A DNA stretch of 64,000 bases, taken from NCBI GenBank assembly GCA_000708835.1, contig DF237039.1:1-64000 (forward strand), in the 5' to 3' direction. Of this stretch, positions 1-64,000 are shown in pieces. The translations under genes were made by a program, and so were the position numbers. This stretch comes from Klebsormidium nitens. Its lineage: Eukaryota; Plantae; Klebsormidiophyceae. Position 1 is the stretch's first letter, and each line of letters begins with the position of its first letter. The notes under the pieces were generated by a model that saw nothing but the letters and a program-made list of their open reading frames with translations, was not told where the DNA came from and ran no database searches.

Positions 1-510
1 AAATCTGAAGACATGGAGAACGAACAGGTAGGCTGCGTGGACGGAAGTTGAAAACAGGATTCAAGCTTGGGATTATGGGGTTGTAAGACAAAGGTCTCAG
101 AAAAGGGTCCATGTAATTGTAGGGAGGTGGACTTTGAGGTAGTCCGCGCGGCGCCGCCAGCCGAAGCTCTCGTACACTTGGAGAACGGACAGGTAGGCTG
201 CGGAATCGGAAGTCACAGTCAGGGTTGCCAGGCATGAAGTTGTGGAGTTGTTGAAAACACATTCTTGAGGAAAGTGCACCTAAGCTTAGGGAAGTGGCCT
301 TGAAAGTTGTCGGCGCGGTACAACCAGCCGAAGCTCTCGTACATTTGAAGAACGGACAGGGAGGCTGTATAAAAAGAGGTTAGAGTTGGGTTTTGATTAT
401 GTAGATTTATTCGAAAGTCTCTTTGATTTTTGAGGAAATGGGCCTTCTGACGTGATTTGCCAGCCGAAGCTCTCGTACACGTGGAGCTCGAACAAGTAGG
501 CGGCGTAAAG
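1..510 (-). repeat. Intronic tandem array (~140-165 bp period, at least 4 copies) of degenerate copies of the next PTOX exon and its acceptor
   Basis: Copies start near 502, 365, 198 and 33. They translate AYLFELHVYESFGW, ASLSVLQMYESFGWLYRADN, AYLSVLQVYESFGWRRRADYLKVH and AYLFVLHVF. Three are preceded by cag; the one near 502 is not. Confidence 0.85.
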
Positions 511-2726
511 AAGAATCGAGTCAGGCTGAATGATTGGGTGCAGGGAGCAAACTTAAGTGTCCCTGGAATTGATGTTGAGGCGCACCTGGGCGCAGCCTCT
601 ATAAGGAAGCTGTTTGTAAGAGAAGCGAGGCAGATCCTAGTGAAATCAGAAACCTCAACAGCAGACAGGCAGCAGGTTAAATTTATCTTAGTGCGGATTG
701 ATTGTTAAATCATGCCGCCTTGGGTGCATACTAGGAACACACGACACAAAGAGGCGAGTGAGTCACATTTCGTTGAAGCTGAGCGAGGCTATCAGCTTTG
801 AGGAAGGAGGAGGAGAGAGGGATTCGGAAGGGGAGAAGACGAAAGGAAGCAAGTACGGATAGCAACACAGAAGTTGGAGGCATCAGAGAAGGGGGGGTAA
901 AAAAGGTCAGGAGCAATAAGAAATTGCAATGAATGACAACTTTCACCTACCGAAATAGGGCACTCTTGCGATGGTCTCCAGCATGTAGAAGCGGGCATAA
1001 TGGCGGTCAGTGTAGATAGCGTCCAAGATAGTCACGATGAACCCCTGCAGACGAGATGCAGCACATCAGACACTGCTATTGAAGCAGGGAGTACGAACGG
1101 AGATTGCTGGGAGAAACGCAATACAGTGCTTTTCCCTGATTGCATGGGAATCAGCATCAAAGAGTGGGCGTATGGTTAAAAGATCAGACGGGCCCAAGAG
1201 AATAAGAGGGTGAAACGTGAGTGGATTGCATAGACAGGCCCTGTGACAGCAAAGCGACAGTCCACTCCTCGGGTCCCATGCCCCCATAGGAGGAGCTACA
1301 ATCACACCGAATCTCAAAGTACTAAGGCCTAGCAGCAATCATGATACTTTGAAAGGCAGTTCCCCAGGGGAAAGAGCTCCCTTTTTGTCTCCTTTGTCCT
1401 TTTTTGGTCCTCTTTTCGGGACAGAAAGTGAAAGAGAGGGAAAATGAAAGGCACTTACAGTAAGGGCAACATTGATCCGTCTTTCTGTCCTGATAACGAA
1501 CCCCTCCCATCCTGTGGCTGAGTCATCTTGGGGGGGGAGTATGTCGTCCTCTGGGGGGGCGGGGCTTTGGGGGGGGTTCACTGCAATCGCTCTTGCAGCA
1601 ACTTGCCTGCATATCATAAATAACAAAGCTCCTACCGTGGTGTTGAGAGGGTGGTTATGTATGAGGAGCACCTATTTCCGGCGGTGCTTGAGCGTAAGCA
1701 TGAGTTGGTTAAATAGGCAGGTTAAACATGGGTTAGAGGCACATGGTGGGCTGAGGGAAGAGTCATTAGCCAAGGATGAGGCAGGGGCAAGAGATCTGTG
1801 TGATTGATGAGAGGTTGAGTGACTATTTGGAGTTGGCTTAGTTGCTGGAACCATAGCAGTTCTGAAGTGATCACTGTTGCTACAATTACTCCCTCACTTG
1901 CTTTTGACTGATCACTGTTGCTAGCGTTACGCCCCGTATCAGTGGGTAGGTGGGGACCCTAGTCCATCAAAGCACTGATGTCTTTATGATTGCAGGGACG
2001 TACAAAGAACTATGATGAATGGAGAAATGAAATGATTTGGGTTTGAATGTGCACAACCCCACCTTCAAGTACACACCTTTTTAACGCCCGAGGGCAGAGA
2101 AATCATCAATGGCAGTCTGGTAAGAGTCAGTACTTGTTGCAGGAACTATCTAGCTAGCCTCACCTAGGCTTTTTCGCACCCGTCTCCTCCACCTTGTGAC
2201 CCTTGAGCTGAGCTCTTGTAGTGGACTGGTGTGAACAGACCTTTGAAAGCTGGGGAAGCCTGCAAGAAAAGGAGAGAATACCGTCTCCAATTGCGGTTGT
2301 GCCCTTCTTTTGGGGGAGCCAAATCAGAGATCGCAACTGTGCATCAGATTGATGGACAGAGGAGTTTTTCTGTCACACTGATCAAACTGGCAAAAGAGAT
2401 TGTTCCTGATCTATACATGAGCAAAGAGGGCGTGGGATGAGCCTCGATAGCTGTGTTGCCTCCTCAAGTTCATTATTGATGATAAGGATTACAGCAAGTG
2501 GCCAGAGGCCCAGGCACCTGGAGATCCCTTTGAAATTATGGATATGGGATATGCTGTGCAGAATTCAAGAGAGAGCAGATGAACAAAGTTTTGAGAATGC
2601 GAGCACCTACCGACTAGATTGGGCACAGCTCGACTTCCTTGCTGGAAGACGCTGTCCGGCCTGTGAAAGCTGCAAACTGCCCACGGTTAATGGCAGGCGA
2701 TTGGAGGTCGCTGCGACTGCCTCCAT
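1..2726 (-). CDS. PTOX: Plastid terminal oxidase (IMMUTANS / alternative oxidase family), 5' part; the gene runs off the left edge
   Basis: Exons 2726-2611 (MEAVAATSNRL..., transit-peptide-like, donor CG|gtaggt), 1606-1459 (...GFVIRTERRINVALT|gtaagt) and 1044-951 (GFIVTILDAIYTDRHYARFYMLETIARVPYF|gtaggt). Phases 2/0/1 are consistent. YARFxxLETIARVPYF followed by AYLSVLxxYESFGWxRRADYLKVH is the diagnostic PTOX sequence. Confidence 0.92.
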
Positions 2727-3617
2727 GTCTGCGAGACCAGGTCGATGGGCAATGGGTCTGGTTTTGCAAGCGCTCAATTGAGCTCAGACAAGTACTTCTG
2801 CTTGCGCGTCACTTACAAACGGGCACGGGAAAGAGACAAAGAGAGTTTCACGTCTGCTGAGTGTGTGAGAATGTAGCTGATCAGTAGAAATGGGGAGCTT
2901 GAATACCCTTCTACCGGTATCGATGCCAGAGCAACTTTAAGTTCAAGCTGTGGGGCAATGCAGCTTTTCCTGATTCCTTTATACCTGGGTATTACACAAT
3001 TGAAACGTTCGGCCAAAAGGCAGATCTGAGATCTTAGTCCTACCTACTTTGGTCAACAAAGCCTGTCAAAGTGACCCTCAAGTTTCCCATGTCATGGTCA
3101 ACAGCTGCAAACGTGCGGGAAATTAATTTGTTGACAAAAGCTTTGACAAAAAGCCGAAAAGTGCGTCGTGAGCCCGAGAGATATTTTCAAGCTCGACCAG
3201 TTTGAATCACGCAGCACCGTCGCTCGAAGGGGCACGATCGGAAATGACGACATCTTTTTCTGCCACAGCTTTCCCGCCGTCGATTGGATTTTTGGAGAAG
3301 ATCGACAGCTTTCAATTGGTTCCAGAGTCCAGACCCTGAAAAGGGATGACATCAGCAATGGCGCTCTGCACAGCTTGCACAGCTTGCACAGCCTCACAGG
3401 GCACACTTGCTATTGGACTGGTCCGTGGTAGTGGACCACTTCCTTGTCCAGACACACAATGACACAGCTACACTACGTAGTACGTAGGTAGATTGTGTTT
3501 GATATCGAGAAGGTGCGTGGTAGCAAGAATGCCCCATTAATCAGAGTTGTGTTTGACATGCATTGCTATTACTAGCTTTTTCCCAAGCGGTGCGGCGCTT
3601 TGGGAGGCGGCGAGAAC

Positions 3618-6600
3618 ATGGGGCACCTTTCAAGCGATGAAGAGGAGCTTGAGGCGGGCCTCTCGCGTCGAAGGTACGAGAAGCTCCACCTATGGGGTGC
3701 TTTTGAGAGAAGGTGAGCTTATTAGCGTCCTGACACGATCCCTTATGATAGCAGACATTGTGACCTTACAAAGACAAGAAGCCAACCGCTGCACATTTCC
3801 TTCATGGAACTTTACGATTGGCGCTGTCAGGTAGTTGGTGCTCTACGCATTCCCTTAAATCTTCCAGATTTGCGCAGTCTTCGTACGCGGCTATTGACAC
3901 GCAGAAGATTCTGAAGGTAGAAGCGCTGGATACAGACCTTGTGCAGGCTCGTGAAGAGAAATGCTCATTGGGTCTCAGCATCTGAACAACAGCAGCTTGA
4001 GCTGCTCTCATCTCTCTGAATTTCTTGTTGCGCCAGAGTTTACCTGCTTCACATAACATGAGTACAGCATTCCAAACAGGGTTGCAAGTCCCTCTTCAGT
4101 CCTTTGCTACATGTGTCCACATGCACCAGCAGGATTCACTTGCTGATCGGTCCTATCTTTAAAGGTTTCTGGGTGACACACTCTGTGGAGAAAAGAATCA
4201 GACCAGCAGAATTTGGCCCCCATCATATCATCGGCTGCCCTTTATTTTTGCTGGACCCTACTTTCAAGCGCGCTTACTCTCAGTCCTCGGTCCTGCTTAG
4301 CATTGTCCACTTCTCTGCGGTGGAGTCTCAGATTTGAGATGCCAAACCCCCCGTGCCTCCTTCTGAAAGGCCCAAAAGATTTTAAGATCCTGAAAACCCG
4401 TGCAATCAATCTTCGAGAAGTCGGCGTGCCCAAACTAATCGCTTAGTAGTTTCACCTGATCAGGAGGAAGGGGCGGCTGAAACTTGCCCCACCGCCATTG
4501 GATTTCTCAGTTCCGGAAGTAGCGCCCCTCTAAAATTTGTGTATGAGCGTGAAGATCCAGAGAAGGGTTGACCAAATCGGCGAAAGATCTGATTGGACGT
4601 TGTACAAGACTCAGCTCAAATCTGGGCTCATCAAGCTACTGAACACAATATTCAATTATATCAATTATTCTGCCTTTTCATACAGGAGTGACTATGCTGA
4701 GGCGTGTCAGGAGTTGGCGATCATCCTGCGGCAGGCATATGCATCTGCAAGCAAGGCCGTCCAGGTGCGCCTCTATAGCGACACCACACTGGCGCTGCAG
4801 TTGCTGGGAAGGTAGTCACTATTCAGTGTCCTTTTTCTGTCCTTTTATCAGAGAGTCTGGCTACAACAGTCCTGTAAAGTGCATAAGAATGAGCATACAC
4901 TGATAGGACGGACTTAGCATGTTCTCACACATATATGTAAGTTATCAGGCTCCAGAAGATTGAAGTAACTTCTGTCGTACTCCCCATTGTGTGAGCCATG
5001 TGCTAACGACCTCTTAAGAATGCGTTTTGAGTCAGGGTTTGCGGAAGAGGATTACGCAAGTGCTGCAGCTCCACTAAGATCACTCACATCTGGAGCTTTA
5101 CAGAACAAGACTTGTTTCAAGCTTGGGTCTCTTCCATCACTCTTTAAATCTACTCTCGGATGGTCAAGGCTGTGCCGATCCTCATACTTGGGAGACCCAC
5201 GAATCAACATTACCTGGAGTCGCATGCCGAGTCTCGCTCTCCTCCGCAGGTTGACAATCAATGAATTGATGGTCGACGACGGAAAGATTGTGGCAAGATG
5301 CCCGTCCATACTAGAAGCATGTGGTCCCAGTTGACGCTACCGTCTTCTAATGCTTGTTTCTTCTGGACAGGATGGACGGCCGCAAGCAGCAACGGGGGGC
5401 GCTGGCTCTTGTGCGCGCGGCTGAGGCAGTTTTCCCCCGCCAAAGGAAAGCGGCCGCAGCCAAAGAGTTCAAGTCCGCGGCTCTAGAGTCCAAGAGAAGG
5501 CAGAAGAAGGAGCGAGGTAGGTGAGATGACTCGAATATCTCACCAAGAATCCGAAATCCGTTCTTCACATGCATGTCTTTTTGACTGGTGAAGCAGAAAT
5601 CTCAATCACTCTGAAAGCAGGTTCGCAGAGTTTCAAATCGCATAAGAATTCCACTTTTGGGGATCGAAGGCGGTTCGAAGCGTTTGGCCTTGGGCGTTGC
5701 TTCGGGGCTGTGGCGTTGGCGGACGCAGGTTGGCGGAAGTGAATTGATCTAGCTGATCTCCGTTTTGACAGTGAACTTTCCTCACGAGAGGATGTCCCTT
5801 TGCCAACAAGGGCCGATCGGTTTCGTACGGAATGATACATGTTCACTTCTCGCTTTTGCGAGTGCCCAGCGGCGCCTCTACTCCTTCTTCAGTAGGACCA
5901 CCAAGGACCGATGGTTCGACGTACTCTTCTGGGAACGAGCTTTATTATGACGTCCAAGTCATGTTAGTAAACGGCTTCGCACGCGAACTTTTTTGAGACT
6001 GGTCAGTCGGATACGAGCTCTATAAGTCACGGAGGACCTGCGTAATCTTTGCTCTGACAGGCCCTCTTTCTTCATAAAGTCGACAGTGAAGCCAAAAGCT
6101 GACGCTCTGCAGCTTTTCAACAGCCTCAACGGCAAGCAGTTTACTTTCGTCACCAGTTCGTCAGTCATACACGTCTCGAGCAATCTGATGCCATGAAGTT
6201 CTCAACCGGAATCGTTTATGAACATTGTTCACTGACCATCTAGCAAAACGCAAGAACTCGAAAGGTCCACTCAAGCTTGCTTCTTCCCTTAAATTGCGCT
6301 TGATTGATTCCCCTTCCTGTATCAAATTTTCTTGCGCTCTGTTGTACGAAATTGGGGTTACATGCGCTGCTCGTCTTCTACCAGTGCAGCTTCGAGCTCG
6401 TTAGAAGGCGACGAAGGCGTGTCCGGGTCCGCCGAGGACCTGCCATCGGACGCTCTTCGGACGGTCTTTGGGTCACTGGATGCTGCGTCGCTTGCAACGG
6501 CAGGCTGCGTGTGCAGGTACTGCTTCTTCTCAAAGTAATAACGATTTTGTCGATCGAGAAGGCACAGAACCGCCTTTTCGAACTGGTACTTCTCTATGAA

Positions 6601-8448
6601 CACAAACCTTCTATCCGACGAAACTAGCGAGGAGGATCTGCGTCGATCATCTCTGGAACGGTGAGAGATCTTCCGGAATTGTCTCTAGTGCACGTATTTT
6701 ATCGGAAAAAGACTACGTTGACCTAAATGATTCCACCTACTTTGGCGGAATCCGACTGCTGATTTCTGGGTGCTGCCATGACGACCCGTTCTAGTTCTAC
6801 TCACGTTCTGTTGTTCCGACCTGACTGCCTTCTTCTTGCAATCTCTTTATGCCCACTTCGCACGAACATTCGCGCATAACTGCCAAACTAAGTACAGGCG
6901 TGAAGTCAGGGTCGGTTCGTAGCCCGCTCATTATCTGGGACACGGGGGGAAAAGGTCCAATGAGCCCTGCCGACCGGTCTGCTCTTCGTTCTTCTTGCGC
7001 TAGGAGGCCCTAAAGATATTTGAAGGGGGCTTGGCATCTTGATGCTGGATTAACGAACCGAATGACGTGCTCGTTGTCAAGCTTAAGCGGAAGCCAGATC
7101 CTTGAAGTGGTTGCAATTGGTCTTGTTCGGACACCTGACACGTTAAATAACGACAGACATTCGTTCGACCTACACAGTTTTCCTAAGGGCGAAATACAGC
7201 GAAGCAAAATACGGCCAGCTAAAGCGCCATGGCATCCTCCATGTGTCAACTTCTGCGTTGAAACCACTTCGACTCCTGCATTCCCGAGTTTCATCGATTG
7301 TTTCTTTTTCATCAGGGCCTGGCGCGAGATTGCCGACGACGATACCTTGTGGGAGGCCCACTTCGCAGCCGTCTTCGGCGCCGACCGGACGTCCGAAACC
7401 GCGGCCGCTCTAGTTCGGCTCAGCGTCAAAGAAACCGAACCTGTACCGGACAAAAATAATACCTCCCCTTCGTCTAGAAAGCAGCCACCCGCAAGTGCAG
7501 AACCGAACGGTCGCGGGGACCCGGTTCTGAAGTCGGGGACCGTGCTCCCGGGGTGGAAAGAGGCATTCCGGTCGGCGTGGAGAAACCAGTCCCCGGCGAA
7601 AGTGTTCGCGTCCAACCGGGCGTACTGTAAGGAGTGTAGAGAGCCGCTCTGGGTCGGGGCACCAGAAACGGGAACGAATGCAAGCGAGCAAGGGGGGAGG
7701 CACGAGCACAAACTGCTGCCGTGGGGGCCTCAGCAGGTAATTCCCGTCTCTCTAACAGTTGTAAGCTTCGGATGCAACTTTGCTGATGTAGCTTCCAAGG
7801 TCCTTGTTCCGAAGGTGCTTTGAAGGAGGCAGCGTCAAGTCCAGGAGCTAGTTTCTGTACGTGCTAACCAGTTAGGTTTTGGTAAGCTTGGTTGTTGATA
7901 ATTGTTTGTGAAAGGGGGCCGCTCAATCGGACTTCGAGCTTTTTGATGTACAGAATTGAGATTTTTCTATTTCTGAAAGTTCAACTGTCTAGCTTCACTA
8001 AGTTGCTCGTGATATCTAGATCAAGATTGTCAGATAGGTTGTGCGCGCAGAAGGGCTGGAGGCAGTAAGAGGTTGCTCTCCGCAATGCAAGAATCGTCAG
8101 AAACAGTCCAAAGTTCGGTTGATTGTTCGCCGAGCTTGCTTTTGGAACAGCCTCCGTGCTCGAATGATGCGGTTTCGAGTGTCTGTAGGAACGACCTTCT
8201 TGGACAGAGGCTCCTCTGGAGGAACCAACAATTATGGATGCAGTATATAATTTGTAGCACTTTTCAAGCTCGACAGAACTGCGGTCAAATGATCTTACAA
8301 TGGTGGGCTTCTGCAGGTGGCGGCTTGGGTGACCAACACGTGGGAGTCCAGCGGTGAGTCGAGCTCGGAAGAAGAGGCGGAGGAATTTGAGGCGGAGGGG
8401 ACTCAAGTCCGGGCCCAACGCAAACTGTGGGCAATACAGAGGCCATAA
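3618..8448 (+). CDS. F-box protein, At5g52880-like
   Basis: Exons 3618-3712, 4686-4811, 5371-5516, 6390-6516, 7316-7736 and 8317-8448, all phase-consistent. N-terminal RYEKLHL...YAEACQELAIILRQAY...FPRQRK...EFK region, F-box motif DLPSDALRTVFGSLDAASLATAGCVCRAW, and an acidic C-terminus ending LWAIQRP. Similarity to At5g52880 is from memory. Confidence 0.85.
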
Positions 8449-9444
8449 GATGACCTGAGCGGATCCCACACAAACAAGAAGGCGCGAACGAATGCGCAAA
8501 AGCCTTAGTGTACAAGTCGGCCATTCATGAGCACAAATCGACGTGCGCCCATGTACTCGTTTGCTATGATTTGACGAGTGTCGTGTCTTGGAAGTCTGTT
8601 GACGGTACGTTCACCCATCTTGCCGCGCAGCATGAGCTAGATTTGGAGATTGCCTATCCGCATGGTGCTGCACGCTCCCTCAACAAACTGCATCCTACTC
8701 GATCGCTAGCCGTGATCTGCATGATTGGACATCCTCATTTTGCATGAACGTGTACCGTCCGTCTGCACGCTTTAACCAACGGCCGCGCGTTCTAGGTATA
8801 GACGACACGCTTTGCAATTGTGGCATAATTAGTCACTTATGAGGTACTGCATGACTTTCGTGCAATTCAGCCATGATTGCACCTCTATGCAGTGCATGTG
8901 CACATGCCTCGCATGCATTTGCATGGGCCCGGTTGGCTGTCGGAGGGTGACGATTGACACGCGCGCGCCGGGAGGCTATAGTGGCAACAGACGGTCGTCA
9001 TGCTGAGTACTGAAATATCCGCACATCTTCTATACAATATCATCTGGCAACCTGGCATCTCGCTTGGACGATCATCCGACCCGTAATGTCACGTATGCAT
9101 GCGAGAGAGTCAGGGACCCTCAGAGTGAGTGTCGTACGTTTGGCACTGGACGGTGACCAGTGCCAGACGACACTTCCTAGACTAGATTCGTAACGGGTAC
9201 AAATCTAGGCTCGGGTCCTCTACCAGGCGCTCAGTGTTTTTGGTGCTGGCACGCAGACGTTTCTCTCCCGTCCACGGAAGTTCGCAGCATGAGTGACAAA
9301 CAGCCCACAGGCCTCTTCTTCTAGGCGTCCACTGTTAGCGCCTTTCTGGAAAGCCGACTTCGGAAGGTCGATTGTTGTTTGGTATGCGAGTCGCACAAAG
9401 CACAAAAGGAGGGAAAGCTTCGCCAACTTGAAAGCGCATCAAAG

Positions 9445-12400
9445 ATGGAGGTGACCACTGCACACGCTACAGACTGTGCGAAGAAGGTCAACACGGCCGA
9501 GACGCTCCAGGCCTTCTTGGCGCTCCTGAAGCTGGTCAACGTCTCTAGGCTCCGCAAGCCGAAGTGCAACAAAGCAATCATGGACGAACTGGGCGGCTAC
9601 GAGGATCGGCTGCTACAGTTCGTCGACCTTCTCACGGCCACGTACAACAAGAAAGGCGCGGGGTGGGGGTTCTGCACCCTCGTAATCAAACTGATGAGAC
9701 CGTGGACCGAAGAAAAGGCGCGTGAGAAGCTCGATGAAGAAGCTCTAGTGCCGGAAATGTACAAGAACTGGTGCAAGACGGGGCTGTTCTCCCTCGTGCC
9801 GGAGGCGCTTCTGAAGGAGCTGCAGCCAGCGTTCAAGGACGCCTTTGACTACGCTGCAAGGGTCCTGCTGGGCAGGTTAGCTTCCAAGTCTCTCTTACAG
9901 GCGGCGAGCCCTTATCAGAACCCACAACTGCCTACGCCCATTTGCTTGAGAACACACGACATCTGATCCGGCTTTGCTTGTTATCGTGCTGTCCGGCGGA
10001 AGCATGCCATATTCTTCACAATATCGAAGAGGTACAAGAAATGCCAAACATTCTCTGGTCAGGATTAATTCATCCCCTTCCGATTAGATGAAGCGCGCAA
10101 TCAGTCAATATTCAGCGCCTATCTAAGGTGCACCCTTTCGTGCCTTTGTGGTAGATGGATGATTGCGTGTTATTAGCCCCTGAAAGCAGCGGTCGAGGAG
10201 GACAGTTTTGATTCCAACAAAGGTCGGAAAATGCCCACAGGTTCAAAGATGAGGTGCTTCATTGGACTGAAATTGTGCTTCTTTTAGTTCAGCCCGTTTG
10301 TATTCTAGTCGCAGATCTGTTGGGCAGGTAGTTTATCCACTTTCAGAGGATCAACACCGATACGCACCCAACAGTTCTGCTACGTAATACTGATGCCTCC
10401 TCTGGTGAGAGACCATTCACAAGGCGCGAACATTGTTCAGAGTAGGTGCAACTGAAGTCCAATCTGAGTTTGAAAAAGTACGTGCTTGCGTGGGCCGGAA
10501 AGCTCTGCTTTTCTGGTTGACGTAAACCACTGATACTGGTTGCCTGCACGTGCAGCTCTCAACCGAAGGCGGTCGCTAGCGGCATGAAGCTGACCAAAGT
10601 GCTCTCGGCCATGTGCGCTATCCAAACGTACCTTCACACAAGGACAGAGGTACGGGTACCGTACCGAACATATGTACATCTCACTTTCTTTCTGAGAAAT
10701 TTGACTTCTGATCCGTCCAAGACATTTGTGAGCCCGTCTTCCGATCTCTCAGTCCGTCATAAAACCATATGAAGTTGTTCGACGACTTCTGCTGATAAGT
10801 ATAATGCAACACTATCTTCGAAATTCGATTGGATCGCCCCCTCAGATTGCCAATCATGGTTGGAGCTACTTCGTTGGACCGCCTGTGACGAGGTGGCCCC
10901 AATGTATGTGGAAAGCTGAAGCAGACTGACTTAACTTTCGAACATCTGAGCTGTGTTCCGGTTCTCAAACCACAAACGTCCTTGAAAATGTTAAGAAATC
11001 TTCTACTGCTATTCCCTGTTCCGCAATTGGTACTTGGTATTCCGCTTTGTCAGTTTATCGACCGGTTTAATTCTCTTTCCCAGAGCAACTTGATTTCCCT
11101 TGATGAATCTATCTTTTCCAATGACTCGACGACCCCTTCTGCAGCCCCTGGAGAGAAATCTCAGCGGCATCGAGCCCGTCGACGATCTAGAGCGCTTCGA
11201 CCTCCAAGAGGATTGGGAAGACTTCTTGAACCACAACACAGCGCAGGGAAGAGGCGTAAGGTATGTTAAAAGCCAGCGTACACAATTCAAGGGCTATCTG
11301 CAAGGACCCACATGCAAAGGAGTTTAGTTCATTGAACAACTTAAAGCTTGGCTCCCACTTCCTTCTTGAAACAGAAACTCTTCCGAGTGTTATGGCCAAA
11401 GCGTGCAAGATTGAACATGTATTCGTGCTAAGCTTCACTCGAACGCGTTAAAGGGGAGCCCACAGAACGATTACGCCGAAAGATATATAGCCCTAAGTTG
11501 TTTGTCCCTCGCCAGTTGTTGACCCAAATCCCCCGACGGACTTGGTTGATATCGCCTTCTGGACGGAGGGGGGAATAAGGGACTAAAGGGATAGGAATGA
11601 ATAGCTCTTCCCAAGTATCAGGGGAAAAAACAACGGCTTGATCTGATGAAAATCGTCATCTCAGCGCAGCAGCACGATGTATACCCTGAAGCATGAGATG
11701 CTGCCTTGCAGGACCGTGACCGGAAGGACAGCGAGGGGCCCGGTGCGAAGAGGAAGCACTGGTGGACCAATGTCGACCCGGACGAGTCCGACCGGTCGCA
11801 ATTTCCGTGCGCCCGGTGCGGCAGAATGCTGGCTACCGCCAGCAGCCTCGCGCGCCACGTCAGCTGGGCCTGCCCCGCGTCCAAACCCCATCAGGTAACG
11901 TTAACCCAATCTGCTTCTGCTTCAAACGACCCCAGATGTCAGTTTGTGTGGTTTTAGGGTATGGTGACAGAATTTGACACAGGATCTGCGGTTGAAGCTC
12001 GGCTTGCAACCGACCCCCGTTTTCTGACAACGCGATGCTTTCTCCCCATTCTAGGATCTCTGTGGAGCCGTAGCGCCCCCGCAACTTACAGCAGCACGAT
12101 AGGGATCTGTCGGATGTCGCACGTCTTCTTACTTTTGTGCTTGAAAGAATTTCTTTCATCCGATCCCTTCAACGGAGGGCTGAGATCTTCAAGGTGCTTA
12201 CCGCAGGATCCTGCGGTCCCTTGTGGGCTTCATCTTTTGGCAGCAAAAGTACTCAATTGTTCGAAAGTCCACATCTTCTTTCTTCTCCTTACCCTTTTCC
12301 TAGCTTGTTGGCGCCTTCTGATGGGCACTCCTAGACGACCAGATGTTTGCAGCGAGAAGGCATCGGGTTTAGAAAACTTTTCGCGGCTGGTGTTGGTCTT

Positions 12401-12921
12401 CCAGATTCTTCCGGTATCTCCGATCGCCCAATTTGAAGAAGGTTTTCGTGAATCTTTACGGAGCCTCTATTTCTATTCTATGGATTGTTCGACTTCTCGC
12501 AGTCGCTCCTCAAAAATCGTCAGAGAACCGGCATGCGTGCCACTGCTCTTTCAGTACAGGCTTGAGGAAACAGGGCATCCATGTCGAGCTCCCACTTAAG
12601 CGATTTTAAGCACCTGAAGAAGTTTAGAAAAGAAGCATCTCAAAAAGCTACCTCGTGCCTTTGCAGGCGGCTGCCAAAGGAGTCGATGCCAATGAGGAAG
12701 AGCCCAGCGGCGCAGAGGCAAACGATCAGGCGGAGACGGAGACCACGGGTCAAGCGCACCGGTCGAGCAAGAGACGCAAACCAGCGACGTCTGACGCATC
12801 GGACGGCGGAGAAAGCTTCGCCGAGCCCGCATTTTACGTGGCCACTGCCTTCAATACACGTGTCGACAAGATCGTGAAGAAAGGGGCGCGCATGTTTGCC
12901 GAGGCAACTAGCGGCCAATAA
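9445..12921 (+). CDS. Hypothetical protein with one C2H2-like (CxxC...H...C) zinc finger
   Basis: Exons 9445-9875, 10556-10649, 11145-11255, 11712-11894 and 12667-12921, with phases 2/0/0/0 consistent. Motif FPCARCGRMLATASSLARHVSWAC. The start and possible extra exons are uncertain. Confidence 0.65.
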
Positions 12922-14837
12922 AAGCACGGCTGTTTTGTGCGGCTTTTAGCACTGTGTGACAAGACGGAGCGAGAAAATAGTATGTGGACATTTGTGCTTG
13001 TACCCCTGTGTGACAAGACGGGGCGAGTGGAAGGGTGGACGTTAGTGGGAATGAGAGCATTCTTTGTGACTTTGTGTACAGTACTGTGGGAGTCAACCTG
13101 TAGCGTTCGAGTCTGGAAACTGACGTCAGATTCGTTTGATGATCAAAATGCCAGATCGAGCTTTTCACCGCCAATAACAACCTTTTGTGATCGCTTCTGA
13201 ACGATCCAATGCCATCAGTCACGATCTGCCCAATTTTGACGAATGGATGTGATTGAGTAATGAATGTTGAAGCAGAATCTGGCAGCTGATGTTTAATTTA
13301 CGGCGATAAAGGTTGGCTTCCCGTGATCTTATTCTGCAATATGATCGCGCACTGTTTCATGTCATGAATGGCTTCATCGGACAAACATCGCAGAAGTTGG
13401 TACGCTCGAATGCTCGATACGAAGCGCGTTTGAATTTTTATTGCGGAAGTGGGATTAGGAATTAGGCTTGGTCAAGAAAGTCAGGATGCTTTATGCATAG
13501 TCAGTGAGCGCACCTCTGACGGCTCGCACTGTATCCAAAATGGCGCAAAGCACTGCAAATGCATGCTTGATGCCAATGGCTCATGACGCCAGGAGGTTTG
13601 CTTCGAACGGTAAATATTCGCAAACAGACTGAAATCATGCTCCAATTTGGCTTGAGGATAGGCAACCGAAGAAACATATTCACGAAGATGGTGACTCCTC
13701 CCTGCGCATAGGCCGAGACTTTGTGGACCTCATAAGCCACTCTTTGGCAGATCTAACTACAGGAATCAGCGAATTTCAGAGGCTCAAACACTACTGAATC
13801 TCGGACAGGTGGGCCGCGGTGACTGACTCACCGACGGGTTTGTCCGCCCACCCCCGCGAATGCCCCGATCGTCTGACGGGTCGATTTCCGGCTCAGCTCC
13901 TCCATCCCGGCCACCCTGCGAAGCACTCGAGCGTCGGCCGACGTACTGCAATTCGGCGTCGCTGCAGCACGAGAGGTCGCTCTCACGGTCGCCGTGAATG
14001 ACCCCGCGTTTCGGTCCCCGTCATTTTACTCTGGGGTGATCGGCTAGGCGCCCAAATCTTGTTGGTTCCAAAATGTTTGCATCTTGTAATACCTTCGCCT
14101 TGAACTTCCTAACGCACAATTCTGAGAAGGTATGAGTAGGGCGCCCACGGCCCCGCAATAGACTGAACCCATCACTCGAAACGATCAGAAACGTGAATTC
14201 ATGTGCCCACCGCAACAAAGATTGTAGGGAAGGCGCAGCTGAAGGGGTCAACTTGGTCGTACGAGGCCGAGCATGAATCCTCCTCCAAGAAAACTCTGAC
14301 ATGCAGAAGAACGGTCTTCGATACTAGAAGGCAAGCACATGAGTCATTGCACCTCGGTAAAGCCAAGTTCTGACCGTCTGAGCATCTGCTGATCATGCGG
14401 CTTTGCTAAAGTCTTGCGTTTGTCAACACTACGTGAAACTCATGTGAGCCTAAGCCAGCAGTAAGTCGGTGGCTTTGCGCTGCTGCTATTGGAATTGGTA
14501 CTAAAATCGTAACCAGCTCCCGGTCTGAATTCTTTTTCAAACCAGATCGAGGTTCAAGAAATCAAGTTTCGGCTCCACGCAGCCGTTAAAAGTCTACTAC
14601 GCTCGCTTGTTCTTAAAATTGTCAAACAATCCGCCGCTACAGAATATTGCAAGCACCAATAACTTGTACCCGTAGGAAACGGCGAATATCCTTCCCGTTC
14701 TATCCTATTCATGCCTGTATTTCGGCGCGGATCGCGGCGGAGTGAAAGAATGCCTGATGTTTTTGAGGATTCGTTAGGAAACAGCCAGATTATCAGGTAC
14801 ATGATTAGCTACGATTGTTCAACGCTTACTCCCGCAG

Positions 14838-17800
14838 CTATTGCGCGCTTAAAACCCTCGCAACCCCGGCCAGAACTGCCGCCCAAACGCAGCGGGAAGC
14901 GAAGCTTGATCTGGCTGCAGGACTAGCGGCGCTGGTGAAGCTCCCGCCACCAAGCTTGGTGTCGCCGTTCGAACCGTTCTCACTCTGCAAAAGTAAAATA
15001 ATGCTTGTATAAGTCACCTTTAATAGATGGGCAGGCGGCTGGAAGCGAGACTCAGGATTGTAATGTAGCCTGTGAACATCTGAGATGAGTTGAGCCCAAA
15101 GCCGAGCTGCCGCTATTGAAGTACCGGCACAGAAAGACAATTTGCAAGCGAAGAAAATGCTGAAGAGGCGGTCTCGGATACGGACATCCTTCCTGAAAAG
15201 GGACCAAGGCGAACGCGGTTACGTTATCAGGGTGTTTTTATTCTTCCATCAAATTCTTGAGTGAAGCGCCAGAGGCGAATGCAGAACTCAAAATTACCTG
15301 GTCAATACCCCCGCCAGAGGATTCCGAGTAGGGCTGTGTGCCGTTCGCCCCTTCGCCCGGAGTGATGCACTCGCAGTACTGGTTCATGATGCAGCTTGTG
15401 TCACCTCCCTGGACGGCAGTCAAGCATGTACTTAGAACTGGTTTTTGTTGGATAAGTGATCAGCAAAATGACGACGTCCAATCAAAGTAGAGGCGATCAG
15501 GTTTGCTCTGTCAAAGCATATCAGATCCCCATCGGTGGCCAGAGAGAGACCGTTCCGGATCTGTTCAAGCATTATGATTTGACGCCTGGTCAAGCTGAGC
15601 TCCCGTATCTCGCGGGGGGCTAAAGAACGGACTGAAGAAATGCGGGCGGTATTGCTGGAGGGCTCGCTCAAATGGAGAAACCCGAACTCTTTCGTCCGTA
15701 AAATCAGGCCGGGTCAATGTCACTTCGCCACTGTGGCTGGTCAAGTTGGACGGATTGTTAGAGCCCACTGCTTCGTCCAGATCAATCTCAACATAGGGTA
15801 CTTTCATGCTGAACTTATGAAGGCTGGATAGATAAGATGCTCTATTCGAGGCGGCTGCTCGCAGTAGTCCAGAAACTGGTCTCAGAAGTTTTTTCTCCTC
15901 GGTTGATGCAACGAAGCAGAAAAGACACCTGTAGGTCACCCGAACCTTGACTTCACCATTCACAGTTGCACTCCGCACACTTTCGAAACCCATTTTCTTA
16001 CCAGATTACTCAGCGTGTTCGTGCCGAACACGCTGGCCAACGAATACGACGCCCGGAATCCGCTCGGCGGAACCGCCTCCTGGACCGCCGGATCGCATCC
16101 CCCGGGCACCAGGCTTCCGTCTTCGAGCTTGCCGGTGCACGGCATATGCCAACCAAGCGAGGGCACGTCCATAATGTCGCAATAAATGCAGAGCCCCCCG
16201 GAGGAAAACGCGGGGAGGCTGCCCGCTGCGCTGACGTCAAACGTGAACATGTAAGCCGGGACGCCGTAGTTCAGAGGCGGCGAGTAGTCGGTTCGCTGGT
16301 CGTTCCGACTGACGGTGCTCAGAGTGGTGGCACCGGCGGAATTCCGGCACGCTGTTCCGCCGGAACACGTGGGCGTAACATCCACGCCGTTGATGAAGCA
16401 CTTGTTGCCGAACATCATCGGTGGGATGGCAGGCGACGTGGCCATCGTGGCGGGGTTGTACAGCAGGTGGATCGTCAGCTGGCTGCACATGGCAGCGGAA
16501 CGGAACGGAATGAAGAGATACATTTCACAGAGTTTCGAGAGATTGAGGGCACAGAATGTTAACGATCTCGGATTGAGTTCAAACGGTAGAGATTGAATCG
16601 AGGAGGGCATTGTTCTGATATCAAGCAGTGTCTTTCTGATTGGGTACATTCGTGCGTTTTATCTTACAAGGAACAGAGCGATCGAATCAACCCCTTCGAC
16701 GGTAATTTTTTCAGGTCAACCCGGTTCTCTCAAGCACGGATTGTTCTCATTGCCCTCAAAGCAGCGATCTGTGCGAAGCTGTGCGAAGTCTGTACATCAA
16801 TCTTCCTGTCGACCGGTAATCGTGGTGCTTTCGATCAAGACCAAAAACCTACACTGGAAATACGGATCTCACAAGATCTGGGCAGACAGCAATCTGTAGG
16901 ATTTGGAGACTCACGAAATATTACGTAAGTCGCCCGACGCCGGCAGAACGCGCGCTTCGAGCGGGGAATAACCTCCATATTTCGCCACCACAACAGCTGG
17001 GTCTAGCGGAACCCGCACCATGTAACCTTTGTAGCACATCATTCCCCGGGGGACTTGCTGACCGCACTCCCCGCAGTTCTGATCGTCGAACAGAATGTCC
17101 GTACAGCCCGTATCCGGCCGCGCATCGCAGTCTCGAAATCCGCTCGGGCACGCGTCCATAGCGTATCGCGCACCAGCCGCAAACGCCGGCAGGGCGGGCG
17201 GCTGGCCGCTCCCCGACTGGGGGTCAGTCGGCGCGGCAGGGCCTGGCGAAGACCCGGCGCCAACGTCCCGACCGCAGAGTTTTCGATACGTGTCAACGAG
17301 TTTCGTCGCCTTCTTGCTCCAGATCGTTTTGCGCGTTTTGTAGAGAACGCCCTTTGCGAAGAGTGACACCTGTACGCCGAGGCCGGTTGCGGTTGCGCGC
17401 CCGATGATGCATGTGGGCTGCGGGCTTGCGTGGTCCACCACTTGCAGGGGGTTCCAATCCGCGCCGCCGCGGCCCCCCAGCGACAGGAGCGACACCGTAA
17501 CTGCGCGGGGGCCCGGGGAAGAGGATTGATTAGGAAGCGAAGGCCCGATCAAGAGATCGCCTGATACTAAGCACTTGCGAAACGGTCTTTTTGAAGAAGC
17601 ACTGGAGGCGTTTGATTCAATCACGGTTGACACGCACGTATCGCCTTCGAAGTTTCAGTTTTATAGTCTCTGCCTTGTGGCACCGAGGCAAAGACGCGCA
17701 CTACTATGCAAGGGTCTGACCCTGGCTTTGAGGCGTTCCTTCAGGAGCACTACTTGCCAATATGGGCAGATGTGTAAAGCAAAGCAATCGAATCTGGATG

Positions 17801-20800
17801 TCCGATCTAGGAAGGCAGTCCCGAAAGGTATTCAAGGACTCCCCCCGAACTCCAAAATTTCAGATGCCGACTTAGACAACGAATCGTAAGGACCGGACAA
17901 AAAACAAATCAGAGTCCAGTCAATTCTTAAATCTTCTAGCTTGATATGAATACAGAGGGCAAACGAAGGCAGGATTAAAACACCCTTACCTTGCGCGCCC
18001 ACCACCTCGATCCACTTGACTCCGAGGCCCACCGATCCCGACGCCTCCAGCAACCCCTGAAACCCAGCAAACACAAGAACTCTCGGGGCGTTATCCCGGT
18101 AGCAGCCCAAGAAAGCAACAACCGGTTGCAGCTCTCCTTGGATCCCCACGCCCACCACGACCGGTACAATTCCCGCGGCGTAGAATTGGAACTCTCGTTT
18201 GAAGAACTCCTTTTTCTTTGTCAGTACGATGTCTTCGAAGCTCTGCGTGTCCGCTTTCAGGTCGCAGGTCACGTTCAGGGGACCTCCGTTTGCGGAGCCT
18301 GCACGGAAAGGAAACGTATACGATTTTGGGAAACGGCCATTGACGCTTGACAAGATTGTGGGAGTCGTCTGTCAAAGATGCCTTTAAAGGTCATTGGCGT
18401 GTCGCCCTCTTCTCCCTCAGCTTCTTAAATGGTAACGATGTTTGTAATTAGAGATGTACAACGAGGAGGATACGAACATCAGACATAGAAACTGGAAGAT
18501 GCGTCCAACCATCTGCAAGGTCATCAATATTCCGCCCGCTCTCATTAGACACGAAGCTAAAGCACGATTCGCTTCAAGCGGAAGGCAGAGCGCCGGCCGC
18601 CATATGGTATCCGACCTCCGATGAGTAGATTCTTTTCCAGGAAGTTGCGCGCGCGCGCGCGCGCGCTCACCGAGCTTGAGACGCTTCCGCGCGAGCTGTA
18701 TGGTCTCCACGCGGTCCCCGCCGCCCCAGAACGACAGCGCGGCCCCATAAGACACGTTGAAAACATTCGAATTGTTCATCCACGAAGGCGAAATGTCAAA
18801 AGACACTGACGCAAGGTCGATGTCGGTTCCGAAGAGCGTGGCAGAAAGGCCCGCTTTCAGCGCGCCGGTGAACGAGTAGACCGCGGCGGCGCTTCCGTTT
18901 CCGTTTCCGTTTCCGGTGGAGTCGATTGCGCCGCCGTACATGGACGCGACTATGCTCGGCGTCACCGCAATTTTGCCCGCGACTCCGGACGAGGGAGAGA
19001 GGGACCAGCTCGCGCGATACAGGTCTGCCGACCAGGCTGCGCTCTGTAGAGCCAAAAGATGCTTGTTTTGATGGTTCTGTTCACTATTGCGTTGTAAGAA
19101 ACACAAAACATGCCGGTCCTATCTCGATGCAGAAAAAGTAAAAAGGCGCTACAGAAGACCTCGCTTCATCTTTCAGCCTTGTTCTGCTAGCAAACACGGA
19201 GAAAATTCGATTCACAATCTTGTAGTCGGTGAGCTCAGAATGAATCGTCAAGCAAAAGAGGCAACTCCCTGAGTCAGGTACAGCATATGCTGCGTGCTTG
19301 ACACGTACGTAATTTCTCACTTCTAACTGCATATCACTACCGCCACGTGCCAGCCAAACATAACGGTATAGGAAAAGTTTAGAGTTCAACACATCAACAA
19401 CAGAAGCGGCCGACCAATTATACCACCCACCTGATTGCCACCGTCAGACGCTAGGAAGCGCGCCTTTCTTCCCTCTCGCTCGTACGCAGCAACCAAGCCC
19501 AAAGCGTGTGCTGTGTAGTTTCCGCCAGGGTAGAGCGAATTGACAGAGTCCATATGTGCGCGGGCCTCCGTGGTGTATAGGTGAGCGCTTCCCAGAGTGC
19601 TCTTCACTGAGATACTGCAAGGGCAGCCGAGGGGGTAGGGGGCCGTCATCCATGCGGCAGGGGAGACCCTAGGCAAAGCTTTCAGGATCTTGACGATCGT
19701 TTCGGTTGTCAATTTAGCATGCAATTCTTGCACTTATATTCGTTGGGGCTTCAAATTTGTCCAGAACATCATGTACGGTTTGCTGTTTCCAAAGCGTCTG
19801 GCCTTCGAAACTGATTCAGAACCTCATGTCAGTGGGTCTGCGTTTGCTAAGCGGTGGTGAAGGCAAAGGTTAAGTGAAGCGAAGGGCGCGGATCCTGCTG
19901 ATGCCGACGAGTATGTTACTGGCCGACCGAAATGCATATCTTTTCCGATTGTCGCGTGTAACCTCGATGATCACGAGCTGAGGACAATCAGGATCGACCA
20001 TGCAGTATCAAATGATCGATGCGCCTTTGATCAAATCCTGGGCAATAAGACTGCCGGTTGTATTTTCTTCAGCAAGATTTGGACGTGGATCAGATATGGA
20101 TCTTACCTCACGTGGCAACGGAAGAAGCTCAGTCATGCTGGAGCAAATATTAGGTATCTAGCCTTTCAGTGGCAGATCTTCTCTGTTTCGAGAACGTTGT
20201 GAGTTCAACTTTCAGGGCTTTCCGTTGACGTCCCGGAGCTCTCGGCCAACTCACCGGGAGAATGCCGCCAAGCCCTCCCCGGCGTGGGAGGGAAGCTCGA
20301 TGATCTCGTGAATCTGCTTGAAATCGAGGCCCCGTTCCGGGTGCAAAAACGTGTGCGCGATTGACGCGCGAGGGACGAACACGTGGCCGCGCCCTGGAGT
20401 TCTGGGCTCCAAGTAACGGCTCTGCAAAGCAACCCGGATTCGCAACTTCTTTGTAAGGATGGGGATCGTCTGGCACACGTCACGTTGGGATGGCTCTTGA
20501 TCGGATGACATGAGAACCTTGTGAAACTTGTTCTGAGTGTTAGATCACGCCGGCCGGCTTCAGACAAGCTGAATCTACCGGTCACTTTTCTCCTTGGCAC
20601 GCCGAAGGCTGCCACATACTTTCTGCTATAGCAATCTTCCAGGTTGCAAATGAAGCTGACAAAAGGCCTCCTTTCGGAAAAATATTGATCAGGAGCCTGT
20701 TCGTGTGGGCTTACCTCTCGAAAGCCCATCGAACCGTGCGCCTTTTCTTCACTCTCCAGACGAGCCTTCTGAACTTTATGGATGTGATCCGGGTGCTCGG

Positions 20801-23402
20801 ATTCTGTCAGGAGGAAGCGAAATCACAGGGTTTTTCGGCGAATAACCATAGTCGGTTACGGGCTGGTTCGAAGCTGGTTATGACCAGACTCGAGCAGTAT
20901 TACTTGGTTGTTAACATGGCTATAAAGCGGTTATTGGTCAAAGAACCAGACTGAAGTTTGATGATCGAACCTGGTTAGCGGCCAAACCTTCCTGTAAATG
21001 CGTTCGTCAGGTCTTGACAATGTCGTCTTGCCTAAAGGGAGGCGAAGCTCGGCGACTCGAGGGATCATCGGAAACGCAGCGGGACAAATGTGGCGATTGG
21101 CACTAGTCAAGCTCGTCTGCTTCCAGACAAGCTCTCGTTTTAAGGTATAAATTTAAACGCCATGTTTCAGCCGTGCATAACAGGGGACGGCCTTACAGCG
21201 AAGTGGCCTTGAACCCTTACCTTCCACCAGCTCTCCCTCGGTGTCCAACTTAGACGCAGCTCCTGAGTCGAAATGCATCTGCACAAAATGCATCGAAACT
21301 CCGCTTGTGACTTCACGAACTGCAAAGTGCAACCACAAACAGGCTGACATATTCAGGACGTTTGTGTGCAAATCGAGTACGCTGAAGAAATGGTAGGCGC
21401 TGAACACAGATTGTCTTCTTTAAGTCCAACTTGTTCGTGCAGGAGGAAATCCGAAGTAGCAGGTATAGGCCTCATAGCCACTCGTCAAGCGAAGTCGCTT
21501 GAGGCTCGAGGACCAGATGTGATTGCGGGTGCTGTGCTTTTTGATTCTGCCTCCTTTCAAACCGCTGAAAGCTTTTGGACAGTTCGGACTTTTACGCAAA
21601 CCCTCAGAGCTTCAAAGCTTTCAGAAAAGTTCCCTGCACCCCGCTGAACGACTGCCGTCAGTCAGAACGGGGACGCACTTGAGTGCCCGGTCAACTCTTT
21701 GATGCAAGGCAAAAAGGATTAGCTGGATTCTGCTCGACTCCCAACAGATCGCGGCCGTTTTTACCTGACCAATGATGCCACTGAAAAACTTCTCGACGTG
21801 TTCGTCGGGTGCAGCGACCGGAGTCGCTCCTTCGAAGAGGAACTCAGGCGCTTCACTCCCGATGCTGCCGTTGCTGTGGTGGCGATAAACGGCGGTCCAG
21901 CCTCGGACTTCGTGCCACAGTGGCGCGCCCATACAGCTGAACGCGCGCTCCTCGGTAGAGACGGTGCAAGCGGTCGGGTGGTCGGTGGAAAGCTCCAAAA
22001 GGGCACCTTCTTCAGTGGAGCACTCCAAGACACTGCAAAGAGCGTCGAGAGATTATGTACGAGCTCGACGTTGGCTCTTAGGAGGAATTGCAGTGTCTCG
22101 GAGTGGCAAAGGGTGATGGGCGAGCAAGACCGTCTCCGATTTGTGAAGAGTGTAATCACAAGCGCCCAAGCGCCGACTCTACTGAACAGACTTGAACTAC
22201 TCCTAGAAGACAAAGTGGAAAGCAGGGAGGGAGAGGAGAAGACTGTTTGAGTTTCAAAACGCTCTTAGGATCGTGCTGATCTAAATCTGAGCAAATAGTA
22301 CAAGGCAAAACGCGGTGCGCGACTGGCTGAAGGAGACTCACTGAAAGTGGACGGTGAGATTGTAGACGATGCGGTAGTTGATGCCCGCAAGAAGATCTCT
22401 CTGCAGAGATGGAGATGTCTCGGTTGACGAATCAGTGCTTCAGCAGAAGCAAGCGGAAAGAGCTACTACTACAATAAGATGGGGAACCCTCCCATCTCAG
22501 CTTAGACAAACTTGCTTTGCCCTGTAGTCTTCCGGAGAAAGATAAGATATATATCGCGTATTTATACAGGCGGGGAAAAGCCTGAGAACAATCAGAGGGG
22601 GTTCTTTTCACAAATCCTGGTCACGCGTTCAGAATTATTTTGAAAGTTGCTGCCGCTGAAAACAGAACAAGGCACGAGCTTCAGTAGATCACCATCTACA
22701 GTCACTTGAAATCAAAGCAGAGCTTCGAGTCGAAATGACCCAGTGCCCACCTGTTCCTCCTTGCTAACCAGACTTTCCGTCGTCGTCTCAACGTGCAAGC
22801 TCAGCGAGCCTCCAATGTCGTTGCAAGGAGCATCTTCGTAAGTGCGTCCGCTGCAAGCATGCCAAGAGAGTGTCTTCTCTTCTACTTGTTGGGAGCTTGC
22901 AGTGTTTACTAAGAACGGACGTTGTGGAGGAGATTTTCGGAATATTTTGGACTGCAAGGACAAGCATCGCCGCAAGGTCCTGACGTCATTCATGTCAAGT
23001 CGCTTTGGACCCGTGCAAAGAGAACCCTTGATGTTGCGAATGAAGTATGACTCCCTCATGCTTCAATACGAAGCAAACTTCTCATCCAACCAGAGAGACA
23101 GCTGGGCTTGCCACTCACTGATGTTCGCCCCCCAATCGGGCTTTGTTCCACATCTCGCCAGCTTTTCTCCGCACGACAGACGGGAAGAGAGGGATCCCAT
23201 ACGGAATCTGTTCAGGCAGTTCCGCGGACAGCGGAGCCACATCGCCTGGGCTCACATTGTATCTGCACTTGGCGTCGGCCTGTCCTTGACACGTGTCTGA
23301 CCGCGGCGCGCTAGTGGCAGACGCCTCGCACATGAGAAGAGATGCTCCGAGCATAAGGAGCAAAATGCGGTAACCAGGCGTCCTGACGTTTTTCGGGGCC
23401 AT
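14838..23402 (-). CDS. 955-aa secreted protein with a Stig1-like Cys-rich motif and a putative GPI-anchor signal
   Basis: Ten phase-consistent exons: 23402-23119, 21936-21765, 20421-20255, 19668-19431, 19043-18671, 18298-17990, 17500-16915, 16482-16002, 15408-15298 and 14984-14838 (2868 nt). Signal-peptide-like start (RILLLMLGASLLMCEASA), motif CPSGFRDCD...GCTDILFDDQNCGECG, and a C-terminus of small residues followed by a hydrophobic stretch (SAAS...VWAAVLAGVARVLSAQ). Confidence 0.75.
18647..18666. repeat. (GC)10 microsatellite
   Basis: Perfect 20-bp gcgcgc... run starting 5 nt into the intron (donor G|gtgag at 18670). Confidence 0.95.
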
Positions 23403-24689
23403 GATTGGTGCAGATCTGGGAGGTAAGCTCCGCATCTGATGGGGCTTGAATTGTAGCGCGAGGTCGGTTGTGTGACAGATGGATCTGCTGCAAAAGTCGT
23501 CTCAAACTGGAGCTCGGTTGTGGAGCGTTCCAGCTACCTTGTAACAAACTGCCTTTCCAATCTCAGATCATCATGGAGGTACATGGAACCCATGGGCCAT
23601 GATTGACTCCGGGGCCTCGCCATACAGCAGCTGTCTGAGGCCCAGAACCCTCCCAAGGCTATTCCTTGACCGCTGCCTATAAATAGTCACTGGGGTAGTC
23701 GATCTGACATTGGTGCCAGTGATTGCCGCGGCGCGGCGGGTGCATGTCACCTTCCTGCAAGTTGCAAGGCCCTTCGGATCTTCAATATCAACTTCGTTTC
23801 GAAAAGGCTTTTGTCCGCCGTTTGTCCGCGGCTGCATGCATCAGTCGATCTTGAGAACTTGCGTCACGAACTTGTTGAGATTGAAGAGGGAGTAGGTGAA
23901 CCATAGGTGAACCACTGAGCTGCAACGCGATGAAGACTCGTACCCACTGCTCCGTGGCTACGTCAGTACGAAAACATGTAGACAGAGTTTCAGTCACTCA
24001 TTATACAGGAGACCAATCATAGATACTACACGGCGCTAGTATCCACTGAGGTACGATTGAGGTACATGTATCATGTACCTGCTGACGGCGGGCTTTGGCG
24101 CGATATAAATGGACCTGCATCATGGATCACTGATGGATTCAGTGGATTGAGCACCGATTGAGCCGCTGGTTATACCTACCTAAGTTGGTACTTGGAAAAG
24201 CTTTTGCAATTTCCATGATGGTACGTTTTGTACTACAACCTGTAGGTCGACGCTTGAGTCCAGTGTCCACCTTTCAGATCTGCGAGAACTACCGTCAGCG
24301 AATTAGAACTTACCTAGTACTTTGTACCGTATACCTACCTAGCTTGCAGTGCAGCACGCGTACCTACCTCTGCCTACCTAGGTCCTAGTCTACCTAGCTA
24401 GGTAATCGCGCGCGCAGATCTGATCTAAGTCTTATCAATGGTATCGTGGCTTGAGCGGTATCCGACGTGGTACTGATCTACAACGCAAGTTTTGGACGAA
24501 GCAGTTACGCGCGCACAGACAAATTGCGTCATCGCACACAATCGACACCGTCAAATATAGAGTAGAAATCAGTCAGTTCCTATTTTTAGCCGTTGATGAT
24601 GTCCAATTGCACGCGACCGTCGCCAGATGGATGGGTTTGGAATCCTCGATAACTCGCGGGTCACAAGCCGGCCGGTTTTCCAACTGTTC

Positions 24690-25565
24690 CAAGTTCCTGT
24701 CTGGCATGAACATCCTGTCCCCTGGGATGTTCAAGTAAATTCTGTCATCGGACGGTTACGAGTCCAAGATCTTCTGCAAGATTTCATCTGACGGTTTCAA
24801 AAGCCATCAGCTCCGGGCCCCGGGGGCCGCCGGTCGGACCGAGCAACGACTCGGTAAAAACGCTTGTCCCGAGATGCTGGCTGTAACAAGGAGGAAGACG
24901 ACCAACGAGGAAGAAGGCAAGACCAACAGGCTGACTGCCATGGCTGCGCACCATTTTTACCTAGCTCATGGGCGAACATGGCAGTTGGGGGGAAAGCACC
25001 TTGTCCTTTTCATTGCAAAAAATGGCTTTTCCGGACCTCCATGACCAATCTGATGTCATGCTTCCGTTACATTTTTCTGGATTGGCCTTCGGGGGTCTTC
25101 CCCAGCTTGCTTGAAACCGCTATGGCTGCCATTAGGGTTCACTCTAGGCTCAAAACACAAAGTTGGTTTGGGGGGAAAGGGTGCGGCAAATACATGCACA
25201 AAAAACAGATAAGTGAGGTTGGCCAAGGATTGGGGGTGGCATGCTTCCGTTACATTTTGCAGAAAAGCTTTGTGCATGCTGCCCCAGCTGCACATCAGCT
25301 CCAGCTGGCAGCCATGGCGCCAGCTGAAAGCTCCTCTGTCAAGACTAGCAAGACCTGGAAACGGGACTTCAAATCTGCAGACTTCCGTCCATCGGATTAG
25401 GCTCGGAAAATTCGCTCTCGCCGAAAGTCGACTTGACCCCGCAGACCGTACGATCCATACTCTCCTGTTCTCGGGTCTGCTTTGAGCACCGTCGATAAAA
25501 GTCCGCCCCGGTTGGAGTCAAAATTTACTTGGAAACTCCAGGTTCATGCCAGACAGGAAGTTGGA
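24690..25565. repeat. Degenerate inverted repeat pair (arms ~24690-24810 and ~25475-25565), possible MITE/foldback relic
   Basis: aagttcctgtctggcatgaac...aagtaaatt (24691-24740) is the reverse complement of aatttacttg...gttcatgccagacaggaagtt (25522-25562), allowing for an indel and one mismatch. Weaker similarity continues inward. Confidence 0.5.
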
Positions 25566-25761
25566 TATTGAAGAGGTCCGCAGTGAATTGGTAGATTATT
25601 GTAAAAAAAGACAGCCGGGTCTCATAAGCCGGTACACGGGTATGACGTTCATGGGCTGGGTTTAGCGTAACGCTCTATGAGTCTTAACCGCTGGCAATGT
25701 CGGGCGGGGCTCTTCACATGGTCACACAGAATCACATTCAAGCAGTTTGTCTGCTTGATCA

Positions 25762-26988
25762 TTGATGCTTGCGCTTACTCCGCAGCCTCTGCAAGGATGC
25801 ACAACGGATCACATAGCAACCTGCTGTAACTTTGAAATTAAAGTAGGTGATTTTCTTTTCCATTCCACAATGGCTGCAGCTCGAGCCTCCGTTTGCCCTA
25901 CAATGTCAGCGGCACCACCATTTAAGCAAGCAGATAAGAGTATTCGCATCATAAGTGTGAAACAGTGGCACTTGGCAGGACAGAGAGGCCAGACACTTCA
26001 GCGCCAACTTGCTTTATGTTGCCTCGTCTATGCGCCAATCTCCGGTGCTTCATTAGCACGGCCTTACTTCTTGCGTCTGCAGCCTGGTTGTGTACAGCTC
26101 GCTAGCAACACCTTGCTCAGGAGAAGAAACGTTGGCAGCAATCGAGGGCGAGCCAAGGGTGTCTGCCTAAACCACAATAGGTGGCCGTTCGAGGGATTTC
26201 TCTCTTTCAAAGGATCAGCGGTAATCAGGGCAGAGCTAGGGGCTGGCTCTTTGAATGATCACAGTGAGGCCCCAATCGCAAGCAAGCAGTGCCTAGAGTG
26301 CAAGCGTCTGAAGTTGCTGCCAGATTTTAAAGCCACAAGGACAAGTGCCGATGGGCTGACAGACTCGTGCAGAGCCTGCCTGGCCGTATGCAGTGCCAAG
26401 CAGCTGGGGCAGGAATTGGGGCACCTCAACATCAGCATCAAGGAGGCGTGGGACCGCGCGAAAGCTTGCAAGCATTGTGGACGAATGAAGGAGATTCGAG
26501 ACTTTGCAAGAGACAAGCATACAAGAGATGGGCTAACTCGCTGGTGTCGGGGGTGCCTTGCAGCAAAGGCGCAGCCCAACAGAGAGCCGCAAGATGGGCC
26601 GCAGTGGTGCAGGCGTTGCAAGGAGATGAAGCCCGCGGCGGACTTCAATCCAGACAAGACGCGGCGGAGCGGGCTGTGCCTCATGTGCAAAGTGTGCAGT
26701 AAGGAGTACAATAAGAGCTTGCATCTGCGCCGGCGTGCGTTTGCGGGGCAGGCAGTTGCTCCGAGGGCTGAGAAGCGATGCCGCACGTGCAACAAGATGA
26801 AAGAGTCGGGCGACTTTTACCGAGAGATAAGGCTGGCGGATGGCCTCTCGTACGCATGCAAAACATGCCAACATGCAAAAGTTCTTGCTTGGAAAAGGGC
26901 ACGGAGGACAGAAGCGGCGGAGGCAGTCAAAGGGGCAGATGCGCCACCTCCGCCGTTAAAGTACAACCGGGAGGATCAGTTGGATTGA
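25762..26988 (+). CDS. ORF with four CxxC-K-F-(D/S)GL-CxxC zinc-ribbon repeats (core 26290-26868)
   Basis: Repeats: CLECKRLKLLPDF...DGLTDSCRAC, CKHCGRMKEIRDF...DGLTRWCRGC, CRRCKEMKPAADF...SGLCLMCKVC and CRTCNKMKESGDF...DGLSYACKTC. The true start is uncertain (ATG near 25869 or an upstream exon). Confidence 0.8.
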   Translation: MMLALTPQPLQGCTTDHIATCCNFEIKVGDFLFHSTMAAARASVCPTMSAAPPFKQADKSIRIISVKQWHLAGQRGQTLQRQLALCCLVYAPISGASLARPYFLRLQPGCVQLASNTLLRRRNVGSNRGRAKGVCLNHNRWPFEGFLSFKGSAVIRAELGAGSLNDHSEAPIASKQCLECKRLKLLPDFKATRTSADGLTDSCRACLAVCSAKQLGQELGHLNISIKEAWDRAKACKHCGRMKEIRDFARDKHTRDGLTRWCRGCLAAKAQPNREPQDGPQWCRRCKEMKPAADFNPDKTRRSGLCLMCKVCSKEYNKSLHLRRRAFAGQAVAPRAEKRCRTCNKMKESGDFYREIRLADGLSYACKTCQHAKVLAWKRARRTEAAEAVKGADAPPPPLKYNREDQLD

Positions 26989-28212
26989 AGTATGATCAAG
27001 GTATGCAAGCAGATTATCCTCATCAGGCCCTCTGCTCAAGGTTTTCAAGAGGCTGTCATACTTGAGACAATTTGTTGCAATGCTTGCTGCCATTCGAGTC
27101 TTCATTGGCCCCAAGCATCTGCAGATAAGAAAGCATCGAGCAGAAGAGGTGTTTACAGTGCACGCCCGTGCTTATTGTTGCGGCTCGATTTGCGGGCTTC
27201 GTGAAAGTCTGTCTGCCAGTCGTGTAGATCATGCTGTTAGTTTGACAATCATCTCTAGTGCGGGACCATAATACCTCTTTTCAGCAGGATTGAAAAGAGG
27301 ACATCAGCGTGCGCACAAAGTTGACATCGGTGATTGATGTGCGAGCAATGTGGCAAATGTCAAGAGCGGTCTTTCTTACCGCGGGAAGTGCGACCGCAAG
27401 AGCGGCGTTTCTGCCAATTGAAAACAATCACGTGTTGATATAACCTTCGCCTTCTCCTTGCAGGGCCGGATGAAGCATAGATTGGATTACGGGACTTGCG
27501 GCCCATGAAAGCTCGAAGTTGCTCTAGGGAAGGCAAGGTGACCCTGCGCCATGCTTTAAAGGTTCTCCTCTCATCTGATTACGCTTTGTCTTCTGTATCC
27601 CTGGTTGGCCCCTTGAATGAATGTTATGTTTCTTCAAAATGTCTCATGAAACGTTTCATGCGAAATTTACTAGGTGGCAACAATCTTCTGCATCTGCTTA
27701 AGACGGACTCTCTACGCTTCTTCTTGCAGTATATTTGATAATACTTTCAAAAAGGGGTTTTAGACCACTTCCCTAGCTTAAGAGATCTCATGAACTTGGG
27801 CCTACATTTAAAGACGGTGATGGCAAGTACATAGTGGATGAAACCTTTTGGCTGCAGGCGCTACATCTGGCGGGTCGTGACATATGACCAGGCACACCCG
27901 CAGCTTCAAAGTTGCGAGCCAACCCCGCCACAGTTGGGATGTGTCCAGTAAACTTAGACTTTCAGTTGGAGCAGGTTCTGTCAATGATTGATATGCAAGG
28001 ATAGGTAAACTTAGTGCTTCCGACAAGGAGGTTTTGTTTGGCAGCCCAATCATGATCTGGTGTTGGCGGCACCAAGTCAACGTGGTTCTGTTATTCCCAT
28101 TGTATATGCATCGAAGCGGGTGCCATGGTAAGCCGGGAGCTAGCTGAATTGGGAACTCGATGTTGAGCCATCGCTGGAGTCTTTTGCCTTTACGGCACCG
28201 CCAGGCCGGAAT

Positions 28213-28272
28213 ATCGGAGAAGATCAACATTGGGCAACCGTAAAATCGGAGAAGATCATCATTGGGCAACCG
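28213..28272. repeat. 28-bp direct tandem duplication
   Basis: atcggagaagatca(a/t)cattgggcaaccg at 28213-28240 and 28245-28272. Confidence 0.9.
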
Positions 28273-29577
28273 ATGTGTGCATGTACCGACCAAAGCATCT
28301 AGGGCTACTTTTTGTATATTCTGACCCTATGTGGCCATGCATGCGCCGTTAGCTAGGTGTGTAGTTATAGTACTTTTCGCTTGGCGCTCCCAATCCATTG
28401 GCAGGCTCGCCGCACATGGTAATTCTTCGGCTGGATTAGGTGCCGGCCTTAGTCCGAACCGTCTTGTTTAGCTAACGCATATTGGATCAATTGGAGCATG
28501 CCCTAATGATCCGCATGCATGATCTAAATAGGCGGCTAGCTTGCCCGTACGTGTACGAGCAGTCTTGCTCCACGTTCTCGAAGTATATGTCTCATGCGAC
28601 TGTATATTGTACAATTGCGTCGATCCGTGGTCTCGTCTCCGATGTCGTGCAAATGTCACCGATTTGCATGAGAGAGATCCGATGTCAAAGGGCCATGGTC
28701 GTGCAAATTAGGCATCAATGTAACACTACTCGATTCTCTGAGCTCTTCAATTGGGCCTATGTTCCCAGCACGACTTTGTGCAAACCATGCCCTAGGCCCT
28801 CACCGGCCGCCCCAACTTACCTCAGGCTTCTGATTCTGGATTCCTATGCAGGAGAATCTGTCTCGCAATCTGCGAATTAGGCAAATGGAAGGTAGGCTTC
28901 CAAATGTTTGTATACTATACGTACTAACAACTTGAATAAAGCCAGAGTACGGTGTGCACGAATATCATGATAGCGGAGATTAGCAATTGATGAACGTCAT
29001 TGTGACCATTCTTGTACAAATCGCGGGGTCACTGATTACACTGCGTTTATATCTGAGCACTGGGACTCTCAATTTTGCTCAGGCATTGCAGCTTTTTGGG
29101 TCTCTTGAGTCGGCAGGCCCTAGCTAGCTGAATACATGAAGTGCAAATTATGTACAGGCTTAATTGTTGCAAGACATACTCAAGCCAATGAGGGAACCGG
29201 TCCGGCCAGGACTGTAGCATCACGTTAAAAATTCGTTTTGCTTCAGAAGAAGTTGGCAAGATGCAACACCGGACATCTGAAATACCTTTTTAACATCGCA
29301 ACGAACCTGGGTCGGCAGTTCAGCCGCTGACTCAACCCAACCCAGCATTAGTACTCGCTTTCAGCACCCCTCCAACATGCCCTAGCTTTCGGGGTCGTCG
29401 ATCCGTCGACTGTCCTTCTGACAGCTAGCGGCAGGCAGTTGAAAGCACCTCCTTGATTGACCTCTTGTTTCGACCTGGGAGCTCAATTTCGACCCACTCG
29501 CAATCCCCAAGTGGCGGATGCTCTTGCGTACCTACGCAACCCCTTATATTTACACACGCGGTTCGCAAGCGTCACCA

Positions 29578-32500
29578 TCACGTCACGTGAAGCGCCGCCT
29601 GGGAGTCTGCCTCAGAATCGTCTTCTGGCACAACTTGGTAAGCGGCGTCAGATGCCGGCGCAGGTCGCGAGGTGCGATGCAAGCCCGGTAGAGGCGCAGT
29701 GCCCCCTTCAGATTTCAACAACGCGGTGTGAACTTTTTGGGGGGCTCTACTTTTGCGTGGGAGCGCAATTTCCTGAGGAAGTCCTTTCAGCAAAATTCCA
29801 AAGCCCATGAGAATAAGCCCCAACACGTGTTTGCCCAGGAGGGGCTTCGTGAAGATGGCGTATGACAGCAGGATGCTGACTGCCTTGCGGAGGGTCGTCA
29901 CCTGCAAACAAGTTGAATTGCTTGCAGTCAGTAGGGACGCTCGTGGGCCCGGCAACAAAAGTTCAAAAAATCGTCGATCGATGGGGGCAGGCCCCAACGT
30001 TGACACTTTGAATCGTCCAAGAGGGTTTGCATTGATCTTTCTGCCAAAGGCGGGCCCCAGAATTATGACGGCGACGTCTTGTGTGAGGGCGTCGCCGCAT
30101 TTTCGAATGTTTGTCCTGACACATCTGCCTGGTTGGCAAATGACACGACGGTTGTGTCAAGACAAGATGATCTTGCGTACTGACTGCCTCTTTCAAACGG
30201 ATTGCTACCCTGAACTAGAGACGTCAGTCTGCTGATGTTTGAACGGTGACGTTTTGCTTCTGAAGGGTGCGATAAATATGGCCGTTTGTACAAGAAGCAC
30301 CGATGAGGATTATGCACCAAAAGGAAGAGTCAGAGTAAAGTCGAGTATAAGGATAAGGCCCACAACTTCGTAAAATGTTGCACGCAGATCACTGAGGTTT
30401 GACGAAGGTAAGACAACCGAGCATTCTTGTTCGTCAGTTGTGCCTTTGGAACGAAACATGCACGCAGGAGTGAACATACAAAGGGAAACGTGGGCCTGCG
30501 GTGTCCGGCCAGAGATCGTCAACGTATTTGAAAAGATAATTTCTTAAGACACCTCGGGACTCGCGGCGTAACATCGTAGTGTTCCCGCTCCAAACAGCAA
30601 GGAGGAAAAGTACAAACGAACTCCAAAGGACAGCAATACTTCTTCAAAGCTGCCCAGGAGTCAGGATTTTCGTGCTTTATACTGCGGTGTTTCACAACCC
30701 AAAGAGCGGGTTTGCAACCATGTCGACCCATTCGAAAGACGGAAGCCAAACCGCCAACAAGCAGGAAAACAAGTGATCTTAGCCCACCATTGCGGTGGTC
30801 CCCGCTCCAAATAACGCCACCATCGACAGGATGGCCAGCTGCCCAATGTATGTGGCAAACGCGTCGGCGATTAGGGCGGCATAAACGTAGGGGTGCGCCA
30901 GGCCTGCGCTCCAGGCCTTGGTCGCCTCGCCAGTCGCAACCATGGGCACCACCAGGAAGGGGATCCCCACGATCGTCGTACAGTAGAGCATCTCGGTCTG
31001 CAGGGAAGATGAGCGGTACGTGACTTTAAAGCAACCGTATTGATAGTCCGAGAGTATTGCACGATTTACCGATAGGAATTGTAGAGTGTGCTGAAGCTGC
31101 GTAAAGCTGAGCAAGAGCGGGGCGCCAGCAGGTGCGAGATACCCCAGACACTGCTCGAAAACGCTGCTTAGGTTTCCACGCATTGCCGTTGCTTCCGTCA
31201 CGATGCCCCTTGCTTTTCTGCAAGACGACACTCCGTCACGCGGTCACCCCCCACCCCGGAGCTGACCTCACCATGCTGACGTCATCATCCTTTTTCACTT
31301 CAGCTTAGCCTGCAGCAACCTCGCCTGAGGCGCGTGACAAAGTAGCGAAGGCTGCGATTGTTCGAGTACAATGAGACTTCTTAAGACAAATCTAAGCGGG
31401 TGGTACATCTTGCAAACACGTGTTTTCACCAGAAAACCTGGAAAGCCGCTCACTTGGGAGGTGCGCGGCGCGGTTGCGAAGATGGCCTCGGTGAAGTTGT
31501 TCATGAAGGCGTCAAGAACTAGAGCGGTGAGCACCATCACAACGCCGAGTGTGTGGAAGCGTGGGGAGGATGCAGCGTCGGCGAGCGTGAAGGCGATGAG
31601 GCCAAGCACTAGAGAGAGCGCGGCAACGTAGTCCTGGGGCAAATATGTGCGCTTGATCCCCGGGAGGCAGTTGCTGAGGAGCATCACGGGGATGACCTGT
31701 TCGGTGGAAAGAGGGCGAGTGATCGGAGGAAGGGAAGGTTGGTTCTTATGGGAAGAACGTATTGCAGAGTACGAGGAGACTCCGAGGTCGGGGAAAGAGG
31801 AAGTGCGCCTGGAGGCAAGGGCCCGCGTCAAGCGAAGTGGGTAATTTTTTTCGGGGCATGATCACTGCCAGAGTGGCACTCTCTGATCCAATAGAACAGG
31901 ACACTAACCAGCTGGTCGATAACCGGTGGTTTAAGCTGGTACGCTGGCAGATTCGACTCCCAACTTTTGCGGAGTCCGCATAGACTTGTTGTAGACTAGA
32001 AAGTTGATAGTACGGCGCATAAGCTATGCGCCAGGTCCGGACTATAAAAGGGCTGTCGCGGACGCGGTAATCATCCCATCCTTCATTCGTAATGTCTCGT
32101 ATCAATCCCGTTCCCACAGCTTCGAAAAAGTTTTTGCTTCCGCACGTAGTTGTACTGAAAACCACTTTGGTTGTAACAGGTACGTCTTCCTAGGTGGACC
32201 TCATTAATTAAGTTTCATGTACCGCGACCAGATCTCCTCGTGGTGCCAGAATAGCGGGTAGGTTCGACAATTTCATCACTTGACATCAGCTTTGCACAAC
32301 CTTTGCTCACCTTTGTGCTCTTGAACATGACTTGGGCGGGGTAGTTGAGGTAAGCGAGGGATCCCCTGGAAAGCCCCGTTGACGCCATGAGCATCCCAGC
32401 TATTTTGACGTAAGTCGTCCATGGGTTAACGCAGTCCTTGGGGCGAAATCCGTTCAGGGTCATGAGGAGGATGTAGACGAAGCTTTGGACGAGCGTGAAG

Positions 32501-33603
32501 TACCAGCCATAACTGCAAGCGGGTTAGCAGAGGAATAGGAGGGTTAGGAGAAGTTGAGAGGTCATCTGCGCTCTCAAAAAAGCAGCCGATTGATCAGGGT
32601 CGTGTAAAGAAAGAAACGAAGCAGCTTTGAATGTTTGGGGCTAAGCCTGCTGTAGCTACATTGGTTCAGCTGAGGGTCGAAGTGGGTTAGCAGGCGCTTT
32701 GGGAAAATGAGAGGGCGATTTTGCAAGGGTAAAAAACAGACATGCCTTTCTCAATTGTTGAAGTACGAGAGAAATGCAGTTGAAACGCTGCTCAAAGGGC
32801 AGGATTAATAAATCAGAGGGAAGACCTACAGAATGGGAAACGTGGACCCCTGAGAAGGGTCAGACCCTCCCTCAAAATAAAGATGCCCTCGAATAAAAAT
32901 TGTAACTGTGCAGGTTGCTTGGCAGGATTCGGAGCGATTGTTGTGATGGGACTTGGATTGAACTGACACATGGCCGAGTGTAATACAGCAATATATGCTT
33001 GCATAGGAGCTGCTCAGCAGAGGGCTCTCAACGCCCCCTGCCAGATAATTCCGATTTTCAGCACCGGAAAGGATCCTTCATCTATTTAAAGCGTGCGCTT
33101 GCCCGTTGACACAACTTAGACACCTCTTAGACAAAACCAACCTGAAAGAAACCCAACACAGTACGACTTCGAGGGGTCTTTTCAAGTTACAACAGTCCAA
33201 GGTAACCCAGACCTTATGGCCTGAAAGCAACTACTCGGAGCGAAGACGGCCACATTCCCATCAGTTCCGATCTGCCAGGTAAAGGGCAGAATACTCAGAG
33301 CTTCGACGTGGTCGCAGCACAGCTGTCCGTCCAAGCATACGGATCACTAGCGACATGTCAAACACGGAAAACTTGCACAAGATCCAAGAGAAATTCCATC
33401 TCTCATATCCAAGGGTTTCGCAACGAAACTTGCCTGAAACCCGCCCTGGCATAGACGAACTCCTCCGCTACCCCATCAATCAGGTACGCCACAAAGAACC
33501 CCCCCGTGCAGATCCCAAGCTGGGCCGCCTTTGAGCGCTTGCTCAGGTTGATTCCCAGGAAGATAACGTCGGCGGCCTGCCGAGCCTCACCCAAGCTCGG
33601 CAT
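29578..33603 (-). CDS. UTR4: UDP-galactose/PAPS transporter (UAA family, UTR2/UTR4 / SLC35B3-like), 382 aa
   Basis: Exons 33603-33434, 32512-32311, 31696-31454, 30997-30788 and 29901-29578. Motifs [29 protein letters not shown] and [20 protein letters not shown]. Intron 1 needs a GC donor (AG|gcaagt). The specific UTR paralogue is not resolved. Confidence 0.9.
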
Positions 33604-34593
33604 CCTCGATGCTGGCAGCTTGAGCGGGCGGCGCAAAGACTAGGCTGACCTCTAGCATGGTGCAAGCTCTAGGCGCGATCTATTTCAAACCACCACGGTA
33701 ATTGAAGCTGATCCGAATTGTGATTCGAGTGTGGCCTACAGCACCCCGCAGCTCACAGAGTGCTGAGGCTTGTACTAAGTCTAGAGCTGAAGAGGGAGCT
33801 TTGAATTGTGCTGAGCCCTCTTTGCTGCCCTAAGGAAATCCAATGAAAGAGGAAAAATACTTCTTTGCCTTCACATTCTGATCATGCTGAGAGGGTCGGG
33901 AGGTGGCGGTCACCTTCTTTCAGTAACCCAAGTCAATTGATTGCGGGCTTGTCATGCCCAATTGGGCATCCTTCACATTGTAGACTAGTGATCACGGCCC
34001 ATCTCAGGAATGTTTCAGGCATAAGTGCTACAATCTGCACCACGCGTGCTCTGTACCTGGAGGATCTTAAAGCAGAACGCTGCAGATTGCACCATGTGTT
34101 GCAGTAAGGAACTGCGCGCCAAAGAGCCTCAGGAAAGCGCCCCTTGCGAATTCTCCAGCGATAGGACGCCAAAAAGGAGGTTTTACGCAGAAGGCTCCCG
34201 AATGTCACATGACAATCGCCATTTTCTGCAGGATTCTTGCGCCGCAGATTGGAAGGAGGAGAGCTTTAGTGTGCAACTGAAAACTTGAACACCAACAGTC
34301 TTCTTGGAAAGAAAGCAGCCCTCACATTGCAACTAGCGATGGGCAGAAGGTGGGGTCTTGTCAGAACGGACGGCTGCAGGCTGTGCTGGTATCCACGTGT
34401 TACAGATCCTGCGGCGGAGGGAGTCCCTTGCAAGGGGGTCCCCCAACCACGCTCGCAGTCCGCCATGCAGGTTGAGAACCACATGGAAAAGACATGCAGA
34501 AGAAACCTGGAAGAGAGTAGTTAAAACTTATTTGTGAAGACCTCTTCAAACACAACAGGACCAAGCGTTGCGACTTTGCTTCCGCACTTCAAA

Positions 34594-37500
34594 ATGCAGT
34601 GTCAGGCGCAAGGCCTGCGCGCACATTGTGGTCACATTGGGGACTATGCAGCCAGGATTGGAACTGACTGCAGAGCAGAGGGGTCGGGAAAGTCTCAACC
34701 TCATGCTGCAAACCGATTCCAAAGCTGCGCGCTCCATACTGTCAGCACGCGCACTTTTTCGGATCGAAGGAGTGTCTCAGACACGAAAGGAAGACGAGCT
34801 CATTGGAAGCACAGAACAAACTGGTTTCAACTTCGGGACACAGGTAATGTGGTGTTGCGAAAGGGAGACAATCGCGTTGTAAAGCTGGGTAGTCAATCCG
34901 GTGCTGCTTTGCAGCCTGGCAGAAGCGGAGCAACAGCAGATGACGTCAGCAGGCCCGAGGATGTCAGCAGCTCGAAGGAGGCTGCGGAAGGTGAGAACAA
35001 GATGCCAGGTTTTTGGAACACCGTACTTTCTACAAGAAGAGTTTGAGTCAATGATACTGAAAGTGTAAGTCGGGCCCTGTCTGTAGCTTGCCATTGTCCA
35101 AGTCAACAAATGCTCCCTACACGCCATCAGCAAGATTAGCCCTTAAAATGTATGTGCCGAATGGCACACTCAGAGTCACACAGACAGTGTCATATGGTGG
35201 TATTCCTGTTGGTGCTGCCGCTACAGCCGCCACAAAACTGATCGAGCGCAGAAACAGTGCGTGAGCACGCAAAGTGTCAGCTAAGTTCAGGGCTTGCCAG
35301 GTGGTCGACTGTCACCAGAAGTTTCCGGAGAGTTCTGTATCTTAACAGGGTTCCATCTGTGTTCAGCCCTCCCCCGCAGTTATGTTTTGAGCGGGCTTCC
35401 GCAGGTGGAGCAAAGCGCTGCTTTGACCAGGACATTGGCTTACTACGATAGCGTAAGCAGCGCGGCAGTCAGCTGCTAGCAAGTTTGCGGGTCGTATGAA
35501 CTTCCTGCCCCCCAATGCCCCAATGCCCCCTACTCCGCTCTCCACGTTCTCCTCACGGAAAAACTTCATTTTGGCTGCGGCCCCACTAAGTGAAGACGTA
35601 GCACCTTGTTTTTGTTGGAGTTGTCTGACCTTTCCATGCTCTCTGCGCAGAATCGCCAGAGGCGGTCAGTTGGGTGCGGCGAAAGTGGGCGGAGAACCGA
35701 GCGGAGTATGAAAGGTGGGGCAGTTCATCTGCAAATTGTGATGCGAGAGCTTGCTAAAGAAGCCTGGACGGTATGGAACAAGGTTTCGATTGACAGGTAG
35801 GAGAGGATTGCAGATATTCGAGTTACCTAGGGCGGTGGGGCTGTCATGCTGACTACGAATCTTGGATATGTTGTGAACCAATTTAAGCAGAAGGGTACAT
35901 AAACAGAGCCTCCCGTTGCAACCTTCTGCCAGTTCTAAGTGAGCTTGCTGCAGACGACTGGTACATCAGCGCCAGTTATCACTGACCAAAGACTTATTTT
36001 GGTTGCGGAAACCAGCGTTTTCAGCTTGGTCGTAAACCAGAGCTAGCCCAAAGGATGAAAGTCTACTACTCTCGATGCTCGAACCCTCACAAACGGAGCG
36101 CGAAATGAATTCGGTACAGTTGCTTATTGAATCAGCCTGATTTCTTTTGGAAGCAGAATGTCAACAGTTGCACAATGAACGACAGCTTTATATGCTTCAC
36201 AAGACTCTCTGTGCAGATTACGGGGGGTGCTGAAGGACCTTGGTCTTGCGGGCTTCCTCTCATACGGCCTCTTCAACACGGGCTACTATCTGGTCTCGTT
36301 CCTCTTTGTCTGGTACGTTTGCACTGAAGTCTGCCCTGGCCCTAGTTGTCTGGCAAGTCCGTCTGAATTAGTGGTCAAGCATAACCAGGATAGGTTTCAG
36401 AAACTTATGCGCAAGTTACCACATCGTGCAATGTCTGCGGATTGCCGCTTATCGCTTTTTGTAAGTGGTGATGCTTGTCCAGGCTCCTCCTATTTCTGCT
36501 GCGACTGGAACATTTCTCTTCGCTTCGAGAGCTCTGCAAGCAAATGCTCTGTGGTCTTCAAACTCTCTTGTTCCTAGCGCGTACGGCTTTTTCGACCCTT
36601 CTCGTTGGACGACTTTGGTCAAGCCTGACAAATCGATGCAAGCACGGTCTGAGGGGACAAGACATATGTGTGTGTGCCGACAGATTTTGGCTGGCACTTC
36701 CACCCTCTTTCACACACAGCGGGATTGGCGAGCAACTCTCCCAGACATTGTCAAAAAGCGAGATGCATAGTCCGACACAGAGGCGATACTCACATGACCG
36801 CTTGTGTGCAGGTTCTTTGTCTCACCATCACCTGGCGGGCTGGGCGTTGCGCAGGCGGCTAAAAGGTACGACCTTCCAACGTCGCTGAGGGGTTTCCAGA
36901 AAACGTCTAATGAACATTCGGACTCATCTGGCGCTTCCTCGATTCGTCCATGTGATCGTTCCCTTACTGCATTTAGCACCGGCTTAACATCATTGACATC
37001 TGGCTTTTAAACTTTGAGAACGTCAAAAGCCCCAATCCTTTCAAGTAGGAATAAGATCAGTCACTTCCTGAATGTGATGGGCGATGACATTCATCGATTT
37101 TTGGAACAACAGTCCGCGGTGCTGGCACGACAGACTCGAGCGTTTTTGACTCTAACATGCATAGTACTCTTTTGCGCTAGTCACCACGTATTGCGCATCT
37201 GCATCTGGAGTTCGGTACGTCTACAGTGAAAAGATACTGAATCTGCCCATTGCAAGCCTGTTTCCTAGGGGCGGATGTGGACGCCTAGCAGATCTCGGCT
37301 GCTGATAATATGCTGGTAACTCTAGACAGTTGTAACAGAGGATTATCTTAAGATGCATGAGACCCGGGTACCTCTACCAGAACCCTAACCAAAACATTAC
37401 GTGCTTCGCACCTGCACCCACCTTAACCCCCAACCTAACCCCACCCGTCCCCCGGGTGTATCCCTTGAAACAATCGGCCCTCAAAACAATCGAGAGTTAC

Positions 37501-38949
37501 TGGAGTGCTGATAACTACTATTCTCCCGCAGGTTCATCAAGATCTTTGCCATGGTGTGGGCCGGGAGTCAAGTGACGAAGCTACTGAGAGCTGGGGGGTG
37601 AGTGCTCCTGACAGTAACACTTCTGTAGAAACCGGTTGGAGATGGGGGCCCAACGTTGATGCTCCGCCCTTTTGTCCAGAGCTAAACAGATGCTTTCCGT
37701 TGTGCAACTCTGTACGATCTTAAGCCTTTATGACGAGCTGAACGCACCAGTCCGAGAGGCCGCTCTTCCGCCAGCGAAGCTTTGTGTTACTCGTCAAACG
37801 TCCCTTTTTCATGTTTTCAAGTGCTTCAAAGTGTTCGCCAGACCAATATCCCAAGCAAGGCCCTTGCCACGGTTCCTTGCTCCGATCTTCTACATTCGGA
37901 CGAGAGGGAGTGTCCAGTGCCCCTATATCGGTTGACCGGGTACAAACCAAGTTTGAACTTATGTAGGAATATTAAACGGCAGGGATAAGCTCGCCAGCCT
38001 GGGACGGGGTGGGGTTAGTTTGGGGGTAAGGGTGGGTACGGGTGTGGAGCACGTAGAGTGTTGGGTTGGGATTTTAGTGTTAGTTGGAGCTTATCATACC
38101 TGGCTCTTGTCACTTCTGATTAGTCCGTCATACAAATCAGACACGTAGACGTGACAGCTCATCAAGGCATCCCACCAGCCTGGGCGCTCTTTTAAGAGTC
38201 GAAGAAGCGAGAGACTCTTCATGACTGTGTCCAACACACAAGGTTGATGCTGTTCCGGTGCGTGACATTCCGTTCGCGTTCCGTTCGTTCCGCAGGGCCC
38301 TCTTGCTGGCGCCGTTGGTCGACCGAGGTCTCGACTGGTTCACGGCCAAGGGCAGCTTCCGATCGAAGAGCCAGGTAGGCCGCACACGCTTCGTATCGTC
38401 GTCCTTCGCGTAGTTGGAGACGGCTCTGCTCTCTTTGATCTTTCGTGCTTAAGTCTGAATGACATTCTGGTATTTCATGTCAACGTTTCCGTTTTCGAGG
38501 CTGCGACTCTCCTCGCTTGGGATCAAGCAGCATTCAGATTGCCGGTATCCACGACATAAACCGGTGATGCGTTCCCACACCAGCATCGCTTCTGGTGCTC
38601 GTTCGGGCTTGTATTCGCTTGATCAGATATGAAGAGGAAGGCGAAACGATGGAACGGGAAGTGAGCGCTTCGGCCGAAGAAGCCTTTATCTGTGAACAAG
38701 TACCGGGTTGCAGAGACTGGTATAAATTGGTGATAAACTTTTGTTTCTTGGATGGTTCAGGCAACACATGCTATCTGCAAATTAGGATCAAGACCTTTCC
38801 TTGTATATTTTGCCCGACCTGAGACGGCGCTTCACTTTTTGTACACTTAACGGTTATTGTTGAGAGTGCAGGCCTTCTGGGCAATCGTGGGGTCGTGCAT
38901 TGCACTCGCTCTAGTTATCTTCGTGGTGATAGTGTCGCTCTGGGCATGA
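34594..38949 (+). CDS. Plastid-targeted membrane protein, At2g38695-like, 277 aa
   Basis: Exons 34594-34990, 35651-35714, 36217-36312, 36812-36865, 37532-37597, 38296-38374 and 38872-38949, all phase-consistent. Motifs GLAGFLSYGLFNTGYY, AMVWAGSQVTKLLRAGGALLLAPLVDRGL and C-terminal SLWA. The first exon is less certain. Confidence 0.85.
37381..38071. repeat. ~70-bp inverted repeat arms (37381-37451 and 38001-38071) in the introns flanking exon 5
   Basis: Left ccctaaccaaaacattacgtgcttcgcacctgcacccaccttaacccccaacctaaccccacccgtccc aligns with the reverse complement of the right arm, cccaacccaacactctacgtgctccacacccgtacccacccttacccccaaactaaccccaccccgtccc (roughly 75-80% by eye). Confidence 0.8.
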
Positions 38950-41195
38950 GAAAAAAACGCACAAGAGCTTTGGTGCACCGACATGGTGTCATCTGCCACG
39001 TCTCAACGTAGCCGATGCAGCAGGGTAGCTTGCTCCCTGCGGGGTTTCCAATGAGGTGGCACTGCGCATCGTTTTGTTGTGTATGGGCTTCTCTACAGAA
39101 TTCGTCTTGGACAAGCTGGGATTGCAAGTCGCTAACTCTAGTCCTCCGCTCGTAACGATCCAGCCAAGCGCAGTCGCTTTGGAGTACAACGTGTGCCCAT
39201 GTGTTGTTCCCCCCGTGTGACGTCTTTCAGAGCTTTGACACACTGACACACAGACCGTTACAAGATTGTCGAGGATGGTTCCAAAGGAAGCGTCTAGAAG
39301 GGCATGCGTGTGTTTCGCCGCCTCCTGAATGGCAGTCGACGGTGACGATCAGTCAGGACGCTCGGCATCAACTTGCTAGCTTTCAAAATTCACACAGGTA
39401 CTGCATTACTGTCGAAACTCAGATGGATGAAATGCAACCTTCTGAGCGGTTTTATGTTGCAAACTAAACAACTGTACATGCTATATAGGGCACGAGATAG
39501 CATGGCACGGCGGCCCGGTGGTTGCACTGCACCCTATAGACGCAACTGTGAACTTAGCTAGTCTAGTTCAACAGGTAGACTGAGACTGGCCGGCAACGCA
39601 TGGGGCTGATCTACCGTTCTATCGATGTTCATAACCCTATGCATGTTAAAAACATGCAAGATTGCCGCGCAATGGCGCGCGGCTTCGACAGTGCGTCACA
39701 GCGCGCTTAGTCGAAAGCTGCACGAAGTATAGACATGAAGCATCATGAATTCGATCATTGGTACTCATGACCAGATTGAAAGGCGGAAATGTACTAGATC
39801 GATATGCTCAATCCCCGTATGTCGAAAGCATATGATCAATTAATATAATCCACATTCTCATGCATCATCCGTTTATTGCATCCGGCGTACTAATGTTACA
39901 TGAGAACAATCAGTCCCTGCTGTCCAAAATCGACAATATGATCTATTAAATGTGCCATATAAAGGCTGCGTCTTCCCATGGGCTCCGCCAATCCCAACGC
40001 GTCAAGTTTGAGGAACACAGTGACGGGGTAAGTTTGGATCGTACTTCAGGTTGGGACTGGCCAGCACATGATGCGCTAGGCTGGTTGCATATCTATCTCC
40101 AACGTGCTCACGACTCAAGCTAGTACTTCCAAGTTTGTTAACATTGTTACTTGAATATCAGTCGGAACGTTCGACTCCTGCCACGACTCATCAGTGGAGT
40201 AGGACAGGTTAAGAACGGCCTACTCTTACAATGTCAATTCACAAGCACATGCAGAATTCTGAAGGCAATATACTGACGGAGCGCTTCGATGAAACAATGA
40301 AAGATCGATGGAGAGTCAGAAGCTTGGATCATATGGTTCAAAAAAGGCCAATATCCACATGGCTGCCGTACATGTCCAAATTTGAAGGTCCAAGTCGGAT
40401 GTCTCATGCTTATTGCTCAAGAGGCAACGTTCTACGCTCGGTTTCTGTGCTCTTTAAAAATGGCGAAACATACAACAAACTCTCACACGCCCACACAACT
40501 GGCGCACTCTACTTGCCTTACAAGATTGTTTCTTTCTAGTTGGCACTTTCAAGTTGCAGACTTCTTTCTTGGGCCGAAGAAGCATTCAAAGGGTTTTGCA
40601 ACAGCTCCTCGGCTTGCTCAGGTCCAAAGGAGACGGTACTTTGGTTCTCGGACTGAAAAACCTGCAAAATACCTCGACTGTAAGTTGATAGTTGAGGAAG
40701 ACAGGAGCATGCGTACTTTCAAAACTTACTTTGTCAGTCAAAGGGAGTGAAGGTATCTTGCGGATCCGCGGCAATTGAATCTTATATCTCGCAGCTTTTA
40801 ACCGGGAAAAGGTACCAGAGGGCCAGTCAAACGATACAATACAGTCAACTAGATACCTGGACGCAAAATTCAGATCCCCATTGCGGAGCTGCTGGTCTTT
40901 TCAATAGTCGGCTGCAAACTGGCGCGGCAAGGGATGATGGACAGGCAGAGAACTCAAGTTCCAGAGCTCTCTCCGTGTTGGACTGGAGGAAATGTTGCGC
41001 CTTCCAATATTTTTTTAATGTATTACGGGCGGAAATGCTGGCGTGGTCTACAGACTGAAAGTCTGCAGCAACACAACACGGTTCTGCCTGCCAGATATTG
41101 TAATGTAAAACGGGCTGGTCATCTCGCACAAGTCAAAATGAGGGAATCTCACCCCCACGGAACACTCTGTCTTTATCCCGCACGGGGCCTGTCCT

Positions 41196-44100
41196 CTAAG
41201 CGTTGTTCAGGTAGCCGCCATAGGCTCCATTGGTACCAATGGGGAGCCCAGACGCCTGCGGAAAACAGGTGCGAAGAAATAGGTTAACATTACACAAGTC
41301 TCTGTGTCGAGCAGTATTGAGGTCCGCAAGCTGACCTCGAGGGACAAGCAGGGTCTCTAGGGCGACGTCCACTCAATCGCCAACGGCCTCAGCCCCTTAA
41401 CACTTAACTCCACGATCGACGCTAACACACTTCGTTCAAGTTCGATACGAGATTTGTGCAAGTAGCTTGCACAGGCAGCTTGCCAGACGTCGGACCGAGA
41501 CCTCCAACAAAACGCGCGCGTTGCGCGGGGCACCTTCTTGGCGGCCGCCATCTGCGCGAGGATGAGGCGCAGCGCGGCGTTGGTGGCGTCCGGCTTCTTA
41601 ACCTCCACGCTCAGGATCTTGTCCTCGATGGTCAGCGTGTGGTACACCCCCGGCGCCGCCAGGTAGCGGCCCCCAGGGATCGGCACGAGCTGGCCCTTGA
41701 GCATCTGCTCGGCCGCGTGCATCTGCGCTTCGCTCACTTTGCCGTTGTTGGTGAACTCGAGCGTATGCTCGGTGCTGACCCCCTGCGGGTTGATGGCCCT
41801 CACACCCATGTTCACGTGGGTCTGCCGGTACTGCAAAGGTGGTGCGAAACGAGGATTGGATTGAATGAGACGGAAAGCAAGCGCAAAGCGTCGAGCATGA
41901 AGGACTGGCGCTGTTCACAACTGAGGTTAGGATTGCCCAGAGATCTTCAATCAAGTAAGGTCTGGCGTGTTTTCAGAACCCAATCATAGGAGACGCCCCG
42001 GCCGTTTAGCGCACTGCCTAAGCAAACGAAGCGGGTGACGGTTTCAATCGCTCCAAGCAGGCAAGAGTGTGTTTTCAATGTATGAAATCACAGCCTGCTC
42101 GAAGGCCAAGATTCAAACGGAGGCACCAGCGCCAGCTCTCCATCATGACCTCTTTGCTACAAAGAATCACCTTCTGAAAGCCTTGATTTCGCTGCACGAG
42201 AAATCGAACTCGCAAAGCGACAGCCCAGAGTGGTTTGCATCCAGCTAAGAGTTGACCCACCTCATCGTCGATCCACTTGATGAGGGCGGCCCCCAGAATC
42301 TTCACGGCGAGCTTTATCACCACGAGCTCAACGATGACGGAAGGCTCCTTCACGTTCAGCGCTGGCTCGTAAGCAAACAGCTCCTCCAGCGTGTTGATCG
42401 CCCCCTGGGGCGGGCGTGCAGCCGCGAGCGCGAGCGGGATGCCCTGCAACACCACCGCCACGGGCGTCCATGTTTTGCTCGTGAAGTCAAAGGCGACGGC
42501 TGACGTGTGGCCGGGCTTGAGGACGATACTTGTGGACGCGGAGACGGAGAGGTCCTTAGCGACGATTCCGTCATTTCCGGTGTACTTCTTGCTGTTGGTG
42601 AAGTACACCTCGACTTCTTCGGCGAAGCTGAAGCCGGCCGTTCCGTTGAGCGGGATGCCCGACGCGATGACGGGGGCCTGCGTCGAAAGAGGGGGTCGAA
42701 GAGTGAGTCTTCCGCTAAAAGAAAGTGGGGAAATGGTCCAACTCTTCAGTGGGCTCGCTTATACGCCTTGTGGGGGCTTGCCACTCAGGGAGTATAATGC
42801 TCGCCAAAAGTTACTTTTTGGAACGAGAAGTGGCGGGGCAGGGCGTCAGAGGGAGCCTTCGAAGCCTCAGAAGCTTCCCTCAAATGAAAGAAAGGAGCGG
42901 GGCACGAGAAGTTTAAATGCCATCGTTCACCTCAATGGGGAAGAGAGAAGGGTCCGTGGGAGGGAGGAGTAATATCAGGAGGAAGGATCCCTGTAGGGTG
43001 AGCCGAACAACATGCAGAAGTCTTATGAAGGGGACCTGACTGTAGCTTAACGATTTCAGAAGTGATCTGCTATACATGCACTATTTCAGAATGTTGAGAA
43101 GTTTGGGTCACAAAGGAGTGCGGGCGTCCATTCATTCTGCCGGGAAGAGCTGGGCCTTTTTCGCGAGCAACCTTTGGCACTTCCTCGGAGCGATTCGAGT
43201 ACCAAAGTGGCCGGCACTCGGAGGCCGAAAGTCTGGGTTGCCTCTTGACGCATGTCTGATATACACCGAAGTCTTGAAATGCGCTTGCCTGAACGAGCTG
43301 TCCGTTCTTGGACACCTTCTGCGCGATGCCGTAGCGGTCGTTGCCGGGGCGCCAATCGTTTTCAATCTCAATGCCGTCGGGGCGGGAGGCGCTGCCAATC
43401 TCCCTGAAAACCCGGTTGTACGAGTACCTGCAAGTGATTACAAGCTTTTGTACCACACTTCCTGTTCTTCGTTTTCGACATCTCCTTATGCAGGATAGGC
43501 CTCTTCCAACCCTCGGCCTCTGATGCGACAAGCCTTATGCTCCGCAAGCATCGAGAATGAAGGAGAGATTCCTGTGGATTCGTTACAGACATCTCCCGAC
43601 TTCCTGAAGCTTGGCAAGGTCCTAGGGCTTATTTTGCCACGAACGAACGTACATGCGGCTTGACTGCTCGAGAAGCGGTACAATAGGGCCACCTCAAAAG
43701 CTGATCGTAGACACAAGAAAACCTTCCATGTATCTCAATTGACAGGGAAATCAGCTGGGCACTTCACAACACTCGTTAGAACCCTCAGCTCCACAATCTC
43801 CCTTACATTCCCGCTAGATTCGTCTTGCGCCAAAACCAAAGCATTTCAAAATGGAGCCAAAAACGGACAATTCCAAACGTTCCAATATATCCACCCCCCA
43901 GTTGTAACAGCAACAAAGGCAAGCACTGTCAACCAGCAGCCCGAGTTGAAAGAGCCAGAGCGTCAGGCCTATTTCGGACGCGCAACGTTCTTCTTGCCAA
44001 ATATAGATCCATCAAGTAGCCAAAGACCAATTGGAACAGAGGCAACAAGTGCAAAGCCTCTTCCTCTTAACGCCCTACTTATCTCGTGCCTGCTGCAGTT

Positions 44101-44463
44101 AAACTAAGACCCCAAGTACCGATCATAATACTAAAGCTACCCAGAAACCAAAGCCCTCGATTGTGTTCAGGGCCCCACTCACTTCCTGCCCATGGTCGCT
44201 TCAGGGGTGTTGCTCCCCTGCATGATGGTGACCCCGTCCTGGGACAGGTCCTGCGTCGTGTAGTACAGGTAGTAGTCCTCGTCCCAGCTCACGGTGATCG
44301 TTCCGCCCAGGATCTCCACGGACAGCCACTGCACCGGAATGGCGACAGCGGAATCGACGCCGCTCTTCTTCATGACGCCCAGCTCGTAGCCGCCGTTCAC
44401 CAGGGTGGTGACGTCAGCATCTTTGGGGATCTGGACCTGGAAGGAGTACTTTGCTGACGCCAT
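41196..44463 (-). CDS. Uncharacterised 397-aa protein, paralogue A of the inverted pair
   Basis: Exons 44463-44183, 43427-43289 (GC donor CAG|gcaagc), 42677-42261, 41830-41534 and 41255-41196. Intact frame. MASAKYSFQVQIPKDADVTTLVNGGYELGVMKK...GAYGGYLNNA*. Confidence 0.9.
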
Positions 44464-46808
44464 GCTTGAGAAGCGCACGGTTAGGAAGCTCGGAACGTCG
44501 GTAGACAGAGAGCTGAGGAGGGAGGAGTGCGGGGGGCTGCTGGACGCTTTCTGGAGGCAAGAGTCTTGTGTTTTGGAAAACGAGAATCTGCCAATGACCG
44601 TAAGGGCTTGCCTTTCTCACCCGAAATCAGCATGCTGGAAAGGAACGAGCGCCCGGCCTGTAGCTATAGCAGGCCTTGCTCAAAGCCGCTGCAGTAGCAC
44701 ATTCTGCTCTTACAGAAGAGCATTATGCGTGATCACTTAGGAAGGTTCTCAGGAACTTTCTGCGCCTGGCTTCGAAGTAAATGCCCAAGGACGCGTACAG
44801 CCCGTGAAGCTATCGGCCAGGCGAGTTGCATCATACACTTGCAACTTATGGAGCCTTATGGAAGCCATCACCGAATATCATCCAATTTTATCCTCTTTCA
44901 CCCCGAGCGATCGATTTTAACCAGCTGAAACCCTCGAATTTCTGTAAGAACTTCAGCTTATACAGCTTACGACGACTTCCACTCAACCAGCCACTACTAT
45001 GTTCCTACAGGTTAATGTACCGGATGTAGGTTCAATTCGGACTTCTAAGTTCCATGCAAACTGGTCGAGACCATAATGAAATGCTACGGTTAATACAGAA
45101 AACGATCACGAGCGTTCCTACCGACTTATGGTATTCTGGGTAAAGTCTGAAAATCTGGTGCTGAGAAACTTACAGGGATCCGGAGGGGGTACCGTACCAG
45201 ATCGAGGCCCCACAAAGTCCTGCAGTTGAGACGCTGACTCCTCAGAGCCTGAATATAGCTCCAGTTTCTTACAGCTTATCATACTATTCAAGAGAATATG
45301 CCATTGTGCTGTCACCGGCACTCACAGAGATTGTAGCACCATGCAGGCACCGCGCGAAGAATGTCCTTGTTGCCGGTAGTATCTACCGGACACAGAGGAC
45401 TTGCATTTCAATCCTGACTGACGGAGCCTGCTGAGACGGACGTCGCACTGGGGGTCGGGACTGCGCATGAGAGATCTCAAAGTCCAGCTGCATGAATGAA
45501 GTTGGAGGCATTGGGTTTACAGATGATGTGAAGGCGGTTGAGACAGGGTTAGCGCGGGTTAAGGTCAGCGGGGATTCAAATTTCAAAGTACAGTACTTGG
45601 GTACCGGTATGTCATGACTTATGACTCAGGATACCGTAACGGTATTACCTGTTTGAATCCTATGTATCGTTCGACGTCGATACTTGAGTCGCCCCTCTTC
45701 CGGACATTAATATGTGTATACCGGTACGCGAATGCATGATGGACATTGAGAATCAAATGCCGTCGTGACAGCGAAGCATTTAGTACTACAGTAACGGAGT
45801 ATCATGCATGGCATACCTACCTACCTTCGTACGGTACACTCTCCCCTACCTACGGTGTTACCGCGCCGGTCCCCGGAGTCCCCAAAACGCGGACAATCAT
45901 CTCCGGCAATTTCCCTGTGTGAATACCCTGGCCGTGGCCGCGACCATACCGGCCTGTATTACCTAATATGAAGCTGGCCGGTCGGTACCACAACTTCAAG
46001 CTCTTCGTCTCTCCTAGGTAGTCGACGGGGCGGCTGATTCCTGAACCTACAGTAGGTCCTACATGCCACATGGCATACGCTCAAGGTGAGACCAGACGAC
46101 CGTCAACAGTCACTCATGTAGCGTACGCGCGCGTGCAGCGTCACTGTGGCAGGTGCCCTGGTCCTGAGCTGGCAGCAATAAATGCTCGCTGCTGGTTGAG
46201 CGCCGTGCATTATACATGTCTACCTCTTTGCTTGTAACCAACAGCAGGGCACTGGTACATACGCAGCGCTGATGGGCTCGGACTTCGGTGCATCATAGAC
46301 GAGTTCCCCTCAAGCTGATCAGTAAATGCTCGAGATCAGTCGTCCTTTGACACGGACGATTTTCAGATACCTGAAAAGCATGACAATTCTGTCTGAGGAG
46401 TGCTTGATGACACAGCCTACAGGTCTCGCAACCTGCAAGTGCTTTAATTCTGTGTTTCAAACTTGGCACCTCGGTGAACTTTGGTGCATGTCTAACCAGG
46501 GTTTCAGCTGGCTAAAATCGATCGCTCGGGGTGAAAGAGGAACAAAAATGGATAATATTCAGTGACCGCTTCCATGAGACTCGAAGTGTACAGGTGTATG
46601 ATGCAACTCGCCTGGCCGATTCCCTCACAGGCTGTACGCGTCTTTGGGCATTTACTTCGAAGCCAGGCGCAGAACGTGCCTGAGAACCTTCCTATTCACG
46701 CATAATGCACTCAGGAGGGATTTCCGAAAGAGCAGATTGTCCTACTGCAGCGTCTTTGAGCAAGGCCTGCGGCAGGCACTCGTTCCCTTTCAGCATGCTG
46801 ATTTTGGG

Positions 46809-46815
46809 TATAAAA
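46809..46815 (+). promoter_or_regulatory. Probable TATA box of paralogue B
   Basis: TATAAAA 165 bp upstream of ATG 46974, followed by a pyrimidine-rich leader. Confidence 0.55.
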
Positions 46816-46973
46816 GGCAAGCCCTTGCCGTGAAACCTTCATTGGCAGATTCTCGCTTTCCAAAACACAAGACCTTTGCCTCCAGAAAGCGTCCAGCAGC
46901 CCCCCCGCACTCCTCCCTCCTCAGCTCCCTCTCCACCAACGTTCTTATCTCCCTCACCTTTCGCTTCTCAAAC

Positions 46974-49900
46974 ATGGCGTCAGCAAAGTACTCCTTCCAG
47001 GTCCAGATCCCCAACGATACTGACATCACCACCCTGGTGAACGGCGGCTACGAGCTGGGCGTCATGAAGAAGAGCGGCGTCGATTCCGCTGTCGCCATTC
47101 CGGTGCAGTGGCTGTCCGTGGAGATCCTGGGCGGAACGATCACCGTGAGCTGGGACGAGGACTACTACCTGTACTACACGACGCAGGACCTGTCCCAGGA
47201 CGGGGTCACCATCATGCAGGGGAGCAACACCCCTGAAGCGACCATGGGCAGGAAGTGAGTGGGAGAAGTCTGAACGAACCCGAGGGGTTCGGCTCTTTGG
47301 GTTACGTTTCATAACCAATGCTTGGGTTCTCAGGCGAACCATAATCAAGTAGGACATCAAGAGGGGCCTTTCGACTGGTCGGGTTTGGCCCTTGTTTGAA
47401 TCACTGATTGGCTTTCTGATGAGTTATTTCAAGCAGGATGAACGTGCGTGGGGGTTCCAGGAAAACTTGATGTTTTGGCCACCTTCATTTCGCCTTCTGA
47501 AGGTGCTTGCCCGTGCTTGCATTTGTTGCTGTATACAAATCTAATAGAGCCTGATCACTTTTGGTTAAGTCAACAGATTTGGGCTCATCCGCTTTGTCTG
47601 TTTGAAATGGTGCTTTCCTTTGGGCACCAGTGAGATGATCTATTACGATCTTAGGCAGAAGGTGAATAGCGCTGAGAGGTTTGGCAAGTCTCATGGTTTG
47701 CAGTTGTTACTCTGTCAGGGCAGGTTTGATTAAAAGGTTAGCTAGAGTCTGTTTGCAGTTTCTGAGGCGGCGCATTCTTTGCCTTCTCAAGCATTGAAGC
47801 TGCACCTTTGCTAGACTAGCGCCCGGATGTAGGTATTGTGATTTCCCAAAACTTGCCATGTTATATCAAGGAAGTCGGAAGACTGAAAAAGGATGAAATC
47901 AAGGGAGACTGAAAAGAGTAGTAAAGCACACAAAGAAATTCCTTCATTCTCGTTGCTTGCAGCAAGCTGAAGGGTGGAAAGATTCTACACCAGAATTCTG
48001 CAGAAAATAAGATCGAAAAGAAGAACCGGGGAATCACATTGGAACGATGTGTGATCGATTTGCAGGTACTCGTACAACCGGGTCTTCACGGACATTGGCA
48101 GCGCCTCCCGCTCCGATGGTATTGAGATTGAGAACGATCTGCGCCCCGGCAGCGACAGCTACGGCATCGCGCAGAAGGTGTCCAAGAACAACGGAAAGAT
48201 CGTTCAGGCAAGTGGAGGTTCCGTGGTTGCTTAGAGGACTGCAGGGTACAAACATTATTACCATAACTCTCTATTACCCTCGCTTCATTTCGCTACCGGT
48301 TCAAGGGAGGACTGATTCTTCTGCTCTTGACGCTCCGACCCACCCCTTCCATTGTCGTTCCAGGGGATTCATTTCGGTTACAATCTTCCTATCTGGGCAG
48401 GCTTCTATCAGAGCGTCCTGCGTAACAAGCGAGCGCACTGAGGAGCTGAACCATTCTCTCCCTCTCTTGAGTGGAATCCAGACTCACTCTTCGACCCCCT
48501 CTTCTGCAGGCCCCCATCATCGCGTCCGGCATCCTTTTTAAGGGCACGGCCGGCTTCAGCTTCGCCGAAGAAGTTGAGGTGTACTTCACCAACAGCAAGA
48601 AGTACACCGGAAATGACGGAATCGTCGCCAAGTACCTCTCCGTCTCCGCGTCCACAAGTATCGTCCTCAAGCCCGGCCACACGTCAGCCGTCGCCTTTGA
48701 CGTCAGCGGCGGAGCCTGGACGAGCGTGGAGCCGATGGTGCAGGGCATCCCGCTCGCGCTCGCGGCTGCACGCCCGCCCCAGGGGGCGATCAACACGCTG
48801 GAGGAGCTGTTTGCTTACGAGCCAGCGCTGAACGTGAAGGAGCCTTCCGTCATCGTTGAGCTCGTGGTGATAAAGCTCGCCGTGAAGATTCTGGGGGCCG
48901 CGCTCGTCAAGTGGATCCACGATAAGGTGGGTTACTGATAGCCAGGATGCTAATCATTCTGAGGTGCTTGCTTTGCGAGGTTCGATTTCCGTCGGAAAGC
49001 TTTCAGAAGGTGATTCTTTGTTGCAAAGAGGTCAAAATGAAGAGCTGGCGCTGGTGCCTCCGTTTGAATCTTGGCCTTCGAGCAGGCTGTGGTTTCATAC
49101 ATTGTAGAACACACTCTTGCATGCTTGGAGCGACTCGATTGTTACCTGCTTCGTTTGCTCAGCGCAGTGCGCTGAACGGCCGGGGCGTGTCCTACAATCC
49201 GGTCCGAAAGCACGCCAGACCTTCTTATTTGAGGATGTCTGAGCAGTCCTGACCTCAGCTGCTAACAGCGCCGGTCCTTTGTGCCAATCAGAGGGGATGT
49301 GGGGTCAAGATTGTCGGCGGCTCGACCCTTTGCGCTTGCTTTCCGTTTCATAGTTGCTCTATCTTTGATCTAATCCTCATTTCGCACCACCCTTTGCAGT
49401 ACCGGCCGACCCACATGAACCTCGGTGTGAGGGCCATCAACCCGCTGGAGTCCAGCACCGAGCACATGCTCGAGTTCACCAACAACGGCAACATAAGCGT
49501 CCCGCAGATGCACGCGGCCGAGCAGAGCCTCAAAGGCCAGCTCGTGCCGATCCCTGGGGGCCGCTACCTGGCGGCGCCGGGGGTGTACCACACGCTGACC
49601 ATCGAGGACAAGATCCTGAGCGTGGAGGTTAAGAAGCCGGACGCCACCGTCGCCGCGCTGCGCCTCATCCTCGCGCAGATGGCGGCCGCCAAGAAGGTGC
49701 GCGCTCTGCGCGCGCGTTTCTTGTGGAGCTCTGGCAACCTGCTTGATTGTTGTTCTGGTCGTCACAAACAGAACGAAGTGGGCATCACCCATCTCGACAG
49801 AAGCGGAATGAGTCCGTTGCAATCGATTGAACCTCGTCCCGGAGACTGTGACTTTTCCTTTACGATCAGTTTGATGTACGTACTATTCATCGTAGCTGGA

Positions 49901-50010
49901 CACAAAATGGTCTTAAAGAAGCTCCTCATGTTACTAAATGCATCTATCTTCTGCAGGCCTCTGGGCTCCCCGTTGGTAACAATGGAGCCTATGGCGGCTA
50001 CCTGAACTAG
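46974..50010 (+). CDS. Uncharacterised 396-aa protein, paralogue B of the inverted pair
   Basis: Exons 46974-47254, 48066-48207 (GC donor CAG|gcaagt), 48510-48926, 49400-49696 and 49957-50010. Same exon structure as paralogue A. MASAKYSFQVQIPNDTDITTLVNGG...GAYGGYLN*. Confidence 0.9.
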
Positions 50011-51689
50011 AAGAGAAGCCCTATACGGAGTAAGACGAAGTGGCCTGGAGGTGAGATTCCTCACACCTTGGCAGTTTGTGTCACATGACCGGCCCCCATC
50101 GATCGGTATCACAATGTTCAGCTCGCACAGAAAACCTCGTTTTCCTTGATTTTGAAATGATCGAACTTCAGGAACTGCAAACTTTCTGGTTATCCCTCAT
50201 CTCATTTCAGAGCCGGCTACTGACTTGAGTACAGCAGTCCATCGTTCTGCCAAATGGTACGGCACTGATTCCTGGGTTGAATTATCAGTGACAGTATTTT
50301 GCTCGTCCAATTGGCCCCTTCCGATGCCTCTTCTCCTGTCAAAAGCTTAGACGTCAAAGACTACGCTACCGCGAGTTGAGTACATTCGTTAGCATTCAAT
50401 AAGAAGAACACATCTTATCCTCACATCGACACTAGCTTCTTATGACTGAGGTCCTTTTGCAGGTCTTTCTATCCAAGGATCAAAGGACCAGGAAGCTCCG
50501 CATGCCGAGGAGCTGCTGTAGACGAGGTGCAGATGCTCAGTCGGCCAAATTTATATTAGTCTAACAACCTGGAGTGCCAATCAAAGAGGAACAGGTTTGT
50601 AGATTCTAAGAGTGGATTTTGTGTGTGAGAGAGATTGTCATTAGACTCGTTTAGTCCGCCCCGATAGAGTGGTACAAACTGCAAAACAGCACCTGTTTCC
50701 GCAGTAGTAGACTCTGACCTGACCAACGTATGTGTGGTATCCTTTGTAGTAGTAGTAGACTAAGCTAAGATAAGGCTTGTTTGTCGTATGTTATAAGAGT
50801 GGTGATATGCGAGTGCATGTAGAGTCATATTGGAGAACAATCCGCCTCAGAATAGAACTCGAGACTTATCCCAAATGAGCACCTTTCCGCAGTATAGTGG
50901 ACATTCGGACTTTACCACGTTGAACTTGGACATATGTATGTACAGTTCAATCCCTTAGGTTTCTTGAACTTCTGGCTGAGTTTTCAATCACATATATCAG
51001 ACAGCTAGTACTTCGACCATTCCGACGATCATACATGTCTCCTTAGCCGGGTACCGCGGCGGCCTTCATCGGGCCGGCCACCGGTATAGTCAACGTCTCT
51101 GGAATGCGGTAATTCCATCTCTTGTGAATACATGATGTGAGTACGTCCCGATCGGCGATCTGGAACATATTTTTGAAACGTGCACCCGCACAATCGCAGA
51201 AATGATGAACAATCAGTAGGAGGTGTGAAACCCTCTCCTCTTCGAGATTCTATAACTGACTCCGGGTAGAAGCCTATAAGTGGGCCGGACACAACAAAAG
51301 GAAAACGAGCCTATATCGTTCATGTACGTAAAGTTGCAGTGGTGAACCATGCAGGCGCGCATGTTACTCACTATATGACTAATGCACTAAGCCAGCATTC
51401 CTTGCCAGGTCAGTCGCTGAAGATGATTGCGCATCATAAACTATCCCTTGCATCTATTGTACTTGTGAATCCGATCTGTAACAGAACTTCAAAGTTGCCG
51501 CCCATCCGAGCAAAGAAGTTGGGGTACATGTAGAGGTCCTTAAGGATAGTTAGCACTGTAACATGCGAGTAGAAGAATCACCAAACGCGAACCAGCAATG
51601 CATACTCTGACTGTCAACACGTATCTCTTCAACTTCCATTCATCCATAGTCTTGACTGTCCTCAACTTTTTAGAATCGCGACGACGTGG

Positions 51690-54600
51690 CTACTCTTGCA
51701 GGCGCCAGCTGGCAGCCTGCAAGCTCGTCTGCAAGTCCGCGATCTCTCTATCCAACGCCGCCATCCCTTTCTGCAGCTCTTCTGATCCTGCCGCTGCGGC
51801 GGCCCCCTTCCAAACCCCAGTATCGGACTCGCTTTCTCGTCTACCTAACTCACCGTTTTCGCCCATTAACCCACCGTCGTTTTGTAGCGTAACCCCTTCG
51901 TTTCGGTCTCGATCGCCCACTACTTTGTTACTTATTGGCTGCGCATATGCAGCCGCTGTTGCCTCTAACCCCCGGCTCGGCCACTGCCCGGCCGGCAGCG
52001 ACTGACTGACCGGGGAAACGCCTGAACGATTCCCCGCTTTTAGGGAACCGCCGTTAATCTTTCCTAACAGATCTCGTTCACTTTCCGTTTCTGTCAGCAG
52101 AAGGTCGTCCAGCAACCCCTCGGCGAGAATACCCCCGTTCGGCTTCCCGGAGGAGGCCTTCGCTTCACTAAGCCGATTATTCACACCGTTCCACTCCTCT
52201 GGTTTAGAAGAAACCCCCACACTACTGGGCCCTAAACCATGGCCTTTTCTCAACCCTCCCGCTTCCGGAGGAAGGCTGTCCCCGTCCCTTCCTTCAATGA
52301 CAGGGCCCCCAATTTTGTGAAAGTCCGTATGCCCAAACCCGCTCGGCATCACCCCCGCTGGCAGTAAACCGTTGCCCTCGTTATTGCGATTCTCTGTGCC
52401 TAACCCACCCTTAACCCCAACCGCTCTGTACCCGTCTACCTCCACTTCATTACCCTCTCTTCTTAAGCCACGCTCGAAACCCGGATTGGGAGCGCTCCCG
52501 TCATACCCGCCCGGCCTTGCCCCCTGCTCGTCTCGTCTTAACCCGTGCTGATGGCTCGGGTTAGGCACGCTCGCATAACCCTCGTCTCGACCCGTTTTCC
52601 TGTCTCCCCTCCTGCGACTTCTGTGATATCGATGCCGTTCCCTACCCTTTCCCGCAAACTCCGACGAGCGCTCCCCACTCGAAGTCCAGTCCAAACCCGC
52701 CCCTAACCCGTTCTCGAACCCGTTTCCCGCCTGCCCGTTCCCGTTAACCGCGTGCTCATTTAACCAGGTTTGGCTCCGCCCCAAAGTTTCGTGTACAGCA
52801 GACGCTGTGGCTGGCCGGGGGGAGGTGGTTTCCAGCGTTGAATGTTGGGGGGGGAAGAAGAAGATCTTCGGACGCTTGGACACAATCTCAAGCGCGAACT
52901 GGGCGTCCGCGCGCTGGTCCGCAATGAGCGCGCGGAGGTCCCGGATCGTCCGACTGTGCTGCTTGCAACGCTGCTCGAGTTCGCCCGACCGAACCTGCGG
53001 TCAGAAGAGCTGGTTTCAGGCAGCAGTACAGACTCTTTAGGTGATGTCATTTCCGTGAGTTCGGCCCCCTGCGGCAAGTTTGAAGTCTTACTGATGGTGG
53101 TAGAACGGCCCACCATAAGTTCGAGACAGTTGTCGATCACGAAAAAAAGACGCTTGTGCCATCAGCCGATACAAATCTAACTGTGGGACCTAGTCAATTG
53201 AAGGCTCTTCCCATGAGACTTCAGGCCGATCACGCTAGCAAAAATTACATGTCGCATATTGTTCGAAGTAACGTCGTGCGAAGACACAGCGCGTCTCACC
53301 AGCAGCGCTTCCCTCTCTTTCGTCCACCGCTCTGCGTCCGCCTCCAACCGCGCCAGCCGTTTCCGCAGGACTTGCAGGTCCGCCTCTAGTTGCTGCCGGG
53401 CTGCAGCCGCCTCACTCAGCGCGCGCGCGCTCTGGAGGGCCTCCCTCTGCTGCTCCACTTCCTGGGCGCTGGAACTGTACGAAAGAAAAACACCATTTCT
53501 CGATTTGACGTCGGCGATAAAGTCGCACTTTCGAAGGAGACTTTGACGTAAGACTGCGCCCCCAAGTCTGTGAACCTCTTTTCGCACTTTTTCCCAAGCA
53601 TCACTGTCCCCAAATCGTTTTTGGAGTCAACTCCCATCAATTGACATCAGCGATGAAGCCACCATTTTTGAACGAGACTTTGACGGAAGACTGCGTCCCC
53701 GAGTTGTAAACCCCATTTTCGCTCTTTCTCCCCAGCATTACTGTCACCAAGTCGATAAAGAAAACAAATCCAAAGCAACCGGTTCCGTACAAAGCAGGGC
53801 ACGTAGAGCATCCAACGCAAAACCCCACCTTTTCCGCAGTCTCTTCTGCAGGCCTTCCGCTTCTTCCGAAATACTGTATATTGTATCACTGACACCAATC
53901 TAGGAAAATCACATCCAAACCAAGAACAACCGTACTGATATATAGAATGCAGTGTAACGAACACCTGCGGACCCTCACCTTTCTCGCAGCGCCTTTTGCA
54001 GGCCTTCCACTCGTTCCCGAGGTACGTCATGTGAACAACACTGATTCAGAATGACACACCCAAACGAACCGAATCGTAACAAAAGAAGCCGAGCAGAGCA
54101 GAATCCCTGCCGATCTTCACCTTTCACGCAGCGCCTTTTGCAGGCCTTCCACTCGTTTCCGAGATCACCGTACGTTACGTTGCTTAAAAAACACTGATTC
54201 AGAAAGACACACCCAAACGAACGAAATCGTGACAAAAGAAGCCGAGCGGACGAGAAACGCCTGCGGATCTTTACCGTTCCCGTAGCACCTTTTGCGCGCT
54301 TTCCACTTCTTCCCGAGATCACCGTACGTCGTAATCAGGATGACACCCACAGACCAACCAGACGGTTAAAAGAGAGCAGAAATGCCTGCGGCTCCCCGCC
54401 TATTCCACAGCGCCTTTTGCAGGATTTCCAATTCTTTCCCGAATCTCCGTGTGACGTAATCAGGATGTCACACCCAAATAAACCAGATTGTCACAAAACA
54501 AGCCGAGCCGAGGAACCAACGCCTGCGGCTCTTCACGTTTCCCGCAGCACCTTTTGCGCGCTTTCCACTCGTTCTCGAGATCACCGTACGTCAATGAACA

Positions 54601-57600
54601 ACATTGACTCAGAGTGACACACCCAAACGTACCAAATTGTGACAGAAGAAACCGAGCGGACGAGAAACGCCTGCGATCCCCACCGGTCCCGCAGCGCCTT
54701 TTGTGCGCTTTCCACTCCCTCTCGAAATCATCATACGTTGTAATCAGGATGACACACCCAAACCAACTAGATTGTGTGAAACAAGCCGCCGAGAGCAAAA
54801 ATGCCTGCGGATCTTCACCTTTCTCGCAGCGCCTTTTGCGCGCTCTCCACTTCTTCCCGCAGTGCCGCGCGCTCCTTGGCCCCCTCCGCCAGGCGCTCCC
54901 GCAGGGCCGACGCCTGGGCACGTGCCTTGACCACCGCCATCCGGTACTGCGGGATCAACGCCGCGGCCTTGGCGCCCTCGCCGGTGCGCTCGCGCGCTAG
55001 CTGGCAATGCGGGGTTGGCTGGTTGTCAGTGGAAATAGTTGCTCCTGAGTTGCCTAGTATCTACAACTTAGGCTCGACTTCAATATCATACGGCTTGGGT
55101 GTGCATACATTCTTGCTTCCTAAGACCAAGAATTGTCCCTTGACCTTCCTAAGCCAGATTGAGGAGCCTGTTTGGCTGTCAATTCAGCCGCTTTCGCGGG
55201 TAACACCGAGTCGGGGTTCCACAAGAATGATAGTCAGGCAGTGAACAAGCAGAGTCGGGGGGTTTGGCAACGGGGCTTGTCACAACAAGAATTGTAAGGA
55301 ACTAGAAGCAAACAGCAGAAATTCCAGAGACTCGTAGATTGTTCTTTGGTAGCCTAGCTTAGACGTTAACGAGTTGCCCCTCCGAAGACACATTAAGCGC
55401 CCCACATGGAAGTATGTCAAACCAGAACAACTGGTGATGCAAGGCAGGCAAAACAAACCCAGTGCACTGACAGCCGAGAAGATTGTTCGGTTGCTAACCG
55501 AATTTGAGTACCTCACCTCCTCCCGAAGAGAGGTCGCTTCCGCAGAAAGCCTCACTCGTTCGGCCTCAACGGACGACATGCGCTGCTTTAGCACGACCAA
55601 CTCTGCTGCGAGAGCCACGTTGGCAGACTGCTCTTTAAGGGCTAGGGGAGGGGCAGCGGGGGTGGGGGGCTCGCTGGCGGACTGGGGGGGAATGAGGGGA
55701 TGGAGGCCGCCGCCAATCAGACTGCAGGGAGGTTCAGTCGAGTAGAGATAAGAAAGAGCACTTGGATAAATAGAGGGTGTGGCCTGCGGTAGAATGAATG
55801 GTGCATAGTGAGGGTTCAAGATTGGAAAGTTCCTCAGAAAGTTGCTTCAAACATACTTAGCCGTTCAGAATGTGTGCGGACAATCTTGATTGTGACCACC
55901 AGATACGAAGCCATCAGGGTCGTGGATGAAAAGCACGGGAAAACACCGCCACTAGATAAGGGCCCTGATGGCTTTCCTCCGCTGAACTTCTACCACCAAT
56001 CTTGACTGCTGGCAGCTTTTCATACACATCAGTTTGAGCCCCCAAATCTGAAACTACCAGCTCGAAAGTTTGACAATTGTTCCTACATAAAAAAAGAAAG
56101 AGAGACTGATTGCCGGAGCCCAAAGTTCCGAATCACCTGCCAAGAGCCCCCAGCCCATGCACCAGCTCGGCAAACAAGCGCTGGGCCTCTAGCATGTCGC
56201 TACCTGGCACGCTGGCGCGCTGCAGCACCAATCGCTGAAGGCCCTGCAGGGCGGTGAAGAGGCCCTGTAGCTGGGTGTGGCTCTTGGCGGCCCTCTCTGC
56301 GACAGCCTGCTCTACGGCGCCAAGTCCAGCCCTGCAAGGCCTCACACTTGGTTAGCGTATTTAAGTCTATAGTATCTAGTTACCAGCTGGGTACTGACCA
56401 AGATCTAGCGAGTTCTGCCCAGCGGACGTCAGGATGGACCTATTCGGCTGGGGACAACGAAGGAACAAGAAACAAATGACACTACGTGTTGTTTGAGGTC
56501 TGAAGTGTCGATGTTTTAAGGGTGCAGCTGTCTATGGCGTCAAAGAGAAGGGAGTCAGCTTCGGAATGGTTCAATGTGGGGGCATCCAGCTGTACACCCA
56601 TTGAAGACTTCTTCTTTAAAGTTCCAGCTGAAGGTGCAGACTGTCCCAGTGGCAAATTGGGGGCCATGATGCCCCTTAAGCTGCATCCTTGCAGATTACC
56701 CGTTCCGTAGAGTTGCAACATCTCAACTTCCCCACGATCTGAAGAAAGGCATTTTCTTAACTTCTCCCCATTGTGACAGGTGGCGTTTGCCACAATGTGA
56801 CAATCTTGTATCATATGACTCACTAGAGCTTTTCCTAAGATCAATGAGCAGACGCTCCTTCAGCTTACACCACCCCCTTTAAAGTTCAGGCATGAATCAC
56901 CTGAGTGATGCCAGCGCAGCCCTGTTGCGGGTGGCTGACGCAGCGGCCGCCTCGCTGGCAAGTTTAAGCTCCCCTTGAAGCTGCTTGTTCGAGTATCGCA
57001 GCTCACTGATCGCTCGCTCCCCCCATCGGTTCTTCTCCTCATACTCCTTACACCTGTCAGGTAATTAACTATGAGCAGCAGCTGGCAGAGGACCCCAGTC
57101 GACAAAACCCTAATTTTGGCAAACCCTAATGTGGGGCTTCAGGCACAATTAATGTGCTAGCAGGCAGCGCCAATTGGCTCCCAACCAGCCTTTCAATACA
57201 AACATTACCTCACATAAGCAGTAACAGCAGACTTAGTTTGACAAGAAGCACATAAGAACGCAGCTTTTACCATACAAACGAGAGCTACAAGGCACCAGAA
57301 TGGAAGATCACCCATCATATGCTTACTTGTCCACCGCCCTCTGCCGCTTCGCCTCCGAGTCCCTCAGCTCCTTTCTCAGCCTTGCTGCCTCTAACGTGAT
57401 GACCCTGATCCTAGACTCTGCATGCTTTGACTCTTCTGGCACTCCCTTTCTGGTGTCACCCCTCCCAATGCGCCCCTCCTGGGGCGCCGAATCAGGGGGG
57501 CCCATCGCCCCAGAATGCGGCAAGCCCTCAGAATGCGCCCCTTGACTCTGTCCTGTTGGCGGTGCTGACGTCGCATTCTCTTTTGGTTTCTCTTTTACTA

Positions 57601-57625
57601 GCTTGGTATCTTGCAATGCGTCCAT
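51690..57625 (-). CDS. Long coiled-coil protein of unknown family with a Gly-rich disordered C-terminal insertion
   Basis: Exons 57625(?)-57327, 56331-56137, 55721-55517, 55000-54819, 53474-53300 and 52994-51690, phase-consistent. Heptad-like helical segments (EAARLRKELRDSEAKRQRAV; ELVVLKQRMSSVEAERVRL; LEADLQVLRKRLARLEADAERW). The 5' end is uncertain. Confidence 0.7.
53490..53760. repeat. Two ~150-bp diverged direct repeats in the 3' part of the intron
   Basis: gagactttgacgtaagactgcgcccccaag...cccaagcatcactgtccccaaatcg (~53539-53618) vs gagactttgacggaagactgcgtccccgag...cccagcattactgtcaccaagtcg (~53676-53755). Confidence 0.8.
53820..54860 (-). repeat. Intronic tandem array (~135-150 bp period) of 7 degenerate copies of an exon 3' end plus donor site
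   Basis: The core gtgga(a/g)agcgcgcaaaaggcgctgcg(a/g)gaaag|gtgaag (minus strand) recurs near 53830, 53980, 54120, 54275, 54400, 54535 and 54680. The copy at 54812-54860 is the real end of exon 55000-54819 (EEVESAQKALRER). Confidence 0.9.
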
Positions 57626-58351
57626 TAGGCATTGTTGGCTGCTGCTCTTGTGCAAAGAAAGGCATGATCCTTAATAATGAGCGTGCAAAAAAGAGACAGC
57701 TTTTTTTGGATGGATGCGTGTATACCAACAGTAGAGGACTACTTTGTCTGCAGATCCGCACTTGAGCGCGCCATGCGCACCCTACTCTAGCTCAGCTGCT
57801 CCAACCTTCTGCATGGCTGCAGAGAAAGTGTGCCTGTCAGTGTTCACCAGGTGTCCATGTCCACAATTTGAATTTGAATCTTAATTGGTCGACCTCGTAT
57901 ATATCCACGTAGGAAGCGAGCTTATCAGACCCAATTTGCAGTCAAGACTCAAGACTCTAACTTTAAGGAATATGTATTTCAGAATCCTGCGAGGTCAAAT
58001 TCGTTATCTGCAGGACACGCAAGCCTTTTCTAATTCCTGCTGAGAAACGTAGAACTAAAATGAGCGCAAAAATCATCATCGCCCCTCGGATCAGCCCAAG
58101 TTTGAAACGGTTCGTCTTGTGCAAGCAAAATCAGAGGTGAGGCTTGCAACTTGCAAGAGGCTGAGCTCTCCAAATGCTGGAGAGAGGGATGCTGTACAGA
58201 CGTAAAACTTCAGCTGCCTGTCTAGGTGGTAAATTGTGAAGCGGTGTGCAGGACACATGCCTGTTACCTCATGATAGGCGTTTGGAAATTCTCCAATTCT
58301 CGCTGATTGCGTCGAAAATAGCTGCATTGACATTGGTGCAACCTAGGAGAG

Positions 58352-64000
<5,649 letters not shown>

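What the first reader, a model, noticed from the sequence alone, without database searches (positions are those of the whole stretch)
41050..50120. 9-kb head-to-head palindrome with two intact paralogues of an unrecognised gene
Two 5-exon genes with the same intron positions are transcribed outward from a ~1.55 kb unique spacer, and their upstream regions are also duplicated. Both frames are intact, with strongly GC3-biased codons. The locus interrupts a run of conserved housekeeping genes and looks like an accessory, selectively maintained module.
Basis: seen in the sequence. Interest (0 to 1): 0.75.

Follow-up and report, generated by a model that had tools for sequence, protein, structure and literature searches.

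The report
Old inverted gene pair, RhiA-like proteins
A green alga (Klebsormidium nitens) carries two back-to-back mirror copies of a little-known gene; both copies are intact, parts of them look repeatedly copied onto each other, and their protein probably resembles a bacterial small-molecule-binding protein, which makes this a solid but fairly ordinary case of gene duplication.

Summary
Window 41205-44934 and 46498-50007 are inverted copies around a unique 1563-nt spacer, and weak homology reaches 40475 and 50638. Each arm carries one intact 5-exon gene with identical intron positions, transcribed outward. These are Klebsormidium nitens KFL_000900060 (- strand) and KFL_000900070 (+ strand), with GC3 0.86-0.87.

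The arms are a mosaic. Exon 1 is 98.9% identical, the other exons 91-94%, the promoter region 88% and intron 3 84%. Introns 1, 2 and 4 and the 3' flank are only about 60% identical, but the homology is real and colinear. Inside the exons, identical runs of 114-229 nt alternate with dense clusters of differences. I read this as an old inverted duplication partly homogenised by arm-to-arm gene conversion. No frameshift occurs in 1.19 kb of coding sequence, so both copies are constrained.

The protein has no match in the local Pfam or NCBIfam, or in PDB sequences. Its N-terminal 220-residue beta-sandwich belongs to an unnamed family: bacterial single-domain forms and probable eukaryotic two-domain forms. 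That family is a probable distant relative of rhizobial RhiA and the Pectobacterium PSMB metabolite binders. The C-terminal domain is ferredoxin-like.

The "housekeeping run" claim is not supported. An assembly artefact is unlikely, and function remains inferred.

The parts
40475..41204 (-). Outer extension of the left arm (3' flank of the left gene): old, weakly homologous part of the duplication
   Evidence: 60% identity, colinear with 50168-50638; 65 bits against 20 or less in controls
41205..44934 (-). Left arm with clear similarity; carries KFL_000900060 (P0002)
44183..44463 (-). Left gene exon 1 (ATG at 44463; ends in phase 2; GTGAGT donor)
   Evidence: 98.9% identical to the right exon 1, with 0 synonymous differences
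43289..43427 (-). Left gene exon 2 (my model, GC-AG donor GCAAGC; the annotated model runs on to a GT donor and adds a mini-exon at 42928-42990)
   Evidence: arm similarity stops right after the GCAAG
42261..42677 (-). Left gene exon 3 (417 nt)
41534..41830 (-). Left gene exon 4 (297 nt)
41196..41255 (-). Left gene exon 5 with stop codon (two codons longer than the right copy)
44464..44934 (-). Left copy of the duplicated 5' region (5'UTR and promoter); TGAGAAAG at 44612-44619 where the right copy has a TATA box
   Evidence: 88% identity, sharp inner breakpoint
44935..46497 (.). Unique spacer between the arms: no internal symmetry, no repeats, no RNA family, no protein family
46498..46973 (+). 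Right copy of the duplicated 5' region; TATAAAAG at 46809-46816, about 160 nt before the ATG
46498..50007 (+). Right arm with clear similarity; carries KFL_000900070 (P0001)
46974..47254 (+). Right gene exon 1; nt 53-281 (47026-47254) form a 229-nt run identical to the left copy
48066..48207 (+). Right gene exon 2 (GC-AG donor GCAAGT in my model; the annotated model ends at 48222)
48510..48926 (+). Right gene exon 3; contains the 163-nt identical run 48739-48901
48702..48738 (+). Hyper-divergent patch in exon 3 (16 differences in 37 nt; residues 211-223 of P0001; left counterpart 42449-42485)
   Evidence: pN 0.46 against pS 0.16
48927..49399 (+). Right intron 3, unusually similar to the left intron 3 (84%; a 109-nt block at 94%)
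49400..49696 (+). Right gene exon 4; 114-nt identical run 49535-49648
49957..50010 (+). Right gene exon 5 with stop codon
50008..50638 (+). Outer extension of the right arm (3' flank), weakly homologous to 40475-41195

Best explanation
This is an old local inverted (head-to-head) duplication of one gene, promoter included, in Klebsormidium nitens. The two copies have not drifted apart evenly. Introns 1, 2 and 4 and the 3' flanks keep the old divergence of about 40%. The promoter region, the exons and intron 3 are 84-99% identical and contain long perfectly identical runs. The most likely cause is repeated short-tract gene conversion between the two arms (inferred), on top of purifying selection on both coding frames (shown by the absence of frameshifts). 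Short patches, above all residues 211-223, escaped homogenisation or are kept different.

Each gene encodes a protein of about 396-401 residues without a signal peptide. It has an N-terminal all-beta sandwich of about 220 residues, a conserved linker, and a C-terminal ferredoxin-like alpha/beta domain. The N-domain belongs to an unnamed family that is probably a distant relative of RhiA/PSMB. By analogy with PSMB1a, the likeliest role is binding or sequestering small hydrophobic or phenolic molecules in the cytosol. This role is inferred and has low confidence. The two paralogues may differ in specificity at the divergent patch, which is speculative.
For: Structure of the repeat.

Gene models and identity with KFL_000900060 and KFL_000900070.

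Mosaic divergence: E1 98.9%, E2-E5 91-94%, upstream 88%, I3 84%, and I1, I2, I4 and the flank about 57-60%. The heterogeneity is highly significant: E1 against upstream P=3e-9, I3 against I1 P=2e-18. The weak intron and flank homology is real, at 71 and 65 bits against 21 or less in controls.

Differences are clustered, with identical runs of 229, 163 and 114 nt (permutation P 0.025, <5e-5 and 2.5e-4).

Constraint on both copies: 2 in-frame indels against about 23 gap openings expected. dN is about 0.07, against intron-3 divergence of about 0.16-0.18.

Orthologue fragments P0003-P0006 are equidistant from both paralogues and end at the same exon borders.

Protein: 37 relatives with E<=1e-3. 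AlphaFold models have pLDDT 78 and 94.5. The C-domain is ferredoxin-like, Z up to 8.1.

RhiA link:
- The Atlas structure match of the bacterial relative P0021 to clusters carrying PF27136 RhiA_N gives TM 0.74-0.79.
- hhalign of the family against a profile of 8 RhiA homologues gives Prob 74.7%, E 2.6e-5 and 157 colinear columns.
- Controls score 18.9 or less against 38.8.
- PSMB1a binds solanidine and salicylic acid (PMC13490719).
- RhiA is an abundant cytoplasmic protein (PMC2275737).
Against: Gene conversion is inferred from two sequences only. No outgroup DNA could be fetched, so selective constraint on the promoter and intron 3 cannot be excluded as the cause of their similarity.

Overall dN/dS between the copies is 0.95. 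Taken at face value this suggests weak protein constraint. I attribute it to suppressed synonymous change (GC3 0.87) and to the mix of converted tracts and old patches.

The RhiA link is remote:
- The eukaryote-type subset alone gives Prob 19%, E 1.2e-3.
- HMM-to-sequence scores are 16 bits or less.
- No solved structure matches the N-domain above Z 6.7.

No expression data were available. Non-coding GC content gives no clear sign of GC-biased conversion.
Confidence: 0.65

Rival explanations
1. The duplication is recent, with about 7-15% divergence. Introns 1, 2 and 4 and the 3' flanks were scrambled afterwards by rapid indel or insertion turnover. No gene conversion took place.
For: Exons, upstream region and intron 3 all lie in a 7-16% band. 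Intron lengths differ between the arms: I2 is 302 against 611 nt and I1 is 811 against 755 nt.
Against: Intron 1 and the 3' flank align colinearly over 500-570 columns at about 60% identity. That is point divergence, not replacement. Exon 3 holds a 37-nt patch with 43% divergence next to a 163-nt identical run. Exon 1 has 0 synonymous changes while the adjacent promoter is 12% diverged. No intron segment is repeated elsewhere in the window, so there is no sign of a transposon insertion.
Confidence: 0.12
2. The similar non-coding parts (476-nt upstream region, intron 3) and the exons are kept alike by purifying selection alone, after an old duplication. The constraints would be promoter or enhancer function, an intronic regulatory element, and codon usage. 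There would be no sequence exchange between the arms.
For: The upstream similarity starts at a sharp boundary and covers a plausible promoter and 5'UTR. GC3 of 0.87 means that synonymous sites are constrained.
Against: Selection would have to hold 473 nt of intron at 84%. It would also have to hold runs of 114-229 nt fully identical, including all synonymous sites. Meanwhile dN in neighbouring patches reaches 0.14-0.46. Intron 3 matches no RNA family.
Confidence: 0.13
3. Assembly artefact: one gene, or two alleles or haplotypes, was wrongly joined as an inverted pair.
For: None from the sequence.
Against: The arms differ by 1-40% depending on the segment, and intron lengths differ. The breakpoints against a unique 1.56-kb spacer are sharp. 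Two distinct annotated proteins exist in public databases. The vegetative stage of Klebsormidium is haploid, which is established knowledge and was not tested here.
Confidence: 0.04
4. The 10-kb unit is a foldback-type or long-TIR mobile element, or its remnant, that carries the gene as a passenger.
For: It has long inverted arms around a unique centre. The same genome holds large unusual DNA transposons, according to unchecked earlier scan notes.
Against: The spacer ORFs give no transposase or any other protein family. Only two copies of the gene are found in K. nitens. The arms are not repeated elsewhere in the window. The arm ends fade gradually, so no terminal repeats or target-site duplications can be defined.
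Confidence: 0.04
5. The N-domain is not RhiA-like. It is a generic carbohydrate-binding or adhesin-type beta-sandwich (CBM41/26/25, transthyretin-like or pilin CnaB-like), so the protein would bind a polysaccharide or cell-wall component.
For: The best structural neighbours are transthyretin, CBM41, CBM26 and pilin domains, at Z 5.7-6.7 with about 80-95 aligned residues (also 2j71).
Against: These matches cover less than half of the 209-residue domain and lie in the range the tool calls common arrangements. There is no signal peptide for a wall-directed protein (by eye). The profile comparison with RhiA is colinear over 157 columns and well above controls.
Confidence: 0.15

Closest known systems
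RhiA (Rhizobium leguminosarum/johnstonii rhiABC operon) and the PSMB family of Pectobacterium (RhiA homologues; Pfam 38.1 PF27136 RhiA_N)
   Same: Both are all-beta sandwiches of about 200-230 residues without a signal peptide. The profile-profile alignment is colinear over about 157-160 columns, with shared motif order: a W...W-E-x-Y block, then a G-S-x-x-I-N block, then an F-T-P block. A bacterial relative of the algal protein matches RhiA_N-bearing clusters structurally at TM 0.74-0.79. In Pectobacterium parvum the family also occurs as a cluster of paralogues, a four-gene island (PMC13490719).
   Different: Sequence similarity is at the detection limit. The algal and other probable eukaryotic members carry an extra C-terminal ferredoxin-like domain that is unrelated to RhiB or RhiC. 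The gene has four spliceosomal introns and host-like GC3-rich codons. There is no quorum-sensing operon context. Ligand binding was not tested.
Palindromes with arm-to-arm gene conversion (for example the ampliconic palindromes of primate Y chromosomes; from general knowledge, not tested here)
   Same: Both have inverted arms around a unique spacer, genes inside the arms, and arm similarity kept up by intrachromosomal conversion.
   Different: This one is tiny, with arms of about 4 kb against tens to hundreds of kb. Arm identity is a mosaic of 60-99% rather than above 99.9% throughout. Conversion seems confined to short tracts centred on the exons, the promoter and one intron.
Divergently transcribed paralogue or partner pairs with a shared bidirectional promoter (for example histone gene pairs; general knowledge)
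   Same: Two genes lie head to head and are transcribed outward.
   Different: Here each copy brought its own duplicated promoter region of about 475 nt. The two promoters are separated by 1.56 kb of unique DNA, so no shared promoter is implied. The right copy has a TATAAAAG box that the left copy lacks.

Membership tests
Inverted segmental duplication (palindrome) with gene conversion between arms | Two homologous arms in inverted orientation around a non-duplicated spacer | tested here: met
   Arms 40475/41205-44934 and 46498-50007/50638; unique spacer of 1563 nt
Inverted segmental duplication (palindrome) with gene conversion between arms | Divergence between the arms is heterogeneous, with long identical tracts next to old diverged segments | tested here: met
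   Segment identities run from 57% to 98.9%. Fisher tests give P from 1e-5 to 2e-18. Identical runs of 114-229 nt have permutation P from 0.025 to <5e-5.
Inverted segmental duplication (palindrome) with gene conversion between arms | Outgroup phylogeny shows that the paralogues share derived states in the converted tracts only | tested here: inconclusive
   Only protein fragments of relatives were available. They are equidistant from both copies. No orthologous DNA could be fetched.
RhiA / PSMB (PF27136 RhiA_N) | Match to the Pfam RhiA_N model above its threshold | not testable with these tools
   The local Pfam copy lacks the model, since bona fide RhiA itself gets 0 families. NCBIfam has no RhiA model either.
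RhiA / PSMB (PF27136 RhiA_N) | Profile-level sequence homology to RhiA homologues | tested here: inconclusive
   Whole family against the RhiA profile: Prob 74.7%, E 2.6e-5, with controls far lower. Eukaryote-type subset: Prob 19%, E 1.2e-3, same register. HMM-to-sequence scores are 16 bits or less.
RhiA / PSMB (PF27136 RhiA_N) | All-beta sandwich of about 200-230 residues, cytoplasmic (no signal peptide) | tested here: met
   The models show 14-17 strands and one short helix in residues 1-224 and 1-209. The N-terminus has no hydrophobic leader (by eye). RhiA is cytoplasmic (PMC2275737).
RhiA / PSMB (PF27136 RhiA_N) | Structural superposition with RhiA or PSMB models | tested here: inconclusive
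   The evidence is indirect only. The Atlas model of the bacterial relative P0021 matches clusters in which 10-22% of members carry RhiA_N, at TM 0.74-0.79. No RhiA model was available to superpose on the algal model.
RhiA / PSMB (PF27136 RhiA_N) | Binds plant secondary metabolites or other small ligands | not testable with these tools
   This needs biochemistry. It is known only for PSMB1a (PMC13490719).
PixA/AidA inclusion-body proteins (PF12306), a lead from memory | Match to the Pfam model or to a solved AidA-type structure | tested here: not met
   The Pfam scans listed no PF12306 match: P0001-P0003 at E up to 10 and the 38 family members at E up to 1. The structure searches listed no such chain.
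Foldback or long-TIR transposable element | Transposase or other mobility gene, multiple genomic copies, defined termini with target-site duplication | tested here: not met
   The spacer ORFs have no protein family. Only two gene copies were found in K. nitens. The termini fade gradually. The whole genome could not be searched.

The most novel reading that the evidence does not exclude
The pair would be a eukaryotic offshoot of the bacterial RhiA/PSMB small-molecule binders. A terrestrial streptophyte alga, or its ancestor, would have acquired it from soil microbes, and it would then have fused to a ferredoxin-like domain. It would be kept as a two-gene palindrome in which gene conversion homogenises the scaffold. 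Diversifying selection would hold a 13-residue patch (residues 211-223) different, giving the two proteins different ligand specificities for chemical defence or tolerance on land.
Probability: 0.12. Interest if true: 0.6.

Novelty: new member of a known kind. Interest (0 to 1): 0.35.

Why it matters
The finding matters in three modest ways.

1. It gives a compact, well-delimited natural example of patchwork concerted evolution. Old (about 40%) and young (0-1%) divergence sit side by side within a few hundred bases. With orthologous loci, conversion tract lengths in a streptophyte alga could be measured.

2. It ties two "hypothetical proteins" of Klebsormidium, and an unnamed family of metatranscriptome and bacterial proteins, to the RhiA/PSMB family. 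That family only recently received a biochemical function (binding of plant secondary metabolites). This yields a testable hypothesis for an orphan gene in a lineage used to study the move of plants onto land.

3. It corrects details of the public gene models, which are asymmetric at the exon 2/3 boundary.

None of this changes a general principle. Inverted duplicates with gene conversion are common.

Tried and rejected
Searches that gave nothing:
- Pfam on single exons and on the full proteins, and on all 38 family members.
- NCBIfam.
- PDB by sequence and by profile.
- Foldseek against PDB for both models.
- VIA-align wide gave only generic ferredoxin-like matches (Z up to 8.1) and beta-sandwich matches (Z up to 6.7).
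- Word-based protein searches with the alignment A1 and with P0012 found no named relatives.
- Cluster look-ups gave almost no names. The exceptions were a Myxococcaceae MAG and a Homalodisca assembly record.

Fetching orthologous DNA failed:
- Metagenome scans with P0005 and P0012 found nothing.
- Alignments A1 and A3 were too divergent for the search for related loci.

Ideas tested and dropped:
- Bacterial context of a relative (L001) was uninformative: SDR, sigma-54 activator and GH3 genes.
- RhiB or RhiC as the source of the C-domain: no similarity.
- A PixA/AidA link recalled from memory: not supported.
- GC-biased conversion: non-coding GC content shows no clear signal.
- Rfam, tRNA and tandem-repeat scans of the locus were empty.
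- The bacterial promoter/terminator scan is irrelevant for a eukaryote.
- Papers: no hit for the gene identifiers, and the single paper holding both RhiA and Klebsormidium mentions each once and is unrelated.

Exons were searched by reference. The full-length queries were the database proteins P0001 and P0002, which the exon-4 search returned.
Full report
**1. Observation.**
A repeat search over 38-53 kb finds 12 inverted pairs and no direct ones. blastn of the left arm against the reverse complement of the right arm gives blocks of 87-93% identity with E down to 0. Clear similarity covers 41205-44934 and 46498-50007, separated by 1563 nt of unique sequence (44935-46497). The inner breakpoints are sharp: similarity starts abruptly at 44934 and 46498. 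With relaxed scoring, weak but colinear homology continues outward to 40475 and 50638. It is about 60% identical over 514 columns and scores 65 bits, against 20 or less for reversed controls. The ancestral duplicated unit was therefore about 4.1-4.5 kb, and the whole structure is about 10.2 kb.

**2. Organism and genes.**
Reading both arms gives two 5-exon genes transcribed outward.
- Right gene (+): 46974-47254, 48066-48207, 48510-48926, 49400-49696, 49957-50010.
- Left gene (-): 44463-44183, 43427-43289, 42677-42261, 41830-41534, 41255-41196.

Intron positions and phases are identical, and the splice sites are canonical. The exception is a shared GC-AG donor at intron 2 in my model.

An exon-4 query by reference returned the public proteins KFL_000900070 (P0001, 401 aa) and KFL_000900060 (P0002, 425 aa) of Klebsormidium nitens, on a 214-kb scaffold. 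tblastn places them exactly on these exons. The public models differ from each other at the exon 2/3 boundary: they use different GT donors, and the left model has an extra 21-residue mini-exon. The arm similarity stops exactly after the shared GCAAG, which favours the symmetric GC-AG model. RNA evidence is needed to decide.

GC3 is 0.87 and 0.86, the highest among open frames in the window.

**3. Mosaic divergence.** Identity by segment:

| Segment | Identity |
|---|---|
| Upstream 476 nt | 88% |
| Exon 1 | 98.9% |
| Exon 2 | 90.6% |
| Exon 3 | 92.8% |
| Exon 4 | 92.9% |
| Exon 5 | 94% |
| Intron 3 | 84% |
| Intron 1 | 59% |
| Intron 2 | 57% |
| Intron 4 | 60% |
| 3' flank | 56-60% |

- The low-identity segments are still truly homologous. 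Intron 1 aligns colinearly over 574 columns at 71 bits, against 21 or less for reversed, shuffled or unrelated sequence.
- The heterogeneity is not sampling noise. E1 against upstream gives P=3e-9, E1 against the other exons P=1.5e-5, and I3 against I1 P=2e-18.
- Inside the exons the differences are clustered. Exon 3 has 16 differences within 37 nt, followed by a 163-nt identical run (P<5e-5). Exon 4 has a 114-nt identical run (P=2.5e-4). Exon 1 has a 229-nt identical run (P=0.025).
- The dense patch in exon 3 (residues 211-223) is as diverged as the old introns and mostly non-synonymous, with pN 0.46 against pS 0.16.

The simplest reading is an old duplication with neutral divergence of about 40% uncorrected. 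Exons, promoter and intron 3 were later overwritten in short tracts by gene conversion between the arms, leaving a few unconverted or selected patches.

Selection alone would have to keep every synonymous site identical across 114-229 nt. It would also have to hold 473 nt of intron at 84%. A recent duplication would need extreme point divergence in three introns. I rank both below conversion but cannot exclude them without outgroup DNA.

**4. Both copies are constrained.**
The alignable non-coding parts show 17 gap openings in about 874 aligned sites. The 1188 coding columns show two, both in frame, where about 23 are expected (P about 3e-8). Nei-Gojobori dN/dS between the copies is 0.95 overall, with dS 0.064 and dN 0.061. 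This does not mean neutrality. Synonymous sites are held by the strong GC3 bias, and dN is less than half the divergence of intron 3. The estimate also mixes converted tracts with old patches.

Fragments of orthologues from other Klebsormidium-like sources (P0003-P0006, 55-73% identical) are equidistant from both paralogues. They break off where the K. nitens exons end, which suggests conserved intron positions.

**5. The protein.**
There was no match in the local Pfam, in NCBIfam or in PDB sequences. The exhaustive HMMER search found 37 proteins with E<=1e-3. They fall into three groups:
- Klebsormidium-like fragments.
- Two-domain proteins of about 300-350 residues, each on a 1.0-1.5-kb contig of its own. 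These are probably eukaryotic transcripts. The Atlas points to a partly ascomycete cluster, which is a lead only.
- Single-domain proteins of about 205-250 residues. At least one is bacterial, from a Myxococcaceae MAG (locus L001), and another is unannotated on a Rhizobium rhizoryzae plasmid.

AlphaFold2 with the family alignment predicts four regions for P0001:
- an all-beta N-domain (residues 1-224, pLDDT about 90);
- a low-confidence linker (225-259) that is nevertheless identical in the two paralogues;
- a beta-alpha-beta C-domain (260-388);
- a Gly/Asn/Tyr-rich tail.

A single-domain relative folds with pLDDT 94.5. Structure searches give only generic neighbours. The C-domain resembles RRM, SEA and ferredoxin-like folds (Z up to 8.1). 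The N-domain resembles transthyretin, CBM and pilin sandwiches (Z up to 6.7, covering less than half the domain). Foldseek finds nothing.

**6. Link to RhiA.**
The Atlas places the bacterial relative P0021 next to clusters in which 10-22% of members carry PF27136 RhiA_N, with TM 0.74-0.79. I fetched RhiA from pRL10 of R. johnstonii 3841 and seven diverse homologues from plasmids, and built a profile from them.

- hhalign of the family N-domain profile against this profile gives Prob 74.7%, E 2.6e-5 and 157 colinear columns. Reversed and block-shuffled controls reach at most score 18.9, against 38.8.
- The eukaryote-type subset alone gives the same register but weaker numbers: Prob 19%, E 1.2e-3.
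- HMM-to-sequence scores are marginal.
- The local Pfam and NCBIfam libraries do not recognise RhiA itself. Their silence on the algal protein is therefore no test.

I rate distant homology to RhiA/PSMB at roughly 60-65%. RhiA is an abundant cytoplasmic protein of unknown function (PMC2275737). A 2026 paper reports that a Pectobacterium homologue, PSMB1a, binds solanidine (Kd about 0.1 uM) and salicylic acid (about 9 uM). The same paper reports that the family forms a four-paralogue island (PMC13490719). By analogy, the algal proteins may bind small molecules. This is inference only. The C-domain is unrelated to RhiB or RhiC.

**7. Surroundings.**
The spacer has no symmetry, repeats, RNA family or protein family. 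To the left, a UAA-type nucleotide-sugar transporter lies on the - strand at about 30.8-33.6 kb. Further left are a weak Stc1-domain ORF and a weak STIG1-like ORF. To the right, a 436-codon open frame (51693-53000, - strand) and coiled-coil-like frames have no family. I cannot confirm that the locus interrupts a run of housekeeping genes.

The right copy has a TATAAAAG box at 46809-46816. The left copy has TGAGAAAG at the same place, which hints that the two copies are regulated differently.

**8. Limits.**
No orthologous locus could be examined.
- No reads or expression data were available.
- Earlier scan notes named the organism, which I confirmed independently. They held nothing on this locus.

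**Verdict.**
The palindrome is real and both paralogues are intact. The best explanation is an old inverted duplication with patchwork gene conversion. The protein is a probable distant, two-domain eukaryotic relative of RhiA/PSMB. This is interesting as a clean example and as a functional lead, but it is not a new kind of system.

Noticed in passing
window 30782-33639, - strand: Exons of a UAA-family nucleotide-sugar transporter gene (Pfam PF08449, E 2.9e-13 and 4.5e-5). It is the only clearly recognisable conserved gene near the palindrome.
   Followed up: partly
window 25762-26985 (+) and 16911-17630 (-): A 408-codon ORF with a weak Stc1-domain match (E 1.2e-5), and an ORF with a weak STIG1-like cysteine-rich match (E 4.4e-4).
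   Followed up: no
window 51693-53000, - strand: A 436-codon open frame right of the palindrome with no Pfam family. Coiled-coil-like frames follow at 54.8-57.1 kb on the same strand.
   Followed up: no
window 42928-42990 and 43265-43288 (left gene); 48208-48222 (right gene): The public models of the two paralogues are asymmetric. KFL_000900060 has an extra 21-residue mini-exon and a longer exon 2, and KFL_000900070 has a 15-nt longer exon 2. A GC-AG donor shared by both copies would make the models symmetric.
   Followed up: partly
window 46809-46816 against 44612-44619: The right copy has TATAAAAG about 160 nt upstream of its ATG. The left copy has TGAGAAAG at the homologous place. This may mean the two copies are regulated differently.
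   Followed up: no
window 48996-49104 against 42076-42184 (inside intron 3): A 109-nt block that is 94% identical between the arms, higher than the rest of intron 3. It has no Rfam match and no convincing open frame.
   Followed up: partly
L003 4992-5612 (Rhizobium rhizoryzae plasmid NZ_CP049249.1, 975911-976513): An ORF of 207 residues, 36% identical to the Myxococcaceae family member P0021. It has no listed annotation in the PLSDB table, which lists only one feature for this record.
   Followed up: partly
L004 10683-11270 (pRL10 of R. johnstonii 3841): The gene between rhiA and rhiC, historically rhiB, is annotated in RefSeq as 'tail fiber protein'.
   Followed up: no
P0010 (Homalodisca vitripennis assembly, KAG8289739.1): A 475-residue insect-assembly protein matches residues 41-98 of the algal protein in six stretches. 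It may be a repeat of the conserved W...W-E-x-Y block, or a contaminant contig.
   Followed up: no
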